From a virus (Duplodnaviria > Caudoviricetes), in the IMG/VR virus record IMGVR_UViG_3300032050_000002: a stretch of DNA of 64,000 nt. One strand, written 5' to 3'. The position numbers and the translations under genes are program-made. Under the pieces are notes generated by a model that ran no database searches, had not been told where the DNA came from, and saw only the letters and a list, made by a program, of their open reading frames with translations. How positions within the stretch are numbered: the stretch's first letter is position 1; the number at the start of each line of letters is the position of its first letter. Of the stretch, positions 1 through 64,000 are shown one piece after another.

Positions 1-2
1 AT

Positions 3-488
3 ATGACACTAGAACAACATTTTAAAAATTATACCAAAAATAATCCGAATAGTGAAATCACATTATTCGATTGGAAAGATTGGTTTGGAAATAGATTGAA
101 AATTAATAAAAAATATATGGAAAACACACAGACAAAAATTGATTTTTTAAAATCAAAGGGATGGAAAAATTTAACAAAACAAGGAAATTGGGTTGATACA
201 AACAAAGTATATACAATTCCTGACATCAAAGGAATTACATTAGAAGACGCTTACAACCACGTTAAGAACAACGAAGAAAAATATAGATTTGCAAAACCTG
301 TATTGTCAAAGGTTATCATAAAAGAGAATGGAAAAGAGATAACAGGAGAAGTGGTTCAGAAAGTTATCCAATGCACAATGGACGGAATAATGTTTTTACA
401 ATATGTAATTAAGTCTGAACAAGGGGTTCATATTAGAAACGAAAACGAATTTGAAGTTATTTTATCCCAAGAGTTAAATTACAATTAA
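3..488 (+). CDS. Hypothetical phage protein
   Basis: 161-aa ORF, no recognised motif. Confidence 0.6.
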   Translation: MTLEQHFKNYTKNNPNSEITLFDWKDWFGNRLKINKKYMENTQTKIDFLKSKGWKNLTKQGNWVDTNKVYTIPDIKGITLEDAYNHVKNNEEKYRFAKPVLSKVIIKENGKEITGEVVQKVIQCTMDGIMFLQYVIKSEQGVHIRNENEFEVILSQELNYN

Positions 489-506
489 TTTTATTATCTT
501 TGTATT

Positions 507-1778
507 GTGATTACAGAGAAACTAAAACAAATACCCAAATTTCCGGGTTGTTATCTATTCAAAGATGACAAAGACCAAATAATATATGTTGGGATGTCAA
601 AGTTCTTACCAAAGAGGGTGACATCCTATTTCCAAAAAAATCACGATAACGAAAAAACAAAGTATCTTGTTGAACAGATAACTGATGTTGACTTTGTTAT
701 TACTTCTTCTGAACAAGAGGCAATTCTAATGGAGGAAGAACTTATAAAGATATATAAACCAAAGTTTAATATCAAAGGTAAGGATGATAAATCAAGGAAA
801 TGGTCGATTTGTTTAACTGATGAAAGATATCCAAGACTTGAGATTGTTAGAAACAAAACTAATGATTCGCCAAGTCTTGACTTCACCAGTGGTTTTCTAT
901 GTAGAGAGGTGTTTAATCTTATTCACGATATTGTTGAACTAAGAACCTGTTCGTATGAATTATCTGAGAAAAACATTGAAGAAAGTAAAATCAAACCTTG
1001 TCTTGAATTACAAATGAAAAGGTGTTTAGGTCCTTGTAATGGTGATATAACAGAACTATTATACAAATCAAAGATACTAATTGTAAAACAAATCTTTGAA
1101 CTTAATATCGATTCTGTTAAAAAAGGTATGGTAAAAACAATGAAGTATTTTGCCGATACTATGGAATACGAGAAGGCAAATGATATTAAAGTTAGAATGG
1201 AATATCTTAAAACTCTTGAAACAAAGTTAGAAACAATTAGGATAAGAAAATCAAACAAAAAAGCATTTGAACTTAAAAAACTATTGGGGCTTAACTTTAT
1301 TCCAAATATCATTGAAGCGTTTGATAACTCACATAATCAGGGCGATTCTAATGTTGCTGCTTCAGTTAGGTTTGTAAACGGAATACCAAACAAAAGTGAT
1401 TATAGAAAATATAATATCAAAAGTTTTACCGGTGTAGATGACTACGCGTCCTTTGATGAGGTATTAACAAGAAGGTTTAAAAGATTAATTGAAGAGAAAG
1501 GACAACTACCAAACCTGGTATTAATTGATGGTGGAAAAGGACAACTAAATGTTGCAAAGAAAGTATTTGATGAACTTGGATTAACTGATAAGATTGATTT
1601 AATATCGGTGTCAAAAGATGACAATCATAAATCATCCATAATACATACAACAAATGGTAAAACTTATAGTATATTGAGTAATACTAATTATAGTTTGTTA
1701 GGAAAGGTTCAAGAAGAGGTTCACAGGTTTGCGATTAACTTCCACAGAAAAAAAGAAAGTAAAAAGATTTTTTTATGA
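507..1778 (+). CDS. uvrC: Excinuclease ABC subunit C-like (GIY-YIG + UVR + RNase H-like), no C-terminal HhH domain
   Basis: PGCYLF...IIYVGMSK (GIY-YIG), MEYEKA (UVR), EAFDNSH...DDYASF.EVL.RRF...LVLIDGGKGQL; ends at RFAINFHRKK, where UvrC normally continues into HhH. GTG start 4 nt after TATCTTTG. Confidence 0.9.
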   Translation: MITEKLKQIPKFPGCYLFKDDKDQIIYVGMSKFLPKRVTSYFQKNHDNEKTKYLVEQITDVDFVITSSEQEAILMEEELIKIYKPKFNIKGKDDKSRKWSICLTDERYPRLEIVRNKTNDSPSLDFTSGFLCREVFNLIHDIVELRTCSYELSEKNIEESKIKPCLELQMKRCLGPCNGDITELLYKSKILIVKQIFELNIDSVKKGMVKTMKYFADTMEYEKANDIKVRMEYLKTLETKLETIRIRKSNKKAFELKKLLGLNFIPNIIEAFDNSHNQGDSNVAASVRFVNGIPNKSDYRKYNIKSFTGVDDYASFDEVLTRRFKRLIEEKGQLPNLVLIDGGKGQLNVAKKVFDELGLTDKIDLISVSKDDNHKSSIIHTTNGKTYSILSNTNYSLLGKVQEEVHRFAINFHRKKESKKIFL

Positions 1779-1803
1779 GAAAATAATTTCGTATCTTTGT
1801 ATT

Positions 1804-2025
1804 ATGAAATCAATATATAAATACTACATATATTCCATAGTGGATATAGTTCAATTAATGGTCTTTTTAAAATTATCATATTTGAAATTTTTAAATGGAG
1901 AAACTGCAATGTTCTCGGTGTGGTTCATATTATTTGTTATGAATCTAAATGAGATGGTTACTAAAGGTAGAAACTTTAGAAAATACTACCCTTACTTTGA
2001 AGACAAATGGTTATACATATTCTAA
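1804..2025 (+). CDS. Small hydrophobic hypothetical protein (true start probably 1804)
   Basis: ATG 4 nt after TATCTTTG (1792-1799); hydrophobic. Confidence 0.55.
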   Translation: MKSIYKYYIYSIVDIVQLMVFLKLSYLKFLNGETAMFSVWFILFVMNLNEMVTKGRNFRKYYPYFEDKWLYIF

Positions 2026-2510
2026 ACAATGGAAAGAGAAATTGAATTTAAAGAAGTCTTTGAACAGATGTGCGAAACATTCAAAGAAATTGGGTATGTC
2101 AACGGAGACATATCTGATGTTGGAAACGAAATTGGTTTTGCCTTAGGAAAAGTATTACCAAACCTGACAGAAGAAGAGATGAAAGTATTCATATTTGGAA
2201 TTAAACACGGAATATCATTAACAAACGGAACACATTAACTATGGGAAAAATAATTTTAGAATTTGACAGTGTAGAAGAATCTCAAGACGCAAGGGTTGCG
2301 TTAGATGCGATGAAATGGAAAATGGCGATTTGGGATTTAGACCAAGAATTACGAAGTACGGTAAAGTATGAGAAATCTTTATTAAGTCACGATGGTAAGG
2401 CAACCGATGTTGAAATTGAGATTGCAGATAAACTGAGAGAAAAGATTAGAGAGATATTAGAAGGGTATCAACTCAATATTGAAATGTAAACATAAATAAA
2501 AAAAAGAAAA

Positions 2511-2960
2511 ATGAAAAAGTTAGTATTATTAGCGGGAGTTGTATCAACATTGTTATTAACAAGTTGTTCAGAGAATTATTCAAACGGTGAAAGAATTGGT
2601 GTTATCACACAATTCTCAGAAACAGGTTTGGTTTGGAAAAGTTGGGAATGTCACTTAAACACAACCCAAAGTGGGATGAATAGTTCAATACCTTTTGACG
2701 CATCAATTGATAACGATAATCCAAACGAAGAGGTGATTAAAACACTTGACTCGGCGGCTCAATATGGATGGAAGGTTAAACTTGTATACCACGAAGTAGC
2801 TGGTTTTAATTGGTTCGGTAACAGGGGTGAGACAAATCACTTTATCAATAAGGTTGAGGTATTGGAAAAAAACTTTGCCAACAATTTTACAAAAAATGAA
2901 CCAAAAGTTACAGGAAGAGTTATTGATACAATATACGTTGTGATTGATAGAACAAAATAA
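2511..2960 (+). CDS. Putative lipoprotein
   Basis: MKK + hydrophobic stretch + LLTSC lipobox. Confidence 0.7.
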   Translation: MKKLVLLAGVVSTLLLTSCSENYSNGERIGVITQFSETGLVWKSWECHLNTTQSGMNSSIPFDASIDNDNPNEEVIKTLDSAAQYGWKVKLVYHEVAGFNWFGNRGETNHFINKVEVLEKNFANNFTKNEPKVTGRVIDTIYVVIDRTK

Positions 2961-2961
2961 T

Positions 2962-2993
2962 TTTGGTAGATTCAAAATTAAATTGTATCTTTG
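2962..2993 (+). promoter_or_regulatory. Bacteroidota sigma70-type promoter TTTG-N20-TATCTTTG, ATG 4 nt downstream (2998)
   Basis: TTTG 2962-2965, TATCTTTG 2986-2993; matches the -33/-7 consensus. Confidence 0.85.
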
Positions 2994-2997
2994 TATT

Positions 2998-3402
2998 ATG
3001 AAAAATGAATTTATAACATATGAACAAGCGGTGGCTCTTAAAGAGTTAGGTTTTGATGAAAGATGTTTTGGACACTATAATCCAAATGGTGTATTCTTTT
3101 GGAAGATTCTATGTTCAGACGAAGACAATGACCATACATTATCAGTTAAAGATATTATGGAACACGTTGCTGACGGTTATGTTGAAGCACCGCTCTATCA
3201 ACAAGCATTGAAATTTTTAAGGTATAATAATAAATACAGATTTTATATAATACCTTGTAGTCAAAACAAAAAACATCTATTTGAAATAACATTACCTTCA
3301 AGTATTGTATATACGACCATAGATGAACATGCTTATGATACTTACGAAGAAGCTGAGAGAGATTTATTGGATAAATTAATTGAAATAATAAAAAACAAAT
3401 AA
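2998..3402 (+). CDS. Hypothetical phage protein (EFITYEQAVALKELGFDE type)
   Basis: Leaderless ATG at 2998 inside track ORF 2944..3402. Confidence 0.65.
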   Translation: MKNEFITYEQAVALKELGFDERCFGHYNPNGVFFWKILCSDEDNDHTLSVKDIMEHVADGYVEAPLYQQALKFLRYNNKYRFYIIPCSQNKKHLFEITLPSSIVYTTIDEHAYDTYEEAERDLLDKLIEIIKNK

Positions 3403-3728
3403 TATGAAACCAAAAATAGGTGATAAAATAATGGTTAAAACCAAACTTGATGGAGAAAAACTTTGTGAAATTGATTGGTTTGATGATAAAAAAATACATT
3501 TTAAGAATAAAAGTAATTTTGGCATGACTGTAAATTCTGATAGAGTTATATACACGAATAACTCTTTGAGAGGTGCTAATTTTATTTACACAAGTTTCAA
3601 CTAAAACAAATAAAAAATGTTTGATATACCAGAGCCACCAAATGGTAAAAATAATGGTCTTATTATGATAATTTGGTTTATTTTTGTGACATTGATTATC
3701 ACTATGTTTATCACATCATTAAATTAAA

Positions 3729-3760
3729 TTTGGCAGATTCAAAATAATTTCGTATCTTTG
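3729..3760 (+). promoter_or_regulatory. Bacteroidota-type promoter TTTG-N20-TATCTTTG
   Basis: TTTG 3729-3732, TATCTTTG 3753-3760, ATG 3765. Confidence 0.85.
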
Positions 3761-3764
3761 TATT

Positions 3765-4442
3765 ATGAAAATTTGGCACATATCCGACACACATACATTC
3801 CACGGGTTATTAACAATACCTGAAAACATCGATATGGTTATCCATAGTGGTGACGTTAGTAACCCCCAAAATCAGTATCTAAACAAACCTGAAGTTGAGA
3901 ACTTCATCTATTGGTTCAGTAAGTTACCTATCAAATATAAAGTGTTTGTTGCGGGTAATCACGATACATCTATTGAAAAGAAACTAATAAACAAGATGGA
4001 TTTCGAGTCCAACGGTATTACCTATTTGGAAAATGATTTTGTTGAGATAGAAGGTCTTAAAATTTGGGGTTCACCAATAACTCCAACATTTGGAACAGGT
4101 TGGGCATTTAACAAAAATCGGGCAAAGACTCACGAAGTTTGGGCAAAGATTCCTGATGGAACTGACATTGTTGTTACTCACGGTCCTCCAAAAGGTGTGT
4201 TGGATTTATCTTATGATAGACTGAATCAATTGGAATTTTGTGGTGATAATTCTTTAAAAAAGAAAATGTTATCTTTAAATCCAAAGTTAGTTTGTTTCGG
4301 ACACATCCATAACTGTGAAGATATTATAAACGCTGGAACAATGAAACTATCTGTAAGTGATACCATATATAGTAATGGTAGTGTTGTTACCGATGGTAAG
4401 TTTGGTAAGTTAAGTAGTAATGGTAATGTATTTGAGATATGA
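3765..4442 (+). CDS. Calcineurin-like metallophosphoesterase
   Basis: HISDTH, HSGD, AGNHD, VTHGPP, FGHIH motifs. Confidence 0.9.
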   Translation: MKIWHISDTHTFHGLLTIPENIDMVIHSGDVSNPQNQYLNKPEVENFIYWFSKLPIKYKVFVAGNHDTSIEKKLINKMDFESNGITYLENDFVEIEGLKIWGSPITPTFGTGWAFNKNRAKTHEVWAKIPDGTDIVVTHGPPKGVLDLSYDRLNQLEFCGDNSLKKKMLSLNPKLVCFGHIHNCEDIINAGTMKLSVSDTIYSNGSVVTDGKFGKLSSNGNVFEI

Positions 4443-4857
4443 AATACAAAGATAAAACAAGAAAATATGAACTACAATAACATTATTATTGATTTCTTTA
4501 CTGGAATGAGAGGAATTCATGATTTATTTGAATCTATATATGAAGGATTATATGGTGGTGTTCAACGATATAAGGTAGAACCAAATGAAGGTATCTTTGA
4601 TAAAGATTTCTTAATAAAATTTATTAAGATAAATCAAGGTAATAATGATTTTGATTATGAACTTGGTAGAATTGGTTATAGATTTCTAACTTCAAATGAA
4701 GGGTTAAAAGAATTATCAAAATTCTACTTGAACGAGTTAAAAACATATAAACATGAATATGTATCAACTGAAGTTATTGAAAATTGTAAGAAATCGTTAA
4801 TTAATATAATAAACACATAATTTTAATTTTTTAAGAAGGGTGGTAAATTTTTATTGT

Positions 4858-4911
4858 ATATAACGTCTGATGATAAACAATCGTTTTAATGTTGTTTATC
4901 ATTTGTTATAT
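4858..4911 (+). mobile_element. attC-like site A
   Basis: ATATAAC-gtctg-ATGATAAACAA-loop-TTGTTTATCAT-tt-GTTATAT; 48 bp near-identical to site D. Confidence 0.75.
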
Positions 4912-4935
4912 GAATGTAAATTAAAATTTGAAAAT

Positions 4936-5205
4936 ATGAGTAATATAGGTAGAATAATAAAAAATGGCTATTGTAATGGTTTCTTTGGGCGAGATTATGA
5001 TTTTCATAATTCTGTAATCATTGCTGAGGGAGATGAATACATTGTTATTAGAAAAGAAAATGGTATTGTTGAATTTGGTAATCTTCAATCTTGGGACTGG
5101 AATAGAAATGATGATGGAACTTTATCATATGGGATTTCTAATTTACAATGTATGAGTAGAGAAAAGAAACAAGAACTAATTGATAGTTGGTGTGGAGAAT
5201 TTTAA
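4936..5205 (+). CDS. Cassette 1 ORF, hypothetical (frame also open from ATG 4870 inside attC A)
   Basis: Cassette ends GTTATATGAA (4905-4914) and TTCATATAAC (5211-5220) are exact reverse complements. Confidence 0.65.
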   Translation: MSNIGRIIKNGYCNGFFGRDYDFHNSVIIAEGDEYIVIRKENGIVEFGNLQSWDWNRNDDGTLSYGISNLQCMSREKKQELIDSWCGEF

Positions 5206-5213
5206 TTTATTTC

Positions 5214-5308
5214 ATATAACGTTTTGCGTATATGCGAGGTACGCCAAACAATAAACTTAAATATTTGTAAACCGCTTCGTGGCGTATCTTGCATATACGC
5301 TGTTAGGC
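5214..5308 (+). mobile_element. attC-like site B
   Basis: TAAC-gtttt-GCGTATATGCGAGGTACGCCA...TGGCGTATCTTGCATATACGC-t-GTTAGGC imperfect palindrome. Confidence 0.75.
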
Positions 5309-5323
5309 ACAGTTGTTTTAATT

Positions 5324-5533
5324 ATGACAAAATTCGATAACGGTTTTATTCTTTCAACCGATGAACTGAAAGAATTGCTTGAAAAAGCGTTTAGTAATGG
5401 TGCTTTATCTCACGCTAAATGGGATGGACAAAGAGATACTTGTTGGTCAAATGTTAATGAAGATATGAAAGAAGAAGTTTCAGTAATTCTTTCTGACCTT
5501 AACAGTAAGGTGGTCACTAACAATTGTGCCTAA
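5324..5533 (+). CDS. Cassette 2 ORF, hypothetical
   Basis: Stop TAA overlaps R'' (gccTAAc); ends GTTAGGCACAGTTG / CAATTGTGCCTAAC are 13/14 complementary. Confidence 0.65.
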   Translation: MTKFDNGFILSTDELKELLEKAFSNGALSHAKWDGQRDTCWSNVNEDMKEEVSVILSDLNSKVVTNNCA

Positions 5534-5668
5534 CTATTACAGATATATTTAGGTTTTCTGATATTTATATATAAAATAAAATTATGAGCAAAGAAATGAG
5601 AAAATACATAGACACTTTCAAACAGAGACTAACTGAATCAGAAAACTTGAATATATCTGATGTTAGTG
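5528..5668 (+). mobile_element. attC-like site C with TATTTAT motif, ATG and leader peptide inside its loop
   Basis: Arms CAGATATATTTAGGTTTTCTGAT (5540-5562) / ATCAGAAAACTTGAATATATCTG (5637-5659), flanked by CCTAAC and GTTAGTG. Confidence 0.75.
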
Positions 5669-5871
5669 ATAGTAATCAATTCAAAGTAGGGGATAAAGTT
5701 ATAAAAAACGAAGAAACTTGGGAACCAAATGATTTTGATAGTTGGGGAAGAGGAATTGGTGTGGGAATTATAGTTGAGCCTCCTTTTGAAATGGATGAAG
5801 GTGAAGTTGATGTAAGATGGCCTAATGGTAGAAGTTTTGAATTCACACACCAATTACGAAAGGTGAATTGA
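5584..5871 (+). CDS. Fusion ORF: attC-encoded leader (aa 1-26) + cassette 3 domain
   Basis: Codon 27 is the GTT recombination triplet (5662); cassette ends 5662-5682 / 5865-5885 are 20/21 complementary. Confidence 0.7.
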   Translation: MSKEMRKYIDTFKQRLTESENLNISDVSDSNQFKVGDKVIKNEETWEPNDFDSWGRGIGVGIIVEPPFEMDEGEVDVRWPNGRSFEFTHQLRKVN

Positions 5872-5878
5872 TTATTAT

Positions 5879-5932
5879 CACTAACGTCCGATGATAAACA
5901 ATCGTTTTAATGTTGTTTATCATTTGTTAGGT
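5879..5932 (+). mobile_element. attC-like site D
   Basis: CACTAAC-gtccg-ATGATAAACAA...TTGTTTATCAT-tt-GTTAGGT; copy of site A. Confidence 0.75.
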
Positions 5933-5990
5933 TTAGTTAAATTATTGTTTTACGAATGAAAAAAACAGATTATTACGAAATTTATATTTA

Positions 5991-6020
5991 AAACCTGAAA
6001 TAATTTTTCAGGTTTTTTTT
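5991..6020 (+). terminator. Intrinsic terminator closing the cassette region
   Basis: AAACCTGAAA-loop-TTTCAGGTTT + T run. Confidence 0.75.
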
Positions 6021-6053
6021 GTTTAATTCAAATTAATTTTGTATCTTTGTATT

Positions 6054-6698
6054 ATGGAAACCGATAAAAAGACATATAATAAAGAGATTGATGAGGCGGT
6101 TGAACGTGTTAACAACGGTCAGTTTGTATCAAATGAAGAAGTTATGAAAGAGATTGATGAATTGTTTGTTAAACCGGTAATCTTCCTCGACCACGATGGT
6201 GTCATCTGCCTTTCAACGGAATGGGGTTCTCGTTTCAAAAATAAAGAAGGATTGGACTCTGTATTTGACCGATTTAATGATAAAGCGATTAAGGTATTAA
6301 ATCAGATTATTGAAGAAACAGATTGTGAAATTGTTATTAGTTCGGATTGGCGTTTTCACGCACCATTAGAACAGATGCAAGAACTTTATCGTATTCGTGG
6401 AGTTAAGAAAGTTCCGATTGATTATACCACAACTGGTTTAGATTGGAAACAATTTATGACTATAACACCAAATAATGAACTTGAAGCAACACGTAGTTTT
6501 GAGATTTTAAATTGGTTGGAGGCACATCCCGATGTTACAAAGTGGGTTGCGGTTGATGATTTGAATATGAAGGAACAATACGGTGGTATCGATGGAAACT
6601 ATAAATATGGTTTAACAAACTTTGTTCATACTCCCCGTTCAAAAGAAGGTATTAAACAATCAGGAGTCAAAGAAAAGATAATTAAGTTTTTAAAATAA
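6054..6698 (+). CDS. HAD-superfamily protein (phage RNA-repair/Swiss-Army-knife HAD type)
   Basis: IFLDHDGV, IVISSDWR, WVAVDDL; leaderless ATG 6054 after TTTG(6018)-N20-TATCTTTG(6042). Confidence 0.75.
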   Translation: METDKKTYNKEIDEAVERVNNGQFVSNEEVMKEIDELFVKPVIFLDHDGVICLSTEWGSRFKNKEGLDSVFDRFNDKAIKVLNQIIEETDCEIVISSDWRFHAPLEQMQELYRIRGVKKVPIDYTTTGLDWKQFMTITPNNELEATRSFEILNWLEAHPDVTKWVAVDDLNMKEQYGGIDGNYKYGLTNFVHTPRSKEGIKQSGVKEKIIKFLK

Positions 6699-6730
6699 TT
6701 TGGTAAATTAAAGAAGATTTTGTATCTTTG
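6699..6730 (+). promoter_or_regulatory. Bacteroidota-type promoter driving the non-coding RNA cluster
   Basis: TTTG 6699-6702, TATCTTTG 6723-6730; followed by GTTCTTTG rather than ATG. Confidence 0.8.
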
Positions 6731-6840
6731 TATTGTTCTTTGAAAGATTTATTGTGTTGTTCCCTTGAGAAAGGAAGTGCATTACCAGTAGAGGAATCAA
6801 GTTGTGCTCTACCAACACAGAGGACTTCTCACCCTCAAAT

Positions 6841-6967
6841 AGTCAGGTGACATTTGGTGTCATTAGTGTGGGAATGAATGTATACGACTGTCAAGTCAGT
6901 GACGTAACTGGCCAAATCCTACTACGGGTAGTATACGGCTAAACAGGTTCGAATCCTGTCCTGACTA
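6841..6967 (+). ncRNA. tRNA-like RNA 1 (127 nt), expanded anticodon domain
   Basis: AGTCAGG/CCTGACT acceptor, T-arm ACAGG-TTCGAAT-CCTGT, TTAGT/GCTAA stem around a large insert. Confidence 0.7.
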
Positions 6968-7182
6968 CAATGAGTAAGAGATACTCATTGGTCTTTGGTC
7001 AATAGATGGTTAAACAGGACTCGCTAAAATCTGGACAGCGAAAATGCCAGTTCGTAGGGCTCAAGGCGGCAATCACACCCTCTCCTACGTTGTGTGACTT
7101 TTTTAATAGGGGATGCCCTGTAGGTTTCATCAATAGGAAAAAACCGAAATAACTACTCACCGAATCTCAAGTGGGGAAATAT

Positions 7183-7308
7183 AGTCAGGTGGCGGAATTG
7201 GTAGACGCTAGAGCTGGAGTTAGGTCACACGCATTTGGGTTCGAGTCCCGTTAGTTGGGCCAGCTAGGAGAGCCGTAGACCGTGTGGGTTCAAATCCCAC
7301 CCTGACTA
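7183..7308 (+). ncRNA. tRNA-like RNA 2 (126 nt), Leu-type D arm, internal second T-loop hairpin
   Basis: AGTCAGG TG GCGGAATTGGTAGACGC ... GTGGG-TTCAAAT-CCCAC CCTGACT A. Confidence 0.7.
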
Positions 7309-7415
7309 CTGAATCAGTTTGTCCGTGGGAACGACTTGAAAGAGTCACTGTAATCAAAATCCAATCACTGTCTCACTGGTGTATTGGGCTAAATGTGAGG
7401 AAAAAACGGTCATAT

Positions 7416-7514
7416 AGTCAGGTGGTGTATATGGTAACACCCTTCATTGTAAGGATAAACAAGGTTGATTGTTTATCTGGAAGGACGAAGTCGGTTCGAA
7501 CCCGACCCTGATTA
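7416..7514 (+). ncRNA. tRNA-like RNA 3 (99 nt), hairpin inserted 3' of a possible anticodon (UGU or GUA, ambiguous)
   Basis: AGTCAGG/CCTGATT, D stem GTGT/ACAC, CCTTC/GAAGG stem, T-arm GTCGG-TTCGAAC-CCGAC. Confidence 0.7.
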
Positions 7515-7591
7515 CACTTGGTTTCGGTAGAGTTCCAGAAAGCATAGACTGAACAAAAAACAATCTACCTCGTTGACATAGAAGTGTCGTT

Positions 7592-7726
7592 AGTCAGATG
7601 GCGGAAACGGAAGACGCAACTGTGATGATTTTGCCGGAAGGTGTAACTCCTTTGTCTTAGGACATAAACAATAGCGGGGTTAATCAGTTCTCAATCATCG
7701 TGTGGGTTAGAATCCCACTCTGATTA
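7592..7726 (+). ncRNA. tRNA-like RNA 4 (135 nt)
   Basis: AGTCAGA/TCTGATT (covarying pair 7), GCG..GACGC D arm, GTGGG-TTAGAAT-CCCAC. Confidence 0.65.
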
Positions 7727-7795
7727 CTGAAAATAAAACTCTGGGGTCAGGGTTTTGTTTCGCCGAAAGGTGTTGTTTTCAACGGTTCGAGTCCG

Positions 7796-7908
7796 AGTCA
7801 GGTGGCGGAATGTTAGACGCTTAAGGGTTGGATGGATGTTGCAACTGAAAAACAATGAATATAACCTTGAAAAAATCCATCGTGTGAGTTCAAGTCTCAC
7901 CCTGACTA
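7796..7908 (+). ncRNA. tRNA-like RNA 5 (113 nt)
   Basis: AGTCAGG/CCTGACT, GCGGAATGTTAGACGC, GTGAG-TTCAAGT-CTCAC. Confidence 0.7.
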
Positions 7909-8033
7909 CAATATGATAACAACAATATTAGTATACATTGGGTTTATCCTTTGGTTTTGGGCGGGATATAATGTGGGAAAAAATAACCGAAGATAAATTT
8001 GGTAAATTAAAAATAATTTCGTATCTTTGTATT

Positions 8034-8315
8034 ATGACAGAAAAGGAATTTGAAGCAATCGGAAATATTATGGATAACTTTGATTTTGACAAAGTTCACG
8101 AAGTTATGAGTTTACTTAAATGGGAATGGGTTGGCACCGAAAATGGTGTTCCAAGTAAGTCCGAGTTAAGAAGTGAAGCGAGAAGATTATTGAAGATGTC
8201 GATTAATGATAAAACAAGAGTTTCAACAGGTGGATTTGAAGTTGATTACATTAATGATGGAGATGGATTTGTTGAGTTAAAATTTGTTGTTTCACAATGG
8301 GATTCAGAAATTTAA
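8034..8315 (+). CDS. Hypothetical phage protein (true start 8034)
   Basis: TTTG(7998)-N20-TATCTTTG(8022)-tatt-ATG. Confidence 0.65.
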   Translation: MTEKEFEAIGNIMDNFDFDKVHEVMSLLKWEWVGTENGVPSKSELRSEARRLLKMSINDKTRVSTGGFEVDYINDGDGFVELKFVVSQWDSEI

Positions 8316-8935
8316 AAATTTAAAAATATGGAAGATAGAATACAAATAAACGGAGTTTGGTATGTTAAGGCGGACAGCTATGTTGATAAACCAATACCTA
8401 CTATATCAGTTAGTCTTTTTGATGAGGATGGGATTATATACAACCAAAATTGTATGTTTGAAACTGAGGACTTCATATTTAGAGCGGTTGTTCTTATTGA
8501 TGGGGATGGTGAATTAAAATATAAAAATAGTTTATATATTGAATTTATTGATAAGCGACCTGAACCTTGGAAAGAAGAACATTGGGATAATCCAACGTGG
8601 TTAAATGGTGTTATATTAAACAATACTGACTCAATCAAGGTGTTGGAAGAACTTAAAATGTCACCAAGCGCAATTGCAACTTTCAGAGACTTTTTGATTT
8701 ATTTAAGAGATGAAAAGGAATGGCTTTAAAAGGAACACTACATAAAGATGATAATGATAAGTGGCATGTAATACATTTTCAAGCTACTTTAAACGGTCCT
8801 TTATTTCAATCACTACCAATAGTGAAAGATACATTCGATATCAACAATCCAAAACCAATAGTTGTATTGAAAGAAGGTAAGGAAGTAGAGTTTGAAGTTA
8901 TTGATGGAATGTATGCTAAATTAATAAAATAAAAT

Positions 8936-9256
8936 ATGAAATTAAAATTAAGTATTATCGCATTGGCGATTGTTGGTCTTACTTCCTGTGCAGACCCAGG
9001 AACAACTCAGTTACGATTAAATGGTAATGAATCAAATTTACCTGATGAATTGAAAGGGTTAAAAATATATTCAGTTGCAACTGATGGAGGTCACTATGTT
9101 AGAGTTGCTATATTAAATAATCAAGTTAATTCAACAACTTACACTGTAGGTAAACATACTCAATCATTAATACTTGTGAATAAACAAGATGGTAAACTAA
9201 TTGAGGTTGGTAGTGTTTTGATGGAAAATGATAGTTTAATTATTTGTAGAAAATAA
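8936..9256 (+). CDS. Putative lipoprotein
   Basis: Signal peptide with LTSC lipobox. Confidence 0.65.
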   Translation: MKLKLSIIALAIVGLTSCADPGTTQLRLNGNESNLPDELKGLKIYSVATDGGHYVRVAILNNQVNSTTYTVGKHTQSLILVNKQDGKLIEVGSVLMENDSLIICRK

Positions 9257-9682
9257 ATTATGAAAACACGACAAGAGATAGAGCAGTTAGCTCAAGAAGA
9301 ATACAAGGATAATTTACACAATCCATTCTTTACTGCGGCACCAATGGGTTATATCAAGGGCTACATTCAATGCCAAGAAGATATGAAGAAAGAATTATAT
9401 GAGTTTGGTAAACTTGTATTAGATACATTTCATTCTGAGGGTAAAACTCATAGTGGTGAGGCAAGATTAGCGAGAATAAAGTATCACGAATGGTTTAATG
9501 AATTATGAAACATTATTTAAGATACACTTTAAAAATACTTTTTGGGTTTATGATTATCATATCATTAGATGTTATGTTGAAAAAAGTAGACCCATCTGTC
9601 GGAGACTCGTGGCTTTTCATAACACTTGTTTTATACACAGGATATTGTTATATTGATTATAGAATAGAAGATAAAGATTAAA

Positions 9683-10051
9683 ATGAAAGCGCAAGAATTA
9701 AGAATAGGGAATTTAGTAGATTTAGGTAATAGAATTGCCAAGGTTATTGATATAGGCCATCTATCTTGCACGGTAGTTGATTTGGAAGAAACTCAAGATA
9801 CCTTAGAGGATTATGAAAGAACCAAAGGTATTCCACTAACAGATGAATGGTTGGAGAAGTTTGGGTTTGATATAAAAGATAAGGACAGATTGGATTGGGT
9901 TAAAGGAGCGTTTAACTTAGAAAGGTCTAATGAAGATAATAATAAATTCTGTTTTGAGGTTTACTCTCATTACATTCCTTTAGATTATGTTCACCAATTA
10001 CAAAACTTATACTTTGCCTTAACAAGGGAAGAATTAACAATTAAATTATGA
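9683..10051 (+). CDS. Hypothetical phage protein (ELRIGN...VHQLQNLYFALT type)
   Basis: Motif pattern I associate with Bacteroidota phage orphans. Confidence 0.55.
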   Translation: MKAQELRIGNLVDLGNRIAKVIDIGHLSCTVVDLEETQDTLEDYERTKGIPLTDEWLEKFGFDIKDKDRLDWVKGAFNLERSNEDNNKFCFEVYSHYIPLDYVHQLQNLYFALTREELTIKL

Positions 10052-10917
10052 ATAAAGAGTATAAAATAACAAGAGAACAATTTGAGGAGATTACATACTA
10101 CAAAACTATGTTTGAGTCTCATGCCGATACAATAAAATGGCTCTGTGAAAAGGAAAAAGATGATGTGGTATATGGATTTCAATTAGGACAAACATATTCT
10201 CATATGAGACAATGTTTTATTGGCATGTTGGAATTAGAAACAAAGATTAGAGAACAAAACAGAAATGATGAGTAAACGAACTAAAATAAATTTCAATACT
10301 ATTAATGGTGATAATTGGAAAAAACTTGATGTTGGTGACTTTGGTGCTCGTATCAAAGAACAAGAAAGATTAGAGTTTGAGAAGAAAAAGAAAAAAGAGG
10401 AAGAAGAAAAAGAACGTATTAATAATATACCTTGTCCTGCTTGCACATCAACAAACAAACATCACCATAAAAAATATGAAAATAATGGTATCATTGGGAC
10501 TGGTTATTCTTCTTGGTTAATTGAAGAATATCTAGTATGTTTGCAGTGTGGAATACATTTTAGTGATATTAAAAAATGAAAAACAATATGACAATAGAAA
10601 CATTAAAACAATTAATTGAAATTGAGTTTGAAAGAACTGGAACCATATCTCAATTCAAACACGAAGTATTCAGGTTATTAGACCTATACGAATCTGATAA
10701 GAAACCTATATCACTTCCAAATGTAAATTATTCACCGACTCTAACTTTAGAGGGTAACGGAATGGTGCCTTATTCTGAACTTTGTGGTTGTAATCCCAAA
10801 AATGGTGGTAGTGGTATTTGTGGATGTGTAATCGGAAACAAGATGGTACCAAATGTAAAAACCAAACAATATAATACACCTGGAACTTGGTAATTAAATT
10901 TAAAAAATAAAAATAAT

Positions 10918-11490
10918 ATGGGACTAATAGAACACGCAAAAATGGAATTAGAAATAGCAGGACTTTTTGATGAAGATTCTGACTATGCTGGAATGGTGGC
11001 AAAGGATGTGATGGAATTGGTAGAGGTATTTGCAAAACAAGGTCATTCAGGAATGTCAGCACCTTATGTAGCAAAACTATTTAATAAATTAGCCAACTAT
11101 GAACCACTACAACCAATTACCGGTAAAGATGAAGAGTGGGGTGATGTAAGAGATTTGGGAGGTGATAAATCTTGGTATCAAAACAAAAGATGTTCAGCTC
11201 TCTTTAAAGATGGTAAAGATGGTCAAGCGTATTACATTGATGCGGTTATTAAACGAGACCAAAATGGAACTTGTTGGAGTGGTATGGCTTGGTTATCTGA
11301 AGAAGATTATAAAACAGGTGATAGAAGTAAGATGGTTGGTAAGAAAGGTTATGTAAAATCATTTCCATTCACACCTAAAACATTCTACATTGATGTTAAG
11401 GATGTTGAAGTTGCAAAAGATGATTGGGAATCGTTTGTTGTTGACCCTTCTCAATTGGATGAAGTTAGTGAGTATTATGATTTAAAATAA
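10918..11490 (+). CDS. Hypothetical phage protein
   Basis: 190-aa ORF with QGHSGMSA motif, followed by a terminator. Confidence 0.6.
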   Translation: MGLIEHAKMELEIAGLFDEDSDYAGMVAKDVMELVEVFAKQGHSGMSAPYVAKLFNKLANYEPLQPITGKDEEWGDVRDLGGDKSWYQNKRCSALFKDGKDGQAYYIDAVIKRDQNGTCWSGMAWLSEEDYKTGDRSKMVGKKGYVKSFPFTPKTFYIDVKDVEVAKDDWESFVVDPSQLDEVSEYYDLK

Positions 11491-11494
11491 GAAG

Positions 11495-11527
11495 AATCCC
11501 AATCAGTATAATGATTGGGGTTTTTTT
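11495..11527 (+). terminator. Intrinsic terminator
   Basis: AATCCCAATCA-loop-TGATTGGGGTT + T7. Confidence 0.75.
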
Positions 11528-11561
11528 GTTTATGGTGATATTTATATTAAAAAATATAATA

Positions 11562-12344
11562 ATGAAAAATTTATTATTAATATCAGAAGAAGAACGAAAA
11601 AATATTTTGAATTTTTATTATATAAAAGAACAGAGGTCTGATTTTGCTATGGATAGACAAGGTAACGCATTAGCTAATACAATTGGTGTTAGAAGTGACT
11701 CGGATTACAAAAAAGTTAATAGAATAATAAAAACCGCAGAAGATGAAGCAAAATATGTAGTGAAAGACCCACACACTCTATTGTTAATTACTCAAATAGC
11801 AACCGCCTTTATCCCTGTTGTGGGAGTTTTTATTAGTGCGGGTATTGGATTTGCAGACGCTGCGTTATATTACAATGAAGGAGACAAAAAAACCGCCGGA
11901 ATGACCGCAATGTTTTCGGTCTTACCTTTATTGGGAACCGTGGTTTCAAAAATACCTGCGATTAATAAATTAGGTCAAAAAGGTATGAAAGCGTTATCTA
12001 CAAAATTGGCTAAAAAAGGTTCGAATGCAAAATTAACTGCGAACGAATTAGAAGTTGTTAATGGAATATCAAAAGAAAACTCATTAATAACTCAAGAACT
12101 AAATCAATATAGTAAAAATATCACAAATAACGCCAGTAATAAAGTCACAAATAATAAAACAAAAAAAGTTTTAAAAAACATCGCTAAAAGTGGTTTAAAA
12201 TTTGCGGGGATAACCGGTGCTTATATGGGTGCGGGTTTGACTTATAGTGCGGCGTATGATAAATATAATAATACATCAACAATTGATTTAAATACTCCTC
12301 CACCTGAAAGTGCTAAAAAGGTTGCCGCAGGAATACAATGGTAA
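11562..12344 (+). CDS. I/L-x-E leader protein with pre-toxin-TG-like hydrophobic segment
   Basis: TATTTAT 11539; MKNLLLISEEERKNIL; FIPVVG...ADAALYY.EGD...AG......LP. Confidence 0.5.
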   Translation: MKNLLLISEEERKNILNFYYIKEQRSDFAMDRQGNALANTIGVRSDSDYKKVNRIIKTAEDEAKYVVKDPHTLLLITQIATAFIPVVGVFISAGIGFADAALYYNEGDKKTAGMTAMFSVLPLLGTVVSKIPAINKLGQKGMKALSTKLAKKGSNAKLTANELEVVNGISKENSLITQELNQYSKNITNNASNKVTNNKTKKVLKNIAKSGLKFAGITGAYMGAGLTYSAAYDKYNNTSTIDLNTPPPESAKKVAAGIQW

Positions 12345-12366
12345 ATAAAATAAAATAAAATAAAAA

Positions 12367-13098
12367 ATGAAAAAATTTATAATTACTGAAGAAGAAAAAA
12401 ATAACATTCTTAAAATGTATAATGTTAATTTATTAAATGAGGACATATTTAGTTCGTTTATTGGTGCATTGTCTAAATTCGCAAGAAAAGCCATCACTCA
12501 ATCTGAAGATGATTTAATAAGAGCGTTTAGAACAAGTGAAGTTGCGTTATCTAAAAATATTGATGATATTGTTAATTTATCAATAAAAAGCGGTAAAATT
12601 GATGATATACAAACTTTAGAAGCAAAATTAATACATGCTTTCGACCCAAGCGGAACCAATCCCCAAATGGCGCAAGAACAAACTAAAAAATTTCTTAATA
12701 GTTATGCTAAAAGTAAGGGTAATACTGGGTGGAAAGATATTAGGTCTAAGGCACAACCTAGTCAGTCAGGAAGTGCCGCTCAATCAAATACGGCCGGAGC
12801 TTCAACAAGTGCGGTACGTAATATGTTTTCAGGAAATAGGATTTCAAATCGGTCATTTGGTGCCGATACCGAATGGTCTAAATATATTGAGTGGGATAAA
12901 ATTTTAAACGCTAAAAACATGGACGATTATAATAAGTTAATTGCTAAAGCAATTAAAACTGGTGATTATAGTCGTATATCTTCAAAAGGATTTGAAAGAT
13001 TTGGAATTGTTAATTTTAGAGATTTTCTTAAAAACAATATTACTAAAGTAAATGAAGTTATCCCTGAAACTGGAAGATGGAGCGTTGTATTTAAATAA
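12367..13098 (+). CDS. I/L-x-E leader protein, hypothetical
   Basis: MKKFIITEEEKNNILKM is identical to the start of 36109..36399. Confidence 0.6.
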   Translation: MKKFIITEEEKNNILKMYNVNLLNEDIFSSFIGALSKFARKAITQSEDDLIRAFRTSEVALSKNIDDIVNLSIKSGKIDDIQTLEAKLIHAFDPSGTNPQMAQEQTKKFLNSYAKSKGNTGWKDIRSKAQPSQSGSAAQSNTAGASTSAVRNMFSGNRISNRSFGADTEWSKYIEWDKILNAKNMDDYNKLIAKAIKTGDYSRISSKGFERFGIVNFRDFLKNNITKVNEVIPETGRWSVVFK

Positions 13099-14709
13099 GT
13101 TTTAATATATGAAAATATTAATAACTGAAAATAAACTTGAAAAAGTAGTTCAAAATGAGATTAACTATCAATTGGATTATTTAAAAAAACTTAAAGAAGA
13201 AAATGAAGACAACATTCCTGACAACATTAGTGATGGTACTTGGGAAGATATCCATGTCGTTGAGAAAATTAAAGTCGAAGATAGTAGGGTCAGTGAGTTT
13301 AAAATCACTCCTGAAAAAGTTTACATTTTTACCTTGGGTTTTGTTTATGATAGCGTTACTGGTATTGCGGTTGATGATATTCTCTATGATATACAAGGTC
13401 TATGTAGAGAATCATTAGGACTAAACATACATTTTAATTTAGGTGAAGTAATAAACAGATATAACGAATATGGTCAGTGGTAATGAATATATTTAAAAAG
13501 TTTTTACTTATATTATTTTTCTTTATCACAACATCTTTCGGTCAAGGAAATGAAACCGAGACTTACGTTAGTTGGAAACAATCAAACTCAGGATATTGGT
13601 CTCCAAACAGAGGATTTAATGTCTACAATGATTTTGATTTTATGATAACAAGAACTGTTTATCCTGATAACTATGGTTACTATACGTTTTATTTTTGGTT
13701 ATATTCGCAAAGTTATTATTGGGATGGTTATAGAGCTTCTTATACATCTACAAATATAAGAAATGTTACGGTTCATATTAGTGAAGGTGGAGGATTAAAA
13801 TTAGTTGCTTATGATTATTCACCTTTAGGGATAACTTTCTATGGTCAGTATTGTCCAAGTAATTTAATATTTAGAAGTAAATTAAAATCACCACTATATT
13901 ATATAAGATGGGGTAATATGTCAGCATTATGAGCGAACTAGAAAACAATATAATGGAAAAAAGATTCTCATTTTCAATCAAAGATATGAAGTGGGTTATA
14001 TCTACATTAGTCATCGCAATAGGTTGGGTTATAACAATTGTATTTTGGGTTCAAGATAAGAACAAACAAAAAAATAGAATAGAAACTTTAGAGACAAAAA
14101 ATGTTACATTAGAGAGACAAGTTGCAACACTCCAAGGACAGATTGAGGGTGTTAATCAAGCGACAAAAGTATTTATGGAATATCCACCATCTGAGAGTAG
14201 ATTTAGAATAGAATTATTGGAAAAAAGAGTGGATAAGATTGAAAATATAAGTGGTGTACAGGTAGATAAAGCTATTGAAAGTACGTCAGCACCAATTAAA
14301 AGAAATATAAGATGAGCGAATCAATTTACGATAAAAAACAGATATTTCAAAACTTAGTAAAATCAACAGAAAAATTAAAAGACCTTTTTAATTTAGTTGA
14401 TAAATATTACGAAATATATGAAATTGTTATAGACGATAAAGATATTAGCCCCAATTATGGTTTGGATATGGTTCTTTATCGAGTAATTATAAAAATAGAA
14501 ATGGATAATCCTAGTATTGAAGAATTATCAGGTGAACTTAAAAAACTTGAAAAAGTATTTGAATCTTCTTTTGGAAAAGTTTCATTTGATAAATTTGGAT
14601 TGATAAAAAAACCTACATCAGAAAACGTTACTTACGCCGGTAGTTTAGTTAATAGTCTTATAATGCAAAACGATATTATGACTTTAGATGTGCATTGCCA
14701 TTTTATGAG

Positions 14710-15792
14710 TTAATACTGAATTCTTTTCATATAAGTTCCATCATCATAACATTCAATAACAAATCCCTTATAATTTTCATCAACTTCTTTACCTTCTAAA
14801 GAAATTAGTTTTACAATCTTTCTATTAATATCATTTCTAATTCCAATGATATCGGAATATTCAAAGTTACCATCGTAGTCAATTTGTTTTAATCTGTAAT
14901 AATTAATTGAGTTATTTATAAATTCATAATCATTGTACTGATATAATTGTTCTTGTAAAGTCGTACCATTACCAAATACAATACCGATACTAGACCAATT
15001 AATCGCGTCTAAACTCCTTCCAACTTCAAAGTGACTATTGTTTGTTTCACTAAATGTTTTCCAATTTAAATTATTATATTTACCATCATTTGTTCCATTA
15101 AAATTTACAAGTTGAACTGGTAGTGGGGCGCAAGGAGCAATTTCATATAGTTCCATATTATCTAACCACCATTCTTCTCCAGCGGCATTTACCCTACAAA
15201 GAATATCTATAGCGATTTGAGATATACCTGTTAAAGTTAAAGTAATATCCGAATAACCATCTCCTGTTGTTGTTCTATTTCCTCCACCCGCAGGAGTATA
15301 CGTTGTTAAAGCACCATTTGCGGTTTTATTAATAACTCCTAAAGTATTATAATTCCAAGTTGCATTATTATTTCCCGTTATTCTAATTTCCGATGTATAA
15401 GATATTTCACCATTTGTTGATACTTGAACCTCAACTAAATCAGGAGAATCAACCCCTCTTGTTGTTGCGGTTGAATTTGAAAATACATAAGAACCTAATC
15501 TAAATTTAAATTGATATGTATATGAAGGGTTTAATCCTGTTATATTAGGAAGAACATACCAATCTTGTTCTATTGCCGAACTTCCAGCTCCATTACCATA
15601 AATAACAGCACTTGTTGTAGGTGAGACTGAAGCATCAATAAAGTAAGAACTATTTAAAGTATTACCAAACCAAAGTCCAACCCAATCATAAGTTTCAATA
15701 TAATCATACGCAACTAAAGTGGTACAAGTCTGTGACCTAACAAACGAAGATAGTGTAATAAATAGTATGATGATATATTTCCTCATACCCAT
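14710..15792 (-). CDS. Secreted Bacteroidota-type protein with T9SS-cargo-like C-terminal region
   Basis: Signal peptide; PLPVQLVNF...W.T.SETNNSHFEV.RS.D...YYRLKQIDYDG.FEYS module. Confidence 0.7.
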   Translation of the reverse strand: MGMRKYIIILFITLSSFVRSQTCTTLVAYDYIETYDWVGLWFGNTLNSSYFIDASVSPTTSAVIYGNGAGSSAIEQDWYVLPNITGLNPSYTYQFKFRLGSYVFSNSTATTRGVDSPDLVEVQVSTNGEISYTSEIRITGNNNATWNYNTLGVINKTANGALTTYTPAGGGNRTTTGDGYSDITLTLTGISQIAIDILCRVNAAGEEWWLDNMELYEIAPCAPLPVQLVNFNGTNDGKYNNLNWKTFSETNNSHFEVGRSLDAINWSSIGIVFGNGTTLQEQLYQYNDYEFINNSINYYRLKQIDYDGNFEYSDIIGIRNDINRKIVKLISLEGKEVDENYKGFVIECYDDGTYMKRIQY

Positions 15793-15816
15793 AAATACGA
15801 TAAAACTAATATATAG

Positions 15817-15975
15817 TTACCACTTTAAGAAAAAAATATCTCTAATGTAATATATTGTTACAACCGCCCAAGCCATAACCTCAGACCAATCCTGTTCGGC
15901 ACAGGAAGATAAGATACATAATAAAGAGAATACTAATCCGAAAATATTTAATAATTTAATTGTTAAATTATTCAT
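15817..15975 (-). CDS. 52-aa membrane microprotein (not in ORF track)
   Basis: MNNLTIKLLNIFGLVFSLLCILSSCAEQDWSEVMAWAVVTIYYIRDIFFLKW*. Confidence 0.5.
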   Translation of the reverse strand: MNNLTIKLLNIFGLVFSLLCILSSCAEQDWSEVMAWAVVTIYYIRDIFFLKW

Positions 15976-17670
15976 TGTTTATTTACTTTAAAGTTATTAA
16001 TAGGGTAATCCAATTCAATCTCCCAATCCTTATGTTGTTTATGAACAAAATAAAGTAAGTTTTTAACCTTATCTGCATGATTCATATCAACGAGTTTAAA
16101 TGTCATTTCTTTAACATATTTACCGTTATCGATAGAGTATTCAATTGCTGATAACGTGGCAACAGTGTCTTTCTCATACATAATAACATTCTCAGACGAG
16201 TAAAACCCTACGGTGTCAATTTTTTTTAGTCCAGTACAACTTACTATTAACACTGAACCTAAAATTAATAATTTTTTCATTTTTTATTAGGGTTAAATAA
16301 ATTAATATTATCTTTTAAAACCTCATTCATCTCAACAATTGATTTGTGATAACTAATTGCCGCATTATGAAATTTAATATTATTTTCAATAACCTCCAAA
16401 TATTCTTTACCCAAAGATAAAGATTTTATAGGGTTATTATCATAGATAATGCCAAGAGTTTTTTGTTGCATATCCAAAAAATTTTTAAATACCATTTCAA
16501 AGTGTTCCATATTATTTGTAGTTTAATATTACAAATATAGTAAATGTTCTAAATAAAATCAAATTATTAATATAACAACTGAATATGAGTTTTATATATC
16601 TTATAACCCATATCAATCTTTGAAGTTATTTGGGGAATTGAGAACTCAACAATATCATTAATCTCCAAAATGGTTTTCTCCTGTAAATCACAAACAGACT
16701 CATTCTTAAAATACTTATAATTTTTCATCTCAACCTTTTCAAGTAGATATTGATAGTTTTGTTTAAAATTACTGAGTTCCTTATTTAATTTTTCTAAATG
16801 AAGTAAATGAGGAGATAACATTTTTTGTAAAAAAGAATCCTCAACTTTTCTTAAATAAGATAACAAAACATATTGTTTGATTTCATAATCAAACGGATGT
16901 TCATAATACCAAGTTAAGTTTAAAAGTTCCATACTATTATAAATATAGTGATATTTATTGGATATATGAAGTTGAACGAAAATATATTAAGGGTAAAAGA
17001 GATAATGGGTATTAATGAATCGGCAGACGCTGGTGAAAATGATATTAGTTTTGCAATTGATGCTGTATTAAACACCACTTTTGTAGAACCTAACAAAGAT
17101 ATCGTATGTAAAGTTAAAGTTATACACCCCAAAAATATTGAAGTTTTAATGGGTCAACAAAAATATGTTCAGTATAAATTAGTTATTACATTTATAGGTG
17201 GTTACGGAACAAAATATTGGCCAAGAACAATGGCTGTAAATGATATGTATGAAAAATTAATGGATGAGGCTTGGTTTTTAGTATATAATTTTGTGGGTAA
17301 ATCAACCGCAGTATTTTCAGAATACGTTAAAGAGTGTGACTCTACTGAAAAAGAGGTCGAACGCGTCCATCGGGGTATATTAAATATATAGAGTAAAAGG
17401 CGGTAGGTCCGTCAATAGTTTTTGGAAATATTAAATTGTGAACATCATCAATTTTTGCCGCTAAATCAGCAATATAAAGAGTAGGAACAAAATCCTCATT
17501 TGAAGTAACATTATATTTAAAAACAGGATAAGAGTCTTTCCAACCACTTAATTTGGTATCCGAAACTTCAATTTCAATTTCTTTAACCCAATCAAATTTA
17601 TCTTCATTAAAAAACGATTGCAAATAACCTTTAATTACTTTCGATATTTTATGTTCATTAATTTTAAAAT

Positions 17671-18711
17671 TCATTTTATTTTAATTCTTTTATCTTGAGA
17701 GTCGGAGTATATTTTTTCATTCAAACAGTAGTAACTACCTTTAATATCACCATTAATTTGATTTAAAATTAAGTCGACAGTTGATTTAAATTCAGGTCTA
17801 CCTTGGCCGTACATTTTATTATCAGAAATTAATATAATATCATCATAATCTTCCTCATTTTCATACGGTTTAATATTTAAAACCGATAAAGGATTTTGAA
17901 TATTCTTATCATTATTTTTAATTAGATAAGAGATTAATGAACCTTCTTTAACATCATTTAATAAGTAGTTAACATTCTGACCCTCTTCTTTTCTATCGTT
18001 AATTTCCTTCTCTATTTCAATTATTTTTTTGTAAAGTTGTCTAATTTTTTCTTGTTTTTCGTAAGGAATTACTTCCCTCTCAGGAAAGAAAAATGCGGAT
18101 GCAACTTCTTTAGGTCCACTCTCAGCTTCAGCTTTATAAGTCTCGTATTTCATTTTGGCTTCCCTTAATGAATTTTCAAGTTCTTTAATTCTTAACGAAT
18201 CAGAGTGACCCATAGTCATACAATTAGTCCAATTTCTATCTGTATCTGAACCGGCAATATCATAAGGATGTCTTGATATTACAACCATTAGATTAGATGC
18301 GTCAGATGTTAAAGATTTCCTTGATTCATCAGATACAAATTTTTTCATTAAAGCGTCAGATTTAAGTCTTGATAATGCTTTACCAATAGTTGTTACATTT
18401 TTTGAATCACCATACTTAGCGGTTCCTTTAACGTAATCCAATACTTTATATCCATTATCTTCTAAAAACTTTGTAACTTCTTTTTGAGTTTCTGATACGG
18501 GACCTTCTTGTGAAGATGATTGTAATGGAATGTAGATTCTATAATAGTTTCTATCGTGACCATACTTATCGCCAAGTGTTTTAAATATGTCAGAATACCT
18601 TTCTCTATTAAATTCTTTTGCGTATTTTCTAAATTGAGATGGTTTTAAGACCTCATTAACCATTTTAATGATAACTTTTTTTAATTCAGGTTCAGTTAAT
18701 CTTAATCTCAT
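17671..18711 (-). CDS. I/L-x-E leader protein, hypothetical
   Basis: MRLRLTEPEL; TATTTAT on minus strand at 18717-18723. Confidence 0.6.
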   Translation of the reverse strand: MRLRLTEPELKKVIIKMVNEVLKPSQFRKYAKEFNRERYSDIFKTLGDKYGHDRNYYRIYIPLQSSSQEGPVSETQKEVTKFLEDNGYKVLDYVKGTAKYGDSKNVTTIGKALSRLKSDALMKKFVSDESRKSLTSDASNLMVVISRHPYDIAGSDTDRNWTNCMTMGHSDSLRIKELENSLREAKMKYETYKAEAESGPKEVASAFFFPEREVIPYEKQEKIRQLYKKIIEIEKEINDRKEEGQNVNYLLNDVKEGSLISYLIKNNDKNIQNPLSVLNIKPYENEEDYDDIILISDNKMYGQGRPEFKSTVDLILNQINGDIKGSYYCLNEKIYSDSQDKRIKIK

Positions 18712-19346
18712 AAACTATAAATATACAAATAAATTAAAACATAAATATATTTATTTAATATGCAAAACAAAAAATATATTGAAAAATTAAAAAAATTAGT
18801 TGATGAACACGGACTAAATTATGTGTCAAAATTATTAGGTATTTCCAAACTTAAACTGGCAAGACTTTCTGATATGGTTATTGGTGATGCGGATATAGCT
18901 TATGATATTATTAATTTATTATTTTATGATGGAGAATTAATTAAAGACTTTGAACACGATGGATTTAATGTTGTAATTGGGTATGATGGTTTGGAAGGCA
19001 CGGTTACTTGGGTAATAGAAAGTAAAACAACTTATTATTCTGAAGATGATGAAACAGAAATAATAACTTGTTACGCAACTCCATTTTGGGAGGGAGAATC
19101 AAATATACCAATTGATGTTACTTCTTACACAATAGTTGATGATAATCACGATGTTATATTTGAAATAGAGGGAGAAATTCAAGGAGATTATTATAAAAAC
19201 ATTACTATAGGTTCGGTATATAAAAATGTTGATACTCTTATAGAATGGTATGAAGAAAAATATATACCAATAGTTTTTAATACAGTAAGAAATTTATTTT
19301 TACCTAAGCTTAGAGAAAGAGCTAGTAAAGAAAGAGATTGGTTATC

Positions 19347-19904
19347 CTAATCCCTAACTTTAAACATAATCGATAACCTTTTAAAACCTCTCCAACCACT
19401 ACATATCTCCCAACGATACTCTAACTCAGAGTGAGGAAGAAAATCATCTTCAAATTGAATTCCAATATTTGTTTTAGTAATCTTATTAATTATGTCATTA
19501 TCAATATTATTGAACATATTACAAACAAAGTCATTATATTTTGTTTTGGCCAAATCCAAAGAACCCTGACCGTACAAATCTACTAATTTAATTAAATCCT
19601 GTTTAGTAGAAACTTTAAACATAGGTTCAGAATACATTGTCCAATTTTTTACCTTAGATTTTTTGTATTTCTTTATCTCAATCTTATCACCATTTTGACT
19701 TACGGCATCATATTTCTCGAATGTGGAATCTGACATTGGTTTGAATTTATTAATATCAAAATTTACCGAAAGTATTTTTGAAAAGTTGCAAGGACCTTGA
19801 CCAGTCCATTTTATCTTAGGAGATTTAGTTATTTTTTTCCAACCTTTTGATTCACAAATTGTGTTCTCGAATTGAACACCAATTATATTTCTACTTTGAC
19901 TCAT
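19347..19904 (-). CDS. Possible PD-(D/E)xK nuclease
   Basis: FEKYDAV...KIEIKK pattern. Confidence 0.4.
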   Translation of the reverse strand: MSQSRNIIGVQFENTICESKGWKKITKSPKIKWTGQGPCNFSKILSVNFDINKFKPMSDSTFEKYDAVSQNGDKIEIKKYKKSKVKNWTMYSEPMFKVSTKQDLIKLVDLYGQGSLDLAKTKYNDFVCNMFNNIDNDIINKITKTNIGIQFEDDFLPHSELEYRWEICSGWRGFKRLSIMFKVRD

Positions 19905-20778
19905 ACTTAATATTATTAAAATAATATTAAATGGTCAAATTAATTTTCATCATCTAAATCAAACTCATCCTCATCATCAAATTCCTCATCTTCATCATTC
20001 GGATTAGACTCCCAAGTCTCATATCTATCAGACAAAGAATTAAATGTTATATCGTAGTTATGTTTTACAAATTCTTTAAAAGTGTCAACCCATTTATCAC
20101 TAAATGTTAAATCAAGTTCCTTTTTTATATCATTATCCATATACAATATTGGAGAATTGATATCATTTACCCCTTCATTAACCCACTCAAATGCAACATC
20201 TTGGTTACCCCAATTACCGAAATAAAAATACATACGGTCACCATCTTCATTACCAAATTCATCTTCAGCATAAGTCCAATTAAGTTCACCTTTATCATTA
20301 TGTTCAAATAAATTTAGGATGTATTCAAACATTAATGATTTAAGTTTATTTTCCGTTATTAGATATTTCATATTACCAAAAAAACCAATTAAATGTTTTA
20401 TTTCCTTTAGAGGATAAATCTATTTTATGAAATTCCAAAAAAAACTTTTCAAAAGTTTCATCACCAAAAAGTTCATAAAGGTATTCTAACTCAGGATTTA
20501 CACTCCACCTTTCTTGAGCATGATAATAATCATTATCCGAATACTCTTCAATTATTAATTCACCATCTTGAGTATAGTATTCTGTTTTGAATATGTCGTA
20601 TTCTCTACTATAATCATTAGAGCCAAGGCCTATATGTTTTAATTTTGAATCTAATGGTTTTAATAGAATAGGCATTGTTAACTCAATGTGACGAATCATG
20701 ACCGATAACATCCTACTTTCTGTGATTAGATATTTCATATAAATTATAAATATACGAAAAATTATAATATTTATTTGT

Positions 20779-21738
20779 ATGAACCTAAGACAAACAATAA
20801 AAAGAATACTAAAAGAAGAATCAGAATCCGTTAATTGTAAATGTGGATGGTCTTGGAAATTATCTGATGGAGGCGATGACCCATACGTTTGTCATAAATG
20901 TGGAAGAGATAATAGTAAATTAAATAAAGTTTATTATGGTTTTGCTAAATTACCCAATTATTGGGTTGACGATAACGATTTCTCATACAACGATGAATTT
21001 TTCGATGATAAAGACTATGATGACCACTATTTTGATAATTTTAAAGACATGGACAAAATGTTTGGACATAGAAAATCTTTATTCGGAACAAGAGGTTTAG
21101 ATGTTGGGGATGAAAAAAGAACTTCACGGTCATTTAATCAATATAACGAACGATATGGTCCTGCAATTGTTAGGGTTATCAAAGATAAAAAAGAAAAATT
21201 AAATGAAGTTAGAGTTCCAAGAAGTGAAAGGGTGGAATTATATAAGGATGATAATATAATTGTTGTTGTTCCATTAACTCATAGAGCATTACAAAAATAT
21301 GCTACAAATTGCCAATGGTGTATTAATGATGATTTAACAGATTGGGAGGAGTATCATAAAGGAAGACACGCAGTCATCATCCAAAGAAAGCCAAAGAAAA
21401 GTAAGAAAGGTATTACAGGGATGGAAACATATGGTGAGATTTTTATTTTATCAAGATTAGATGAAGGAATGTGGGATTGGAAAACTGCCATAGATATTTT
21501 AGGGTATGATTTTGGTGGTAGTAAAGAAAGGGCTTTAGACTATTATGTTAATATATCAAATGATATAAATAACTTTGCAACAAATATAGTTTATTATTCA
21601 CCTGAAAATGGAATATATGATATGGAAGATAACTTCTTATGGAATTTCGATATTGAGATAAACGACATACCAAATGTAACTCCAAAAGTTATAGAGATGA
21701 TGGATGACTATCTAACCAATTCTGAAGAGGATAATTAA
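20779..21738 (+). CDS. Leader-bearing protein with Cys zinc-ribbon module
   Basis: MNLRQTIKRILKEE; CKCGWSW...CHKCG; TATTTAT 20768. Confidence 0.55.
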   Translation: MNLRQTIKRILKEESESVNCKCGWSWKLSDGGDDPYVCHKCGRDNSKLNKVYYGFAKLPNYWVDDNDFSYNDEFFDDKDYDDHYFDNFKDMDKMFGHRKSLFGTRGLDVGDEKRTSRSFNQYNERYGPAIVRVIKDKKEKLNEVRVPRSERVELYKDDNIIVVVPLTHRALQKYATNCQWCINDDLTDWEEYHKGRHAVIIQRKPKKSKKGITGMETYGEIFILSRLDEGMWDWKTAIDILGYDFGGSKERALDYYVNISNDINNFATNIVYYSPENGIYDMEDNFLWNFDIEINDIPNVTPKVIEMMDDYLTNSEEDN

Positions 21739-22256
21739 TCTCGCCACTTACTTAATACCTCGTTTAACAAATATTGAGAAACGTTATTAGTCCCAATAAT
21801 ATCATTAACAACCAAATCATCTTTATGTTTTAAAACATTACCAACAAGTATTGGTTCATCATAATACCCCAAATTATTTTCGGTAACCTCGTCAACAGAC
21901 CTCTCCATATCAAAAGGAACACCATAAAAACTTCTAACTTTATAATTTAAAGACTCCTCCAAATTTTTAACTCTTTTCATATTCTTACTTATTTTAACAA
22001 CATCTGTATTAATAACTTCTTCAACCCAACTCATCAAGATTGGTTTAAAATCATCTTCAATTAATGAAAACATTTTAAAGAAAAAATGAAAATAATCATA
22101 TCTGTACCACAATGTTCCCCTTACAAACTGAAAATACCAAAATTTTTTCTCCCTATCAATAAACCAAATAGACTTATCGTAACAAATAATTTCAACCGTA
22201 CTTAAATTAAAGTATAATTCATCAAAGATAATTTTTTTTAATTTATCAGAAACCAC
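21735..22256 (-). CDS. MISDKLK-family paralogue (decayed 22-aa repeats)
   Basis: MVSDKLKKIIFDELY...WFIDR.KK.WYF...LWYRY. Confidence 0.65.
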   Translation of the reverse strand: MVSDKLKKIIFDELYFNLSTVEIICYDKSIWFIDREKKFWYFQFVRGTLWYRYDYFHFFFKMFSLIEDDFKPILMSWVEEVINTDVVKISKNMKRVKNLEESLNYKVRSFYGVPFDMERSVDEVTENNLGYYDEPILVGNVLKHKDDLVVNDIIGTNNVSQYLLNEVLSKWRD

Positions 22257-22862
22257 AAAATAAAGATAATAATTAATTATATTAGAAACAATATCAATAT
22301 ATTTATAAATATGAATCTTAAACAGATTATTAGAAAAGTATTAAATGAGGAACACACAATTAAATCAAGACTTGAGCAAGTTGTTCAAAATCTTGGAATT
22401 ATGGAGGCGATTAAGTTAGTTGGAAGTGTTAAAAAACTATTTGAAGTATTAGAATTGGATTATAACGATATTAGAGTCCAAGAGGATATTGTTAAGAATT
22501 ATTTGTATCATAATGAATTTGAGAAAGTTCTCTTTTTAAAGGTTAATAGAGTATCACCAAACAGAACAGTTATAGATGTTTATATAGGACCTGATACTGC
22601 GGCAAATCATACAAGTTGGTTTTCCAGTGTGGTAAGTGATGAATTTAAAAAGGTATTTCCATTTAGGTTTGAACCCGTTTGGGAGTTTGAGTGGGCAAAA
22701 AGTAAAAGAACAAAAATATTTTTAGATGTTCATATTTTTGACGAAACCGAAAACATAACAGAATCTAAAGAAATTACAAAGATACAAATAAAATAACGAT
22801 TACAAATTCAGATAATACAGAAAAAACAACAAATGAATTGGTAGATGAAATTATTAAAAAGA

Positions 22863-23231
22863 TTAATTAAATTCATTTTTTGGAATAATAAACCTATGAC
22901 CATTAGTCCAATTAGTTCCTTTTAATACTAAATCAAACCCCAACTTATGACCAACCCAAGAAGTGATAAGTTCTACAGAATTATCATAACTCATTGAAAA
23001 AAAACCTGAAATCTCATCAATAAGATTATGATGAACAAACACCCAATCTCTTTCTTCACCAAAAGCGTTTTTTTTATAAACGGAAATAACCGAGTGGTCA
23101 TCATTTTCCGAATTTAAAAAGTAAATATAATTATTAAATTGTTTATTATTATCTTTAATAATAAAATCTTGGTTATCCAAATATTTATAAACCGCATTTT
23201 TAAATTTACTTTCTGTAATAACAAATTTCAT
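22863..23231 (-). CDS. MKFIITESK...YLDNQDF family paralogue
   Basis: Shares N-terminus and YLDNQDF with 25489, 25816, 28165. Confidence 0.65.
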   Translation of the reverse strand: MKFVITESKFKNAVYKYLDNQDFIIKDNNKQFNNYIYFLNSENDDHSVISVYKKNAFGEERDWVFVHHNLIDEISGFFSMSYDNSVELITSWVGHKLGFDLVLKGTNWTNGHRFIIPKNEFN

Positions 23232-23634
23232 AACAAATATTTTTTAAGGGGCGCCATCATACCATTCCCAAATCCTATCAACATCAACGCCATATTTAAC
23301 TTCAAACCATTTCCCAATAATTTTATAATCACCAACATCCTTAACACCTGAAAATAAATTACAAAAATATAATATTGAAGGACTAACTTCTAAAGTTCCG
23401 TCAACATAATAAAATGCCCCAAGTCCAGGTTCAATTTCACTCGTTTTATCAAAATCTACACGAAATTCATCATCATTACTTTCGCTATAGCCATCTTCTT
23501 CAGGACTCAATTTCAAACTATTAAGTTTATCTAAAACATATAATTTGGCTAATCTTTGGGCTTTTGATTCTGATATTATAATTCTCATTAACAATAAATA
23601 TAAAGATATTCATAAAATTAATATATTTATCAGT

Positions 23635-24600
23635 ATGGGAAAAGAAGACATTAATAAAATGTATTTAGGTAAAGATTATTCAAAACTTGTAAATGCGTTA
23701 TTCTCAAAGAAGTATAGTTGGTTTAAGAAAATAGATATAGATAATGTTATTTATAATAAATTAAAATATAAACCAAGTTTCTTAAATCTAAAAGGAACAA
23801 TATATGTTGATTCAGATTGGGGACACAAACAATTTAGAGAATATTATTACGATTTAGCCTTTCCCGAAGATACCGAGTTAAGTTTCGGTGATATTATGGG
23901 TGGAGATTTAAGTAAAGAAATACAAGATGATTTTAAAACAATATTCTCTTCTCTATATGGCACACAAATACCCACATATATGTCATTTACTTGGTTAATG
24001 GTAAAATTTGTTGATGAAGACAAAAGATTGGAAGAAACCATAAAAAAAGTATTAAGAAAAGAGAACAAATATAGTAAAAATATGAAATCAGATAGACCTG
24101 AAACCAATGAATCTGAATTAACCGAAAAATGTTGGCCAGGATATACCCAAAAAGGAATGAAGACAATGTTTGGAAAACGATATCCAAATTGTGTTAAGAA
24201 GAAAAAAACATTAAAAGAATGGTATGTGACAAGGGATAGAGAAAAAGAAATGGGGATGTCATACGTTAAATTTGAGGAAATAATAAATAATTTAATGGGT
24301 AAAAGATATGATTGGTGGGAAGGTATTAAAATAAAAGATATTTTATATTCTGGTTTTAGTGATGAAGTAGAAATTTATGGTGTTTTAAATGTTAATAGAA
24401 AATGGGCTAAACAACAATTAAAAAAACTTAGACCATTTTTTAAAACTAAAGATGGAGAGGGTTTGGATATAGATGATGTTTTCAACATGGAACTGATGAG
24501 AGAAATAGAAGAATATTTAACTATGTTGTTTTCAACATTAACTAATTTTAATAAAACTGAGGGAGTAAGATTAAATGCCTTACATATAAAATTTGCATGA
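23635..24600 (+). CDS. Modular protein with internal leader-like segments and CWPGY...NCV motif
   Basis: True start 23635 (TATTTAT 23624); LTEKCWPGYTQKGMKTMFGKRYPNCVK. Confidence 0.55.
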   Translation: MGKEDINKMYLGKDYSKLVNALFSKKYSWFKKIDIDNVIYNKLKYKPSFLNLKGTIYVDSDWGHKQFREYYYDLAFPEDTELSFGDIMGGDLSKEIQDDFKTIFSSLYGTQIPTYMSFTWLMVKFVDEDKRLEETIKKVLRKENKYSKNMKSDRPETNESELTEKCWPGYTQKGMKTMFGKRYPNCVKKKKTLKEWYVTRDREKEMGMSYVKFEEIINNLMGKRYDWWEGIKIKDILYSGFSDEVEIYGVLNVNRKWAKQQLKKLRPFFKTKDGEGLDIDDVFNMELMREIEEYLTMLFSTLTNFNKTEGVRLNALHIKFA

Positions 24601-25150
24601 TGAACTTAGAACAAACCATAAGAAGAATATTGATGGAAGAAATTAACAGTTCTTCATTATCTCCTTACATTAAAAGAAGAGTTGATTTATCCGATGAAAA
24701 AATTAAAAAGATTTTAAAAACCGAAATTTTAACAGATAAAGACATTAATGCTGATGATGAATTTAGACTTAATAAGATAATAGATAATACAACAGGAGAG
24801 TTATTAAAATGGGTTAACCAAGAAGAATATGATGACAACTATGATTCAGTATATGAACATATAAAAAATAATTATTCTGATTTCATATTACAATACTTTA
24901 GAGAAGTTTTTAAAGATGATGAAGAAGCGAAGTTTTGTTTTATTAAACATAGTGAAAGATATGGAGGAAGAGGATTTACAGAATGTTTCGGTTCTTGGTT
25001 TGGTTTTCTAAATGGTTATGGAAGTTGGTTACCTAATGTTGATTGGAATAAAGTTAAAGAAGAATTAAAAACAAAAGATAGAATATTATTGGCAAGACCA
25101 TTAGAAGGTCATATCTATGGATATTATTTTTCGGTATTAAAGAAATGATT

Positions 25151-25489
25151 TTAAACCCAATTATCCGGCATTTTTAACAAAGTTGCTTCAAGACCAATCC
25201 AACTATTTGTATCAACGACTTTCACATTTAATTTATTCTCAACCCAACCAGCAATTACGTTTCTGGTAACAATATATTTTGATGAAAAGAAACCATCCAT
25301 CTCAACAATCAAATCAGAATTAATATAACACATTCCCGTACCATAATCATACATTATTTGAGCAATCTCATCATCTTCTGAATTGGCAAAGTAAGCTCCG
25401 TCATAAGTATGAATACGAATAAAATCTTGATTGTCCAAATACTTTTCCATCGCGGAAACTATTTTTGATTCGGTGATAATAAATTTCAT
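25151..25489 (-). CDS. MKFIITESK family paralogue
   Basis: YLDNQDF; C-terminal WVENKLNVKV motif. Confidence 0.65.
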   Translation of the reverse strand: MKFIITESKIVSAMEKYLDNQDFIRIHTYDGAYFANSEDDEIAQIMYDYGTGMCYINSDLIVEMDGFFSSKYIVTRNVIAGWVENKLNVKVVDTNSWIGLEATLLKMPDNWV

Positions 25490-25516
25490 ATAGTATAAAT
25501 ATATAAACTAATCAAA

Positions 25517-25816
25517 TTAGAATGAAAATATGCCGTAACCAACAACAGGAACATTTAACTTATTTGACACCCATTTAGCAATAATATCACCGGCGGTTAC
25601 CTTCTCAATAGAGAAAAAATCAATTAATTCATCAACTAAGTCTTTTTTAAAATAACACATTTCACTTACATTTGAATAACCGATGAGTCCATCCACATCA
25701 TCCTCAGAATTTAAAAAACGAACTGTATTTTTATAACCCTTCACAATAAAGTCCTGATTATCCAAATACTTAAAGATAATGTTTTCCAATTTTGATTCGG
25801 TGATAATAAATTTCAT
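25517..25816 (-). CDS. MKFIITESK family paralogue
   Basis: Start 25816, 4 nt after minus-strand TATTTAT (25821-25827). Confidence 0.65.
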   Translation of the reverse strand: MKFIITESKLENIIFKYLDNQDFIVKGYKNTVRFLNSEDDVDGLIGYSNVSEMCYFKKDLVDELIDFFSIEKVTAGDIIAKWVSNKLNVPVVGYGIFSF

Positions 25817-25843
25817 AATCATAAATATACGATATTTATTAAT

Positions 25844-26689
25844 ATGCGACTTAAAGAAACTATGATAAAAAGATTATTTAATCTTTATGATGATATATTT
25901 AAGAAATTAAAGTTAGAAATTTATACCGATGAATCGGGAACCATATATGGAAAATGGTTTGATAAAAATGAAAAATTAATTTTCAGTAGAAATCATTTTG
26001 GAACATTATGGGTCGATGACTGCGACTCATATACCACACTATGGATTTATTCAAAGGCATTATCCCTAAATAAAGAAGAGTTTGAATTATCTTTAATAGA
26101 TTATTTGAATCTAAAATATCAAAACCAATCAAAAAATAGACCAATAAAAAGTATTGGTGATGAAAATCATTGTTTGGAGGATATGGAAGATGAAACCGAA
26201 AATTTGCAAGAATCCATAAGAAGAATATTAAGGGAAGAAACGGATTTTTATTATAATCTAAAGACGGTTGCGTTTGAAGAACTACCATTTGAATATCAGA
26301 GGTCATTAATAATTTATATGTATGAAGGACCCGTTGTTGATTGGTCATTAGACCTGGATAGGGACATTGTTTCAAAGAATGATGAACTTGTTAAGGTTCT
26401 AATAAATGATTATATGTCGGTAGGTAGAAATAAGAACAAATCATTTGCTTATGGTATAGTTCCAATGAAAACTCTAACAAAAGAAATTGCCGAGAGAATG
26501 GGATATGATAACTACAATGATTATCATAAAGATTATGTAGGTTCAAATTATGTTCAAAAACATAAAGAGTCGGTATGGCCAATTATTCTAAATCCTGACA
26601 ATGATGAATTAATAGAAGATGGTTGGCATAGATTCCACGATTATTATAGTAGGGGATTAAAGAAAGTTCCAGTGGTTATGTTTATGTAG
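25844..26689 (+). CDS. Modular protein with C-terminal ParB/Srx-like domain
   Basis: WPIIL...LIEDGWHRF...GLKKVPVV; internal LQESIRRILREE. Confidence 0.6.
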   Translation: MRLKETMIKRLFNLYDDIFKKLKLEIYTDESGTIYGKWFDKNEKLIFSRNHFGTLWVDDCDSYTTLWIYSKALSLNKEEFELSLIDYLNLKYQNQSKNRPIKSIGDENHCLEDMEDETENLQESIRRILREETDFYYNLKTVAFEELPFEYQRSLIIYMYEGPVVDWSLDLDRDIVSKNDELVKVLINDYMSVGRNKNKSFAYGIVPMKTLTKEIAERMGYDNYNDYHKDYVGSNYVQKHKESVWPIILNPDNDELIEDGWHRFHDYYSRGLKKVPVVMFM

Positions 26690-27075
26690 AAATTACAAAC
26701 TAATCATATTAGTTTAAGTCCCAACATATTTCTGTAAGGTATTTGTCAGTTCCGTTTACTTTAGAAACTTCTTCTTTGTGTTTAGTTATAAATTCTTCAT
26801 TATAATTTCCCAAAACACCTTGGTCCCAATGATTTAATTTTGCAATACGAATAAACTTTCCATATTCTTTTTCGGTCAATCTACCCTTCAAAGGTATTAC
26901 ACTTCCAACACAAGTATTCCACTTTGTTTTTCTACCATTATATGTTACATAGTAATAATCTTGCTCATCATCACCAATAGCAATTAACCTTTCTATATCC
27001 CAAGATTCAGTTATTACAAATTGACCTTTAAGTTCTTCAAATTCTGATAATATTTTTTGTAAGTTACTATCCATA

Positions 27076-27732
27076 TTATTTTATTGTATGATTTAATACC
27101 TTGTCAACATAACTTTCTTCATCAATCATTTCGCCACCATCCATATTAGTTACCGTATGATTTAATATATCTTCCACCTCAGATTTAAATTGGTGAAGAT
27201 GGTCATTAGCAGTACCAGGAGTACATTTCAATATCTCTCCCATCCACTTATCCAAACTTGATGCGGTTTTATCAACCTTACAATTTAATACTTCTTCCAC
27301 CAATTCAGGAGCGTAATAAACACCACCATCTGTTGCATTAACCTTACAATTTAATACCTCTTCCACCTCTTCATTCATAAAAAAGACAACACGTACGGTT
27401 GTATTAACCTTACAATTTAATACCTCTTCCACCCGGTTATAAATGGTGATGGCACCAACAGCAGTTGTATTAACCTTACAATTTAATACCTCTTCCACCC
27501 AATCTTTTAAAATGGGCTCAAATCGAGCGGAGTCAAGAGAAAATAATAAGAAAAAATCATTAAAGAAACTATATCTCCACCACAATCTACCATCTTTTTG
27601 TAGTTCAAAATACCAGTACTTCTTTTGTCTGTCAATAAACCATATATTACCATTATAGTTGATAATCTCAGTCTTCCCAAGTTCTCTATATAGTTCATCA
27701 AAGACAATCTTTTTTAATTTATCTGAAATCAT
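27076..27732 (-). CDS. MISDKLK-family paralogue containing a repeat-spacer array
   Basis: TATCTTTG 4 nt before ATG; four VEEVLNCKV repeats. Confidence 0.7.
   Translation of the reverse strand: MISDKLKKIVFDELYRELGKTEIINYNGNIWFIDRQKKYWYFELQKDGRLWWRYSFFNDFFLLFSLDSARFEPILKDWVEEVLNCKVNTTAVGAITIYNRVEEVLNCKVNTTVRVVFFMNEEVEEVLNCKVNATDGGVYYAPELVEEVLNCKVDKTASSLDKWMGEILKCTPGTANDHLHQFKSEVEDILNHTVTNMDGGEMIDEESYVDKVLNHTIK
27266..27499 (-). repeat. CRISPR-like array, 4 x 36-nt repeats with 3 unique 30-nt spacers, in frame
   Basis: Repeats at 27266, 27332, 27398, 27464; consensus GGTGGAAGAGGTATTAAATTGTAAGGTTAATACAAC on the minus strand. Confidence 0.8.
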
Positions 27733-27819
27733 AATACAAAGATAATAATAAAAAATGGATTAGACAAATTTAATTAGGTATTCTCAATTTATTAAAAATA
27801 AGTGGTCTTCTTACTTGTT

Positions 27820-27919
27820 GTGTCTAACACCTTGATTTGCGAGGTATTCCCGACAAAGGCTTAATCTTACCAAAACAAAATACTGCGTCTAACACCTTAA
27901 TTTGTAAGGTATTCTCAAC
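27820..27919 (-). repeat. Two 35-nt repeats with a 30-nt spacer at the end of ORF 27824..28165
   Basis: GTTGAGAATACCTTACAAATTAAGGTGTTAGACGC / GTCGGGAATACCTCGCAAATCAAGGTGTTAGACAC. Confidence 0.6.
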
Positions 27920-28165
27920 CCACTTACCGATAAGGTTTTTAGAATCAAGATACTCTAAAGAAAAAAAAGAAGAAATTTCGTCCACCAAATCAACATTAAA
28001 ATAACACTTACCAACATTTTTATCGTATTTAATTTGAAAAAACTCATCTTCTATCGAATTAAAAAAATAAATATAAACCCCCTTTTCAACCTTAACAAAG
28101 TCCTGATTATCCAAGTACTTAAAGATTACTTGTTCCATTTTAGATTCGGTGATAATGAATTTCAT
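27824..28165 (-). CDS. MKFIITESK family paralogue
   Basis: YLDNQDF; WVENTLQIKV. Confidence 0.65.
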   Translation of the reverse strand: MKFIITESKMEQVIFKYLDNQDFVKVEKGVYIYFFNSIEDEFFQIKYDKNVGKCYFNVDLVDEISSFFSLEYLDSKNLIGKWVENTLQIKVLDAVFCFGKIKPLSGIPRKSRC

Positions 28166-28177
28166 ATAAGATAAATA

Positions 28178-28555
28178 TTAGTAGATGTGTTCATTATCAT
28201 AAAATGTCATTATTTCGTTAGTTTTAATATTCATATGTTTTTCAAACCATTTTAATAAATGACTTTGTATTTCTTCCCAAGTTTTCATGCTAAACAAATT
28301 AAATATATAACCGTAAAAATCATCGGCCAAATAAACTTCTGAATTGCCAAAAGCAATACGTGATTTAGAGCCCTTATATTCTTTATTTAAAGTTAATATA
28401 ATAATAACTTCATTATCGTTATCATCATACCAAACATCTCTATGATACAACCCATTAGGATTAGGAACTCTTTTATGTTTTAATCCCAAAAATAGTTCGC
28501 CAATAAAAGAATCAATTATATTATCTAATTTAGATTCGGTGATAATGAATTTCAT
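28178..28555 (-). CDS. MKFIITESK leader protein
   Basis: N-terminal motif. Confidence 0.6.
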   Translation of the reverse strand: MKFIITESKLDNIIDSFIGELFLGLKHKRVPNPNGLYHRDVWYDDNDNEVIIILTLNKEYKGSKSRIAFGNSEVYLADDFYGYIFNLFSMKTWEEIQSHLLKWFEKHMNIKTNEIMTFYDNEHIY

Positions 28556-29339
28556 ATAGTAATAAATATGAAGATAATAAGAAATTATGAACTACTTCTT
28601 AATCACCTTAATATCAGAGACATTTCTTGTTTCTTTAAGATACTTTTTGGCGTCTTTAATGGAGTTATGTAACTTATAGGGGAGTCTAGGTATTAAACCT
28701 GATTTTTCTGTATATACGTGTATGTAGTTATTACAAGGAAAAGTTATAACGGTTGTTTTTTTCATAATACAAATATAAGAATAAATTAATCAAAAATGTA
28801 ATCCCCATCAATTAGTCTTTTAATCTTTTCCAACCATTGTGATGAGTGGGAAATATAACTATTAAATTTCTCTATCTCATCAAAAGAATATAATGATTTG
28901 TCTCTATTCTGATTATACTCAATATAACTTTCGAGTTTGGTTTTCTCCTGTTCGTAAAACTTTTCTAAATTATCCATAATACAAAGATAATAATAAATTA
29001 TGAACTAAACAAACTTAGTGATTATAACCTGGCTCACTATGAAATTCATAACCTTCCCCACAATCAAAGTAACAAGATACATTAGGGACTCTACCGTATT
29101 TTTTAAGGGGAGATAACATTTCAAAAAGGAGTTTTACTTCGGTATCAATTTCCATTTGTTTTTTAGCGGGTAAACACTCCTCAGATTTTAAATAACAAGC
29201 ATATTCTGACCCAACCATAAACTTTAAATTAGGGATATCATTAAACCTATCCTCAACTTTAACATCATAAAGATAAGGGTATTTTTTAAAGATTAATTTT
29301 CTTACTACATTTTCTAATAGTTCTTCCATAATAGTATAA

Positions 29340-31800
29340 ATATAAAGATAATAAGAAATTATGAACTAAACAAACTCACTCCCATACATTCCCCACCTTC
29401 AGTGGGTCGTTCCACTACACTTCGTTTCGTTTCACTAATGTATTTCGTTCCTTTGTTCATTTCATAATTTCCCCCACTTTATTACAGGAACGTATTATAA
29501 TTCTATTTTGGTGTTGTGGTAAAATTCTATTTTGATGTAAAAACCTATATGGTGAATTATATGGTGGGAATTTGTGGTAAGTTATTATGGTAAGGTTTCA
29601 CCTTTAAAGAATAACTTTATTTTATCCCATATATAGTGTTCCTAACTATGAGGGGGAAGTCTGAGATGGTCATATGAATGGTCACTAAATGGGGACTAAT
29701 GTCCTTACGTTGAAGGTTAATAATGTAAAACTCTAACACACTAAAGTGTTTCCCGCGTTTAGGGACACTAACTAATATTTTTAGCTGGGAAATACATATA
29801 CTAAAAAAAATGGAGCCCACGATAGCGTCAGAGGGGTTTTTTTGTGTTTCTGATACTAATAACGAAGAAAGGTGGTGGGAGAAAGTGTAAATAAGTGGTA
29901 AGAGGTGGTAATAAAAGGTGGGAAAGGGATTATCCCCTATCTGACACGTAACTGACATTATGACAAATCCAAATAATTTAACATTTATTTTTATTAACAA
30001 TCCCCTATATTACTACCAATAAACCAAATTTTTTTATATAAGGGATATGTACCAAACAGGTGTTTTAGAGGACTTTATTACAGAGGTCTCCAAGGAAGGA
30101 GAAGAATATATTATAAAATACTCAAGTGGTGAGTATAAGGGAGAGTGTAGATATAAGATGATGGAACTTACAGGTAAGAACAAACCCATAAGGCAAACCC
30201 CCATGATACTGACTCATTCTAACATGGGGGATATTATAGAGAAGATACATAAGGACAATACCTTAAGCTCTGAAGATTTTAATTCTCTATCTATGGATAT
30301 AAGGGAGCACTCACTTAAAAGATTAAATGAGTTTCTTTCTATACTCCCTTAGAATTTCTTTAAAGATATATTCATTACTTATAGCTTCCCTTTCAAAGGG
30401 ATGGTCATCATAACCATACTTGTTTAGTAATTTCATATACTTACTAATGCAAGGTTGTAAAGAGTGGGTGTACTCATGACAGATAAGACTTACAACATCC
30501 TTGATAGTTTTATTCTGTTTAAGCATTATAGTTATCTCATGCTCATAAGGGTCATAAAAACCATAACACTCATTACTAATGTCACCATTATAAATTCCAT
30601 AAGTTAATTCCTTTTTCTTTCTCTTATTAATACCAAGTTTATTCTTACAATACTCAAGGGAAAACATAACGAGCTCATTTATTTCAATGAGTGAATAATT
30701 CTTTAACCTATCTCTACTTAGATATTTTTTCATTACCTATAAAATTTGTTATTTAATATTGCCACGGTAATACCAAATACCGTAACCGCGAATGCTGTAA
30801 TAGATAGACCATACTCTTTAATTAATAGTCCATAGATTGCCATCATAAAAACCCCAAGCGTTGGGATTAATAAAATTATACTTGTCGTTTTCATATTTTA
30901 TTTTTTAATTCTTTTCATCACCTTCATGGCTTTCTTATATGACTTATAGAACTTAGGGGCTCTAAATACAAGTAACCATGTATTAACCAATTCATCATCA
31001 AGATAAGTCCAATTACCAAATATGTTTTTCTCTTGGATTCCCCAAGCTATCTCACCCGTAACAAATTTGTGTTCAACTATTCTAACGTCTCTCATTGTCA
31101 TTAATTTTATCTTACAAAGATACAAACTTTATTTCACCTGGCCAAATAAAAATAAATTTTTTTATATCAATTATTTTTCTTATCTTTGTAGTATGATAAA
31201 TGAAACACTAATAGCAAGAGTATTCGGGGGACTAATGTTAATCATATTATTATCCACTCTAATGTAGACACATTCTAAATAACAGGTGGGAACACCAATA
31301 CGTTGTAACCTAATTAGGAGACCGAGTGTACTCCCACGTGCTTTACATTCTACAATCCCCCACACTTATGAGCATACTGGAGTATACCCTCTTAGATACA
31401 TATGACTTATCTGACCCGTCTCGGTTATTAACCACTGACAATACAAAGGTACGAAATCCCCCCGACATATACAAATTTATTATTGTTAAAAGTTATTAAC
31501 ATGACACAGTGTCTGTTAATAAATTTATTTGGTTATGTCCCCCATTTGACATGACACTCAGAGATTACTTATAGAAGAGGTGGGAGGGGTATTATGTTTT
31601 TGGGGTAAAGGATATGACATACCTCCCCCCTGATTCCCTTATAGGTGGGGTATACCCCTCCCCTCCCCGTATCCCCCCTCCATATATGACATATTGACGG
31701 GGTAAAAAGGGGGGATAATCCTCTTTGCAATGTATTCATAAAAAATTTCCAGAAAAAATTTTTGGAAAATTTCCCCATTATAGTCAGGTAGTATATTTAT
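29340..31800. other. Low-coding region with TGACA repeats, G/C tracts and divergent promoters (candidate origin or packaging region)
   Basis: TGACA at 29942, 29953, 29961, 31436, 31502, 31547, 31552, 31615, 31687; dominant gene orientation flips across it. Confidence 0.4.
30323..30733 (-). CDS. HExxH zinc-metallopeptidase-like protein
   Basis: ICHEYTHSLQ...HPFEREA. Confidence 0.6.
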   Translation of the reverse strand: MKKYLSRDRLKNYSLIEINELVMFSLEYCKNKLGINKRKKKELTYGIYNGDISNECYGFYDPYEHEITIMLKQNKTIKDVVSLICHEYTHSLQPCISKYMKLLNKYGYDDHPFEREAISNEYIFKEILREYRKKLI

Positions 31801-32761
31801 ATATAAAAATATTATTATGAAAAAAGTTATAAGATTAACGGAAAGGGATTTAATGAAGCTTGTAAAAAAGGTTATTAAAGAATCAGAAAAAGAAACTGAA
31901 TTAGATTCAGATTTCTATGATAATGAATTAAATGATGAAAAGGTTATTAATAGTGTTAAATGGTATTTGAAGGACGTTGAAGGTGTTAATCTTCGAGGAG
32001 ATGAAACTGATGATGAACTTATTAATATGTATACTAATTTGAGATATAATAGAAAATAATAATACTTTAAACAACCATTATATTAGAAGGGTCTAAAACT
32101 GAAAAAAAAATCTGGAAAAAATTTTATAAAATTCAATATATTTATATATAAAAAATACATTATGAAAAAAACTATACGATTAACAGAATCAGATTTGATT
32201 CGACTCGTTAAACGAGTTGTTAATGAACGAGAAGAAGGTGAGAATATGATTCGTATCCCAAAAGAATATGGTGGAGTTGTAATGGAACTTGGGAAATCCT
32301 CAACACCTGAAGAAATTATGGACAGTTATAATACAATGGTTGAGGAAGGAACCCCACTTGTAAGTTATTCTGATGGTGTATTCTATAATCAGAATGATGA
32401 AGAGATTTCTGTGGATGTGGTACTTGATGAATTGAATTATTCAATTACAGGTGGTGAGGAAGATGATGATACGATAGGACCCTCACCTAAAAGAAAAAGA
32501 TTTGGTGATGGAGGTGAATCCGAGTTTTTCTTAACGGATAATATTATATTTAAACGTTTTAACGGTAGATTGGGTTTCTTCTACCAACCATCAAAAAATG
32601 GTGGAGGTATTAGTTTATCAGACGAACAAAAGGAAATGTTAATTAATTTTTTATCTAAATAAAAAATATTGAGCCCCTCTCAATAAAAGAATTGTTAAAA
32701 CGACCCCATCTTATTTTAGGTGGGGTTTTTTATTTTAAAAAAAAATTATTATCTTTGTGGT

Positions 32762-33226
32762 ATGATTTCGGATAAATTAAAACAGGTTATCTTTAAGGAG
32801 TTATATTATCAACTTGGTAAGGTTGAGATTATTCCTTATCAAGATAGTATATTTTTTATCCATAGGGAAAATAAGTATTGGTATTTTGAATTTGAAAAGT
32901 GTGGAAGGTTATGGTGGAGATACGATTTCTTTAATGATTTTTTTAAGATATTTTCTTTAAGTATTGAGGACTATACAAAGATTATTTCTGAATGGGTGGA
33001 AGAGGTATTAAATCATAAGGTATCTACAACGCAGGTTGCGACTTCAATTGGAATCGAAGAGGCGGAAGAGGTATTAAATTGTAAGGTATCTACAACTAAT
33101 TCATACTTCACTCACTCTATTGAAAAGGTGGAAGAAGTATTAAATCATAAGGTATCTACAACTTCAATGTTTGAAATTGATGATGATAATAGTGTGGAAG
33201 AGATATTATCACATACTAATAAATAA
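32762..33226 (+). CDS. MISDKLK-family paralogue containing a repeat-spacer array
   Basis: TATCTTTG 32750-32757, ATG 32762. Confidence 0.7.
   Translation: MISDKLKQVIFKELYYQLGKVEIIPYQDSIFFIHRENKYWYFEFEKCGRLWWRYDFFNDFFKIFSLSIEDYTKIISEWVEEVLNHKVSTTQVATSIGIEEAEEVLNCKVSTTNSYFTHSIEKVEEVLNHKVSTTSMFEIDDDNSVEEILSHTNK
32995..33226 (+). repeat. CRISPR-like array, 3 x 36-nt repeats + degenerate 4th, 30-nt spacers, in frame
   Basis: Repeats at 32995, 33061, 33127, 33193(deg.): GGTGGAAGAGGTATTAAATYRTAAGGTATCTACAAC. Confidence 0.8.
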
Positions 33227-33234
33227 ATTTAAAG

Positions 33235-33756
33235 ATGGTATCGGATAAGTTAAAACAAATTATCTTTAATGAGTTATATACACAACTAAAGGATGTTGAG
33301 ATTATTCCTTATAATGGGAGCGTATGGTTTATTAATAGAGATGAGAAGTATTGGTATCTTGAATTAAATCCTAATAATCATTTATGGTGGAGGTATTCTT
33401 TCTTTGTGGATTTTTTTCATTTGTTTTCCCTTGAGATTAAAGAATATGAACCCCTTATTAGAGAATGGACCGAAAATATATTAAATCATAAGATATCTAA
33501 AATCACAATAGGTCATTATGGGTGCAGACAATTGCTCGAACAGATGTTAGATTGTAATATTGAAAGCTCCAATCATTCTGAATATAATATTGAGTTTGTT
33601 TCTAATTATAATATCCTAACAACTGGTGGAAATGGTTTTCACTATGATAAACTATTTGATAATGTTTTGGAAACCACTAAGATTGAAAGTTCTTCTTTCG
33701 CTAAGGTTACCCTTACCAAAAATATCGATATTATCTTAAATCAACCGGATGTATAG
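33235..33756 (+). CDS. MISDKLK-family paralogue (decayed repeats)
   Basis: MVSDKLKQIIFNELY...LWWRY. Confidence 0.65.
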   Translation: MVSDKLKQIIFNELYTQLKDVEIIPYNGSVWFINRDEKYWYLELNPNNHLWWRYSFFVDFFHLFSLEIKEYEPLIREWTENILNHKISKITIGHYGCRQLLEQMLDCNIESSNHSEYNIEFVSNYNILTTGGNGFHYDKLFDNVLETTKIESSSFAKVTLTKNIDIILNQPDV

Positions 33757-34960
33757 ACCGACCCGTCCGAACTCACTTCGTTCGTGGTTCAATCCCCCCG
33801 CCCCCTTTTTTTGCTTAATGATATATTTATTGTTATGAAATTTATAATAACGGAATCACAAGATGAAATGCTTAAGTTGGAAAGACAGTCCGATATTTTG
33901 TATAAATTATTTGAAATGATGTATCCTGACAATTATGATGTGGTGAGAGAATCATCTCGTTATGGTGATGAAACTGAAGTATATTCTAATGAAGAACGTG
34001 ACCAATTATTATTTTATTATAAATGGAGAAATAAAGAGTTTTATATTGGGACTACTTTTATTCAAGAGTTGTATGATATAACCCATCTTGATTTTTTAAA
34101 TCCTGGGTTATTAGAAACAGGGTCACCTGAAAGAGAAGAGTTTGATAATATGATTAAGGTTTTTGCCAAAATACATTATGGGTGGACCGTAAATAAAGTT
34201 TGGCTTCATTGGTATTAAAATATATTTATATTATATGAATCTTGGTGAATTATCAAACGCTCTTGAAAAATTATATAACTCAGTTGGTAACAAATATCTA
34301 ACGAGTAACTTTATTACCGAACCTTTTGAGTTCAAGGTTAATGTTATATATGATAGGGATAATGATATGTATGATTATATTATTAAAGTTTATAGCAATC
34401 CCGATATCCCCGAAGAATTTTTTTATAAACCCGAAGTCAAAGAAGAAAAGAACACAGATGGAATTCATATTTCAGTTTTGAAAAGTAAATTCAAAGAGTT
34501 AATACAATATGTTGAACCGAATTCCAAAAGATACTATGGGATTGAATTTATGAATAAGAAAAAGAAATGAAATTTATAATATCCGAACATAGACTAGACA
34601 AATTAATATATTCATTTATTGATGAACATGTTAAAGATATGTTTAATAGAACACTTCCAGATAGTTTTATTGTATATAGTAAAAATACCGAAAATGAGTT
34701 TGATGATGATTTCGTTAAATTGGAATATGATAACTTTGACGGTAGATTATATATTGAAGACGGTTTTATAGGATTAATTTCTGATATGTTTGGTCTTCAT
34801 CCTACTGAAGCAATGGTTAAAATTCACGATTGGTTTGAGGACTATGAAGGAATTAGAGCTAAGTATTTAGAAGGTTGGTATAACGGTAAAAAGCACAAAA
34901 TTGATATGGAATAACTTACCATACTTTACACATTCCTTTTTTTATCCTATAATTCTTCTT

Positions 34961-35317
34961 ATGAAAAAATATCTTACACTTAAAAACTTGGGATGGTTAT
35001 TGACCATACTTGTTTCCGTTATGTTGGGAAGTTCTGCCCTGTCCAAATTACTTGGTACAAAAGAAATGATTGACAATTTTACATTTATGAATCTTCTACC
35101 CTATCTTGATTTATTAGGTATGGTTGAACTTGCTGGTGTAATTATGTTTATCGTTCCAAAAACATCTAAGTACGGTACGGTTCTATTATCTTCTTATTTA
35201 TCAGGAGCGGTTGCAATTCATCTTGCTATGATGGGAGGACAAGGAATTTTTATTCCGTTCTTATTGGGAGTTGTTGTATGGACGGGACATTGTCTTAGAA
35301 CTTATACTAAAGACTAA
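34961..35317 (+). CDS. DoxX-family membrane protein
   Basis: SALSKL.G..EM...F...LG.VEL.G...P.T...G..LL..YL.GAVA.HL pattern. Confidence 0.7.
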   Translation: MKKYLTLKNLGWLLTILVSVMLGSSALSKLLGTKEMIDNFTFMNLLPYLDLLGMVELAGVIMFIVPKTSKYGTVLLSSYLSGAVAIHLAMMGGQGIFIPFLLGVVVWTGHCLRTYTKD

Positions 35318-37258
35318 CGATTAAACCAGTTAATTTTAAAACCCATATATTTTTTATGGGTTTTTTTATTTTACAATATATTTATATAAAAAAAAATTGT
35401 GAAACACTTATTAAATAATTTATCCGAAGAGGAAAAAAATAGAATTAGAGAACAACACGAAGGTGGAATGAAAGTTAATACCGAAAAGTTTAAATCTTTA
35501 TTAGAGTCAAAACTTGGAAATGCAAAACCATTGTTATCTGAGGCGGCCATCGAGTCTGAAATGGGTTCACTCCTCAATCAAGTAAAATCGATGGAAAAAA
35601 GTACACCTATTGGAGGATTATTATCAGTTCAAGCTTCAGGTGATAAAATTACCGCAAAACCTAAAAACAGTACAAATCCACCTTTAAGTATCGCATTATC
35701 TAGTCCTGAATTACCATCTTTAAGAATGGCGGGAGTTAAACAATATGGTGATACTATTTTCATAAATGCTAAAATTAAATTAAGAGATATTGGAAATATG
35801 GGATTAGTTGCTATTACTAAATTAGGTAGTATTACTATTGATATTTATGACGCAACAGGAAAAGTTAGATATACTGGTGAACAGTCTGAAGACGAAATAG
35901 GGTGGACAGGTTTAAGTGATAGTCAAGCAAAAAAGTTAGGATATAAAGACAGCGATGATATTATTTTAGGATTATATCTTGGTTTAGGCGCTGGAGGGGT
36001 TACTAGAATTTTAGATGCGTTACAAAAAGTACAATACAAACCGGGCGTTGTAAGTTCAATTAAAATACCTGTGGTTGGAAAAACAATTAATATTTCAAGA
36101 GTTTAATTATGAAAAAATTTATTATAACTGAAGAAGAAAAAAATAACATTTTAAAAATGCACAAAAAACATATCTTAAAAGAACAAGGAGATATGTTTGA
36201 CAAATATTTGGATATTGTATCTGATAAATTTGGAGGAGAAATATGTGACCCATCAAATAAAAATAATAAATATAAATTTGATGAAGACGTTAAGAATTTT
36301 CAAAAAGCGATTAACATAAAATATCCGGATACCAAAATGAAAGAAGATGGTATTTTAAATGCCGATGTTATAGAATATCTTTGTTATAGTGCAAATTAGC
36401 CCCACCAATGATAGTATCGTTGGTCCGACCTCATCTTAATTGATGAGGTTTTTTATTTTTATTATATTTATAACTATGAAAGTAATCATAAAAGAATCTC
36501 GATTAAAAACTTATTTAGATAAGGTACATAATTTTGATTTAACAGGTAAAGTTAAATTGATTACGTCTTATGACGATATGCCGGATGTGTTTAAAGGATA
36601 TATAACCGAAAAAATGTATAATCACGTTACGGAAAGAATTAAAGAACCTTTTTTTGCACTTAAACTTAAAGATAAAATATTGGATGGTGTGTATTTATAC
36701 CGACACGGTAAGAAAACAAACACAACTTTAGTTATGGACGCTTATGGTTTTTTAGGAGATGAAGAAACTATTATGGATAAAATCAATTACCCGATAGGTC
36801 TTGGAATTGAACTTGATGAATTATTTATGTTGTATGTATAATTTTTTAAATTCTAAATATATTTATATATAAATAAAATTAATAAAAAAAAATAATGGCA
36901 AAAAGAGTAATAAAATTAACTGAGTCGGATTTAATGAGACTTGTTAAGAAAGTAGTTAGTGAACAATCAACGTATACAAATCAAAGTGACCCAACTTTAG
37001 ATAAAGTATTAATGAGACTTAAAAATATGGGGTATGCGGTTAATACAAATACAAAAAATTTTCCTAAAGACGGTGAAACTTTAGACACCTACGTAATTTT
37101 TGAAAAAGAAGGTGAAGATGGTAAGTTTCATAGAGTTACTTATGAAGTTTATCCGGCTGGTGATTCAGGTGTTACATCTAAATAAAATTAAACCTATCAT
37201 TCATAATATTTTCTGAAAAACCCCTCCAAATGAGGGGTTTTTTATTTTCTAAAATATT

Positions 37259-37290
37259 TTTGGCAGATTCACAAAAAGTCCTTATCTTTG
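37259..37290 (+). promoter_or_regulatory. Bacteroidota-type promoter TTTG-N20-TATCTTTG
   Basis: TATCTTTG 37283-37290, ATG 37295. Confidence 0.8.
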
Positions 37291-37294
37291 TATT

Positions 37295-37429
37295 ATGAAA
37301 ATGAATGATATATTTGATGAAGGATTTGATTCCTTCTTTGATGGTGAAAGTGAGAACCCATACTCTATTGGTGATATTAGATATAAGGTTTGGGAATTAG
37401 GATATAATAACGCAAAATCAGGAAACTGA
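37295..37429 (+). CDS. 44-aa microprotein with ribosome-modulation-factor-like motif (not in ORF track)
   Basis: MKMNDIFDEGFDSFFDGESENPYSIGDIRYKVWELGYNNAKSGN*: G(F/Y)..G...PY.....W..G(Y/W) spacing. Confidence 0.45.
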   Translation: MKMNDIFDEGFDSFFDGESENPYSIGDIRYKVWELGYNNAKSGN

Positions 37430-37431
37430 GA

Positions 37432-37533
37432 GAATTAAGTAGTGAATAGTCGGACTTTCTAGAGGTCAAAGCCGAAATGGATATGGTGCCCGAGACGGGT
37501 TCACGTTGTGGGTTCGAATCCCACCTTAATTCC
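37432..37533 (+). ncRNA. Non-canonical tRNA-like RNA
   Basis: GAATTAAG/CTTAATTC acceptor-like stem, perfect T-arm GTGGG-TTCGAAT-CCCAC, no canonical D or anticodon arm. Confidence 0.55.
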
Positions 37534-37549
37534 AACAAATTTAAAACAA

Positions 37550-37774
37550 ATGAAAACATACACAGAAACAACATTAAGTGACTTCCAAGCGTGGAGTGGA
37601 GGTAAAGACACACAAGAAATTATTTTAGAACACGGTAAAGAAAAAGATTTTGACTATCTTATGGAAGAACTATATCCTGATGGTCTTAGTGAAACTCAAC
37701 TTAACGATATCCTTTGGTTTGAATCGGATTGGTTATTTGAAAATTTAGGGATTAATTTAGACGAAGAAGAATAA
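37550..37774 (+). CDS. Hypothetical phage protein (true start 37550)
   Basis: FQAWSGG...EELYPDG.SETQLNDILWF. Confidence 0.6.
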   Translation: MKTYTETTLSDFQAWSGGKDTQEIILEHGKEKDFDYLMEELYPDGLSETQLNDILWFESDWLFENLGINLDEEE

Positions 37775-38772
37775 TAATTTAAAAACAAAAACTATGACAA
37801 TTGAACAAATTAAAACAGAAATGAACTCATTAATGGAAAAAGTATCACAGTTAGAAAAAAATAATGCAAATGTTGCATTAACGCAAGAACAATTAACTAA
37901 GATAGTTAAAACAGTGGTTGAGGACACGACAAGGGAAATTAGAGATAATATTAGAGGAAACATTGATTTCATTGATGATTACGTTGAGTTAAGTATGGAT
38001 AACAGAGAAGTGTATGTTGATGTTAATCAACGTTCAATTGAAGATGAGATTGTGTCTATGGTTGACGCTAATGGTCTTACTCACGCTATGGATGATGAAC
38101 TATTAGAAGACTATGTTGCCAATTTAATCTTGAGAGTTACTCTATGACAAATAAGGAAGTTGAAAAAATAAGATTGGAGGCTTTACTCGGTAGTGTTGAA
38201 AAATACCTCAACTTTATGGTTGAGTTCAGTAAGAAACCTGATTACCGAGGAGATTTAAGTGAAGAGATTAAAAGACTTAAAGATGAATCCGACTCAATTA
38301 AAGATAGGTTAATGGAATTAACCCCACTGTAAAAAAGTGGGGTTTTGATGTATTTATATGTATGAAAAAACTATCAGATAACGAAAAGATAGAGAGAATG
38401 GTTAAAATAATGACCGATTACTTTAATGTTAATAATAAGGTAAAAGGTGATTATGCCGATTGGGATGATAATGGGATAATTTATACATTCAAATTTGTTC
38501 CTGTAGAAATGGTAGTTAATAAAAACTTAGGAGAGTTTTATACAACAGAAAACTGCGAGTTTGAGGGACATATAAAATTAAGAGTTACTGATATACAAGT
38601 TAGTGATTATGATGAATCAGATTGGGAACAAATGAATTATGAGGATGATTTACCTGAATTTGTTTGGGAAGGTGAACTTGAAAACATTGAGGATGAATTG
38701 TATCAATATTTACCTCAAATATGTTTAAGAGCAAAATTTGTCTTTAACGATTAAATACTATATTTATACTAG

Positions 38773-39939
38773 ATGAGAGAATTAATAAGACAAGTATTAA
38801 GAGAGGCTTTAGGTGTACCATCAGGTTCTATTGAATCTGGTGAAATATTATATGACTTAATATTAAAAAAATTAAAAGTCCTTCCAATAGATTTGGATGA
38901 GGATTCCACTTTTAATATGAGAACAAATTTTAGTATATCAGATTATAAAATTAAAAAAGTTATATTAAATATTACTTTTCATAAAGACAATGCAATTCCT
39001 GATGTTCATTACTATTCTATGGGTTTTAAATCTGTATCAAGATATGACCCAACAAGAAGACCAAGATTAATTAATATTATCCAACCAAATACAATTGACG
39101 TAATGATTAATTTTGCCGGACCTGAAGATACTCAAAGAAAAGATTTAATAAACTATTTTAAAAGTGATAAGACAGATATTGTAAGTTCTTTAAGTCACGA
39201 ACTTGGACACGCATATAATATCTATAAGAAAAAATTTACAGGTATTGGCTCACAAGCAGAATATAATGCTTATCAAAAAATTTCATTTCCTTTTTATGAA
39301 ATTAGACAATTTATGTTTAATCTTTATTACATTCATTCTGTTGAAAATATTGTAAGACCTATTGAAGTTGCATCACTTATGAGAAGTAGTAATGTGAATA
39401 GAGAAAATTTTTACGATTTTATTACCAATAATAAAACATATGCCAAACTAAAAGAGATTGGTAATTTTTCGGTGGATAAAATGATTGAGAGTCTTAAATT
39501 AGAATCCGATAAGATTAGAGAGTTTTTAGACCATATTGGAGTTGATACTGATAATTTAGAAACTGATGATGAATTAGTTAATGAGCTATTAAGAATTGTC
39601 TATGTTAATATTGCCAACAATAAGGTTGAGATTGCAAAACAAATGATGACGACAAATGCTTTTGAAGATTTAATGGGATTTATGGGAAGTAAGGAAGAAT
39701 TTTTTCATAAGTTAGCATCTGGATTTGTTAAATATCAAGAAAGGCCAATCGATTTCTTTAGAAGAGAAGAAAGAAACTTTAAAACAATTTCAGAAAAAAT
39801 GATAAAGAAAATTTCCAAATTATATGATATGGCAAAAGTAGACAGCTCCTCAATTAAAGATTGGGATTTACATCATAAAATAAATAAAACCGGGGAACAG
39901 TTTGAAACCGAGATTAAGTTTAAAAGAAAATTAAGATGA
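38773..39939 (+). CDS. Leader-bearing HExxH zincin-like protein
   Basis: MRELIRQVLRE; LSHELGHAY; TATTTAT 38761. Confidence 0.55.
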   Translation: MRELIRQVLREALGVPSGSIESGEILYDLILKKLKVLPIDLDEDSTFNMRTNFSISDYKIKKVILNITFHKDNAIPDVHYYSMGFKSVSRYDPTRRPRLINIIQPNTIDVMINFAGPEDTQRKDLINYFKSDKTDIVSSLSHELGHAYNIYKKKFTGIGSQAEYNAYQKISFPFYEIRQFMFNLYYIHSVENIVRPIEVASLMRSSNVNRENFYDFITNNKTYAKLKEIGNFSVDKMIESLKLESDKIREFLDHIGVDTDNLETDDELVNELLRIVYVNIANNKVEIAKQMMTTNAFEDLMGFMGSKEEFFHKLASGFVKYQERPIDFFRREERNFKTISEKMIKKISKLYDMAKVDSSSIKDWDLHHKINKTGEQFETEIKFKRKLR

Positions 39940-41331
39940 AAATAATAATATCCGAAGACCAAAGAATTAGATTATTATATGAACAAGGTTCATTTGACAA
40001 ATTTGATAAAATATTTTCAAGCTCAGACTCCGCGGAAACGTTTAATCAAAGTCAAAAAGAAATGTGGACTAAACTTAGAAATTTAAATCCTTCGGCATTC
40101 GATTTCGCGGTTCAAATTGGTCTATGGTTTGTTCCTTTTGTTGGACCATACCTATCAGCGACTTATGGCACGGTACAAGGTGTTAATACTTTACAAGATG
40201 GTTATAAAAATAAAGACAATAACAAAATAACTGCAGGAATTATTGAGATTATAACAGGTCCTTTATTTTTGGCTAGAGCAGTTAAAGCACTTAAAGCGCT
40301 TGGAGCAACTGACGAAATTTTATCAGTTTTAACAAAAATAAATAAATTAGGTATTCCTATTTTAATAAGTAAAGGTAAAGAAACTTTTTTAAAATGGGTT
40401 GCCACTAATTTTCCTAAAGAACAAAAATTTATTTCTGATTTAATTAATAATAAAAAAACTCTAAATCAAATAATATTTTCAAAATAATTATGAAAAAAAT
40501 AAGATTAACGGAAGAAGAACTAACAAGAATTGTTAAAAGAACTCTAATTGAAATGGAGGACGGTTCACAAGATTTTAATGAAGTTATTAAATGTATTAAT
40601 GATTATTTTAAATTTAAAGCAAGAGACCTTTCTAAAGAAAAAATACTTGAGAGAATTAATAGTTTAAAGTTTGAACTTAGATTATTAGAAAATGAATATG
40701 GGATTAAAAAATCCACATCAAGAAGACCATTCAAATAATTATACCCCCAACTATACAGGGGGTTTTTTATTTAAAATAAATTTATTAATTTTGTAATGTA
40801 TGATAAAAAAGGAAACTATGAATCAAACAACAGAAAACAATAAAACAAAAGAAGAAAAAATTGAAATAACAAATACTGAAGATAAGACTTTATTAGAGAA
40901 ACTTCAGTTACGACTTGAGAAAATTAAAAAAATTATAAAACCATAGGTTTCATAATTGAAGATATTTATATTTAATGAAATTTATTATTAAAGAATCTCA
41001 GCAAAATTTTATCTGGTTATTAAGAAGACTTAATGAGGAAGATATTAAAGAACACTTACGAGAAATTATTGTTGAGGGGTTTGATTATGACAAACCTTGT
41101 GATTATACTTACGATAACGGATTTAATGATTGGGTCACCTCAATTATCGAAGGTTCGGTAGATACTTTCATATATTCTTATGATGATAAATTTAAATCTA
41201 ACGAAGGGGTGGAAGAACTTAGAAAGTTTTTAATAGACTACGTTAGAAGGGGATATGGTAGAAGTTTAAAAAAATACTACACAGAAGAAATTGAGGATAA
41301 TGAATGTGGTTAACCTAATATTTATATTGAT

Positions 41332-42093
41332 ATGAAAAAAGTTTTAAAATTAAGTGAGAATGAACTTATTAACGTATTGAAGAATATAGTTACTGAGGCA
41401 AGATATTCTCCAACCGCAAATATATTAAGAGGTAACATTAGAAAATCAATTAAAACAATTGCTATTCTAACGGCAGAAAATCCAAAAGGTGTTGAGGCTA
41501 GTAAGGAATATAATGAAGTAGCAAATGAAAAATTAAAAGATGTTTTAAGAGCAGGTAGATTTGGTTATAGACCTGTTGACGGTTCTTACGGTACTAAAGA
41601 AAATTCTTTTATCATTAATAACATATCTTTGGATGATGCTATTAATATTGGCAAGAAATTCAAACAGGACACAATTGTATTTGGTGAGGTTGTTGGTGGT
41701 GATGACGAAAAATCATTTATGACTTTTAAGATGGTTGGTACCGACCCCGATAAACCAAAAGAATATCGTAAAATAGTTGCGGTAAGTGATGTGTTTATTA
41801 ATAGAAAAGATGCCGAAGATTTCTATTCTGAAATTGGTGGAAGAAAATTTGTATTACCTTTCTATGGAACAATAGATAAATTTGTTGGAGAAGATGACAA
41901 AGTTTATAAAATAGAAAAAGATTATTCAAGAACAAAGTGGGAAGGTGGTAAAGCCGAACCTACGGATATTAAAATAAGTCCTGATGAAGACGAATTAAAT
42001 GAACTACAGGAAAGGGCAATTCGTACTTGTTGTTCTACCTCATACAATTTAAGAGGAAGAATTGATAAGATAATTAAAGAATCTTATAAATAA
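41332..42093 (+). CDS. Leader-bearing protein, DUF3293-like
   Basis: ILTAENP...N..L...GSYG..ENSF. Confidence 0.45.
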   Translation: MKKVLKLSENELINVLKNIVTEARYSPTANILRGNIRKSIKTIAILTAENPKGVEASKEYNEVANEKLKDVLRAGRFGYRPVDGSYGTKENSFIINNISLDDAINIGKKFKQDTIVFGEVVGGDDEKSFMTFKMVGTDPDKPKEYRKIVAVSDVFINRKDAEDFYSEIGGRKFVLPFYGTIDKFVGEDDKVYKIEKDYSRTKWEGGKAEPTDIKISPDEDELNELQERAIRTCCSTSYNLRGRIDKIIKESYK

Positions 42094-44003
42094 CAGTATT
42101 TATTTAAATGAGGTTATTAAATGAAATAGAAAGGATTAAAAATATCATGGGGATTATCTCCGAGCAAGAAATCCGGTCACAAACAAATACAGAATTAAAT
42201 AATCCTAAAAATGAAGAAGAGTTTATCAATTTAGTAAAATCTAAAGGGTTTCAGAAAATAGATAGTTCAAATTTTGAAAGTTCAGAAGCTAATAAATTTT
42301 GGACATCAAGCACTAAGGTAAATGTGAATGATTTTCAATGGTTATATATAAATTTTGATACAAAAGTTTACGTTTATAAATTTAAAAAATCACCTTCAAT
42401 TAAGTTTGGACAAAGAGCTTATTTTTCACCAAAAGAAAATAAAGATTATCCTGCTATAGGATATTTAATAGAATCATTCCCTATTCAAGATTGGCAAAAA
42501 CAAAAAATATCTGAATTAATAATTGATAAGGAAAAGTTGGACTTAGGATATGATTTGGATTCTGTTGTTAGAAGAATTGATAGTTCTAGACAAATTTGGG
42601 GACCTGGAGATATTACAAATGAAAACGGTCAATATTTTTATAAGGGAAAACCTCTTAATCAAGATTATGTTAAATCTTATATAACCGGCACTAAATTTAA
42701 TGTTAATGAAATACCTAATTTAATTAATAGTTTATCACCTGAAGATTTGAATAAACCGATAACGAGCCAAAATGGTGAAAAATTTGACACTATAAATGAT
42801 TATTTTAATCAGTTTAAAAAAGAAGCTCAGGATTTAAAATTTATTGCTTAATGACCAAAGAACAGAGATTAGAAAATGTTATTAAAAAAACCGCATTAAG
42901 TATTCTAAAAGAAAAAGAAGGTTTACCTGAAAATTTTAGTGATGTTGCGGTTAATGTTTATCCATCAAAATATGGTCTTGGGGCTAAGATATCGATTCTA
43001 ATGAAAGAACCTTTTACTGAAGAAGAATCTGATTTTTTTGATGTAGTAGTATATGAAATAAAACAAGTCATTAGTAAAGTTTTTAAAGATACCCTAACTT
43101 ATGGAGTCTCCTCCTCAATTTCAACTATGGATAACTACGAAAAAGTAGATAAACCATATTATGAAAAATTATGGGTCAGGTTCAAAAGTTCTAATTTATC
43201 TGAAAATAAAAAACCTAAAAATGTTTTAATTACAGAAAATCAATTAAAAACATTGATTAGACATTCCAAAAATGAAAACAGAAATAACTAATAAACAATT
43301 AGAAGTTATAAAAACTAACATTCAAGAGGTTATTAATGGCTCATTGGATGCTATTAGGAAAGAATCTGAAGAATGGGGTTTGGGAGAAATGGATGAAATT
43401 AATGAACTGGAATCTATTGATAAAATCGTAATTGATAGAGTTGTTCCTTATGTTGGATTAACAGTTTATGTAAAACTATATATTAATAACGAACGTGATG
43501 AATTTGATAATATTTTATCAGAATTAAATTACAGGGTTCAAAAATGGTTACCTAACGTAATAATTTTTATAGATTCTATTATTTAGAGATATTTATAAAA
43601 AAAAATAATATGAAGAAAGTTGTAAAAATAACCGAACAGGATTTGGTTAATATAGTTAGAAAAACAATCCAAGAACAAGAAGTGGAAGAAGGTCTGTTTG
43701 ACGGAGTTAAAGATGCTTACCAAGGACTTAAAGGAGTTTGGAGAGGGGAAGGATATGACTATTACAAATATACAAGTTCTATTAGAAATATTGCAAAAAA
43801 ATTAAAAAAACTTGATGAGCCAAATCATAAAACTATGATTGAATTAAACTCATTAAAAAGTAAGGTTGGTGCATCTAAAATGGACCCCACAAAAAAACAA
43901 AATTTAGTCGATACTATTGACAATGCAATACGATATTTTAACGCTTATGCAGGTCTTATTGATAGGATAGACCAAATCGCTAGCACTAAATTAGCCTAAT
44001 AAT

Positions 44004-44129
44004 ATGGATATAATATTCCTACAAAAAAGATTGGAGTATCTTGTTAAAAACGAGGAGTATGAAATTGCTACAAGAATAAAAAAATGGATTGATGAGCTAA
44101 AAACAAAATACGAGACACAATACAATTAA
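44004..44129 (+). CDS. 41-aa UVR (UvrB/UvrC motif) microprotein (not in ORF track)
   Basis: LEYLVKNEEYEIATRIKKWI. Confidence 0.5.
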   Translation: MDIIFLQKRLEYLVKNEEYEIATRIKKWIDELKTKYETQYN

Positions 44130-44147
44130 TAGAGATATTTATATATT

Positions 44148-45347
44148 ATGTTAAACTTAATTAGAAGAATATTACAAGAGGAAGCTGAGATGAAGGAGAT
44201 GGGTATGAGAATTAATAAGCTCAAACAACTCCAACCATCAAACTATCTATTACAATCTTTAAAACAAAAACAATCTAGAAGTGTAATCTCTAAAAGAGAA
44301 AAGGCAAAATCTGATGCAGAACAAATAAACTCATTGATGCCGGAATTAACTCAGAGTCTAAAAAATTTAAGTTGGGATGAAATAAATATGGAATTATATC
44401 CTAATGGTCATTATTATCTTAAATTACCAAAACATATTTTAGATTTATATAAATTAATTACCAAACTTTATAAAAGAATACCATCAGAATACCAAAGATT
44501 AATTGATAATGTTGAAAGAGTAAAAAGAATTTATCTTGATTGGGATTTGACTTTATCAAATGAAGATGTTAATATGTATCTTGAGAAGAATAGAAACAGA
44601 ACACATTTCCCTGAAGGACTACCACAATCTTTATTAGGTTATAACTTAGGTTATAAAATGTATAGAAAATTGATTGATGATTTGTGGTTTATACAATCTC
44701 AAGAAAACGCGTCAAAAGAAGTCCAAGGAATATATAGACAATTATTACAACAAACAGATTTAAATTGTGTTGTAACAAAGAACACTATATTAATAATGAG
44801 AAGAGATTTAACAAAGGAAGATAAAATAAAAATATTATCAGAATACATATTCCAATGTTATGAGTTTAGCGATAGAGACTTCTTAAAAATTCAAAAAGAT
44901 ATTATTCTTGATGGTCCTTTATTAAGAGAACTTGGAGAAAGAAGAGTTCAGGCTTTAAATACGAAAATTGCGGAATACAGTCAAAACTATACTAGAAGAG
45001 CATTTGAGAATTCCCCTTTTGATGTTGACTATACTTATGATGAGAATGAACTTAAACAATATGGTTCTAAGAACCGTAAAGATGATAGTGAAGATGATAG
45101 TGAAGAGGATAATGATGGTGAATGTATACCTTGTAGTCATTGTGAAGGAGAGGGTCAGACTGAATGTGAGTATTGTTTTGGTGAGGGTCAGTTTGAATGT
45201 GAGGATTGCGAAGGTAGTGGTAATGATGATGAAGGTAATCAATGTGGAGGTTGTGACGGTAGTGGGTATGTCGATTGCGAAGATTGTGATGGACGTGGTT
45301 ATGATGATTGTAGATACTGTGATTCTTCGGGATGTGCTAACAACTAA
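44148..45347 (+). CDS. Leader-bearing protein with C-terminal DnaJ-type CxxCxGxG zinc fingers
   Basis: Six CxxCxGxG-like motifs; no J-domain HPD. Confidence 0.65.
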   Translation: MLNLIRRILQEEAEMKEMGMRINKLKQLQPSNYLLQSLKQKQSRSVISKREKAKSDAEQINSLMPELTQSLKNLSWDEINMELYPNGHYYLKLPKHILDLYKLITKLYKRIPSEYQRLIDNVERVKRIYLDWDLTLSNEDVNMYLEKNRNRTHFPEGLPQSLLGYNLGYKMYRKLIDDLWFIQSQENASKEVQGIYRQLLQQTDLNCVVTKNTILIMRRDLTKEDKIKILSEYIFQCYEFSDRDFLKIQKDIILDGPLLRELGERRVQALNTKIAEYSQNYTRRAFENSPFDVDYTYDENELKQYGSKNRKDDSEDDSEEDNDGECIPCSHCEGEGQTECEYCFGEGQFECEDCEGSGNDDEGNQCGGCDGSGYVDCEDCDGRGYDDCRYCDSSGCANN

Positions 45348-46477
45348 AAAAAAATAAACCCCCTCTGATAAAAAAGAGGGGTTTTTGATTTAAAAGAGAT
45401 TATATGTGGGCGGATTTTATAAAAACAATAACAGAATTATTTAATAGAATAGATAAAGACGATAAAGAACTTAGAGAAAAAATATCAATATTACTTTATG
45501 AAATGCGACTTTTATTACTTAGTGTTTCAGATAATTTAGAAAAAAATGAAGAGGTTAATATCTGTTCTCAAACTATGGAATCTTTAACTAATGAAATATA
45601 TGAAAGTTTAAAAAATTACATTAGAGTTGAGGATATGGATAAAACTTACAAAATACTAAAACATTGTTCTCATATTGATGTGGAATTTGATGAGTATGAC
45701 AATAATAAAAAATCTATATTCTTAAAAGAAGTTGCGGAAGAAATTAAATCGTTATCCTTTTCGGTGTGTTTTATTGACAACTAAATAAAAATAAATTATA
45801 ATTTATATATGAATAACGAACAAAAAGCGGCCGCCTACGGACAATTATTAAATGAACATACCAGAATTGGTAATCAAATTGCCGAAATTAAAGGACAAAA
45901 TCTTGAATTAAACCAACAACAACTTCAAAAAGTTAAACAACTTGAATCTTTACAAGTTAAGATAATGAGAGATATTAATAGGTTATTCACTTCTTAATTT
46001 ACAAACCTATTGGATATTTATTGTAAATGCCGTCTAGAGATAATAATTTTACAAAAGAACAAATAAAGGGAATATCTTTAACTATTAAAGGTTTATCTAA
46101 AAAATATAAATTTGTTAAGAATTGGGAATTTTCACATGATTTTGAACAATATGCCTCAATACTTTATTTAAACATTTATATCGATGTAGATATTTTAAGC
46201 GAATTTGTTGGAATTGAGGTTGATGATTTTTATAGAGACAGGATTTTAAAACATCCTGACTATGCCGAATACCACAGACTATTCGGTCCTTTAAAATACG
46301 ATTATCAAAATAAAGAAATTGCTGAAAAATCATCTCAGATGAAAGAAGATATGATAACTTATATGAATGATACATATAGTATGTTCCCTGAAAATCTTAG
46401 AATTCAATATAACGTTTTTTCAGATACGATGGTCGATGTTAAGTTAGGTATAGATATATTTAAACCAATAGAACTTT

Positions 46478-47257
46478 TTAACCGATAGAACCAATTTCGG
46501 AATCAACAATATTATAATTCTGACCAAAAAATAAACTAGGGTCTTTGCTTAGACTACCAAAAAATACATCTCCCGAGATAATTTTACCAATATCAAAAAC
46601 ACCTCTCACATTGGTAAATTTAACATCAATAATAAATGATTGATTATTTAGTTCTACGTTATCAATTAAAATATCATTTAATTTATCTTCATAGTTTTTT
46701 TCATCCATAACCTCAATAGTTGAGAATAATGATTTATCCCAAGAAATGTAAAATTGTTCTTCCACCTCAACCGTATCATCTTTAATAAAATAACCATTAC
46801 CATCACACTCGGTACATTTATACGCTCCCCTGCCATCACAACTTGAGCATTTTAAATTACCACCACCTTGACACTCATCACAAGTTTCGCCCCAATTATC
46901 GCCATCGCCTCCACATTCATGACAACTTTCTTCTCCGTCACCCATACATTGGGAGCAGTCGGCATAACCTTCCCCAACACAATAATCACAAGTATCCGTT
47001 GGTTCAATATCATGAACATTAATAAGTGAAAAGGTAAATAAATTATAATATATTTTATCGTACAATGAGTTTAAATCTTCATTTAAGTTAGAGTAAGGAG
47101 TTAAAAAACAAAAAATTACAATATCTATTGCACTAAGGGCTTTAAAATACATAGGATAGTCTTTTTTTATTTTACCATAAATTAATTTAGGTGATTCTAA
47201 ATTAGAATGACTCCTATTAAATTTTTTACATATGGTAATTAACTTTGATTTTTCCAT
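46478..47257 (-). CDS. DnaJ-type zinc-finger protein
   Basis: CDYCVGEG, CSQCMGDG, CHECGGDG, CDECQGGG, CSSCDGRG, CTECDGNG. Confidence 0.65.
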   Translation of the reverse strand: MEKSKLITICKKFNRSHSNLESPKLIYGKIKKDYPMYFKALSAIDIVIFCFLTPYSNLNEDLNSLYDKIYYNLFTFSLINVHDIEPTDTCDYCVGEGYADCSQCMGDGEESCHECGGDGDNWGETCDECQGGGNLKCSSCDGRGAYKCTECDGNGYFIKDDTVEVEEQFYISWDKSLFSTIEVMDEKNYEDKLNDILIDNVELNNQSFIIDVKFTNVRGVFDIGKIISGDVFFGSLSKDPSLFFGQNYNIVDSEIGSIG

Positions 47258-47849
47258 TGAAATTATTTATATTATATAAATATGAAAAAGATATTTATTA
47301 TTCCTTTAATTTTATTATTTGGTTGTGAATATAAACAACCCAAACAAATAACAAAAAAATGTGTTATACAAAGTTTTAAAATAAAACAATCAATATCTAC
47401 AATAGAACCTGAACCCGTATATTTATATTATACCGATTGTGGTAACACTATAAAAACAAAAAGTAAGTATCATGTTGGTGATACAATAACTTATATAACT
47501 AATATAACTAGATAATATGGGAAGTTCATATAGAAAATTAAAAACTATTTTAGAATCAAATCTTTCACTTGAAAAAAGATATTTGTTAAGAGAGCAAGCT
47601 CCATCAACAGGTGCAACTACAGGTAATACAACCACAACAACAACCGCAGCCCCAACAACCACAACTACGACAACGGTAAAAAAAATTACAGATAAGGATA
47701 TTACTAATATGCCTAAGTGTTCAAGTTTTAAAGGTGCGTTTACAGGTGCGTCATCCGCTAAAACTGAAAATTTTATAATTTACTATAAAGACAATTTAAA
47801 ATGTAAAAAACCTATTGAATCTGAGGAATAATTTTCTTAGATTTGATAT

Positions 47850-48464
47850 ATGAATAAATTAGATAAAGATTATCAAAACCTATTAAGGGATATTTTACAA
47901 AATGGAACCAAAAAGCAAGACAGAACTGGAACAGGAACACTCTCAGTATTTGGAAGACAATTTAGACATGATTTTCGGGACGGATTTCCTCTCCTCACCA
48001 CAAAACGAATGGCTTTTAAACAGATTGTTACAGAACTCATCTGGTTCCTCCGAGGAGACACAAACATCAAATTCTTAGTTAATAATAATTGTCACATTTG
48101 GGATGGTGATGCTTATAAGAATTGGTGTAGACAATTTGAAGTTGACCCAAATAATTTTGATACCGAAGAATTATCTAAAGGTCATAATGACCAATGTTGG
48201 GGTTACTCCATATTAGACCACGTTAAACCTACATCAAAAGAATATAAAAGAGGTCAAATAAATGCTTATTTAGAAGGTAAAGCAGATAAACCTTTCTTTT
48301 ATTTAACACAAGAAGAATTCATCAACAAAATCAAAACCGATAATGAGTTTGCTAATAAGTGGGGTGAATTAGGGCCTGTGTATGGGGCTGGTTGGCGTAA
48401 TTGGGGTGGTAAATCAGATGACAATCTTTACGAAGATTATTTGAAAAAAGTTAAAGAAAAGTAG
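47850..48464 (+). CDS. thyA: Thymidylate synthase, N-terminal part
   Basis: [43 protein letters not shown] then stop. Confidence 0.9.
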
Positions 48465-48503
48465 TATTTTTCCATTTATTACCATATTTATATATAGTAA
48501 ACA

Positions 48504-49205
48504 ATGGTAATTATGGACTACAAAAGAATACACGACAACCTTATTGAAAGAGGAAAAAATAGAAAATTAGATGGATATGTTGAAAGACATCACATTATAC
48601 CAAAATGTATGAACGGGACAAATGAACCAAATAATTTAGTGGAATTAACAGCAAGAGAACATTTTTTAGTACATTGGTTATTACACGAAATGTATCCAGA
48701 AAATAGTGATTTAAGGTATGCCTTTTGGTCAATGTGTCGTAATTCAGATAACCAACAAAGATATAAACCATCTTCAAGGGTATATGAATATGCTAAACAT
48801 AAAATGTTAGAAATATGGCAAAAGTTCAAACCATCAGATAAACAAATAAATTCTATTAAAGAAAGTTTAACTGGAACTAAATGGTATCATAAACCAGATG
48901 GAACTAATTTAAGAGCATTTCCAAATGACCCAAAAATTAGTGATGAAGGATGGTTACCTGGTAGGTTTGGTGGTAAATCAATTTCTGATAAGGCTAACAA
49001 AGTTAAAGAGAAGAAATACGAAGGAAAGAAATTACCTTCAACATCAAACAAAAGATGTTCAATAGATGGTGTTGAATTTGAATCGGCTAAAGCGGCTGCG
49101 GACTTTCTTAATATAAATGAATTTTCTATTAGATGGATATTACAGGGTGGAGGTCGGTCAGAGAAACATAAAGAAAAATACAAAAATTGGTTCTATATAA
49201 AATGA
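48504..49205 (+). CDS. HNH homing endonuclease
   Basis: ERHHIIPKCMNGTNEPNNLVELTAREHFLVHWLL; own TATTTAT motif. Confidence 0.85.
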   Translation: MVIMDYKRIHDNLIERGKNRKLDGYVERHHIIPKCMNGTNEPNNLVELTAREHFLVHWLLHEMYPENSDLRYAFWSMCRNSDNQQRYKPSSRVYEYAKHKMLEIWQKFKPSDKQINSIKESLTGTKWYHKPDGTNLRAFPNDPKISDEGWLPGRFGGKSISDKANKVKEKKYEGKKLPSTSNKRCSIDGVEFESAKAAADFLNINEFSIRWILQGGGRSEKHKEKYKNWFYIK

Positions 49206-49615
49206 AAATAGAAATACCTTTATATGATATTAAAATTAAATTTTACTTTGACTATGATTTAGGTAAACCCATTAAAAAGATAAAGAAAAAACATAATAAG
49301 AAAAAACTTTATAATGTAAGAAGTAAAATTGATTTTTGTGGAATTGTTATTGGTGAGTTTATACCAAAGGATAAGTTAATTTATGTTTTAATAGAAAAAA
49401 CTAAAAAGGGTATTAATATAGATACATTAACTCACGAAATATATCATTTAACAACCAAAATAATGAAACACAATAACTTCAAGTTTAATAAAACAGATGA
49501 ACCTTTTGCGAGATTAAATGGGAAGTTAAATTCAATTATTATGTGTGAATTAATTAAACATGGTGAGAAGTTATATTACCCAATTGAAACTAAAAAGATA
49601 AAAATAAAATGGTAA
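49202..49615 (+). CDS. HExxH-containing hypothetical protein
   Basis: LTHEIYHLT...DEPFA. Confidence 0.5.
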   Translation: MKIEIPLYDIKIKFYFDYDLGKPIKKIKKKHNKKKLYNVRSKIDFCGIVIGEFIPKDKLIYVLIEKTKKGINIDTLTHEIYHLTTKIMKHNNFKFNKTDEPFARLNGKLNSIIMCELIKHGEKLYYPIETKKIKIKW

Positions 49616-50144
49616 AAATGATAAAACAAGAATGTTCATTATTACAGTTAGATATGACTGATGAACAAATAAATGAGTTAATAAAAATAAGTAAAGAAGA
49701 TTTAATTGAATCTAAAGGTAGTTTTGATGAAGATACTCTTTATAATTTATCATTATCTAATGTTAAATTACATTGGGTTAGATTTATTAGACAATACTCA
49801 AACAACCCACTTAATGAAATAATTGAGGTTGATAAGATTATCAATGAAGAAACATTAAAAGTTAAAACTTTATTAAAATAATATGTGTGATTTAATCTAC
49901 TTATTCAATTGCTGGTGGAAAACAGTAAGGAAAGGAAGACCTAATAAACGGTCATTTTTAATTTTTTCAAAAAGATTACAATTAGAAATAGAATGTTTGT
50001 TATGTACTGGTAGATTTACATCTGAGATTTAGTGTGATGGATAAAAAATATTGTGTATAACGTTTCGTGGCTATATTTAGTGCCGAATTAAATAGTATAA
50101 AATTTAAATAATAGATAAAATGAGTAAAGAAAAACAAACCATCA

Positions 50145-51083
50145 ATGAAGAAGTTGAAAGACAAAACGACAAAACGAATAAATAAAGCTATGGAGTATTT
50201 ACACGAAGATGGAACTCCTTTTACAAAAGAAGAGTTTCTACAAAAATTAAAAACAGATAAGGAATTTAATAATGAGTTCGGTAATAAAGGAATAGACCAA
50301 ATCGCAAACCTAATCAACGACCTCAAAACAAATCCAGACTCAAGAAGACTAATGGTTTCAGCTTGGAATGTAGGTGAATTAGACCAAATGGTTCTTCCTC
50401 CCTGTCATTATGGATTTCAAGTTTATACAAGAGAGTTGAGTGAGTTAGAAAGACATGATATTAAAGAACAATATGGGTTTGATTGTAGAAAATTAGCAAA
50501 ACCTTCTATTAAACAATTAGATGATGCGAACATCCCAACCAGAGCAATCTCTTTAATGTGGAATCAACGTTCAGTAGATACATTCTTAGGTTTACCATTT
50601 AATATTGCATCATATGGTTTACTACTTGAAATTATAGCTAAATCAGTTAATATGATACCTGATGAATTGATTGGTAACTTGGGTGATGTGCATTTATATT
50701 CAAACCATATTGAACAAGCTAAAGAACAGATTGGTAGAGAGTTAGATATAATTGAGAGAATAAATTACGGAGTTAATATTTTAGGTTATGAATCATTATT
50801 AGACTATGGCCATTCTCAGAATGAAGATGAATTAATAACAAAGTTATGTAATGAATGGGGTGTACCAAAAAGAACAAGAGAACCATATCCATTACCAACA
50901 TTAAACATCAATACAGAATTTTGGCCTTATGAAGGTGGTGAGTGTGGTGTAGGTCCTTTAGACGCTATTAAAGTGTTTGAAGCGTTTAAAAATGATAACT
51001 TCTGTAGATGTTTATTAGAAGAAGATATACAATTAGGTAACTATCAATCACACCAAACAATTAAAGCTCCCCTATCCAATTAA
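50145..51083 (+). CDS. thyA: Thymidylate synthase, C-terminal catalytic part (alt. start 50190)
   Basis: IDQI, PDSRRLMVSAWN, LPPCH, QRSVD.FLGLPFNIASY, GDVHLY.NH. Confidence 0.9.
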   Translation: MKKLKDKTTKRINKAMEYLHEDGTPFTKEEFLQKLKTDKEFNNEFGNKGIDQIANLINDLKTNPDSRRLMVSAWNVGELDQMVLPPCHYGFQVYTRELSELERHDIKEQYGFDCRKLAKPSIKQLDDANIPTRAISLMWNQRSVDTFLGLPFNIASYGLLLEIIAKSVNMIPDELIGNLGDVHLYSNHIEQAKEQIGRELDIIERINYGVNILGYESLLDYGHSQNEDELITKLCNEWGVPKRTREPYPLPTLNINTEFWPYEGGECGVGPLDAIKVFEAFKNDNFCRCLLEEDIQLGNYQSHQTIKAPLSN

Positions 51084-51204
51084 TGAAAATCACAAAAATA
51101 AAATTAGATAAAAGTAATCGAATGTTACGACTTGGTTTTGGAAAACATGAAGGTAAATGGTTTTTTAGAATTGATTTGTGGTTTTTTGGTTTTAGATTAA
51201 CATA

Positions 51205-51591
51205 ATGATGAGAAAACCTGACAATGTTGCCGACAATCCCGGTCTTTTACCTTATGGTAGTAATATCGGAGCCCCATCAATAAAAATTGATAACGTTGAT
51301 GGTTGGAAAAAATCTAATGTTTTTAAAGTTAACAAAGAATTAAATACAAGATTTGAAGAATTAAAAAATCAATACCAAAAACTGATTGAGGAATATGAAT
51401 GGAATCAGTTAGTATATTCTGCACATTATAATTTTGAACCAATTATCGGAGAAACTTATCATCTGTATAGAAATAATGATAAAATTTTTTTATCTTTAAT
51501 TAAACCTGAAGAATGGAAATTAGAGTATTTGGGTAGTTTTAAGTTAGATTCAAATAACAAGTGGAATAAATTAGATGAAATACATTTTTAA
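51205..51591 (+). CDS. DUF2452-like protein
   Basis: LLPYGSNIGAPSI...FEPIIGETYHLY. Confidence 0.5.
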   Translation: MMRKPDNVADNPGLLPYGSNIGAPSIKIDNVDGWKKSNVFKVNKELNTRFEELKNQYQKLIEEYEWNQLVYSAHYNFEPIIGETYHLYRNNDKIFLSLIKPEEWKLEYLGSFKLDSNNKWNKLDEIHF

Positions 51592-52411
51592 TGTAATAAA
51601 AGAATTTAAATGGTCTTTATTACTCATATATTTTTACATAGTTTTAGTTGAGGTTATACATTTGGTAGAACCTTACATCTTAGGAAAGAGTATTGATGGT
51701 CTTTTAAAGAAAGAATATGGTTGGTTAATTTTGTTTTTTACCACATCTATGGTCTCAAATGTTATATTCTTTAAGAGAATGTTATTTGACACAAAAATAT
51801 ATACCAAAATATATAATAAAATCGTTTTTAAATATCTAAGAGCCAATAAAGACTGTAATACCTCAACAAGAGTTGCGAGAACCGAAATGACTAATCAAAT
51901 TGTTGGATTCTTAGAACACGAAATTCACTATTATATATCATCAGTTCTTTCTGTTTTTGGTAGTTTATTTTTTATATTTTTACAACATACCCCAACAGGT
52001 TTTGTAACATTATCTTGTATGATACCAATAATATTTATTGTTTCAAAGTTTTATAAAAAAATTGGTCAAGGAACAAAAATTCTTCACTCCCACTACGAAA
52101 AGAAGATGTCAACAATGGATACAAATTCAATGACACTAATTGAAAGTTTCTTTAAGAGAAGAGCGAGACTAATTGTTTATCAATCAACAATACAAGGTAA
52201 AAATTGGTTTTCACTAAACTCAACAAAAATGTGTTTTTTAATTTTAGCACTATTTGTATTTACACATAACAATGTAAATTTAACTCAAGGACAAGCAATT
52301 TCAATGTACGCATATATACATCAATTCTTGATATCTTTATTATCAATCCCTGTCGGGATGGAGACATTTACAAGAATGAAAGACATATTAAATAGAATAA
52401 AAGAAAAATGA
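51575..52411 (+). CDS. ABC-transporter six-TM domain without ATPase
   Basis: PYILGKSIDGLL, multiple TM helices, no Walker motifs. Confidence 0.6.
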   Translation: MKYIFNVIKEFKWSLLLIYFYIVLVEVIHLVEPYILGKSIDGLLKKEYGWLILFFTTSMVSNVIFFKRMLFDTKIYTKIYNKIVFKYLRANKDCNTSTRVARTEMTNQIVGFLEHEIHYYISSVLSVFGSLFFIFLQHTPTGFVTLSCMIPIIFIVSKFYKKIGQGTKILHSHYEKKMSTMDTNSMTLIESFFKRRARLIVYQSTIQGKNWFSLNSTKMCFLILALFVFTHNNVNLTQGQAISMYAYIHQFLISLLSIPVGMETFTRMKDILNRIKEK

Positions 52412-52493
52412 TTAAAAAAATATTAACTTGGTTAAGTTTTATAGAAAACAAAAGATTAGATTATTTATCTAAATCAATCTTTGGTAAATTATA

Positions 52494-53096
52494 GTGGAAT
52501 TAAACCATAACATACCCCATTTTAAATGTCTTGTTAGACAATCTTATTTTACAAAAAATGAAGAACATAAAAACATTTACAATAACTGTTACGCATTTGC
52601 AATACAATCAGTTCCCGCAAAAATATTGACCTTTCATGTAATTACTGATTATGGAATGGTTAGGTCAAGAGTCCCAATATCTGAGATTTATTTAAAAGAA
52701 CCAACCAATGATGTTCCTTTTTATTTTAAACAACTTTGGGATTGTTTTGATAAGAATGTTACAGTTACAACTTACGACTTTTTAAAATCAAATAGGTGTG
52801 AAGTTGTATTGAGAGATAGAACAAAAGTTTGGGCAACTTATATGTTCACTATAGATTGGTTTGACAACCCTTTTAGTGATGAGCCTTCAGATTATAAATG
52901 TGGTCATGTATTAGTTTCTGATGATGGTTATCTTTTATGTATGCCAAATAATAGAATCTATTGGAGAGACTCTAATTGGGTAACAAAAGAATTTCCTGTT
53001 GAACTCAAAGATATTAAAGTAGACACCGAACTACTGAGTGTTGAGAGTGTTTCTGACAGATGGGTATCTGATGATACGGATTCTTTTTATTACTAA
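52494..53096 (+). CDS. Conserved hypothetical phage protein
   Basis: LNHNIP...QLWDCF...FTIDW...MPNNRIYW. Confidence 0.55.
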   Translation: MELNHNIPHFKCLVRQSYFTKNEEHKNIYNNCYAFAIQSVPAKILTFHVITDYGMVRSRVPISEIYLKEPTNDVPFYFKQLWDCFDKNVTVTTYDFLKSNRCEVVLRDRTKVWATYMFTIDWFDNPFSDEPSDYKCGHVLVSDDGYLLCMPNNRIYWRDSNWVTKEFPVELKDIKVDTELLSVESVSDRWVSDDTDSFYY

Positions 53097-53196
53097 CCCT
53101 TTTTAACATGATTCTTGTGCCATAATATAAATGGTAATTGCCAACAAGAGTTGTAATAAGTTATCCACATCAACCAAAGATTTGTATTTTCTTTCA

Positions 53197-56100
53197 TTAA
53201 TCTATTTTAGAAAAAAGTGTTGTTAAATACTTTTTATTCTCATCATATATTGTTATTTGGTAGAAACCCGTATTCAAAAATCTTAAATCAACTTCATCTT
53301 CAGAATTTATATTTTTAGTTAAATAAACTTTACCTAATATATCTGAAACAACTAAATTAAATTTCTCACTTTCATTATGAAATATTCTTATTTGTAATAA
53401 ACCATTACCCGGATTCGGAAATACTATAAATTCAAAATCTTTATTATCTATTTCACCAAAACCAACTGTTTTTGATGTATTACAAACTTTAGTAACTCCA
53501 AAATAAGCCATTGGACTTGAACCACAAGTATTAACACCCATCACACTAAATGTACCACCCATAAAAGATGAGCTTGTTTTAGCCATAACACTATTTCCTG
53601 TTGTTGAACCAATAAATTGAGTTCCGTTAGAGTTATTCCAAATATAACTTGTAATTCTTGGAGATGTTGATGCAACTAATCTAATTGTATCAGGAAAACA
53701 AACCGATGAAGTTCCTGTAACAGTGGGTCTAACAGTCAATAAACCAACTTTCTTTTTACTTAATACACTACCACAAGCAAATTGTGTCGCTAATCTTATA
53801 CTATCACAAGAATTATTAATACAAGATGTGGATTCAAAATTACTTGGGAAAAATACGTCTATAGAGTTCGTTCCTTGACCTCTCACTATTTGAGCATTTC
53901 CTGGTACAGTCCAATTAAACGATAACGCTCCTGTTGTAGATACACTATACGTGTTAGTAAACCCATTATCAACACAATTAACACCACTTATACTAACACT
54001 TGGTAAACCCAAATCAACGGTTCTAATTCTTGTTATAGGATTTCCACATCCACCCGTAATTACAACTTGAATGTTTCCACCTGTAAAACCATTTTGGAAT
54101 GTTACATTAATTGAATTAGTTCCCTGACCACTAATTATTGTTGAGTTAGCAGGTACAGTCCACAAATAGTTAACTCCACTTATTGGACTAACACTAAACG
54201 TTGCAGGAGTGTTAGTTCCTACTAAACTACAAACACTTCTTACACCTGAAATTGCTGAAGCGGAAATTGTTGATGTTGTTGTTGATAGTGTTCTATTTGA
54301 AGATATACTTCCTCCACAACCATTGTTTAAGTTAACACTAATTGTTCCTGAACTAAATGAGTTAGATACTAATACATTTATTGAATTAGTTCCTTGACCC
54401 GATTGTATTGTCATATTAGTAGGAACAGTCCAAGTAAATGTTCCACTTTGATTTGTAACACTATAAGTAACTGATTGACCTAAGTACGGACACAAATCGC
54501 CAGGGCCTGTTATAGTTCCTATATTAGCGTAAAGATTATTATTAGATACAGTTCCATAAGTCATAGGTGATGAACCACATTTGTTAACTGACATCACACT
54601 AAATTGACCTGAAGTAAAGTTTGTACTAAATTTTACTTTAAGTGTGTCATTACTACTTGAACCTATTATACTAACACCATTAGGTACATTCCAAATATAC
54701 ATAAACGATGTAGGTACAGAATCGACTCTATAAGTGTAAATTGTATTACCATCAGCACAAACTGTTGTAGGTCCTAAGATAGACGTAGGTCTAACAACTA
54801 ATCTATCAATCGTAAATTGAGTTGTACTACTTCCACAAGAATTTGTTGCAGTAACTGAACCACCTGAACCACTTACCAACATTATTGACACTTTAAATTG
54901 TACAGTATCGTTACCTTGTCCACTATATATATTAACTCCATAAGGTACAACCCAATTATAAGTCATATTTGGTTGTGAATTTGTTACAATGTATGATTTA
55001 ATACTACCTGTAGGTTCACCACAGAAACTACCTGATACGATTGGTTTATTAGGTAATTTAGTAACCCAAATACTTCTATGATAAGTAATACCATTAGAAA
55101 CAACATCAACTTCAATACTATCTTGAACGAACCCTGAAGAAAAATTAACATTTATTGTTGGGTTACTTAATCCATTAGTTGATGTTATACCATTAGGTAA
55201 AATCCAAGTAATACTTTCAGGACTTGCGTTAGAATAATCAATGGTATATGAACCAGAACTAAGACCACATATTGAAGTGGGACCTTCTATTTGACCAACA
55301 TTAATAATTGCTGACGTACAACCCAAAGTCATTGGAGAAACTGATTGACAACCTTTAGAATCCGTAACAGTTAATGTGTAATTACCTGACGCGACGCCCG
55401 TTAAATTTTGTGTTGTTTGACCATTTGACCAACTGTATGTAAAAGGAGGAGTTCCACCAATAACACTACTACTTACAACACCATTATTTGAACCACAATT
55501 AGGGTAAGTTGTTATATCTAATGATATACTAATTTCTGATGGTTGAGAAATATTAATATATGTAATTTTTGTACAACCTTTATTATCTGTAACAGTAATT
55601 TGATAATTACCTGATGTTAAATTAGAAATACTACTTTGAGTATTTCCTGTATTCCACATATAAAGATAAGGTAGAGTTCCTCCTGACGCAGTAACCGAAG
55701 CGCTACCATTATTACCACCATAACAATTCACATTTGTCGTTGTTACAATTGTTGTTAGTTGAGTTGGTTGAGTTATTGTAACCGTTCTTGTCGTCTGACA
55801 CCCCTTTGAATCCGTAACTGTTACACTATAAGTGTTTGCCACAAGTGAGAAAATATCTTCTGTTGTTTGACCATTACTCCATAAGTAAGTATAAGGTGAT
55901 GTTCCTCCTGATGGAGTTAAGTTTATACTACCGCCAGGTTGTCCAAAACAACTTGGGTTAAAACTAGTTGATGTTGAGGCAAGTAACGTAGGTTGAGTAA
56001 TTGTGATTGATGTAGTTGATGTACAACCATAAAAATCTGTGACTGTAACTGAATAATCTCCTGATGTTAGGTTTGATATGTCCTCAGTAGTTCCACCATT

Positions 56101-58764
56101 AGACCAATTAAAATTAAAAGGTGAATTACCTAACGGAGTTAAATCTATACTACCATTATTACCACCATTACAACTAACATTAACACTTGTTGTTGATAAT
56201 ATAGAAGGAAATCTAACAGTCCAAGAAGTTAATACATCATAAGCATTGTTAGAACATCCAATACCTGTAGAACAATCACCTCTGCGACCTCTTATTTGAA
56301 CTACACTTCCGGCGGTTAGTGATGTTGTAGATATTAAAGTTCCTGGAGTATAACTTTGCCAAGATGTACCATTAATAGTGTATTGAAATATATCTGAACA
56401 GTTTATACCATTACTACCCGAATTGAATGTCGCTGATACATCACTACCAACACAAACATTGTTTGAGTTGGGTGTTTTAGTATTTAAAGTTGGATTAATT
56501 GGGTCAGGAATTACATTAACGGTATGAACGGGTGAGGTTCCTACACACCCTTTAGAATCTGTAACTACTACTCTATAATCTCTTGTTGATGTAGGTGTTG
56601 CGTTTATTGTTGTGGTTGTAACACTGTTTTGCCAAGTAGAGTTAAAAAATTGCCATTGATAAAAATAAGTTGGAAATCCCGATGTTACAGTTGAAGTTAT
56701 ATTATTAGTTCCCGAACCTCCAGCACATATCTGACTTGTGTAAGTGTTTAAGGTGACAGATGGGTTTGTTGCGGTAGTTAACGACACAGTATTTGAATTA
56801 ACAGATTGATTACAAGTATTTGTAATACTAACATAATAATTTCCTAATGTTGATGTAGAATAAGTCGATGAGTTAGCCCCTGATATTGGATTGTTATTTA
56901 AAAACCATTGATAAGTAAAAGGTTGTCTAACTCCTGATGCGGTAACTGAAAAAGTTACTTGTGATGTACAAGTTGTTTCATTAATAGGTTGTGTAGTTAT
57001 TGTTGGCGGTGAAGAAGTGTAATTAACTGATAATTGAAATGTTCCTCTTGCATTACTATAACCTGTAACCATCACATAATATTCTGTTAAATCTGTTGTT
57101 GCAAATGTAACTTCAGAACGAGTACTACAAAAATCATCACTATAGGTTAAACAAGTAAGTGCTCCACAAGTTCCTGTATATACAAATAATTTAGTATCAA
57201 AAGAAGTTCCTGTACATAAACTTAATGTTACATTTTGTCCGTTACCAATAACCTTATACCAAACCCCTGGTGCAGTCCAAGTCTCAGAGCCACCGTTATA
57301 ACAACTTGGTGAATCACCTGTTTGAGTCGCATTTTGAGTACTACCATTGAAAGTTGTATTACAAGAGGTGATAATCGCTCCTGAACATTCATCATTTGAA
57401 GGTGGTGGAATTGTACACTGAACACTTCTTGTTCTTATTGTTACTGATTCTCCACATGAGTTATTTGTATGAGTATAAAATCTCACAGTTTCGTTTGAAC
57501 TTGGTGTATAAACAACTGGTGTTGTCCCGTAAACTAAAACTGTTGTTCCTCCATTATTACTAATAGTTATAAAATCTGTTAACACCGAACTTCTAAATGT
57601 ATATTGAATTCCTCCTGTTAAACTAACCACTGAGTATTCACCCGCGTAACCACCTGTTGTAATATTTTCTTGAGTTCCTGAACAAGTTGGTGTGTATGTT
57701 GATGTCGGCCATTGACCATTTGAAGCGGTTAGACATCCAGGACCTGAAGTTGTAAATGTCCATACCGAACATCCTATAGCATTACCTGCAGAATTCTTTG
57801 GGATTATTTGCCAATAATATTGTGTGTTATAACTTAATGTTGATGGAGTATATGTTGTTCCAACTTGGTTAACAACAAAAGGTGGAGACGAATTTGACCC
57901 AAAATAAACATCATAACTTGTTGCACCAGATACCGCTCCCCAAGTTAAAGTAGGTCCTATAAATACACCCGTTTGATTATTTGTTGGCGATGTTAAAGTT
58001 GCACAAATAGGAACCGCTTGATAAGTTAATATAACTCTACCCGCAGCACCTCCACCACCAGCTCTACCTGTTGTATTATTTTTATACGCACCGCCACCTC
58101 CACCACCTGGAGATACACCTGACGAACCTGCTCCACCTGAAGAGTGACCACTACCACCATTACCTCCACCAGCAGGTGCGGTAGCTCCCGCAGTTCCCGT
58201 TGCATCAACACCGGCTAAAGTAGTTCCTGCTGATGAGCCCCCTCCTCCCGAAGTTACCCCACCAACTCTACCACTACCACCCCTACTTGATGTTCCTATA
58301 CACCCTGTTGTAGAACCAACTCCAGCAGTAGTTCCAACTGCACTTTGTCCGCCCTTAGCGACAACACCGTTAGTTGATACTGTAGGGGCAATGTTTGACA
58401 ATTTACTAACCCAAGTATCATTACCGTTAGATGCGTTACCTTGAACTCCAGCTCTTGCTGCTCCAACACTATAATAAATTGTTTGACCAGGTGTTACAGA
58501 TATTGTTGTTGTTGAACGAGAACCTCCCGCTCCGCCCGCAAATCCCCCTGTTCCTGATGTTGATTGTCCGGCACCAGCTCCACCACCACCCCAAGCATCA
58601 ATTTTAATTGAGTATACGTTAGCAGGGACAGTCCAAGTTCCTGATGATGTTCCAACATTTGCTCCTGAGGCGGGCATTGTTTGAGAAAAATTTTTAAGAT
58701 TACATAAAATAAAAATAGATAAGAATAGGGTCTTAAAAAATGATGATAAAGTAAGAGGTTTCAT
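53197..58764 (-). CDS. 1855-aa adhesin-like T9SS cargo (Gly-rich, FnIII, SprB repeats, PKD-like, T9SS CTD)
   Basis: Signal peptide; CNGGNNGSIDL...WSNG.TTEDI..L..G.YSVTVTD..GC repeats; C-terminal VFPNP...DILGK...L.TGFY. Confidence 0.85.
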   Translation of the reverse strand: MKPLTLSSFFKTLFLSIFILCNLKNFSQTMPASGANVGTSSGTWTVPANVYSIKIDAWGGGGAGAGQSTSGTGGFAGGAGGSRSTTTISVTPGQTIYYSVGAARAGVQGNASNGNDTWVSKLSNIAPTVSTNGVVAKGGQSAVGTTAGVGSTTGCIGTSSRGGSGRVGGVTSGGGGSSAGTTLAGVDATGTAGATAPAGGGNGGSGHSSGGAGSSGVSPGGGGGGAYKNNTTGRAGGGGAAGRVILTYQAVPICATLTSPTNNQTGVFIGPTLTWGAVSGATSYDVYFGSNSSPPFVVNQVGTTYTPSTLSYNTQYYWQIIPKNSAGNAIGCSVWTFTTSGPGCLTASNGQWPTSTYTPTCSGTQENITTGGYAGEYSVVSLTGGIQYTFRSSVLTDFITISNNGGTTVLVYGTTPVVYTPSSNETVRFYTHTNNSCGESVTIRTRSVQCTIPPPSNDECSGAIITSCNTTFNGSTQNATQTGDSPSCYNGGSETWTAPGVWYKVIGNGQNVTLSLCTGTSFDTKLFVYTGTCGALTCLTYSDDFCSTRSEVTFATTDLTEYYVMVTGYSNARGTFQLSVNYTSSPPTITTQPINETTCTSQVTFSVTASGVRQPFTYQWFLNNNPISGANSSTYSTSTLGNYYVSITNTCNQSVNSNTVSLTTATNPSVTLNTYTSQICAGGSGTNNITSTVTSGFPTYFYQWQFFNSTWQNSVTTTTINATPTSTRDYRVVVTDSKGCVGTSPVHTVNVIPDPINPTLNTKTPNSNNVCVGSDVSATFNSGSNGINCSDIFQYTINGTSWQSYTPGTLISTTSLTAGSVVQIRGRRGDCSTGIGCSNNAYDVLTSWTVRFPSILSTTSVNVSCNGGNNGSIDLTPLGNSPFNFNWSNGGTTEDISNLTSGDYSVTVTDFYGCTSTTSITITQPTLLASTSTSFNPSCFGQPGGSINLTPSGGTSPYTYLWSNGQTTEDIFSLVANTYSVTVTDSKGCQTTRTVTITQPTQLTTIVTTTNVNCYGGNNGSASVTASGGTLPYLYMWNTGNTQSSISNLTSGNYQITVTDNKGCTKITYINISQPSEISISLDITTYPNCGSNNGVVSSSVIGGTPPFTYSWSNGQTTQNLTGVASGNYTLTVTDSKGCQSVSPMTLGCTSAIINVGQIEGPTSICGLSSGSYTIDYSNASPESITWILPNGITSTNGLSNPTINVNFSSGFVQDSIEVDVVSNGITYHRSIWVTKLPNKPIVSGSFCGEPTGSIKSYIVTNSQPNMTYNWVVPYGVNIYSGQGNDTVQFKVSIMLVSGSGGSVTATNSCGSSTTQFTIDRLVVRPTSILGPTTVCADGNTIYTYRVDSVPTSFMYIWNVPNGVSIIGSSSNDTLKVKFSTNFTSGQFSVMSVNKCGSSPMTYGTVSNNNLYANIGTITGPGDLCPYLGQSVTYSVTNQSGTFTWTVPTNMTIQSGQGTNSINVLVSNSFSSGTISVNLNNGCGGSISSNRTLSTTTSTISASAISGVRSVCSLVGTNTPATFSVSPISGVNYLWTVPANSTIISGQGTNSINVTFQNGFTGGNIQVVITGGCGNPITRIRTVDLGLPSVSISGVNCVDNGFTNTYSVSTTGALSFNWTVPGNAQIVRGQGTNSIDVFFPSNFESTSCINNSCDSIRLATQFACGSVLSKKKVGLLTVRPTVTGTSSVCFPDTIRLVASTSPRITSYIWNNSNGTQFIGSTTGNSVMAKTSSSFMGGTFSVMGVNTCGSSPMAYFGVTKVCNTSKTVGFGEIDNKDFEFIVFPNPGNGLLQIRIFHNESEKFNLVVSDILGKVYLTKNINSEDEVDLRFLNTGFYQITIYDENKKYLTTLFSKID

Positions 58765-59052
58765 CTTCTTGTTTTTTTGATACCTCCTAAGAGGTGGTTA
58801 TTAATAACACGTCATATATTTATAAATATAAAGAAATTATACAATTTTGAAAAAACTATTGTTGTTTAATTAAAGTTTAAATCTTATATTTTTAATAAAA
58901 AAAATGAAAGAAATTACAATACTAAAAAAAGTCGAGAACTACTACGTTGTTCAATCTCTTGATGGAGAAACTCATGTTATTGATGAAGAAACTTTAAAAA
59001 AGTTAATATCTTATGGTAAAGTTTTTAACCATGAAGATTATATTTATGATTA

Positions 59053-59442
59053 ATGAAAGTAACGGTAAAACATATAAAATCAAAAATAGATAAACGGAAT
59101 TATAATATAATAGATAAGTTTATTCATTTTTTACAAGAACAATATTCATTAAATAATGATGTTGTTATTAATTTTGTTGGGGAAAGAATTGGTAAAATGA
59201 CCACCGGGTCAAGAAGAAAAGACAGTAATATTTTTGTATTAACTAAAAAAAGAATTATTAGAGATATATTAAGAACATTGGCTCATGAATGGGTTCACGA
59301 ATATCAAATGAATGTATTAAATAGAGAAAGAGGTCCTGATATTGGTGGTGAAAATGAAGACATGGCGAACGCCGAGGCGGGTGCATTGATGAAAAAATTT
59401 GAAAAAAGAAATCCTGATATTGAAGAAAAGATGTATGAATAA
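59053..59442 (+). CDS. HExxH zincin-like protein
   Basis: LRTLAHEWVHEYQ...EDMANAEAG. Confidence 0.6.
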   Translation: MKVTVKHIKSKIDKRNYNIIDKFIHFLQEQYSLNNDVVINFVGERIGKMTTGSRRKDSNIFVLTKKRIIRDILRTLAHEWVHEYQMNVLNRERGPDIGGENEDMANAEAGALMKKFEKRNPDIEEKMYE

Positions 59443-59466
59443 CATACATCTTTCTTTATTTCTTTC

Positions 59467-59892
59467 TTAGTCAACAGATACTATTTCTAAATCAAATATT
59501 AGTTTTTTACCAGCCAATGGATGATTTGCATCAACAACAACACTATCTTCTTTTATTTCAGTCACTCTAACTACAATAGGTCCTTGAGGACCGTGTCCTT
59601 CTAAACTGTCACCAATACTACAATTTTCAGGAACTTGGTCTTTAGGAATTTCAGCCGTCATATCTGAAATATGGTGACCATAAGCGTCCCCTGGTTCAAT
59701 CTCAATAGTTTTTTTTTCTCCTTCGGACATTTCTAAAAGACCGTTTTCAAATCCTTTAATTAATTGACCTTCACCTAAAACGGCGACCAAAGGTTCTCTA
59801 CCAGGATTTAAAGATGAATCAAAAATAGTTCCATCTTCTAGTTTTCCTGTGTAATTTACTTTAACAGTACTTTTGTTTGTTACTTTTTTCAT
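59467..59892 (-). CDS. FKBP-type peptidyl-prolyl isomerase (SlyD/SlpA type)
   Basis: YTGKLEDGTIFDSS, LIKGFE.GL..M, AYG, VVDANHPLAGK.L.F. Confidence 0.9.
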   Translation of the reverse strand: MKKVTNKSTVKVNYTGKLEDGTIFDSSLNPGREPLVAVLGEGQLIKGFENGLLEMSEGEKKTIEIEPGDAYGHHISDMTAEIPKDQVPENCSIGDSLEGHGPQGPIVVRVTEIKEDSVVVDANHPLAGKKLIFDLEIVSVD

Positions 59893-61465
59893 AATATTAA
59901 TTTTTATAATTATAAGTAATAAAATTTAACAATCAAATAATTTTTTATTAAAAATAATTTAATAACTTTGTGGTATAATATTTATAATAACCCAATCTTA
60001 ATAATCATGTCAAACGAAGAAATTTTAGAAGAAATCTATGGAATGGCTCATAAATTTGGAGTATTTAATGAGTTTATAACTGAAGTAAATAGGTTGTTGA
60101 AAACAACAAAAGAAACAATTTATGAAATTGCAAATAAAGTTTATTATGAATTTATAAAAAAAGGTTTAATTATTGAGGTTTGTCCTGTATAATATCCAAT
60201 CTAGTTAATAGTAGTGGCTTATAATCTTTAAGACCTGTGTATATCCAAGATTCTTCAATTATATAATTGATACCGTCTAATTGTGTTTCTTGGAATAGAG
60301 ATAAATCAGCAACATATAATACACAATCTATTATATAGTTTTTTTTATTGGTTGAGTAAGTTACGTGATTAATCTTAACTTGAGTTCCTTCTCCGTATAA
60401 TAATTCAAGTTCTTTTTTATAAAGTTTATCAATTATAAGGGATAACGGTTTTTTCATTTTTATAAATATATGGTAAAAAAATTTAAATATAAATTGTAAT
60501 ATTTATTGGTATGAGATTAATAATCACTGAACAAGATAAAGAAAAAATACTTGATAAGTATAAGGATAATACTGATAATGAACTTTTTAATAAATTAAAA
60601 AGAAGATATAGAATAATTCCTAAACAAACTATAGAAACACCTTTCGGACCTCATGAAGTTGATACCTCAATAGTATATGAAGATGGTGATAGAGTTGCGG
60701 AAATAAAAAATAGAAAATCTGAACTAATTAATAAAATTTATAATGAAGTTGTAGATGACTTATATTATGGTGAAAATTTAGACCGAGATAAAATAGGGAT
60801 TATACGAAGAACTATTAAAAGATATTTAGACCAAGCACCTTTTATCGAACCAATTAAATAATATTGACTTAATAAAATTATTTTTATATAATTTTTTAAA
60901 AAACAATATGATACTAACAATTATTTTAGCAATTTTAACTATTTCAATCATTACCGCATTGATTATGATGTATTTGTGGTGGAAAAAATATGGGAAAGAA
61001 TTATTTAAAATGATTCTCAATCAAAACGATATAAATTTAGGAAATCCTTTTGGAGACACTAAAAATATGTTTAAAGAGTTAAATAAAACAATGGGAATAA
61101 TTAACGAAATTAGTAATAAAAATCACAAAAATGGAAAATGATTTTAGTTGGATTATTAGAATTTTAGCCTCATCCAAAAATTTACAACACATTAAAGTTT
61201 CTGAAAAACTTTTTGAAAATTTTAAGAAAAAGTGGTCAGAGTTTATTGAGGATAGTGTTAACGATATTGTCTATACAAGACAATTTAATGAAAAAAAACG
61301 TAATATACAAAAAAAATTGGGTTTTTCATAATAAAAACTTAAATTTTTTTAAATTTATATTATATTTATTATTACTATCACTCATCAGGGTGTCAACATA
61401 TAATAATGGGGAAACTTTTTTTAGTTTCCCTTTTTTATTTTAAAAAAACTTTGTATCTTTGTCGT

Positions 61466-62062
61466 ATGAAAGAGGAAAAATTAAATATCTTTAAAAAAAT
61501 AGGTCTTTGGTGGAAGTTTGAAGGACAATACTATCATAAGGACTTTATAAATGGAGTGAAAAACTTATGGAAATGGTTTCCAACTATTTGGAAAGATAGG
61601 GATTGGGATGATAGTTTTATATTTGATATTTTAACAAAAAAACTAAAAAATCAAGCGGATTATATCGGTAAAAAAGATAGGCATACACGAGCAAAACGAG
61701 ATGCGGAAGTTATGATGACTTGCGTTAGATTATTGGAAAAAGTAAAAACTGAAGAATACGGAATTGAGCACTTTGATTACGAAAAATCTGATTGGGATTT
61801 TGTTCCTTGTGAAGACCATCCGGGTTACTCAACATTAGAGGTTAATAGAATCTCAGAAAACTTTGATGATTACTTCAAAAAATATCCAAGACAATATAAA
61901 CGAGTTATGAATGGTGAGATTAATAGATTTAATCGTGATATTACCGAATTAACAAATGACAAACATAATATTGCTATGGAGATTGCCCACGAAAATCACG
62001 AAAGAGCTAGAAAATTGGTTTTCAAGATGTTAGAACAAAACATTGAAAAATGGTGGGATTGA
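61466..62062 (+). CDS. Hypothetical phage protein (true start 61466)
   Basis: ATG 4 nt after TATCTTTG 61454-61461. Confidence 0.6.
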   Translation: MKEEKLNIFKKIGLWWKFEGQYYHKDFINGVKNLWKWFPTIWKDRDWDDSFIFDILTKKLKNQADYIGKKDRHTRAKRDAEVMMTCVRLLEKVKTEEYGIEHFDYEKSDWDFVPCEDHPGYSTLEVNRISENFDDYFKKYPRQYKRVMNGEINRFNRDITELTNDKHNIAMEIAHENHERARKLVFKMLEQNIEKWWD

Positions 62063-62098
62063 TTTGGTGAATCGAAATAAAATTCGTATCTTTGTATT

Positions 62099-62782
62099 AT
62101 GAAAATTACGTTAATAAGTGATACTCACACCAAACATAATGAAATTACCAATGACTTAATTGGGGGTGATTTAATTATACACGCAGGTGACCTTAGTAAT
62201 ATGGGTTATCTTAATGAAATTAGAGACTTTTTTAAGTGGTTTAAGAAATTACCTTATGATGAAAAAGTCTTTATTTGTGGTAATCACGATTTTGGATTTC
62301 AAGATTATCCTGTTGAGATTGAAATGATGTTAAATGAACACCCTGAAATTGATTATTTACAAGATAATATGTATGTTATCGGAGATGATTATCAAAGTGG
62401 TATTAAAATTTGGGGTAGTCCTTGGCAACCAAGATTTTATGATTGGGCGTTTAATGCTGACAGAGGTGATGATATAAAACAACATTGGGATAAAATACCA
62501 AACGATATTGATATATTGGTAACTCACGGACCTGCCTTTGGTCATTTAGATAAAATATTAGGTCAAAGTAATTCTTTAGGTTGTGAGGAATTAACCAAAG
62601 CAATTGAGAGAATTAAACCTAAAATTCATATCTGTGGTCATATTCATAGTGGGTATGGTTACAAGTTTGATGGAACAACTCATTATTTTAATGCGGCGGT
62701 TTTAGGTGAAAGATACACATATCAAAATAAACCATTTCATTTTGATTGGAATCCTGAAACAAATGAAGTAACCTTCATATAA
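62099..62782 (+). CDS. Calcineurin-like metallophosphoesterase (paralogue of 3765..4442)
   Basis: ISDTH, HAGD, CGNHD, VTHGP, CGHIH; TTTG(62063)-N20-TATCTTTG(62087). Confidence 0.9.
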   Translation: MKITLISDTHTKHNEITNDLIGGDLIIHAGDLSNMGYLNEIRDFFKWFKKLPYDEKVFICGNHDFGFQDYPVEIEMMLNEHPEIDYLQDNMYVIGDDYQSGIKIWGSPWQPRFYDWAFNADRGDDIKQHWDKIPNDIDILVTHGPAFGHLDKILGQSNSLGCEELTKAIERIKPKIHICGHIHSGYGYKFDGTTHYFNAAVLGERYTYQNKPFHFDWNPETNEVTFI

Positions 62783-62784
62783 AT

Positions 62785-62811
62785 AAAAAACCCCTCAACG
62801 AGGGGTTTTTT
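62785..62811. terminator. Bidirectional intrinsic terminator between convergent genes
   Basis: AAAAAACCCCTC-aac-GAGGGGTTTTTT. Confidence 0.8.
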
Positions 62812-62812
62812 A

Positions 62813-63415
62813 TTAACTATTTAACGATTGATAAAAATGTTTAAAGTGTTTAATTCTGTCGGCAAGACCTAATGTACCTCCATTAACTCTTTTAGTTACC
62901 GCAGTTACGGTTGCATCATCCGCCCCCTTATCACAAATTTCCCATAACTTATTATTGTTAAAGAAAAATGCGGCTGAAGCCAAAGGATATTTTGTTGAGA
63001 CCAAATCAGGATTTACAACACAATCTTCTCCGATAAATTTAGTAAAGTTAGTGTAGTTACTTTTTCCGGTTAACTGAATATAACCTCTACCTCTAAATTT
63101 ATACCCTTCTTTAGTTGTTTCATCACCATTCCCCATTCTACTACCATAAACTCTTGACGCAATTTTTTCAGGATTTTTTGCATAAGATTCCGCCAAGTTA
63201 CCGGGAAAATACTTTGGGAAGACTTTCATAAGTCCGTCCTTAGAATAGTTTAGGTTTTCATTAACGGCCTTAAAATTACCCGATTCGTGGGCACATTGAG
63301 CCAAAAAATGAGCCAATCTTAAATTAGATGTAATGTTAAATTTTGACGCCGTATCAGGGATTTGAGATAATACATTGTCAGGTACATGACCTTTTAATTT
63401 TTCTACGTTTATCAT
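62813..63415 (-). CDS. Glycoside hydrolase family 19 endolysin
   Basis: LAHFLAQCAHES, FRGRGYIQLTG..NY, TKRVNGG..GL.DR. Confidence 0.85.
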   Translation of the reverse strand: MINVEKLKGHVPDNVLSQIPDTASKFNITSNLRLAHFLAQCAHESGNFKAVNENLNYSKDGLMKVFPKYFPGNLAESYAKNPEKIASRVYGSRMGNGDETTKEGYKFRGRGYIQLTGKSNYTNFTKFIGEDCVVNPDLVSTKYPLASAAFFFNNNKLWEICDKGADDATVTAVTKRVNGGTLGLADRIKHFKHFYQSLNS

Positions 63416-63490
63416 ATTTTAAAAGTTTTTATTATAATAAATATGTCAAAAATGTAAATGGTTTTTTAAAAATAAAACTATTTATTAAGT

Positions 63491-64000
63491 ATGAATTATA
63501 AATTTAAAACTTATTTACTCCCTTCAATTATTATCATGTCTGTTTTTTTTATTCTTAAAACAATGATAATAATTGGTTATATTGAATCAACTCAAATTAC
63601 TAAAGTTGTTGAATATCTTTGTATAATACTATTTATACCATTATTTTATTTTTTGATGAAATCACAAAACGATGAATTAAAAAGTAATTTATTAAAGAAA
63701 ATAAAAGATGATGAGGGGTTTATTGATGCTGCTGCGATTATTTCAGTAGCGGATAAAAATGGTAAAATTACATACGTTAATAAAAAATTTGAGGATGTGT
63801 CCGGATGGTCTTTGGATGAAGTAATTGGTAAAGACCATAATATTGTTAACTCAGGACGACAACCTAATGGTTATTGGGGTAAAATGTATCAGACGGTAAT
63901 GAAAGGTGAGATATGGAATGATGTTGTTACCAATAAATCAAAATCTGGTGAATTATATTACGTTGACACATATATTAAAGCGAAATTCGATAATAATGGT
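63491..64000 (+). CDS. Membrane-anchored PAS-domain sensor protein, runs off window (not in ORF track)
   Basis: Two TM segments, then ISVADKNGKITYVNKKFEDVSGWSLDEVIGKDHNIVNSG...W..M...GEIW...N.SKSGELYYV. Confidence 0.8.
   Translation, partial: MNYKFKTYLLPSIIIMSVFFILKTMIIIGYIESTQITKVVEYLCIILFIPLFYFLMKSQNDELKSNLLKKIKDDEGFIDAAAIISVADKNGKITYVNKKFEDVSGWSLDEVIGKDHNIVNSGRQPNGYWGKMYQTVMKGEIWNDVVTNKSKSGELYYVDTYIKAKFDNNG

Follow-up and report, generated by a model that had tools for sequence, protein, structure and literature searches.

The 64,000-nt stretch of viral DNA analyzed here (referred to as the window) probably contains a decayed, recombinase-less copy of a phage-borne, integron-like cassette platform. 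Four sites of the form TAAC-hairpin-GTTA were found within positions 4861-5929, and the segments between them are single-gene segments. All four imperfect palindromes of the original prediction were present, and in each of them TAAC is followed by a left spacer of 4-5 nt, a stem-loop, a right spacer of 1-2 nt and GTTA. The first site, hp1 (4861-4908; + strand, as all features described below), has a length of 48 nt and represents the commonest type. The last site, hp4 (5882-5929), is of the same type and nearly identical to hp1. The two sites between them are larger, i.e., hp2 (5217-5305) has 89 nt and a stem of 21 bp (-20.4 kcal/mol), and hp3 (5531-5665) has 135 nt and a stem of 23 bp. Folding of hp1 to hp4 as single-stranded DNA gave z-scores of -3.4 to -4.0. 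The loop of hp1 comprises 11 nt and contains no promoter, and the loop of hp3 contains an AT-rich promoter-like block, a start codon at 5584 and a leader of 27 codons. Hairpins of the hp3 type precede differing cassettes in three related contigs (L005, L045, L118). No further hairpins of this kind were found in the 64-kb window, apart from a weak match at 49449 that appeared with a relaxed threshold, and ARAGORN detected no tRNA in the window.

The original prediction had counted three cassettes, but the window has four and a truncated fifth. Cassette 0 (4453-4864) is truncated at its 5' end, contains an ORF of 117 aa without family assignment (4467-4820), and ends with the left-flank consensus ATTGTATA-TAAC. 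It is 95% identical over 416 nt to a cassette that lies between two hairpins in L048, and the homology ends 4 nt past TAAC. Cassette 1 (4905-5220) contains an ORF of 89 aa (4936-5205) that belongs to no family and has no Pfam match. Its ends are complementary, with 10/10 pairs between 4905-4914 and 5211-5220, and 76% over 21 nt. The ends of cassette 2 (5302-5534; ORF 5324-5533, 69 aa) pair at 15/16 positions (5302-5317/5519-5534), and the TAA of its ORF is also the TAA of the hp3 TAAC, in agreement with the predicted overlap of a stop codon with this motif. Cassette 3 (5662-5885) contains no start codon of its own and forms the body of an ORF of 95 aa (5584-5871) whose start lies in hp3; its ends pair at 21/22 positions (5662-5683/5864-5885). 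The complementarity of the segment ends, first given as 10/10, 13/14, and 20/21, was thus borne out and is slightly longer. Of the fifth cassette the 5' end (X region, 5926-5955) is present, which is of a common leader type. This region is 97.7% identical to L045 5702-5787, and no complementary partner was found downstream of it.

As had been suggested together with the prediction, end complementarity was compared with shuffled sequence, and 30 dinucleotide-preserving shuffles of the whole window served as the null. The best GTTA...TAAC-anchored score in the shuffles was 13, while the window has scores of 10, 13, and 19 that are mutually adjacent. The genome has a G+C content of 29.8%, and about two 10/10 pairs per window are expected by chance, which favors the view that the palindromes arose by chance in AT-rich DNA. 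The 10/10 pair alone is indeed not significant, and its significance comes from its place in the adjacent series. Two of the scores equal or exceed the best of the shuffles, all pairs are neighbors, and hundreds of further instances of the pattern were found, which refutes chance as an explanation and leaves it a practically negligible probability. One further sequence, GTTATATACA at 3545, is complementary to the left flank of hp1 at 10/10 positions. It lies inside an ORF, has no adjoining hairpin, and was judged to be a chance match.

The array is flanked by conserved sequences on both sides. The upstream flank of the locus is a gene for a calcineurin-like phosphoesterase (3765-4442; PF00149, E 2e-16), a homologue of which sits directly upstream of the array in L045. 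Downstream of the array a remnant of a recombinase gene was found (5956-5991), which comprises 11 codons (MKKTDYYEIYI) and a stop codon. Its first part (5956-5983) is identical to the start of the recombinase gene of L041 at 25/28 nt, and the peptide matches the recombinase N-termini of L001, L032, and L100. The remnant is followed by a terminator-like hairpin and a run of eight T, as read from the sequence (5994-6020), and by a conserved Bacteroidota-type promoter block (6018-6055). This block, the downstream flank of the locus, is 97% identical to the block just past the recombinase stop codon in L045. The locus is thus syntenic with the intact platform L045, with common flanks and no common cassette. 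As predicted, no integrase is encoded in the window, and a recombinase gene was not found anywhere in the 64 kb. The gene has been deleted from the window, leaving the 28-nt start remnant at 5956-5983.

The sites belong to a large family. Exact copies of the 34-nt core of hp1 were present in at least 119 IMG/VR stretches, and one match, on a 1.4-kb contig, was found in 185,579 prokaryotic species genomes. By this measure the cassette system is confined to phages. Pairing connects the right flank of a hairpin and the left flank of the hairpin that follows it: for 260 unique cassettes the median score was 11, and 44% had a score of at least 12, compared with 0-0.5% of the control pairings (own-flank, skip-one, reversed, random). 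The integron-like array of the original prediction gained support from this end signature, which is common to hundreds of cassettes in related phage contigs. Covariation was directly observed, i.e., 89-94% of 258 cassette clusters have pairs at positions 4-8 past GTTA, compared with 40-61% for shuffled partners, and all four Watson-Crick pair types were seen at the covarying positions. The consensus sequences of the two cassette ends, GTTA-KnnnyAGT... and ...ATTRnnnM-TAAC, are mutually complementary, and duplexes of 20-26 bp occur. The hairpins fall into 117 unrelated sequence clusters that all have the core, the bulge, and the wobble geometry in common. TAAC and GTTA are invariant (100%), G after TAAC and T before GTTA are each present in 98%, and T at -7, which is paired with G at +10, in 96%. 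The arrays are co-oriented and have up to 18 sites. No T-runs follow the hairpins, and large hairpin loops bear promoter-like blocks and start codons. The cargo of the cassettes consists mostly of small orphan proteins and includes some anti-restriction enzymes; Mom-like and C5-methyltransferase cassettes are among them.

G.T wobbles far outnumber A.C wobbles, with ratios of 207:4 in the cassette-end stems and 224:23 in the hairpin stems, and therefore the sense strand is the folding strand. When the circle sites of the window are reconstituted, their folds are more stable by 8-14 kcal/mol than those of the sites in array form. The strand bias would fit RNA equally well, and the structures might act as processing or stabilizing signals (RNase III-type) of a long transcript, formed by intergenic hairpins and by pairing of the 5' and 3' untranslated regions of each small gene. 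All folds are on the sense strand, the wobbles are G.U-compatible, and the paired cassette ends are untranslated regions, with duplexes of 20-26 bp among them. However, no Rfam family matched near its gathering score in 4400-6400 (Rfam 15; best 17-21 bits, E > 1), and fully invariant core tetranucleotides are unusual for a purely structural stem. In addition, a role in RNA is silent on the linkage of recombinase and primary site described below, on the breakpoints at the cores, and on the continuous hairpin of a circularized unit. As the sole explanation it is distinctly unlikely, but an RNA role and DNA recombination could coexist.

The linkage of the arrays to a recombinase was directly observed in relatives. 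In 25 loci the array ends 140-950 nt, i.e., one last cassette, upstream of a co-oriented recombinase gene, and no hairpins were found past this gene in the available sequence of the 25 loci. The last cassette has its own X'-TAAC end, followed by a conserved T-rich TTATATA block without a hairpin. In 12 of the 13 aligned loci, 40-110 nt separate this hairpin-less primary site from the recombinase start that lies downstream of it. Four contigs picked by recombinase homology alone all had hairpins just upstream of the gene (5, 11, 1, and 8) and none in the 10 kb downstream of it, and three of them had the same primary-site layout. The order of array, hairpin-less site, and recombinase is kept in recombinase lineages down to 47% identity. 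The primary site has no sequence similarity to known attI, and X'-TAAC together with the TTATATA block can be regarded as an attI analogue, as an analogue only. Some arrays stand apart from the recombinase gene, such as the second array in G001.

The recombinase is a Xer-like tyrosine recombinase of 265 aa, and its catalytic residues R, K, HxxR, H, and Y do not vary among 12 distinct copies. It scored 125-129 bits with PF00589, 184-194 bits with NF040815 XerA (cut-off 220), and 151-159 bits with TIGR02249 (cut-off 265). The best PDB match was XerA (4a8e, 133 bits) with a continuous alignment. VchIntIA (2a3v) aligned in two pieces, with 29 residues in the phage enzyme where IntI has 77, and the IntI-specific additional domain (I2 helix region), with which IntI handles folded attC, is absent, a point against activity of the enzyme on hairpins. 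By its sequence the array-linked enzyme is assigned to the Xer type (two domains, about 260-300 aa), of which the window itself keeps only the 11-codon remnant. The family comprises 5,129 protein clusters at 90% identity in metagenomes, all of which are automatically labelled XerD. It had been proposed that a different or a host tyrosine recombinase may act on the sites. The first part held, since a non-IntI, Xer-like enzyme is found at the ends of the arrays, but the enzyme is encoded by the phages and not by the host. The cultured phages Freya (Polaribacter) and Ingeline (Cellulophaga) have no TAAC-hairpin-GTTA sites; their integrases are 37-40% identical, and Freya_10 has ten small genes upstream of the integrase.

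The system resembles integrons in several respects. A tyrosine recombinase gene has as its neighbors a primary site and an array of cassettes that each contain one gene and have the same orientation. The cassette sites vary in sequence and in length (48-135 nt here), and all are imperfect palindromes with a conserved AAC...GTT core. The cassette start is complementary to the inner box, and the complementary ends imply circular intermediates. Decayed or recombinase-less arrays occur in both systems, and the order of hairpins, primary site, and recombinase on the folding strand equals that of the bottom strand of class 1 integrons, as reasoned from the standard model (PMC8946536). Nevertheless, the absence of the IntI-specific domain from the 265-aa enzyme means that the system is no true integron. 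In contrast to integrons, it is the sense strand of the cargo that folds, the genes face the recombinase, and each hairpin lies 5' of its gene. The outer-stem complementarity is 15-26 bp versus 7, some phage hairpins provide a promoter, a start codon, and a leader peptide, and the system is phage-only. The spacer geometry had been predicted to differ from that of canonical attC, and it does: the phage sites have a G.T pair with a 3-nt bulge and fixed G.T wobbles instead of an unpaired central spacer and extrahelical bases. Canonical attC have R''(RYYYAAC)/R'(GTTRRRY) boxes and recombine as the bottom strand, and the wobble bias of the phage sites favors the top strand.

A Xer enzyme is known to use a folded site. 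During integration of the CTX phage by XerCD, the Xer recombinase acts on a hairpin that is folded from one strand and mimics the duplex site, and replication completes the exchange of a single strand. An additional domain of the IntI type is thus not required. The two systems have in common a recombinase of the Xer family and a folded single-strand site, but CTX moves a whole phage genome to the host dif site via host enzymes, whereas the enzyme considered here is encoded by the phage and would transfer individual genes within phage genomes.

Clusters of attC without an integrase (CALINs), some with DNA methyltransferases, have been described in virulent phages (PMC9892861), and the array of the window is likewise a cluster of sites without an integrase. 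The published clusters have canonical attC that are recognized by IntI1, usually number two per phage, and have been read as bacterial acquisitions (PMC9892861). The array could be a fragment of a bacterial integron from a host chromosome. A few phages, one of them a Polaribacter phage, were reported to have clusters of this kind (PMC9892861), and the AAC...GTT core is shared with attC. However, the hp1 core is absent from the 185,579 prokaryotic species genomes save the one short contig, the linked recombinase is not IntI, and the spacer geometry, the folding strand, and the gene orientation are unlike canonical attC. A bacterial integron fragment is thus very improbable.

The mobility of the cassettes was analyzed by comparison of the arrays. 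The 319 cassettes form 258 clusters, and shared cassettes have differing neighbors. The homology of shared cassettes ends 3-7 nt past TAAC in 17 of 20 comparisons. Among pairs with the same downstream cassette, 14 had the same hairpin and 7 had different ones; among pairs with the same upstream cassette, the numbers were 5 and 13, respectively. Exchange points were observed on both sides of the hairpins, at times within the 3' arm. The hairpin tends to move with the downstream gene, and exchange maps to the 5' TAAC at least as often as to GTTA. This corrects the G/TT crossover given with the original prediction, and it is the mirror image of how an integron is commonly drawn. A strict single-crossover model, in which the hairpin always stays with one neighbor, was ruled out by the mixed linkage. 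Hairpin interiors are not strictly linked to one neighbor, and thus a single fixed crossover point fails to explain all cases.

Relatives had been expected to vary at the GTT junctions. This was not the case for six near-identical metagenome contigs with the same array (L123-L128), which showed no variation at TAAC or GTTA; their differences are two ordinary deletions (4567-4786 and 4878-4968) that are not at the cores. An excised circle, an empty site, an excision junction, or a polymorphism at the level of cassettes was not seen directly. The phage is present in 16 lake studies, and contigs and reads of four lake runs were compared with the window. Assemblies are interrupted at the hairpins because these are repeated, and the one run with raw reads gave no match. 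The depth rises to 1,268 at hp1 and to 2,171 at hp4, which shows that this hairpin is common to many phages. The joints in the lake-run contigs and reads have sides of less than 35 nt and are not usable; one of them, from 5529 to 5881, omits exactly one TAAC-to-TAAC unit (351 nt) and rests on a side of 24 nt.

The exchange points also bear on a comparison with the PeSL cassettes of T4-type phages, i.e., small orphan genes in hyperplastic regions that are flanked by repeated stem-loops and can form mini-circles (PMC2839356, PMC4122927). Both systems involve modular shuffling of small orphan genes in large lytic phages. By analogy, the hairpins could be regulatory punctuation, ordinary homologous recombination could shuffle the genes, and the recombinase could have another job, such as dimer resolution. 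Hairpins of the hp1 type place identical stretches of 46 nt at many positions, the big loops contain start codons and promoter-like blocks, exchange points flank both sides of the hairpins, and PeSL exchange is known to yield mini-circles (PMC2839356). However, PeSLs are sequence repeats of a sigma-70 early promoter and a terminator stem-loop, they recombine by homology, and they have no dedicated recombinase, core, or end complementarity. Here, the hairpins form 117 unrelated clusters, T-runs are missing, and the hp1 loop has no promoter. PeSL-like shuffling leaves the end-to-end covariation unaccounted for, as well as the core, bulge, and wobble geometry common to unrelated hairpins and the arrays that end at a hairpin-less TAAC before the recombinase across divergent lineages. 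It is thus an unlikely explanation.

Taken together, the system of this region is likely to be an integron analogue that acts on folded single-stranded DNA. In intact relatives, the sense strand has a series of units in the same orientation, next a primary site that has the TAAC core but no hairpin, and then the gene for the Xer-like recombinase. A unit is made up of a hairpin site, in the order TAAC, G, 3-nt bulge, stem-loop, T, and GTTA, and of a single small gene behind it. Closure of such a unit to a circle at the TAAC core would merge both ends and the hairpin into one long continuous hairpin. This merged site would fold in the sense strand while it is single-stranded. The recombinase would then read the shape and the TAAC/GTTA core, two fixed G.T wobbles spaced by about one helical turn, and the bulge, and would catalyze the exchange of one strand in the core. 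The partner would be the primary site in the case of capture, and another hairpin in the case of excision or reshuffling. Replication would finish the exchange, as for integron attC and in the XerCD-dependent integration of CTX phage.

Integrons are the classical example of a gene-capture machine and have been treated as a bacterial invention that is tied to one integrase family and its extra domain. A literature search retrieved no description of such a system of hairpin cassettes and a Xer-like recombinase, nor of such a gene-capture device for viruses. If the proposed reading is true, it would be a second, virus-encoded solution to hairpin-based cassette capture that is built on a plain Xer-like enzyme. 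Such capture would then have evolved more than once, and the phages would naturally show which parts of the IntI apparatus can be dispensed with. The turnover of many small orphan genes in large lytic phages would be explained as well. The several hundred compact cassettes are candidates for anti-defence functions, and the short sites and the small enzyme would make an attractive recombination tool. Large phages of freshwater Bacteroidota may well have evolved their own integron apart from IntI, in which a Xer-like enzyme takes up, stores, and reshuffles hundreds of different single-gene cassettes via sense-strand hairpins that may also supply a promoter and a leader peptide to any cassette inserted behind them. 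The arrays would then correspond, on the side of the phages, to the integron 'biobanks' in which bacteria keep defence genes, and would hold genes for counter-defence and other accessory functions.

Four imperfect palindromes running from TAAC to GTTA had been noted in the window, and all four were present on the plus strand, i.e., hp1 (4861-4908), hp2 (5217-5305), hp3 (5531-5665, with an ORF start in its loop) and hp4 (5882-5929). Each site consists of TAAC, a spacer of 4-5 nt, a stem of 12-23 bp, a loop, the return stem, a spacer of 1-2 nt and GTTA, and the z-scores for folding as single-stranded DNA were -3.4 to -4.0 compared with shuffles. The claim that the segments between the hairpins (cassettes) have mutually complementary ends was borne out over slightly greater lengths: 4905-4914 pairs with 5211-5220 (10/10), 5302-5317 with 5519-5534 (15/16), and 5662-5683 with 5864-5885 (21/22). 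The partner of each end was the other end of the same segment, not the flank of its own hairpin. In 30 dinucleotide-preserving shuffles of the 64-kb window the complementarity score never exceeded 13, and the observed scores were 10, 13 and 19, adjacent to one another; that these are merely chance palindromes is scarcely conceivable. The structural scan revealed no further sites of this form elsewhere in the window.

At least 119 stretches of IMG/VR contigs (4 kb to 465 kb long) contain an exact copy of the 34-nt core of hp1 and hp4. Among 185,579 prokaryote species genomes the core occurred a single time, on a metagenome-bin contig of 1.4 kb. A few phages are known to carry integron fragments and attC clusters (PMC9892861), and it is very improbable that the array is such a captured bacterial attC cluster. 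Among the matches listed, the conservation broke off abruptly at the left-hand TAAC and the right-hand GTTA of every core copy. A structural scan of these loci yielded 434 sites, 130 of the hp1 type and 304 with other sequences, and the sizes clustered near 48, 80-90 and 115-135 nt. The sites of an array were co-oriented, with up to 18 per array. The complementarity score between the right flank of one hairpin and the left flank of the next had a median of 11 over 260 unique consecutive pairs, and 44% of the pairs scored at least 12, versus a median of 5 and 0-0.5% for the control pairings (own flanks, skip-one, reversed order, random). In two contigs that were scanned whole, the sites lay only in one or two arrays; outside these, false hits came at a rate of about one per 60 kb. 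The array-bearing contig G001 has a second array of 18 hairpins (116229-122505), which starts 7.5 kb downstream of the recombinase gene and reaches the contig end, and, thus, one genome can carry more than one array.

The site consensus is ATT-R-nnn-M-TAAC-G-(3-nt bulge)-stem...stem-T-GTTA-K-nnn-y-AGT, with TAAC and GTTA invariant. The G 3' of TAAC (98%) and the T 5' of GTTA (98%) form a G.T pair, and a second fixed G.T pair is formed, about one helical turn from the first, by T at -7 (96%) and G at +10. The part of the outer stem between these fixed points shows free covariation with all four Watson-Crick pair types; among 258 cassette clusters, 89-94% had positions 4-8 paired, versus 40-61% with shuffled partners. 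The ratio of G.T to A.C was 207:4 in the cassette-end stems and 224:23 in the hairpin stems; the scoring somewhat favours wobbles, yet other mismatches (49 and 43) far exceed A.C. Because the complement would have A.C mismatches, the excess of G.T indicates that the sense strand is the folding strand. When circles were closed in silico at TAAC, unit ends and hairpin of the window units joined into a single unbroken hairpin of -22 to -34 kcal/mol, compared with only -11 to -21 kcal/mol for the same sites in the array context, and the top strand was more stable in all cases.

The 319 cassettes made up 258 clusters when grouped at 80% identity; the number of clusters for the hairpins was 117. Thirteen cassette clusters were found between differing neighbours. 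In 17 of 20 non-collinear comparisons the homology ended 3-7 nt past TAAC on the 3' side. On the 5' side it ended at GTTA in five cases, in the 3' arm of the hairpin in ten, and at the TAAC upstream of the shared hairpin in four; in the remaining case it ran a few nt past that TAAC and was scored as collinear upstream. Judged with 150-nt flanks, the hairpin was the same in 14 pairs and different in 7 when the downstream cassette was shared, but the same in 5 and different in 13 when the upstream cassette was shared, and thus it seems to belong mostly to the gene behind it. Exchange appears to occur mainly in TAAC and also at GTTA. Six near-identical metagenome contigs with an identical phosphoesterase had the same array at essentially 100% identity without variation at the cores. 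Their sole differences were two ordinary deletions away from the cores. These deletions, of the microhomology type, remove window positions 4567-4786 within cassette 0 (L123) and 4878-4968, where half of hp1 is lost along with the beginning of the gene in cassette 1 (L128). The window phage was present in lake metagenomes of 16 studies; short-read assemblies break at shared hairpins, joints are unreliable there, and the single run of raw reads contained none that covered this region.

The array is flanked upstream by a phosphoesterase gene (3765-4442) and downstream by a conserved promoter block (6018-6055), both on the plus strand and 74% and 97% identical, respectively, to the flanks of the related locus L045. 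Between the same flanks L045 has four detected hairpins, a primary site and an intact recombinase gene; it has no cassette in common with the window, while hairpin types and one leader are common to both. Directly 3' of hp4 lies the leader of a fifth cassette (5926-5955), followed by an 11-codon ORF (5956-5991), of which the first 28 nt match the L041 recombinase start at 25 positions and the peptide matches the recombinase N-termini in L001, L032 and L100. A terminator-like hairpin with T8 (5994-6020) separates this remnant from the promoter, all on the plus strand, and this arrangement indicates that the recombinase gene was deleted in the window. As noted before, the 64 kb contained no recombinase homologue, and neither did roughly 6 kb of additional flanking sequence taken from related contigs. 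The lack of directly seen circles or recent events at this locus fits a platform whose enzyme has been lost. Cassette 0 (4453-4864, plus strand) has lost its 5' end and is 95% identical to an L048 cassette, and the homology stops 4 nt past TAAC.

A near-identical promoter block of the Bacteroidota type (TTTG ... TATCTTTG, ATG 5 nt on) recurs in front of several genes of the window (2960-3000, 3728-3767, 6018-6057, 7960-8000) and probably yields near-leaderless transcripts. Between 6700 and 7900, ORF translations typical of tRNA T-arms, e.g., VGFEPT (minus strand, 7220-7357 and 7444-7563), suggest tRNA-like elements; ARAGORN detected no tRNA in the whole window. On the minus strand, 53197-58764 forms a very long ORF (1,855 aa).

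A tyrosine recombinase (PF00589, 120-129 bits) was encoded in three of five array-bearing contigs that were searched whole; the other two are merely 15% and 34% complete. With tblastn, the gene or its remnants were found in 25 hairpin-derived loci, always on the array strand and downstream of the array, and no hairpins followed it in the available sequence, which spans several kb in the longer loci. The last cassette has its own X'-TAAC, complementary to its start (score at least 9 in 13 of 14 loci), and 3' of it is a conserved block (T, A/G, n, n, TTATATA, often with a second AAC) without a hairpin, 40-110 nt upstream of the recombinase start codon. By analogy, this site has the position and logic of attI. 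Selection bias was removed by choosing four recombinase homologues with long contigs by protein search, not via hp1. All four had hairpins directly upstream (5, 11, 1 and 8) and no same-strand hairpins in the 10 kb downstream; two were devoid of any hp1 copy, and three had the TAAC-TTATATA-type block.

The recombinases have 265-276 aa, and all of 12 distinct copies share the invariant catalytic R, K, HxxR, H and Y. The closest solved structure is Pyrococcus XerA (4a8e, 133 bits, unbroken alignment). The alignment with VchIntIA (2a3v) was split in two, with 29 residues in place of 77 in the region of the integron-specific domain, and no curated NCBIfam cut-off was reached. The original prediction of a different or host tyrosine recombinase was thus right about a non-IntI, Xer-like type, but the enzyme is phage-encoded, with its gene in intact relatives and a remnant in the window. 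Decayed copies were frequent, i.e., an internal deletion (L086), a split gene (L100), a frameshift (L118) and short N- or C-terminal remnants (L010, L026, L069, L072, L088), which suggests that the enzyme was lost repeatedly. In the Polaribacter phage Freya_10 (L146, 1-4147), an integrase with 37% identity to the array-linked recombinase is preceded by ten small hypothetical genes in the same orientation. TAAC-hairpin-GTTA sites are absent there, and the Freya isolates vary in genome length by up to 4.9 kb.

A sense ORF (median 86 aa) was present in 249 of the 258 cassette clusters, and in 81 of these 249 it started inside the upstream hairpin loop, as for hp3 in the window (ORF 5584-5871). 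Big loops hold an AT-rich promoter-like block, an ATG and a leader of 20-30 codons (MSKEMRKYIDTFK... type), whose frame continues through GTTA into any following cassette; examples are window 5531-5665 and L005 5871-6009, 7011-7134 and 7236-7365. About 104 of 113 scanned cassette proteins had no Pfam family. The four proteins of the window had no family. The families found included a Mom-like DNA-modification protein, a C5 cytosine methyltransferase, another methyltransferase, an Rv2179c-like exoribonuclease, YopX and DUF3310, and nucleotide kinases in PHROGs.

Homologous shuffling of regulatory hairpins, as in the PeSLs of T4-type phages (PMC2839356, PMC4122927), is an unlikely source of the arrays, and a purely RNA-level role of the hairpins is somewhat less likely still. 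Neither accounts for the covariation of the cassette ends or for the order of array, primary site and recombinase gene; the structures could act in RNA alongside DNA recombination. An integron analogue is the best reading, and a probable one. The Xer-like enzyme would recombine sense-strand hairpins with each other and with the duplex primary site by a single strand exchange, and replication would complete the event. A precedent is XerCD, which acts on the folded genome of the CTX phage without the IntI-specific domain. That exchange occurs at both TAAC and GTTA may mean that either arm of the folded site can be cleaved, that the other strand is used now and then, or that homologous exchange in shared stems adds to the process. 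The I2 helix turned IntI towards single strands (PMC7790495), and its absence from the phage enzyme is thus the main biochemical doubt.

No description of a recombinase-linked hairpin array of this kind was found in the literature. In the integron standard model, as we read it along the folding strand, each unit has the hairpin at its 5' end, the AAC arm is the one cleaved, and the array has attI and the integrase gene, in sense, at its 3' end (PMC8946536). The geometry of the phage arrays matches this model, whereas the phage cargo is sense on the folding strand. The phage system lacks the defining IntI, and its strand, site geometry and gene orientation are different, but on the best reading it works like an integron.

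Follow-up and report, generated by a model that had tools for sequence, protein, structure and literature searches.

A putative attC-like hairpin site that carries the gene start of the cassette behind it in a phage of Bacteroidota

We analyzed a 64,000-nt stretch of phage DNA (hereafter, the window) and found a hairpin, site C (5531-5665, + strand), which is probably an attC-like site of an integron-like cassette system in phages of Bacteroidota, its loop being the built-in gene start of its own cassette. The loop would supply a gene-start motif, an ATG, and 18 codons, and translation would then cross the right arm and the GTTA core into a cargo without a start of its own.

Site C runs from a TAAC (5531-5534) to a GTTA (5662-5665) and is flanked by GCCTAAC (5528-5534) and GTTAGTG (5662-5668). 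A spacer (5535-5539) is followed by the left arm (5540-5562), the loop (5563-5636), the right arm (5637-5659), and a second spacer (5660-5661), all on the + strand. The arms are 23 nt each and 91% complementary, with the 74-nt loop between them. In folding calculations, the + strand as single-stranded DNA reached −17.3 kcal/mol (z = −3.2), which none of 200 shuffles equaled, and it folded better than the other strand. The loop contains the gene-start, promoter-like motif ATATTTAT (5561..5568, + strand), placed 15 nt ahead of an ATG at 5584, and 18 codons. The arms, a TATTTAT (5562-5568), the ATG at 5584, and a GTT at codon 27 had all been located at these positions in the first-pass annotation, and our analysis confirmed each of them.

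The ATG opens ORF3 (5584-5871, + strand; 95 aa), which starts with MSKEMRKYIDTFKQRLTES. Its first 27 codons (5584..5664, + strand) encode the leader MSKEMRKYIDTFKQRLTESENLNISDV, referred to here as type 1. The right arm codes for SENLNISD, in which ENLNISD corresponds to codons 20-26, and codon 27 is the GTT (5662-5664) of the GTTA core, read as Val. The cargo that follows (5665..5871, + strand) is a start-less SH3-like/MIB-HERC2-like beta barrel with a match to phrog_7871, confined to ORF3 residues 31-82. An AlphaFold2 model of ORF3 comprised a helix (residues 3-20), a disordered segment across the GTT junction (residues 21-31), and a confidently predicted SH3-like barrel, for which the MIB/HERC2 domain was the best, though weak, structural match. 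Past the GTT, the first in-frame ATG is codon 70, and the sole earlier alternative start is a GTG at codon ~60, in agreement with the earlier remark that cassette 3 has no ATG near its 5′ end. The R″ end of cassette 3 (5864..5885, + strand) is complementary to the cassette start (5662-5683).

The same leader is joined to many unrelated proteins. The right arm with GTTA was found in at least 120 metagenome stretches, 56 IMG/VR contigs (4-318 kb), and 7 MAG contigs, with up to five copies of the leader module per locus; because an exact match to the right arm was the retrieval criterion, conservation of that arm among these loci is circular. Protein searches returned three groups of matches: proteins of 62-76 aa that consist of the cargo domain alone, proteins in which a different N-terminus precedes the cargo, and proteins sharing the leader. 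In approximately 90 proteins, the leader was 65-100% identical and divergence was complete past DV or DVSDS. There are two main leader types, namely type 1, that of the window, and type 2, MKDLKHIKRFNESEENLNISDV. The leader frame stayed open for at least 40 codons in 162 of 173 distinct downstream ORFs (median 63), while the two other frames closed almost immediately; the in-frame rule between leader and cargo covers 154 instances, and blastp placed the 162 cargoes in 130 mutually unrelated families. The residue following the leader Val was only S, R, I, M, or N, indicating that its codon begins with the A of GTTA. When unrelated cargoes were compared in pairs, 65% shared only GTTA or GTTAG, with a minor mode at 12 nt.

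The noncoding side of the hairpin and the far end of the cargo are also maintained. The left arm was kept in 94 of 108 non-identical copies (87%), 4-5 nt past TAAC. The reverse complement of the cargo's first 12 nt (its own R′) was present at its stop in 68 of 109 cases, compared with 9 of 316 controls, and in 17 of these 68 cargoes the stop is the TAA of TAAC, as in ORF2 of the window. The first-pass annotation had anticipated homologues with a common leader, unrelated C-termini directly past DV/GTT, and a complementary TAAC end on each cargo. Dozens of C-termini behind a leader 65-100% identical, together with the R′ complements at the stops, bear this out.

A leader conserved under purifying selection could also mark an ordinary multigene family whose members retain an N-terminal signal, the upstream inverted repeat being incidental, and other genes of the phage do share N-terminal motifs without hairpins. 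We consider this explanation highly improbable, since it does not fit 130 mutually unrelated cargo families, a noncoding left arm that 87% of copies retain, in register with TAAC, or the leaderless sites of the same build all around.

To which ORF the hairpin belongs is indicated by what is retained when units change context. The segment 5640-5887, consisting of the site C right arm, cargo 3, and TAACGT, is 99.6% identical to part of another locus, L140. In L140, however, the leader loop is of type 2 and the next hairpin is unrelated, and the homology of cassette 3 stops at TAACGT. Among 24 non-redundant pairs in which the same ORF unit (≥80% identity) occurred in different contexts, 19 kept only the upstream hairpin, none kept only the downstream hairpin, and five kept neither. 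At the nucleotide level, homology was limited by TAAC(G) or its spacer at both ends. Stem mismatches on the ORF-sense strand comprised 668 G.T and 51 A.C, indicating selection for folding of the sense strand; such G.T wobbles would be equally compatible with folded RNA and with single-stranded DNA. The linkage and the strand asymmetry together indicate that the hairpin normally travels with its own downstream ORF, with borders at TAAC. Site C is therefore better interpreted as the 5′ portion of cassette 3 (~5535-5884) than as the attC of cassette 2. A cassette is thus a hairpin plus the ORF downstream, with TAAC on either side, the mirror image of the classical ORF-plus-attC unit. The classical orientation, with the attC downstream of its ORF, was considered first and dropped on the linkage evidence.

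The first-pass annotation had taken site C for the 3′ attC of cassette 2, with a G|TT crossover and a resident promoter and leader that tag whatever inserts behind it. Several observations agree with that arrangement: the variable part starts directly past GTTA, the loop ahead of the 99.6% identical cargo is of type 1 here and of type 2 in L140, the upstream core was also swapped in five of the 24 pairs, and the geometry resembles that of classical attC sites and of ORF-11 (PMC8876359). Nevertheless, we regard it as unlikely, because the upstream hairpin was retained in 19 pairs and the downstream hairpin in none, the window and L140 have unrelated hairpins downstream of this cargo, and the stem mismatches (668 G.T versus 51 A.C) indicate selection for sense-strand folding. 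The part of the claim that makes site C a tag for any insert was accordingly not retained. Hairpin cores at least 95% identical were found between unrelated ORFs in 333 pairs, showing that over evolutionary time junctions have often formed at the GTTA side, too. Such exchange does occur, but more rarely than the TAAC-bordered movement. As a caveat on the folding strand, the sense strand has extra unpaired bases on its 5′ arm, which is the opposite of the classical recombining attC strand. Neither a clean presence/absence variant of a cassette, nor an excised circle, nor transcript ends were seen in the metagenome and metatranscriptome contigs, which break at the repeats and have short sides at the joints.

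We propose that cassettes with an upstream hairpin move as folded sense-strand DNA that would be cut near TAA|C by a Xer-like recombinase, and that the rarer GTTA-side exchanges would re-pair leaders and cargoes. The gene-start motif may act as a promoter, and the helical leader may have a function of its own. If the sense strand corresponds to the classical “bottom” strand, TAA|C cleavage with a downstream recombinase would restore the classical intI-attI-array geometry, the ORFs alone being inverted. Such an inversion of the ORFs would account for a hairpin that is able to carry a gene start.

Site C is one of four sites in a short array. A scan of the 64 kb for TAAC...GTTA hairpins yielded four sites, all on the + strand and all within 4861-5929, compared with zero to two in 20 shuffles. 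Site A (4861..4908, 48 nt) has a core near-identical to that of site D and precedes ORF1 (4936..5205, + strand; 89 aa), which has its own ATG, matches phrog_11714, and lies in a unit with complementary ends (4905-5220). Site B (5217..5305, + strand; 89 nt), whose R″ is complementary to the R′ of site A, precedes ORF2 (5324..5533, + strand; 69 aa), with its own ATG 22 nt past the GTT and a stop formed by the TAA of the site C TAAC. Site D (5882-5929, + strand) is followed by 36 nt from the start of a final cassette that has been lost (5882..5965 in all). In sites A-D, 5 unpaired nt follow TAAC (4 for A and D in the scan alignment) and 1-2 nt precede GTTA. The complementary unit ends in the window are 4905-4925/5200-5220, 5302-5317/5519-5534, and 5655-5683/5864-5892; no partner was found upstream for the R″ of site A or downstream for the R′ of site D. 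Site D with the 36 nt (5882-5965) matches the final site of L140 (9073-9156) at 98% identity, and the homology to L140 stops there, indicating that the window array is truncated at this point. A contig from an RNA library that carries an ORF1 homologue stops at TAACGT.

Two further observations concern the A/D-type core. This 48-nt core (window 4818-4965 and 5854-5927) had a summed contig depth 20-60 times that of its unique flanks in three lake metagenomes, indicating that the core is common to many co-occurring genomes. In loci L031 and L052, A/D-family cores stand before a 98% identical cargo and differ by several compensatory stem changes with an identical loop (ATCGTTTTAATGT), a covariation in favor of the stem.

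Beyond the window, hairpin sites and a recombinase occur together. The hairpin sites of 204 loci split 807 to 30 between the two strands, and the longest array comprised 22. In 26 loci, a Xer-like tyrosine recombinase of 266 aa was present; it was co-oriented with the leader in 34 of 34 pairs and lay 0.17-5.5 kb downstream in 32 of them. The window itself contains no copy. This recombinase scored 155 bits against TIGR02249 (cut-off 265) and 189 bits against XerA (cut-off 220), and in the region that spans 78 residues in VchIntIA (2A3V), including the IntI insert, it has 30, i.e., ~48 fewer. Its nearest cultured relatives, at 36-40% identity, are the recombinases of Cellulophaga phage Ingeline and Polaribacter phage Freya; no such array was found at the Ingeline recombinase. 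At L140 9400-9470, the array ends with a TAAC and then a short GTTAG/CTAAC element just ahead of the recombinase start, which is a candidate attI-like insertion site. Homing-type elements were also encountered in one locus, L001: one cassette (4838-5585) is formed by a 228-aa NUMOD4 (homing-endonuclease-type) gene, its called start lying inside the preceding 127-nt hairpin, and the neighboring UvrD helicase is interrupted by a LAGLIDADG-containing intein.

The hairpins might instead be regulatory RNA or DNA elements, of the type of a PeSL-like terminator with a promoter, that are shuffled by homologous recombination without any site-specific system. In T4-type phages, PeSLs are intergenic stem-loops with a promoter that flank variable small ORFs in hyperplastic regions and do drive modular shuffling (PMC2839356, PMC4122927), much as seen here; the promoter-like motifs in the loops, a wobble pattern compatible with mRNA-sense folding, and the lack of a recombinase in the window would also be in keeping with such elements. 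PeSLs, however, are conserved in sequence, are thought to use homologous recombination, and have no TAAC/GTTA cores, complementary ends, recombinase, or coding leader. The phage hairpins did not show this conservation: unrelated cores share one architecture (TAAC, a 5-nt spacer, a stem, a 1-2-nt spacer, and GTTA), and the breakpoints coincide with TAACG, a 5-nt stretch whose flanks are otherwise unrelated, a pattern for which homologous recombination cannot account. Each unit has complementary ends, and a tyrosine recombinase is tightly linked and co-oriented. We therefore judge the regulatory explanation to be improbable and favor the attC-like reading of site C.

The position of the gene-start motif suggests how the loop might act. 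Of the 53 copies of ATATTTAT in the window, 37, including that of site C, are within 35 nt upstream of an ATG-initiated ORF of at least 50 aa; for other 8-mers the proportion was mostly 6-21%, and for a shifted, overlapping motif 44%. In type-2 loops, TTTAATATATAC is followed by 19 nt and then the ATG. In type-2 phages, TTTAATATATAC precedes gene starts at 18 of its 44 other occurrences and its reverse complement at 3 of 182. These counts support a putative promoter-like role. Metatranscriptome contigs include an ORF1 homologue and the type-1 leader, although DNA carry-over is possible and contigs cannot reveal transcript starts. Across the window, ATATTTAT(A) lies 4-28 nt ahead of the ATG starts of many genes, at 37 places (e.g., 31796, 32141, and 36862, and 25489 and 28555 on the − strand) and is a candidate phage-specific promoter; it is distinct from the host-type TTTGTATCTTTGTATT box found before 3765, 6054, and others.

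The peptide encoded by the loop appears to be constrained. In the loop codons, where the DNA is free of pairing, changes were mostly synonymous, e.g., at F, Q, L, and T of type 1 and F-N-E of type 2. The pN/pS ratio was 0.27 for type 1, 0.46 for the type-2 core, and 1.2 for two variable codons. These modest values suggest that the leader peptide is under some purifying constraint.

What the leader does can be stated with less confidence. That it is an initiation adaptor with a somewhat constrained peptide is, in our view, an evenly balanced proposition. A packaging tag like the capsid targeting sequence (CTS) of T4 is a tentative possibility, and we would place a function of some other kind at the same tentative level. 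A virion-targeting role, with possible cleavage after E18, had been suggested in the first-pass annotation. A T4-type CTS is a propeptide at the N-terminus that directs packaging and that the prohead protease removes at (L/I)-x-E; besides a similar motif, the features of the phage leader that bear on this comparison are its peptide-level constraint and its predicted helix with a flexible linker. In T4 internal proteins, the CTS is a short N-terminal leader across diverse small phage proteins, as here (PMC9026906). The hydrophobic-x-Glu motif of the phage leaders (LTE here, FNE in type 2) recalls the T4 capsid-targeting propeptides as a resemblance only, which makes the leader a candidate functional analogue; unlike the T4 CTS, the phage leader has no sequence homology to it, and T4 leaders are not part of a recombination site. 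A more specific proposal, which we hold to be rather doubtful, is that the start-less, phase-0 GTT-A cargoes can be re-paired with any hairpin leader, in a manner similar to exon shuffling, and that the NLNISDV leaders are capsid-targeting or ejection tags. If that tag reading were true, the array would be a shufflable library of proteins co-injected with the DNA, e.g., counter-defence effectors.

A related N-terminal motif is found in the window outside the array. Approximately 19 otherwise unrelated ORFs start with MK..I(I/R)(I/L)TE(S/E).. and have amphipathic N-termini, many of them behind ATATTTAT. They are located at 12367, 13109, 31817, 32162, 33835, 36109, 36895, 40490, 41332, 43610, and 60511 on the + strand, and at 18711, 20371, 20738, 23231, 25489, 25822, 28165, and 28555 on the − strand. 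The leader sequence RLTESENL resembles the IRLTESDL of these ORFs. Ten of them, searched against Pfam and PHROGs, gave no informative match for the motif. The first-pass annotation had counted an L-T-E motif in about 30 ORFs; it was right about the kind of motif and too generous about its number, since a literal LTE occurs within the first 40 residues of only six.

The arrangement extends beyond the NLNISDV leaders. Among other long hairpins (≥100 nt), 102 of 226 have a loop ATG that reads through GTTA for at least 40 codons, compared with 9 of 223 short hairpins. The frame reads GTT as Val in 79 of the 102 start-bearing long hairpins, and their leaders belong to other families (KKLHISDV, PKLGISVV, and hydrophobic FAYVLL types). 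Such a shared phase-0 convention would keep exchanges between leaders and cargoes in frame.

In many respects, the phage system resembles integrons. Its sites are imperfect hairpins with TAAC/GTTA cores and a structure conserved over sequence, like attC, and judged by architecture only they have the R″/L″/L′/R′ boxes and AAC/GTT cores of attC-type sites. As in integrons, each unit has one ORF and complementary ends, and the arrays lie on one strand beside a tyrosine recombinase. CALINs, which consist of at least two attC within a few kb with no integrase nearby, have been described in phages (Qi et al. 2023, PMC9892861), and the window, with four sites at 4861-5929 in 64 kb free of a recombinase, has by architecture only the composition of a CALIN. 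In contrast to integrons, the phage hairpin moves with the downstream ORF, the ORF-sense strand folds, the complementarity of the unit ends spans 10-22 nt, and approximately half of the long hairpins contain a gene start. The linked recombinase is Xer-like, 266 aa long, downstream, and co-oriented, and it is devoid of the specific insert of IntI. The integron unit of an ORF with its own attC, a G|TT crossover, and bottom-strand folding was likewise not what we found, in view of the 19-to-0 linkage, the TAAC(G) breakpoints, and the 668 G.T to 51 A.C mismatches.

The closest precedent for a start inside a recombination site is ORF-11/ORF-18 in attI1 of class 1 integrons, whose frame runs over the crossover and which helps cassettes without initiation signals (PMC8876359). 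The phage module likewise has its start within the site and a frame that crosses the core. ORF-11, however, is normally ended by the TAG of GTTAG and works by translational coupling, whereas the phage frame reads GTT-A.. as Val-X and yields a true fusion. Moreover, the phage module lies in attC-like sites, is present many times per genome, and has a conserved peptide. Our literature search found no publication on the leader module or the inverted cassette.

The host of the phage is a member of Bacteroidota. TAnnTTTG-type promoter boxes stand directly ahead of several window genes, and a phage-encoded 1855-aa protein (53197-58764, − strand) combines PKD-like and SprB repeats with a T9SS C-terminal sorting domain. 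The few genome bins with the module are mostly Bacteroidetes, Bacteroidia, or Bacteroidales MAGs. The window is AT-rich (GC 29%) and phage-like; blastn against cultured phages gave no match. A GC-richer part (6740-7910) contains five tRNA-like units with canonical T-arms and long inserts. ARAGORN called no tRNA in the window, and Rfam gave one tRNA-like match (7183-7308, 36 bits), unrelated to the hairpin sites. On one near-identical contig (L138, 1272-1763), a 163-aa ORF comes directly after the HAD phosphatase gene, in place of this tRNA-like array.

In textbook integrons, cassettes lack a promoter and have the recombination site after the gene. In the phage system, the site comes first and gives the gene putative expression signals and an N-terminus under a shared reading-phase rule, across at least 130 protein families. 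Phages bearing the module are found in lakes, sludge, sediment, and the sea. The module represents a natural, modular design of tag plus cargo, and the small phage proteins that bear the same leader make up a large catalogue. The system also provides a concrete, testable mechanism by which the accessory genes of phages could be shuffled and yet remain expressible.

Follow-up and report, generated by a model that had tools for sequence, protein, structure and literature searches.

The 64-kb window, the whole stretch of viral DNA analyzed here (64,000 nucleotides from a freshwater phage of Bacteroidota), carries an array of five tRNA-like units on the plus strand. All five share one 7-bp acceptor stem, AGUCAG(G/A)/(C/U)CUGA(C/U)U, together with A73. 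The motif AGTCAGRTG occurs exactly five times in the window, compared with 0.44 expected occurrences, and every copy is on the plus strand within the array, which confirms the positions and the common acceptor reported in a preliminary description of the locus. The features of the region are as follows.

6039..6698, plus strand: gene for a stand-alone HAD phosphatase of the 'Swiss Army Knife' RNA-repair type (Pfam HAD_SAK_2, E = 4e-23), given as context only
6699..6730, plus strand: Bacteroidota-type sigma-A promoter, TTTG-N20-TAtcTTTG, which drives the array and has no start codon after it
6735..6840, plus strand: transcribed leader upstream of unit 1, with light RNA-library coverage
6841..6967, plus strand: unit 1, with the family acceptor stem, a consensus T arm (ACAGGUUCGAAUCCUGU), an aberrant D arm and a 77-nt multi-hairpin insert
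6968..7182, plus strand: spacer 1, present in RNA libraries, either precursor or a separate stable RNA, with no Rfam match
7183..7308, plus strand: unit 2, with a Leu-type D arm (Rfam tRNA, 36.2 bits)
within 7183..7308, plus strand: unit 2 insert, closed by helix S1 and containing an internal hairpin with a T-loop and a helix S2 that may form a pseudoknot
7416..7514, plus strand: unit 3, with a class-I-like chassis (Rfam tRNA, 33.5 bits)
within 7416..7514, plus strand: unit 3 insert, a 24-nt hairpin in an anticodon-loop-like AUUGUAAG...UG context
7592..7726, plus strand: unit 4, with a Leu-type D arm and A7–U66 (Rfam tRNA, 29.7 bits)
within 7592..7726, plus strand: unit 4 insert, with S1, a crossing 8-bp helix S2, helices P3 and P4 and a nested extra hairpin
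7796..7908, plus strand: unit 5, with a Leu-type D arm without G19 (Rfam tRNA, 36.0 bits)
within 7796..7908, plus strand: unit 5 insert, 62 nt, with S1 and a possible crossing helix GAUGGAU/AUCCAUC

Counting A73, units 1 to 5 are 127, 126, 99, 135 and 113 nt long, which matches the range of 99–135 nt given earlier. Each combines the 7-bp acceptor stem with a T arm made of a 5-bp stem and a UUCRANY-type loop of 7 nt, and the T arms are intact throughout, as described. Pair 7 does covary, being A7–U66 in unit 4 and G7–C66 in units 1, 2, 3 and 5, and the T stems of the five units differ by compensatory changes on a constant acceptor stem. The D arms are of the E. coli tRNA-Leu type in units 2, 4 and 5, class-I in unit 3 and aberrant in unit 1, so the statement that they are mostly Leu-type stands. 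CCA is encoded in 0/5 units, again as described, and A73–C74 is followed by A or U in each. A usable, canonical anticodon arm (5-bp stem, 7-nt loop, U33 and a purine at 37, spaced canonically from the D and T arms) was found in none of the five. We refer below to the conserved acceptor, D and T parts as the chassis and to the insert as the cargo.

With the Rfam tRNA model (RF00005, gathering threshold 29 bits), units 2–5 score 29.7–36.2 bits and unit 1, the sole unit under the threshold, is unreported; true tRNAs of related phage loci score 50–77 bits with this model. The Rfam alignments place inserts of 31–62 nt at the anticodon region of units 2–5, where the preliminary description had structured inserts replacing the anticodon arm, and the closing helix S1 lies at the base of the insert in these same units. 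The segments from D arm to T arm measure 49–85 nt. At permissive thresholds, the tRNA model was the sole Rfam match on the array.

The units are not ordinary tRNAs. Standard ARAGORN detected no tRNA in the 64-kb window. Its intron mode, which had been proposed as a check, returned three to five 'genes' with discordant identities (Pro-GGG, Asp-AUC, Pro-UGG, Ser and Stop) and only force-fits identities onto the units. Both results go against ordinary tRNAs with spliced anticodons, an outcome that the preliminary description had named as refuting its reading. No Leu anticodon (NAG or YAA) is located in a functional loop of any unit.

The promoter motif TTTG-N20-TAtcTTTG has 24 sites in the window, compared with 6.3 expected, and a near-identical copy of the array promoter is positioned upstream of many early ORFs. 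The host-type promoter proposed at 6699–6730 is real, and it has no ATG downstream. The leader (6752–6849) is 83% identical to that of the related contig L244 and is mostly conserved in L302 too. Contigs from four freshwater metatranscriptomes lie over 6720–7870, with the first coverage in bin 6720–6783 and 0 contigs on the flanking ORFs. An exact 164-nt contig corresponds to 6958–7121 in the spacer 1 region, the contig 7181–7425 includes unit 2 with its insert, and the exact contigs 7535–7803 and 7555–7739 span the whole of unit 4, insert included. The junctions listed for these contigs join conserved chassis ends of different units. No insert-removing junction was seen among them; units 1, 3 and 5 are poorly covered, and rare forms could be missed. 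The RNA evidence consists of assembled contigs, from which ends, strand and level are not readable.

The units are members of a very large phage-only family, which we have not found described; the core sequences occur in no open-access paper or preprint, and keyword searches returned analogues only. The 5' core pattern is found at 120 or more loci in IMG/VR, and anchored regular expressions gathered 192 distinct members from viral contigs. Within this sample the chassis is conserved (U8 in 188, U48 in 161 and A73 in 162 members), the T loop is UUCGAAU or a near variant in all members, and the T-stem and acceptor pairs show compensatory changes, whereas the inserts form 162 sequence clusters, 140 of which are singletons. 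Several copies are present per genome, all on one strand, and paralogues nearly always carry different cargos. Members usually lie inside phage tRNA clusters; the window itself has no true tRNA gene. Some members have large D-loop inserts, which might disturb LeuRS recognition.

Among ~185,000 species genomes, the 3' core is confined to 18 stretches, every one a MAG contig, and no host tRNA bears it; GenBank phages do not have it, and no cultured phage record contains a family member. The array has no similarity match among GenBank phages, and a family-member query gave generic T-arm matches only. Rfam matches on related loci concern neighboring RNAs only (near-threshold freshwater-1, tmRNA and weak YrlA). 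A scan anchored on the D arm alone yielded 118 distinct viral matches, including 79 RNAs without an anticodon arm and 27 true tRNA-Leu. The AGUCAGG acceptor is found in 0/27 of the latter, and true tRNA-Leu encoded in the same phage loci differ from the family in their acceptor stems and measure 80–85 nt.

Homologue alignment with a test for covariation, also suggested earlier, revealed compensatory changes in the unit-2 and unit-4 types. Unit 4 has homologues in at least nine viral contigs. In their alignment (A1), 99.6% of cells pair and six pairs change on both sides, a number reached in 0/500 shuffles. Unit 2 has homologues in five further contigs (alignment A2), where every cell pairs and compensatory changes are located in S1 and the inner hairpin. 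In the unit-4 type, S1 has changed by way of wobble pairing. Both alignments preserve the crossing helices S2, with zero double compensatory changes. Internal T-arm-like hairpins occur in the inserts of 10/192 members (5%), compared with 1.3 expected. When the five inserts were compared with the remainder of the window for antisense targets, the best matches were 11–12 nt long (E 0.1–1), which is the chance level.

The arrays are mosaic. One cargo is found on several chassis variants and different cargos on one chassis, and RNAs with the unit-2 cargo show three different states of the D loop. Close relatives carry subsets of the units, arranged as e3-e4, X-e1-e3'-e4 or e2 alone. In the relative L303, the unit 1 homologue is 89% identical and has a compensatory T-stem change, and unit 3, otherwise 94% identical, has its 24-nt hairpin swapped for an unrelated 25-nt hairpin. 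Unit 5 is missing in L302 and L303, and their unit 4 ends with the unit 5 acceptor strand and trailer.

The D arm of the family, GGCGGAAUUGGUAGACGC, is identical to that of E. coli tRNA-Leu, a class II tRNA, and the family T arm, together with the bases immediately 5' of it, resembles true phage tRNA-Leu(UAA). Unlike the family, class II tRNA-Leu has an anticodon stem-loop with a Leu anticodon. E. coli LeuRS requires A73, the A15–U48 pair, G18G19 and A20a, and tRNA-Leu variants without both the anticodon arm and the variable arm are still active (PMC9976931). The family consensus contains this full set. Within the array the set is complete in units 2 and 4, G19 is missing from unit 5, and A73 is the one element of the set present in units 1 and 3; units 2, 4 and 5, whose Leu D arm is of the E. 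coli type, all have U48. The earlier argument that identical acceptors speak against five different amino acid identities is a reasonable one, with which the Leu identity set is consistent. Units 1 and 3 are not Leu-type. In the D-arm scan, A73 is present in 64/79 of the RNAs lacking an anticodon arm versus 25/27 true tRNA-Leu, and U48 in 69/79 versus 27/27. The Leu identity elements are somewhat relaxed in the family compared to true tRNA-Leu. U-1 and C74 without CCA are common to the family and to 531–657 ordinary tRNAs of the same loci. Since C74 without CCA is also found in 499/531 true tRNAs of related phage loci, the absent CCA is no peculiarity.

The array is located in an early region with a homologue of the anti-Thoeris protein Tad3. 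Homologues of HAD_SAK_2 lie 0.04–5 kb from family members in five other loci. ORF clustering of 91 loci revealed no constant protein neighbor, with no protein family in more than 10 loci; the commonest neighbor families are terminase, methylase and DUF932. Five carrier genomes encode HAD_SAK_2 in 2/5, a CCA-adding enzyme in 1/5 and RtcB in 0/5 cases, too few genomes to conclude. Synteny by way of the upstream HAD gene identified a single viral relative (L141), which has no array after this gene. Among the ~50 window ORFs scanned, none has a Ro60 (TROVE) domain.

With moderate confidence, we interpret the units as non-decoding RNAs in which a chassis derived from tRNA-Leu displays a variable structured cargo. 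They would originate from a class II tRNA-Leu that kept its acceptor stem, A73, D/T elbow and T arm, with the anticodon and variable arms swapped for a different structured cargo in each unit. Early transcription by the host RNA polymerase from 6699–6730 would produce a single precursor, from which tRNA maturation enzymes would release the units, with RNase P acting at U-1/A1 and 3' trimming and CCA completion past A73–C74. The chassis is predicted to fold as an L shape, giving defined ends and stability, and is probably recognized by tRNA-binding proteins, possibly LeuRS, which does not need the anticodon and might leucylate the units. The cargo would protrude at the place of the anticodon arm as the variable, function-specifying part and most plausibly binds host or phage factors in takeover or counter-defence. 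As arrays evolve, recombination at the conserved ends of the chassis may add, remove or exchange units or cargos. A bolder version, which we put forward as a tentative and rather doubtful extension, is modular RNA display in Bacteroidota phages, where a host-processed, CCA-tailed and perhaps leucylated chassis would present fast-evolving, aptamer-like cargos that neutralize defence or takeover targets, with cassettes shuffled at the chassis ends. Such a system would be an RNA-based counterpart to protein anti-defence islands.

The preliminary description had offered two branches, intron-containing tRNAs and a tRNA-mimic family of decoys or scaffolds. The large phage-only family, the conserved chassis, the presence in RNA libraries and the compensatory changes favor the second. 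Within that branch the chassis itself may be the decoy. Its tRNA top half would soak up or distract a host factor that recognizes the acceptor, T and D features of tRNAs, and the insert would abolish decoding, keep the fold and drift freely. Such a factor could be a defence toxin or nuclease directed at tRNAs, LeuRS, the CCA-adding enzyme or EF-Tu. The chassis is indeed far better conserved than the cargo (140/162 insert clusters are singletons), and the unit-3 hairpin was replaced outright between relatives. Cargo sequence could therefore be unimportant, favoring a decoy. Multiple same-strand copies per genome would fit a dosage effect. The position of the array in the early region with the Tad3 homologue, beside the RNA-repair-type HAD phosphatase that recurs at other loci, also counts in favor of a decoy. 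However, cargo types persist over at least six to nine contigs with compensatory changes and conserved unpaired stretches, beyond 'any stable fold', and paralogues in one genome nearly always differ in cargo instead of being copies. A host tRNA with the family 3' core is absent from the ~185,000 genomes, and we know of no tRNA-targeting toxin tied to the family acceptor sequence. We consider a decoy of this kind improbable, with an appreciable residual chance. Intron-bearing tRNAs, the other branch, are unlikely. The inserts would be excised by an unknown bacterial or phage pathway, such as an endonuclease with phage RNA-repair enzymes, to give decoding tRNAs. The unit 3 insert lies formally at 37/38 of a would-be loop AUUGUAA with a Thr-like UGU, the ARAGORN intron mode does return its three to five calls, an RNA-repair-type HAD phosphatase gene adjoins the array, and a short family member (L060) resembles a genuine tRNA-Lys(UUU) at 66 bits. 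However, a single deletion restores a canonical anticodon arm in units 3 and 5 only and never in units 1, 2 and 4, and removal of a single segment gives a canonical tRNA in 21/177 members versus 4–18 in shuffled controls. The intron branch is unsupported because only those 21 members become canonical, the ARAGORN identities are discordant despite one shared acceptor stem, and the RNA contigs retain the inserts of units 2 and 4 with no excising junction. In addition, the inserts match no Rfam intron model and are too short for group I, to our knowledge the sole tRNA intron type in bacteria, and the five carrier genomes lack RtcB. We assign this branch a very small probability.

Two further explanations fare worse. 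A ribosome-directed tRNA mimic, either a tmRNA-like rescue RNA or another A-site entrant, would have a charged chassis and an insert serving as message or factor site. Its tmRNA-like layout, with the insert between D region and T arm, the pseudoknot-like pairings in units 2, 4 and 5 and the tmRNA that can accompany family members in a phage tRNA cluster (L100) are consistent with this idea. Against it, neither the tmRNA mode of ARAGORN (-m) nor the Rfam tmRNA model (RF00023) detects a tmRNA in the window, the units have U3–A70 and not G3.U70, the tmRNA alanine identity, their complete D arm is unlike the tmRNA tRNA-like domain, and the inserts have no reading frame or tag in common. We regard such a mimic as highly improbable. 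Decaying tRNA-Leu pseudogenes or recombination debris without function would account for the descent from tRNA-Leu, the reduction of a Leu(UAA) anticodon loop to nothing but an unpaired CUUAAG in some members (L061 and L066) and the unstable array content among relatives. Yet the chassis is near-invariant in 192 members from very different phages, acceptor stem, T stem and insert helices show compensatory changes, and the array has its own promoter and is found in RNA libraries that do not contain the flanking ORFs. Missing transcription or covariation had been named as the mark of decay; RNA-library contigs and compensatory changes are both seen here. The 79 RNAs without an anticodon arm versus 27 true tRNA-Leu in the D-arm scan also argue against debris, an explanation to which we give hardly any credence.

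If the chassis-and-cargo interpretation is correct, phages possess an abundant class of transcribed genes that has gone unnoticed. Genes of this kind are skipped by tRNA finders or given arbitrary anticodons, and in the D-arm-anchored scan family RNAs exceed true tRNA-Leu by ~3:1. Phage tRNA counts, and inferences on codon usage and the genetic code, would be inflated by them. The family would also supply natural RNA folds by the hundred; they are compact, include pseudoknots and extra T-loops, and lend themselves to a direct pull-down of their partners.

Structural comparison to known systems places the family near several RNAs, with T4 RNAC/RNAD and the engineered tRNA scaffold as the nearest analogues. 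The tRNA scaffold of Ponchon and Dardel reportedly keeps the acceptor, D and T arms and carries a foreign structured RNA, via a closing helix, in place of the anticodon stem-loop; its purpose is said to be cellular processing and nuclease resistance of recombinant RNA. Units 2–5 have this very layout, an intact acceptor/D/T chassis and a structured RNA on a helix that replaces the anticodon stem. The engineered scaffold is man-made, whereas the family is natural, multi-copy and hypervariable, and its cargo often makes further pairs with the variable region or brings another insert into the D loop. The 'tRNA scaffold' principle would, if our interpretation holds, be used in nature. Y RNA termini form a Ro-binding stem and not an acceptor stem. 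The tRNA-like domain of tmRNA and the Y RNAs share with the family a non-tRNA module joined to acceptor/T-like elements. Phage-encoded examples of such tRNA mimics exist (PMC4201824). No YrlA model match was found in the window.

T4 RNAC (species 1) and RNAD (species 2) are small stable non-decoding RNAs of the phage tRNA region, of unknown function (PMC3014915, PMC9697503). Like the family, they are non-decoding and lie among phage tRNA genes, and RNAC has a T arm and acceptor-like terminal pairing. Unlike the family, they are present in one copy each and have neither a Leu-type D arm nor the design of conserved chassis and variable cargo. They are classed as late (PMC9697503), whereas the array in the window is located behind a host-type promoter. 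With a tRNA-type model, the score of RNAC is only 17.5 bits. The likeness is one of analogy only, because no sequence or model homology to the family was found. If our interpretation is correct, the family would provide, for the first time, a large comparative data set on the 50-year-old question of the function of RNAs of the RNAC/RNAD type.

Allo-tRNAs and irregular tRNA polycistrons have been described from soil metatranscriptomes by Mukai et al. 2017 (PMC5389517; review PMC7609411). Like the family, allo-tRNAs are unusual tRNA-shaped RNAs of bacteria and phages, some of them polycistronic and some unable to translate. Their acceptor/T geometry is 8/4 or 9/3, and they possess anticodon loops and long variable arms of the Ser type, whereas the family has 7/5 geometry and a Leu-type elbow with no anticodon arm.

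The five units have a tRNA-Leu-derived anatomy without a decoding arm, belong to a wider family and show structural covariation. Each combines a chassis (acceptor stem, A73, D/T elbow and T arm) with a cargo, the folded insert that replaces the anticodon arm:

6841–6967 (+), unit 1, aberrant D arm
7183–7308 (+), unit 2, D arm of the E. coli tRNA-Leu type
7416–7514 (+), unit 3, class-I D arm
7592–7726 (+), unit 4, E. coli tRNA-Leu D arm and an A7–U66 pair
7796–7908 (+), unit 5, E. coli tRNA-Leu D arm

In the 64-kb window, the 9-mer AGTCAGRTG is found at the five unit starts and nowhere else (0.44 occurrences expected), and at the 3′ end of every unit a T arm precedes (C/T)CTGA(C/T)T, A73 and C74, which confirms the preliminary description of five units with a common acceptor at 6841–7908. 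The covarying pair 7 (A7–U66 in unit 4) and the mostly Leu-type D arms (units 2, 4 and 5) also held. The acceptor stem is constant among the units, the T-stems show compensatory differences, and minimum-energy folds contain the acceptor stem and T arm in 5/5 units. The Rfam tRNA model scores units 2–5 above threshold (29.7–36.2 bits), but only by skipping 31–62 nt in the anticodon region.

The family is large and phage-restricted. Its 5′ core, AGTCAGRTGGCGGAA, is present at 120 or more IMG/VR loci, in which anchored searches recovered at least 141 distinct members of 67–259 nt. Near-invariant in the listed members are U-1, AGUCAGG, U8, A14, A15, G18G19 and U48 and, on the 3′ side, the T arm ACAGGUUCGAAUCCUGU, CCUGACU, A73 and C74. 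This first search fixed the acceptor strand, and a second, anchored on the D arm alone, gave 118 distinct viral matches. True tRNA-Leu genes (80–85 nt; UAA, UAG or CAA anticodons) accounted for 27 of the 118, with varied acceptor stems and AGUCAGG in 0/27. Another 79 had no anticodon arm, the acceptor being AGUCAGG in 53 and a different one, paired through compensatory changes, in 26; the remainder were one AGUCAGG case passing the anticodon-arm test by chance and 11 matches without a recognisable 3′ end. The pooled members (at least 192) carry double-sided changes at every acceptor pair and at 4/5 T-stem pairs; the detection rule partly fixes the percentage paired, but not these compensatory counts. 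In ~185,000 species genomes the 3′ core was found in only 18 stretches, all of them MAG contigs (mostly Chitinophagia, Sediminibacterium, Flavobacterium and Saprospirales), and in GenBank phage records in 0/50,697. Complete jumbo-phage genomes contain 1–8 member copies each, all on the same strand. The proposed tRNA-mimic family is supported by the listed members with their common chassis, by RNA-library contigs and by covariation with homologues from related phages, which includes compensatory changes in the acceptor, T stem and insert helices.

Two short members carry the family acceptor stem and resemble tRNA-Lys. One (locus L060, 13031–13101, −; CUUUUAA loop, 66 bits) looks like a genuine tRNA-Lys, and the other (locus L008, 14065–14138, −) combines a CUU anticodon with G33. 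Real lysine tRNAs, possibly resistant to nucleases, may therefore be built on the chassis as well.

A Bacteroidota-type promoter, TTTG-N20-TAtcTTTG, lies upstream of the array at 6699–6730, and the motif is enriched in the window (24 sites vs 6.3 expected). A near-identical early promoter, TTTGG.A.ATT.AAA...TTTYGTATCTTTG, is present in at least eight copies:

2962, 3729, 6018, 6699, 7998, 37259 and 62063 (+), early promoter copies of near-identical sequence
31115 (−), early promoter copy of near-identical sequence

Where checked, the copies end only ~4–8 nt ahead of an ATG, a short gap suggesting that the early mRNAs have no leader or almost none. Among the close copies, only that at 6699 has no start codon after it, and it alone drives a non-coding RNA, in agreement with the host-type, ATG-less promoter described earlier. 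The array leader (6735–6840) is represented in RNA libraries and conserved in relatives, whereas the spacers are wholly different between close relatives:

6968–7182, 7309–7415, 7515–7591 and 7727–7795 (+), array spacers, parts represented in RNA libraries

A strong hairpin in the last spacer (7731–7762) precedes a T-rich stretch (z = −2.6 for 7728–7795).

The units are represented in RNA libraries with the insert present. Most of the stretch was found in 14 DNA runs from freshwater and lake samples, some labelled fungus metagenome, and parts of it in six RNA runs. Contigs of four metatranscriptomes, evidence that is blind to RNA ends, strand and level, were mapped onto 6400–8300. They are confined to ~6720–7870, from just past the promoter to inside unit 5, with zero contigs on the flanking ORFs (6400–6719, 7936–8300), which argues against DNA carry-over. 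Exact contigs from two runs, 7535–7803 and 7555–7739, contain the entire unit 4 with its insert, the former also covering two spacers; an exact contig from a third run (7528–7679) ends within unit 4. Another exact contig, 6958–7121, represents spacer 1, and unit 2 with its insert is covered by 7181–7425 with three differences. Contig depth peaks over the conserved 5′ and 3′ modules, indicating many expressed relatives in the samples.

The ordinary tRNA reading was rejected, as ARAGORN returned zero tRNAs on the window and the units have no anticodon arm. Intron-bearing tRNAs, the other possibility raised in the preliminary description, are unlikely. A single contiguous deletion yields a canonical anticodon arm in 21/177 members, compared with a mean of 11.5 (range 4–18) for shuffled inserts; in the window, such rescue is possible for units 3 and 5 and impossible for units 1, 2 and 4. 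The intron mode of ARAGORN force-fitted three to five ‘genes’ (Pro-GGG, Asp-AUC, Pro-UGG, Ser, Stop), with discordant identities despite one acceptor stem. Rfam intron models did not match the inserts, which are too short for group I introns. No insert-removing junction was found in the contigs of the four metatranscriptomes; the junctions listed connect conserved chassis ends, which other members in the samples would account for. Members are located within phage tRNA clusters with as many as 25 tRNAs, whose ordinary tRNAs have U-1 in 73% and C74 in 94% and no encoded CCA. An encoded CCA is indeed missing from all five units, as first described, but this is normal for these phages and no peculiarity of the array. 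The shared flanking signals, including the missing CCA, suggest that members are matured by the same enzymes as tRNAs; excision by RNase P would be followed by 3′ maturation and CCA enzymes.

The cargo is diverse, the 192 listed inserts falling into 162 sequence clusters with 140 singletons, yet structure is conserved within a cargo type. Homologues of unit 4 occur in nine or more viral contigs. The structure proposed on alignment A1 comprises a closing helix S1, a crossing 8-bp S2 ending directly before U48, a 3-bp P3 and a hairpin P4. Pairing reaches 99.6%, and six pairs are altered on both sides, a number reached by 0/500 shuffles (slid controls, 0–1). P3 holds two of these six pairs, while S2 varies only by G.U wobble. 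The extra hairpin nested at one internal site differs between the window's unit 4 and two homologues. For unit 2, every cell pairs across homologues in five further contigs (A2), and both S1 and an internal T-loop hairpin show compensatory changes. The putative crossing helix of this unit, GGUC/GACC, is invariant in A2. A pseudoknot topology is plausible for units 2, 4 and 5. Unit-2 cargo occurs on chassis with three D-loop states (no insert, 21-nt insert and 33-nt insert). Cargo complementarity to the rest of the window was not significant.

We favour a function in which the chassis carries the cargo and consider it fairly probable. The main rival, in which the chassis acts as a decoy and the cargo does no more than abolish decoding, seems rather unlikely. 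The conserved tertiary-contact bases predict an L-shaped fold. E. coli LeuRS requires A73, A15–U48, G18G19 and A20a, and still charges tRNA-Leu variants without anticodon and variable arms (PMC9976931); the family consensus carries these elements, and members may likewise be recognised by LeuRS. However, A73 and U48 are somewhat less conserved in members than in true tRNA-Leu and D-loop inserts occur, which argues against universal charging. The closest natural analogues of the favoured chassis-plus-cargo arrangement are RNAC and RNAD, two small RNAs of unknown role encoded in the tRNA region of T4, although they are not homologous to the family (RNAC, 17.5 bits against a tRNA-type model); in design, the engineered tRNA scaffold comes closest. 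A defining feature is missing in each of tmRNA, Y RNAs and allo-tRNAs. We found neither the core sequences nor a description of the family in the literature outside subscription journals. Cultured Bacteroidota phages show related oddities: the jumbo phage pT24 of Tenacibaculum (L140) has two near-identical ‘tRNA-Undet’ genes (5790–5868, 6157–6235) with a normal acceptor stem and D and T arms but an extended short-loop hairpin instead of the anticodon arm, a separate pair.

The array evolves in a modular manner. L302 and L303, metagenome contigs of close relatives with flanks 90–97% identical to the window, carry e3-e4 and X-e1-e3′-e4, respectively (e-numbers denoting counterparts of units), and in the viral contig L244 a homologous leader precedes a single unit, of the unit-2 type. 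In both L302 and L303, unit 4 closes with the acceptor strand and trailer of unit 5, fused to the next promoter, as recombination between chassis ends would produce. L303 has an unrelated 25-nt hairpin in place of the unit-3 hairpin (e3′), flanked by conserved AUUGUAAG and UGGAAGG.

The array borders an early counter-defence region, judged by a Tad3 homologue and a weak Lar-like match. Genes in its surroundings include:

6039–6698 (+), stand-alone HAD phosphatase of the ‘Swiss Army Knife’ RNA-repair type, directly upstream of the array
near the array, two calcineurin-like phosphoesterases and a UvrC-like nuclease
10265–10579, weak Lar-like restriction-alleviation match
10918–11490, clear Tad3 homologue (inhibitor of Type I Thoeris; E = 1e-39)

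HAD_SAK_2 is a recurrent minority neighbour and no fixed partner, with homologues 0.04–5 kb from members in five other loci; no protein family is common to more than 10 of 91 member loci. The complete 197-kb phage G004 (L301) has members at 1482–1603 and 1779–1872, one with a large D-loop insert, and two HAD_SAK_2 genes, 1887–2461, beginning 14 nt past a member, and 3287–3877. Upstream of both members, a tRNA-like gene (~1372–1448) has C33 in a CCUGGAG loop. Other clusters with members contain a near-threshold freshwater-1 RNA (L020, 4124–4186; 70.1 bits vs cut-off 72) and, in L100 (5724–6218, 11258–11367), a phage tmRNA (68.5 bits) together with a YrlA-like sequence that matches weakly (35 bits).

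An 1855-aa protein (53197–58764, −) that combines PKD-like and SprB repeats with a T9SS C-terminal sorting domain lies in otherwise phage-looking DNA, and would be either a surface protein of host origin carried by a large phage or an indication of host DNA. Together with the promoter type, this T9SS/SprB protein points to a Bacteroidota host. Thymidylate synthase is apparently split between ORFs 47850–48464 (Pfam profile 1–107) and 50145–51083 (104–226), separated by ~1.7 kb with at least one ORF (48504–49205). No Rfam group I intron was detected there at the gathering threshold; the split could represent an intron or homing-element insertion, as in T4 td.

Follow-up and report, generated by a model that had tools for sequence, protein, structure and literature searches.

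CRISPR arrays are usually treated as non-coding memory, whereas the phage array described here can be translated across every one of its spacers and belongs to a family of more than 1500 metagenomic proteins. It lies in the window, by which we mean the whole stretch of 64,000 nucleotides of viral DNA analyzed here, and it raises the question of whether a repeat-spacer array that reads as the end of a protein is a CRISPR array at all and, if so, how it arose. Our results suggest that the 3′ part of the gene is probably a genuine CRISPR-type array of the Bacteroidota VI-B (Cas13b) kind, which is also translated and has grown by leader-side integration. This reading is directly supported by a Cas13b-like repeat, one captured bacterial fragment, gain of a unit at the leader side and selection for an open frame. 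Full-text literature searches returned no description of in-frame, translated CRISPR arrays.

Layout of the array and its gene

The array-bearing gene consists of an N-terminal domain followed by four intact and three decayed units (Table 1), and its stop codon falls within the terminal decayed repeat. A preliminary description of this DNA had listed four 36-nucleotide repeats separated by unrelated 30-nucleotide spacers, with a period of 66 nucleotides that keeps the frame, and this layout was confirmed. The four repeats carry 3, 1, 0 and 0 mismatches in coordinate order (0 expected from 100 shuffles), Tandem Repeats Finder reports a period of 66 nucleotides and 3.6 copies, and each unit translates as VEEVLNCKVNTT plus 10 variable residues in frame with the ORF. 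The three 30-nucleotide spacers in the window are mutually unrelated, and they do not align to each other in the way that the same description had named as the mark of an ordinary protein tandem repeat.

Other parts of that description hold only in part. The array had been placed at 27266-27499, and the four repeats do lie there, but the array does not end at 27266: three decayed repeats reach the stop codon, and this trailer is kept among close alleles. The array had also been read as the C-terminus of a protein. It is indeed an in-frame tail, but its first repeat belongs to the folded N-terminal domain, where it codes for the end of the last helix (WVEEVL) in an AlphaFold2 model built from a 93-sequence alignment (pLDDT 93.7). 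The repeat, read on the coding strand, finishes with TACAAC and contains a 7-bp inverted repeat, as had been noticed, but the fold predicted for this hairpin is weak (-3.0 kcal/mol). A model of the full-length protein from its single sequence reached a pLDDT of 39 and was unusable. Matches to the fold of the N-terminal domain in the PDB, BFVD and the AlphaFold clusters are uncharacterised proteins only, those in BFVD coming from uncultured phages, and the array protein has no Pfam match.

The coding sequence of the N-terminal domain occupies the place expected of a CRISPR leader. It contains a T-rich tract, formed by codons for FFxxFFxxFS, 41-70 nucleotides upstream of repeat 1; the T peak of real VI-B leaders is at -60 to -51. 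We infer that this coding sequence may act as the leader.

A single base separates the stop codon of the array-bearing gene from the ATG that starts the following gene (26709-27074), within 27072-27078 on the minus strand. Translational coupling to this gene could be one reason why the array has stayed open.

Table 1. Coordinates of the array-bearing gene, its parts and related arrays in the window
Feature	Position	Strand	Basis
Array-bearing gene, 218 aa	27076..27732	-	ORF list, codon layout, 1554 homologues stepping 22 aa in length
Coding sequence of conserved N-terminal domain, residues 1-77	27502..27732	-	AlphaFold2 model, pLDDT 93.7
Repeat 1, leader-proximal, identical to repeat 2	27464..27499	-	Best window site for Cas13b-repeat matrix, 21.4 bits
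Spacer 1, peptide AVGAITIYNR	27434..27463	-	66-nt indel relative to L061; 33-nt exact match in L184 and L186
Repeat 2	27398..27433	-	Repeat search, Cas13b-repeat matrix
Spacer 2, peptide VRVVFFMNEE; first spacer in many related alleles	27368..27397	-	Allele comparison
Repeat 3, 1 mismatch	27332..27367	-	Repeat search
Spacer 3, peptide DGGVYYAPEL	27302..27331	-	Codon layout; no match in IMG/VR
Repeat 4, 3 mismatches	27266..27301	-	Repeat search
Trailer: decayed repeats at ~27208-27243, ~27143-27178 and ~27076-27108, with inserts	27076..27265	-	Codon layout, alleles
Second array gene, different spacers	32720..33226	+	Repeats at 32995, 33061 and 33127, decayed from 33193
Mini-array at 3′ end of neighbouring paralogue (27824-28165, -)	27753..27919	+	Cas13b-repeat matrix and model

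The repeat unit and its kinship with Cas13b repeats

The VI-B repeats of Flavobacterium columnare and F. branchiophilum are 36 nucleotides long and their spacers 29-30 nucleotides (PMC5395568). Published Flavobacterium repeats share up to 24 of 36 bases with the commonest phage repeat, the last 12 included (PMC5395568). A larger set of reference repeats was collected by scanning species genomes for the 12-mer class of the phage repeat in two copies 66 nucleotides apart. At least 120 loci, nearly all of them in Bacteroidota, hold such pairs, and they yielded 67 arrays with 54 distinct repeats. Many of these arrays adjoin ORFs of ~1100-1240 amino acids, and Cas13b was found in three of the five that were tested (E ≤ 1e-210).

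The best identity of the phage repeat to the 54 repeats of Cas13b loci is 24-29 of 36 bases. When a matrix of the 54 repeats was run over the 128,000 window positions, the nine top sites were all repeats of the array-gene family (4.5-21.4 bits), the next-best site scoring -3.1 bits, and the matrix also ranks the array repeats best in a related phage genome of 240 kb. A calibrated model of the Cas13b repeats, which is sequence-only (RNAalifold on the real repeats yielded no consensus pairs), places array-family sites as its top four hits in the window over model positions 14-36, with single-site E-values that are modest (0.001-0.01). Because the reference set was fetched with the last 12 bases of the phage repeat itself, an unbiased test is limited to the first 24 positions, for which the matrix scores range by repeat variant from the top 0.25% to above all 24-mers in the window. 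No Rfam CRISPR repeat family matched up to E 10. The proposed link to Bacteroidota VI-B arrays holds against both the published and the newly retrieved Cas13b repeats. The invariant repeat pattern in its exact form is absent from 185,579 species genomes, and the phage arrays are thus not prophage or host arrays of the same sequence.

It is also evident that the repeat unit is defined at the DNA level, one base off codon phase: the base preceding the first codon of each repeat is G in 94% of cases, regardless of the encoded amino acid. The synonymous conservation pointed out in the preliminary description extends across the family, the GTG, GAA and AAT codons of the first repeat being retained in 22-24 of 25 genes whose N-terminal domains have diverged. 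These features bear on the possibility that the gene encodes an ordinary hypervariable phage protein, in which 22-residue units multiply by slippage or unequal crossing-over and are homogenised by selection and gene conversion, the inserts diverge fast, whole cassettes move from phage to phage when their repeats recombine, and any likeness to CRISPR is coincidental. Such a protein would fit the fact that the gene is real and translated, and also the short array-less paralogues close to it, whose C-terminal helix is homologous to the first repeat. It would not account for a unit boundary off codon phase, for fixed synonymous sites or for the power of a Cas13b-repeat matrix to pick out the array repeats, and we regard it as very unlikely.

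In the reading frame used by the phage, stops occur in 42 of 52 real Cas13b repeats. At the two places where they fall, bases 5-7 and bases 20-22, the phage repeat has GAA and one of TGT, CAT or AGT, respectively. Judged by these bases, the phage repeat looks like a Cas13b repeat that has been made translatable.

Repeat structure and selection for an open frame

The array could instead be a non-coding, cas-less mini-array, or an RNA anti-CRISPR that loads or sequesters the Cas13b of the host, with the ORF as an annotation artefact of the 66-nucleotide period. Phages are known to carry arrays without cas genes as well as repeat decoys. Moreover, the phage repeat is Cas13b-like in the sense direction of the transcript, and its orientation agrees with leader-side transcription (PMC8092290). 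The predicted structure of the repeat argues otherwise. The mean minimum free energy of the phage repeats is -3.2 kcal/mol (-2.9 when shuffled), as against -9.1 kcal/mol (-4.1 when shuffled) for 52 real repeats, and the stable two-stem Cas13b hairpin is absent, the outer stem having three of four pairs and the inner stem being shifted by one base with a mismatch. Since the phage repeats have lost most of the stability that hairpins of real Cas13b repeats show, the anti-CRISPR RNA that had been offered as one explanation loses ground. A solitary repeat decoy likewise becomes less likely, the fold comparison showing no structure of the kind that Cas proteins recognise.

The reading frame bears more heavily on this question. 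In the translated frame, 122 of 122 distinct spacers are free of stops, whereas the other five frames are stop-free in 41-66% and real CRISPR spacers, in any frame, in 54-64%; at 0.6 per spacer, the chance of 122 open spacers is ~1e-27. A DNA-matrix search of 38 distinct genes from viral contigs found no repeats past the stop codon. Adjacent repeats in the related phage loci are 66 nucleotides apart in 208 of 222 pairs, and the remaining spacings all differ by multiples of 3. By contrast, real VI-B arrays pair a 36-nucleotide repeat with a 30-nucleotide spacer in 532 of 622 cases, and 14% of their spacers are 29 or 31 nucleotides long. The open frame across the array is under selection. Spacers that are open in one frame only, arrays that stop where the gene stops, spacings that respect codons and decayed arrays that remain ORFs all run counter to a non-coding array, and we hold that explanation to be most improbable. 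The openness of a single frame, the lack of repeats past the stop and the multiples-of-3 spacing also exclude a mistranslated CRISPR array (PMC7673337). Spacers shared between alleles carry 3 synonymous and 5 nonsynonymous changes, which are too few for dN/dS. With regard to processing into crRNAs, none of the RNA runs contains this stretch, and two runs examined as raw reads gave no reads on it.

Composition and source of the spacers

Pairs of spacers are bimodal in similarity: they share either 18 or fewer of their 30 bases or else 28 and more, with none between. The spacers have a GC content of 42%, as against 30% in the N-terminal domain, and a nearly flat codon-position composition. The absence of pairs of intermediate similarity counts against an ordinary hypervariable protein. 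An ordinary protein tandem repeat was rejected as a class on this bimodal identity and on the out-of-phase boundary of the unit.

A metagenome search, which covered spacer 1 alone, returned the same phage and a second contig (L184) of quite different context; an exact source was thus found for the one spacer searched, and the capture is a single case. Spacer 1 matches at 30 of 30 bases (33 of 33 with one and two flanking bases) within a bacterial-type NAD-dependent epimerase gene. This gene lies in a polysaccharide cluster, where the genes after it encode a TylF-like methyltransferase, a Wzx-type flippase and a second methyltransferase; orthologues in Flavobacteriales are 70-74% identical. The matched stretch codes for SPVINGDGTNS and is colinear with the Flavobacteriales orthologues, whose DNA differs at no fewer than 9 of the 30 bases. 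This colinearity indicates that the stretch is native to the bacterial gene and that the phage copy is derived. The phage reads the antisense strand of the stretch, and spacer 1 is therefore complementary to the bacterial mRNA, a point that would favor a non-coding guide.

The source contig was found again in a second sample (L186, 99.97% identity), and nothing in the window or the related phage genome corresponds to it. It co-occurs with the phage in three lake runs, but several runs in which the phage is present, the likely source sample among them, do not list it; it therefore belongs to another organism of the same lakes. An ordinary hypervariable protein cannot make a 30-nucleotide insert identical to a bacterial gene, and that explanation is already strained by this protospacer. 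The lone protospacer is preceded by TAAA plus 5 bases (L184 3087-3095, on the strand of the phage transcript). In F. columnare the motif ahead of VI-B protospacers is TTTA plus five bases (PMC8092290), from which this single case differs; one case carries no weight as yet.

Apart from the source of spacer 1, no protospacers were found in the window, in related loci or in 0.88 Mb of bacterial loci. Four other spacers gave no matches in IMG/VR beyond the arrays themselves, and the array found no spacer source among isolated phages (INPHARED), against which tblastn of the array protein and blastn of the array gene also gave nothing useful. No spacer therefore matches a competing virus in IMG/VR (four spacers) or INPHARED (the array), and a mini-array for conflict between viruses was rejected, the sole source found being a bacterial-type gene. 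The 19 spacers of the related phage have no source in its own 240-kb genome, and 622 real VI-B spacers match the phage sequences of this study at chance level only.

Gain and loss of units

Metagenome contig L061, which is 98-99.8% identical to the window, lacks exactly one 66-nucleotide unit, namely the leader-side repeat and spacer 1. More distant alleles likewise lack the spacer-1 unit, so that a gain in the lineage of the window is the simpler reading. Across the family, the share of singleton spacers falls from 0.61 at the first position to 0.41 at the last, and the terminal repeat is the most decayed (5.9 mismatches versus ~2). Gain of spacers at one end, which the preliminary description had suggested looking for across strains, is thus seen, and the polarity is moderate rather than strict; no GC gradient, a sign of amelioration, was detected along the arrays. 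The exact bacterial protospacer, the 66-nucleotide gain at the leader side and the selection for an open frame together fit the earlier suggestion that spacers are acquired into the end of a gene and alter the tail of its protein.

Exchange of cassettes was also considered. Cassettes are common to several alleles, which in the window's own clade share the first spacer and differ in the later ones, and removal of units through recombination between repeats is certain; both would be expected of an ordinary hypervariable protein. Such a protein does not explain why spacer order is unshuffled. A comparison of 150 distinct arrays, which contain 510 distinct spacers, revealed a single internal duplicate, and arrays with at least two spacers in common are colinear 93 times and conflicting 2 times.

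The array-gene family and its paralogues

The family comprises 1554 proteins at E ≤ 0.01, with lengths stepping by 22 residues, and 535 cluster representatives. Its 45 loci on viral contigs of 130-326 kb include several per genome. In the window, the array of the second array gene itself spans 32995-33226 on the plus strand. The paralogues at 33235-33756 (+) and 21735-22256 (-) have the same N-terminal domain and tails with a decayed 22-residue periodicity, and yet they are open ORFs. The related 240-kb phage record (L048) carries four array genes, at bases 502-2288 and 9712-10149, each with its own repeat variant that is uniform within the array.

The mini-array at the neighbouring paralogue is of a different character. 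Its copies lie at 27884-27919, 27819-27854 and, in part, ~27753-27788, and their Cas13b-repeat-like direction is antisense to the gene. The copies are 65 nucleotides apart, which puts the second copy out of frame and the third beyond the stop of the gene. This mini-array is the best covariance-model hit in the window (E 0.0012), and it may show what an unfiltered insertion event looks like.

The mini-array raises the possibility that the same insertion chemistry operates with no benefit to the phage, as ectopic host integration at a gene end that happens to resemble a repeat, with selection doing nothing more than purging inserts that break the frame. An out-of-frame array of two to three copies that extends past a stop would fit this possibility well, as would the existence of decayed arrays and the likeness of the spacers to arbitrary DNA, with their flat codon-position composition and a traced spacer that is read antisense to its source gene. 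An unwanted target should erode, however. Genes with intact arrays instead form a large, widespread family, and 25 divergent genes retain repeat-like bases at synonymous sites that are free to mutate. We consider insertion with no benefit to the phage unlikely.

Proposed mechanism and its meaning

As had been remarked, the window holds no cas genes: Pfam detected no cas family in its ORFs of at least 150 aa outside the array paralogue family. Searches of the window and of five related phage records yielded neither cas1 nor cas13b, although cas13b was picked up in a control genome. The VI-B array of F. columnare likewise has no cas1-cas2 of its own and is filled in trans by the II-C module; acquisition by both systems is inducible in that species, for which a cas1 deletion mutant exists (PMC8092290). 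As the phage has no cas1, we infer that Cas1-Cas2 of the infected host, acting in trans, is the likely writer.

In the mechanism that we favor, the integrase of the host would take the end of the N-domain coding sequence for a leader and the first repeat for its target. A captured fragment of 30 bp would be integrated, and the 36-bp repeat duplicated, directly after the N-terminal domain. Because 36 and 30 add up to 66 bp, or 22 codons, an insertion would leave the reading frame intact and lengthen the protein tail by 12 constant and 10 arbitrary residues. Only inserts with no stop in the translated frame would persist. Units could later be lost via recombination between repeats, and the repeats at the far end would decay.

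What the phage may gain can be ranked if this mechanism is granted. Diversification of the tail is the leading candidate, tentatively so; a tolerated by-product appears rather unlikely and an RNA decoy for Cas13b less likely again, and something else would make up the rest. The conservation of repeat-like bases at synonymous sites argues for a site that the phage deliberately retains, the weakness of the hairpin speaks against the array serving Cas13b as a guide or decoy, and the fact that decayed arrays are still ORFs argues that the tail, or reading through it, matters. It is conceivable, though doubtful, that phages deliberately keep a Cas13b-type repeat in the gene and let host adaptation enzymes write random 10-residue cassettes into its tail.

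If a host integrase writes into phage genes, the adaptation machinery would leave heritable marks in viral genomes, and these would amount to a record of the hosts that a phage has passed through and to a new handle for assigning hosts to uncultured jumbo phages. If the phage profits, this would be a new route to hypervariable proteins, in which co-opted spacer capture would stand as a third natural means of programmed protein hypervariation beside diversity-generating retroelements and cassette recombination. A diversity-generating retroelement itself was ruled out at this locus, as the spacers are wholly unrelated to one another and Pfam scans of the window gave no reverse transcriptase family.

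Comparison with known systems

The closest likeness is to the VI-B arrays of Bacteroidota (F. columnare CRISPR-2, Bergeyella zoohelcum), which also combine a 36-nucleotide repeat with a 30-nucleotide spacer (PMC5395568, PMC8092290). The repeats are similar mostly over their last two-thirds, including the ACAAC end, and arrays of both kinds are transcribed from the leader side, expand on that side and degenerate at the opposite one. The VI-B array of F. columnare is transcribed from its leader and draws its spacers about evenly from phage and host DNA (PMC8092290); the one traced phage spacer, too, comes from bacterial chromosomal DNA, and like that array the phage array has no adaptation genes of its own and would depend on Cas1-Cas2 in trans. 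Unlike the VI-B arrays, it is borne by a phage, with cas13b absent from the window and the related phage genomes, and it forms an in-frame extension of a protein domain, with all spacers free of stops. The 5′ third of its repeat is recoded to hold no in-frame stops, its hairpin is weak, and no phage-matching spacer was found.

Arrays of other kinds share some of these features. Cas-less CRISPR arrays and mini-arrays have reportedly been described on viruses and huge phages (by Al-Shayeb et al. in 2020), and mini-arrays are carried by archaeal viruses. These viral arrays are not known to be coding, and their spacers are often directed against competing viruses or host genes. The array described here is likewise a viral repeat-spacer array with no adaptation genes of its own, presumably using host proteins, but it forms the coding tail of a conserved protein. 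In laboratory conditions, Cas1-Cas2 is said to have produced ectopic 'neo-CRISPR' integrations at repeat-like sites of a bacterial chromosome (Nivala et al., 2018). Integration at a sequence that merely resembles a leader and repeat, so that a new array is formed, would be common to both; the phage arrays, unlike those events, are a conserved and widespread trait of a phage gene family.

The spurious proteins that result when CRISPR arrays are mistranslated (PMC7673337) resemble the array protein in being spaced-repeat proteins derived from a repeat-spacer array; the phage protein differs in that its frame is under selection and its N-terminal domain is a real fold. PARCEL elements (PMC2996958) are also intragenic repeats, with a palindromic DNA core that alternates with variable stretches. 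They differ in period and sequence, and that source gives no evidence of captured foreign DNA, unlike the phage array. Membership in PARCEL was ruled out, as the phage protein matches no Pfam family.

Phage context of the array

The window has a GC content of 29% and reads as part of a large uncultured phage, mostly of small ORFs that belong to no families. The ORF at 10918-11490 (+) is Tad3, an inhibitor of type I Thoeris (PF25185, E 1.3e-39), and the region thus carries known anti-defence genes. A protein of 1855 aa encoded at 53197-58764 (-) has a glycine-rich domain, seven PKD-like domains, SprB repeats and a type IX secretion C-terminal sorting domain, and this combination of SprB, PKD and type IX sorting features points to a host in Bacteroidota.

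A UvrC-like gene is also present in the window. Thymidylate synthase is split between 47850-48464 and 50145-51083 (+), ~1.7 kb apart, the two parts covering profile positions 1-107 and 104-226. This arrangement resembles an interruption by an intron or homing element, as in the td gene of T4. Both a T4_Y16D gene and a NUMOD3 homing-endonuclease gene are present on a related 133-kb contig from a metagenome.

Follow-up and report, generated by a model that had tools for sequence, protein, structure and literature searches.

The window (the whole stretch of DNA that was analysed, 64,000 nucleotides of IMG/VR record IMGVR_UViG_3300032050_000002) comes from an uncultured lake phage of Bacteroidota. 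It contains a small gene whose 3' third is an array of repeats and inserts, all of them in frame, which we call array 2; array 1 is the related array carried by a paralogue on the opposite strand. The features of the array-2 locus are as follows.

32702..32727, plus strand: intrinsic terminator of the upstream gene (10-bp stem, 5 G-C pairs, T run)
32749..32764, plus strand: motif TTATCTTTGnnnTATG, linked to start codons and here ending on the ATG (present 15 times in the window, 0.41 expected)
32762..33226, plus strand: gene of 154 aa, N-terminal domain plus translated array (from the open reading frame and alignment)
32762..32994, plus strand: conserved N-terminal domain of ~78 aa (helix, four strands, two helices)
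32995..33030, plus strand: repeat 1, 36 nt, encoding VEEVLNHKVSTT
33031..33060, plus strand: insert 1, 30 nt, QVATSIGIEE, 47% G+C
33061..33096, plus strand: repeat 2, 36 nt, a rare GGCGG variant (AEEVLN)
33097..33126, plus strand: insert 2, 30 nt, NSYFTHSIEK, 27% G+C
33127..33162, plus strand: repeat 3, 36 nt
33163..33192, plus strand: insert 3, 30 nt, SMFEIDDDNS, 23% G+C
33193..33226, plus strand: degenerate terminal repeat including the stop codon, VEEILSHTNK*, kept in all orthologues

The open reading frame extends upstream to a GTG at 32720 (32720-33226), which we rejected as the start because it falls within the terminator; the true start of the gene is the ATG at 32762. All 15 copies of TTATCTTTGnnnTATG in the window end on a start codon, that of the array-1 gene included (27730-27745, minus strand). 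Written as (T/G)TATCTTTGnnnTATG, the motif stands at start codons at 15 sites, for example 1791-1806, 27730-27745 (minus), 32749-32764 and 37282-37297. Within it lies TAnnTTTG, which we take to be the -7 promoter consensus of Bacteroidota. The motif is probably a Bacteroidota -7 type promoter used by the phage, from which leaderless mRNAs arise, and its presence here suggests that the array-2 mRNA is leaderless or nearly so. It is also a further pointer to the phylum of the host. An independent pointer to a Bacteroidota host is the T9SS sorting tail of the phage ORF at 53197-58764 (minus strand), whose 1,855 aa comprise a glycine-rich domain, SprB repeats, six PKD-like domains and a T9SS C-terminal sorting domain.

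The period of array 2 is exactly 66 nt and its repeat copies are 86-93% identical (42-nt repeat family D5); the product reads as the N-terminal domain, three units of VEEVLNxKVSTT plus 10 variable residues, and VEEILSHTNK. The repeats at 32995, 33061 and 33127 and the degenerate terminal copy at 33193 had been recognised in the initial annotation, and their coordinates, 66-nt spacing and frame were all borne out, as was its statement that the repeat is akin to that of array 1 and the spacers are not: the array-1 repeat differs at 5/36 positions, and the three 30-nt inserts of array 2 bear no relation to one another or to the inserts of array 1. Within a unit likeness is all-or-none rather than graded, with 36 nt that are 86-100% alike adjoining 30 nt that are unrelated both within and between arrays. 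The units of an ordinary protein tandem repeat are related over their full length and diverge by point mutation; those of array 2 do not follow this pattern. Tandem Repeats Finder missed array 2, since only 36 of each 66 nt are repeated, and found the sister array at 27264-27499.

The coding DNA of the N-terminal domain sits where the leader of a CRISPR array would, and the last helix of the domain extends into the first repeat (WVEEVL). AlphaFold2, run on an alignment of 30 sequences, gave the domain a modest fold of a helix, four strands and two helices (pLDDT 55-78), and gave the array-encoded tail a pLDDT of ~30; the tail is accordingly predicted to be disordered. A wide fold search (VIA) returned no match for the domain (the best Z of 4.0 is noise), Pfam and PHROGs profiles gave nothing significant on the four paralogues, Rfam found neither a CRISPR-DR nor any other family on the arrays, a phage database search at the DNA level yielded no match and an Atlas feature search no usable one.

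The initial annotation had assigned the gene to a family of four, and tblastn indeed finds exactly four copies of the N-terminal domain in the window, at the coordinates given there. Besides the array-2 gene these are:

33235..33756, plus strand: tandem paralogue, in which only the first unit is recognisable (33462-33503, 76% to the repeat)
27076..27732, minus strand: paralogue carrying array 1 (array 27266-27499), with four good repeats, then decayed
21735..22256, minus strand: fourth paralogue, with a decayed tail

The tandem paralogue lacks a start motif and may share a transcript with the array-2 gene. A decayed 22-aa periodicity had been claimed for it and for the fourth paralogue. One to three units can be made out in them by eye, but their lag-22 similarity (0.21 and 0.15, against 0.57 and 0.39 for the live arrays) is at background, being no higher than at their own other lags. 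A further short array lies at 27775-27919 (plus strand), with full 36-nt copies at 27819-27854 and 27884-27919, spaced 65 nt apart, and an additional partial copy at ~27775-27789. Its repeat retains a 6-bp internal stem (ACCTTA...TAAGGT) and matches type VI-B repeats at 22-23/36 positions on the plus strand; it is antisense to the ORF that it overlaps (27824-28165, minus strand) and extends beyond that ORF's stop, which suggests that its units were written at the DNA level whatever the frame.

Several other features of the window deserve mention. The region 20300-28560 (both strands) is a nest of paralogous small genes, among them other families with conserved 5' ends (repeat families D1, D2 and D7), such as ...TTCGGTGATAATAAATTTCAT at six gene starts. 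Directly 3' of the stop of the tandem paralogue, 33757-33815 is G+C-rich in surroundings of 30% G+C and holds a tRNA T-arm-like GGTTCAATCC, a C run and a T run. An Rfam tRNA match of 36 bits at 7183-7308 spans 126 nt for a model of 71 positions, and hence represents a tRNA-like gene with a large insert. At 507-1778 (plus strand) the phage encodes a UvrC-like protein with a GIY-YIG domain and a UvrC RNase H endonuclease domain.

Type VI-B (Cas13b) arrays have 36-nt repeats and ~30-nt spacers (10.1101/092577), as in CRISPR-2 of F. columnare ATCC 49512, with its 36-nt repeat and 30-nt spacers (PMC5395568), and the 66-nt units of the window, like those of 50 arrays in related phages, have the same 36/30 geometry. 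The array-2 repeat agrees with the F. columnare CRISPR-2 repeat at 24/36 positions, all of the last 12 included. For further reference repeats, 401 evenly drawn Bacteroidota genomes were scanned for GTTG-N28-CAAC arrays with 30-nt spacers, and three had them. In one, G328, the array adjoins Cas13b (746 bits to NF038190) and Csx27; in another, G132, it lies directly downstream of cas13b (820 bits to NF038190) on the same strand, and a second array of 7 repeats on another contig has the same repeat and is open in no frame. Without gaps, the phage repeats match the G132 repeat at 27-29/36 and the F. columnare VI-B repeat at 23-24/36 positions, against only 16-18/36 for the reverse complements of VI-B repeats, and 0-1 of 200,000 composition-preserving shuffles reach the forward identity even when the better orientation is allowed (p <5e-6). 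As VI-B repeats are themselves 25-27/36 identical to one another, the phage repeat falls inside the VI-B family. On the strength of these comparisons it is homologous to the VI-B direct repeats of Bacteroidota, which takes the comparison with CRISPR beyond analogy.

The repeats match when the phage gene is read in its sense direction and the G132 and G328 arrays in the direction of cas13b; from the published architecture (10.1101/092577, PMC8092290) we infer that this orientation is the crRNA sense, transcribed from the leader side. Of the marks of a VI-B repeat, which are complementary 5' GUUG and 3' CAAC ends and a defined hairpin with a U-rich loop, the phage repeat has the 3' CAAC; its 5' end reads GGUG instead of GUUG and the internal stem is gone. 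As RNA the repeat folds at -3 kcal/mol, no better than shuffles (z -0.3 to -1.4), with stems that differ between arrays 1 and 2. The GGTG end, the lost stem and the shuffle-like fold mark the phage repeat as a derived form. There is no cas13b with csx27 or csx28 beside array 2, the one ORF of the window longer than 423 aa being the SprB/PKD/T9SS-tail protein; four related phage records (156-241 kb, fragments estimated to be 52-82% complete) yielded neither cas13b (NF038190) nor cas1, and G132 likewise yielded no cas1. The cas13b-associated repeats of G132 (C8:276-707 and C16:3822-4054; L096, L098) vary at positions 28-31 (AAAT, AGGT, TGAT, AGAT), which are the positions of the variable codon in the phage repeat. 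Such variation from copy to copy is unusual for CRISPR repeats.

The gene belongs to a large family whose members differ by whole units. Database homologues number 1,554 for the array-1 protein (E <=0.001) and 486 for the array-2 protein (E <=1e-10), and homologue lengths rise by 22 residues (132, 154, 176, 198, 220 and so on). A scan of IMG/VR with the repeat DNA pattern found 22 loci on contigs of up to 241 kb that together contain 50 arrays, each of 2-15 repeats, with as many as three genes in tandem in one phage; a locus search with the array-1 protein as query returned no loci. The contexts are those of large phages, with homing endonucleases, a T4 Y16D-like gene, DHFR and glutamine synthetase. 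Orthologues of the array-2 gene (~70-80% overall identity) share the same upstream read-through, a near-identical N-terminal domain and the terminal ...EE(I/V)LSHTNK repeat, and carry 2 to 5 units whose cassettes are mostly different. Four cassette orders, from the N-terminal domain outwards, illustrate this.

Window: QVAT.. / NSYF.. / SMFE..
P0127: NEFN.. / GKAF.. / SMFE..
Metagenome locus L030: ... / LLKE.. / QVAT.. / GKAF.. / SMFE..
L039: identical to the window

The window thus has the distal cassette alone in common with P0127 and two cassettes in common with L030. Insert 1 recurs in L030 at 29/30 positions, and there too it is tied to the GGCGG variant of repeat 2. Insert 2 occurs in L039 (the same array) and in the X15 contig described below, and in no other array examined. 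Insert 3, common to P0127 and L030, is the distal and oldest insert of array 2. In contigs of four lake runs aligned to the locus, depth in the repeat bin is 20-100 times that of the flanks and many alternative inter-repeat sequences of 24-38 nt are seen, some of which are inserts present in IMG/VR arrays. A 1.4-kb contig from a 2025 lake run (X15) links 32898 to 33064 through 99 letters where the window has 165; judging from the table of joints, it appears to be a related phage that lacks exactly the first repeat and insert 1 (66 nt). In the lineage of array 1, near-identical proteins differ by one unit proximal to the N-terminal domain (P0003/P0006; P0010/P0023).

These comparisons bear directly on the initial annotation, which held that spacers had been inserted repeatedly at the WVEEVLN site and that this view would fail if repeat number and spacers were fixed across homologues. 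The collected homologues keep the N-terminal domain and vary in both the number of units and the cassettes, so neither is fixed. The suggestion that the degenerate distal repeat mirrors CRISPR polarity likewise agrees with what we see: the distal repeat is degenerate and fixed, and unit differences are proximal, as expected of growth at the leader end, a pattern in which loss of a unit looks the same as gain. Repeated insertion itself is favoured by the varying cassette sets and the proximal differences, and we keep it as a conditional claim, no protospacer having been found. QVAT is next to NSYF in the window and next to GKAF in L030; with such different downstream neighbours, insertion at the leader end is by itself insufficient, and loss of units and recombination are also needed.

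The arrays are open in the gene frame. No stop in the gene frame occurs in any of 116 non-redundant inserts, against 28-63% with a stop in the other five frames, and units that depart from 66 nt measure 63, 72 or 105, all multiples of three. In shared inserts, a small sample of 19 substitutions, 10 changes are synonymous and 9 non-synonymous, where 23% synonymous would be expected. VEEVLNxKVxTT is retained between lineages despite synonymous differences (GTA TTA against GTC CTC). On this evidence the array is under coding selection and kept translatable. Within an array the repeats are near-identical at third codon positions as well, and synonymous differences appear between lineages (L002 against the window). 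Across 106 distinct repeats, the synonymous positions 19, 22, 25 and 34 are 95-100% invariant (AAT nnT AAG ... ACA) and positions 10, 13, 16, 28 and 31 vary freely. Two layers of constraint are at work, one on the protein and one on the DNA. This invariant stretch, together with the terminal ACAAC, falls on the segment that VI-B repeats conserve and also on the leader-distal motif common to II-C and VI-B, which Hoikkala et al. suggested is read by the integrase (PMC8092290).

The inserts differ in composition from the phage that carries them. Their G+C is 0.37-0.47 in every array, against 0.29-0.34 in the phage loci and 0.26-0.33 in the N-terminal domain, and is elevated at all three codon positions; their amino-acid usage is close to that of random DNA of 40% G+C, with Arg exceeding Lys, the opposite of the N-terminal domain. 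They look foreign by these measures, and in array 2 the high G+C is confined to insert 1 (47%), inserts 2 and 3 (27% and 23%) being A+T-rich like the phage. No protospacer was found for inserts of array 1, array 2 or the L001 array with single-insert seeds and sampled genomes (well under 1% of Bacteroidota species). The core of insert 1 had 0 matches in genome contigs and 0 in IMG/VR, and in metagenomes it was met in two arrays and in one conserved bacterial locus at 20-22/30, which is chance level. Inserts 2 and 3 had 0 matches in IMG/VR, the whole of array 2 gave only noise against 151 genomes of the family of G132, and the L001 array gave no match in 61 genomes. For the newest insert of array 1, an 18-mer seed search of genome contigs returned at best 26/30 in a Bacteroidota MAG (L067), which is not significant after 33 trials, and 61 genomes of that MAG's family held nothing closer than 26/30. 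Nor did any of 135 inserts have self-matches in ~300 kb of phage DNA. The II-C acquisition motif is an upstream TTTANNNNN (PMC8092290). With no protospacer found, and no cas1 or cas13b in the related phage records, integrase-mediated insertion of the units is something that we infer.

Taking these observations together, we believe, with a probability of roughly 0.6, that array 2 is a VI-B-type array maintained in frame, which grows through a host integrase at the junction with the N-terminal domain, loses and exchanges units by recombination and is selected to stay translatable. We propose the following model. The unit is a 36-nt repeat plus a 30-nt insert and, because these 66 nt equal 22 codons, gain or loss of any unit preserves the reading frame. 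New units would enter between the coding region of the N-terminal domain, in the position of a leader, and the first repeat. The agent would be a CRISPR integrase from the Bacteroidota host, in parallel to F. columnare, where type II-C Cas1-Cas2 supplies the VI-B array with new spacers in trans, roughly half of which are taken from the bacterial chromosome (PMC8092290); that precedent supplies a concrete candidate mechanism for the phage array. Units would later be lost and reshuffled via recombination between repeats, and inserts with an in-frame stop would be purged. The product is a small protein in which a conserved folded N-terminal domain precedes a tail, (VEEVLNxKVxTT + 10 arbitrary residues)n, that is hypervariable and probably disordered. 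As to its role, our guess would be host takeover or counter-defence, with selection for diversity of the tail.

The VI-B homology of the repeat, the evolution of the arrays by whole units and their maintained translatability are already in hand. A wider claim goes further. The adaptation machinery of the host, Cas1-Cas2, would write arbitrary 30-nt DNA together with a copy of the repeat into phage genes and so create in-frame modules of 22 residues. Spacer capture would then generate protein diversity in a large gene family of jumbo phages, besides its use as immune memory. We advance this only tentatively, at somewhat below even odds.

The strongest competitor is that a single capture joined a VI-B array to a phage gene and that the array is now only a protein repeat, reshuffled by homologous recombination or unequal crossing-over between the 36-nt repeats, among the four paralogues and co-infecting phages, with no ongoing insertion by an integrase. 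Such a fossil array would account for the lack of protospacers in the searches run and of cas genes in the phage records searched, for a repeat that is constrained as protein and has lost the VI-B hairpin, and for purifying selection on shared inserts, and the mosaic cassette orders require recombination anyway. However, the inserts form a very large pool (116 from 50 arrays, none related to another, in a family of >1,500 homologues), their G+C and amino-acid usage have not equilibrated to the phage as those of old resident sequence should have, near-identical genes recurrently differ by a single proximal unit, and protein selection leaves the conserved synonymous sites in the 3' half of the repeat unexplained. 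We therefore consider a single ancient capture unlikely, although it deserves to be kept in view.

Slightly less probable still, in our estimation, is that the array acts chiefly as RNA, its mRNA being a putative pre-crRNA mimic whose repeats the host Cas13b binds or processes, and so becomes loaded with phage guides, as decoy or for retargeting, with translation secondary. The repeats are crRNA-sense relative to the gene, in the same direction as cas13b in G132 and G328, the 66-nt unit equals a mature VI-B crRNA with its 30-nt 5' spacer and 36-nt 3' repeat (10.1101/092577), and phages are known to employ repeat mimics as RNA anti-CRISPRs and crRNA-like RNAs (PMC10651486, 10.1101/2024.10.29.618823). 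Yet the repeat has no significant fold, its predicted stems differ between the two arrays, the 5' GUUG and internal stem of VI-B repeats are lost, and a decoy leaves the in-frame openness, the units in multiples of three and the synonymous excess unexplained. Among the RNA runs listed, none contains the stretch. An RNA role would be compatible with our preferred explanation, growth of an in-frame VI-B-type array, as an added function. Finally, that this is an ordinary tandem-repeat protein, a 'false CRISPR' within a gene whose likeness to CRISPR is coincidental, is very improbable: the translation of the array, the protein-level conservation of VEEVLNxKV across lineages that differ at synonymous sites and the predicted disorder of the tail, as in many linker repeats, would fit it, but coincidence does not account for 27-29/36 identity to a cas13b-adjacent repeat in one orientation only and beyond shuffles, for a geometry of exactly 36/30, for the all-or-none profile within units or for inserts of foreign-looking composition, and the adjacency of cas13b argues against the similarity being an artefact of phage DNA wrongly binned with G132.

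The usual view of a CRISPR array is that of a memory bank that does not code for protein. Translated arrays are not described in the literature found by full-text search, nor in a 2024 review of CRISPR in mobile elements. In the phage genes, an array whose repeat family can still be recognised as CRISPR is preserved as an open reading frame across >1,500 homologues; a genome may have as many as four of them, and a gene as many as 15 units. Should a CRISPR integrase be what inserts the units, this would be a previously undescribed route to protein diversity, in which a virus exposes its own genes to the adaptation machinery of its host. In practical terms, CRISPR finders and gene callers each annotate half of such loci.

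How does the phage array compare with known systems? With the VI-B arrays of F. columnare (CRISPR-2), G132 and G328 it shares the 36/30 geometry, 23-29/36 repeat identity in the same orientation, the conserved 3' ...TACAAC end and variable positions at 28-31 as within the G132 arrays, as well as a degenerate distal repeat, differences by whole units, more often at the transcription-proximal end, and the lack of adaptation genes in cis. Unlike them, it is borne by a phage, in four paralogous copies per genome, and does not stand beside cas13b or csx27/28; it is intragenic and in frame, with stop-free inserts and a repeat that encodes a conserved 12-residue motif; and its repeat is without the 5' GUUG and internal stem, and no protospacers were found for it. 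In the in-trans acquisition described for F. columnare VI-B (PMC8092290), as is presumed for the phage, an array with no integrase of its own receives 30-nt units at its leader end; spacers from the host genome are tolerated and common there, and recognition is thought to rest on leader-distal repeat motifs, which the phage repeat retains. The F. columnare array of that study, unlike the phage array, is chromosomal.

Phage mini-arrays, solitary repeat units, Racrs (PMC10651486) and crRNA-like RNAs (10.1101/2024.10.29.618823) are similar in that a virus carries copies of a host-type CRISPR repeat with no cas genes, and by analogy virus-borne copies could compete for the effector or the adaptation machinery of the host. 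Racrs and crRNA-like RNAs are short and non-coding and keep their structure; the phage array, in contrast, is long, reaching 15 units in relatives; it is translated, its RNA structure has degenerated and the content of its inserts is hypervariable. An RNA anti-CRISPR or mini-array is a non-coding mimic that keeps the structure bound by the effector, whereas array 2 has lost that structure and lies in an ORF under coding selection. A further parallel is found in the diversity-generating retroelements of phages and in lamprey VLR with its LRR cassettes, where a process at the DNA level also diversifies one part of a protein and leaves a constant scaffold. Those systems differ from the phage array, which has no reverse transcriptase, template repeat, adenine-specific mutagenesis or library of donor cassettes; instead, its new material appears to be arbitrary 30-nt DNA.
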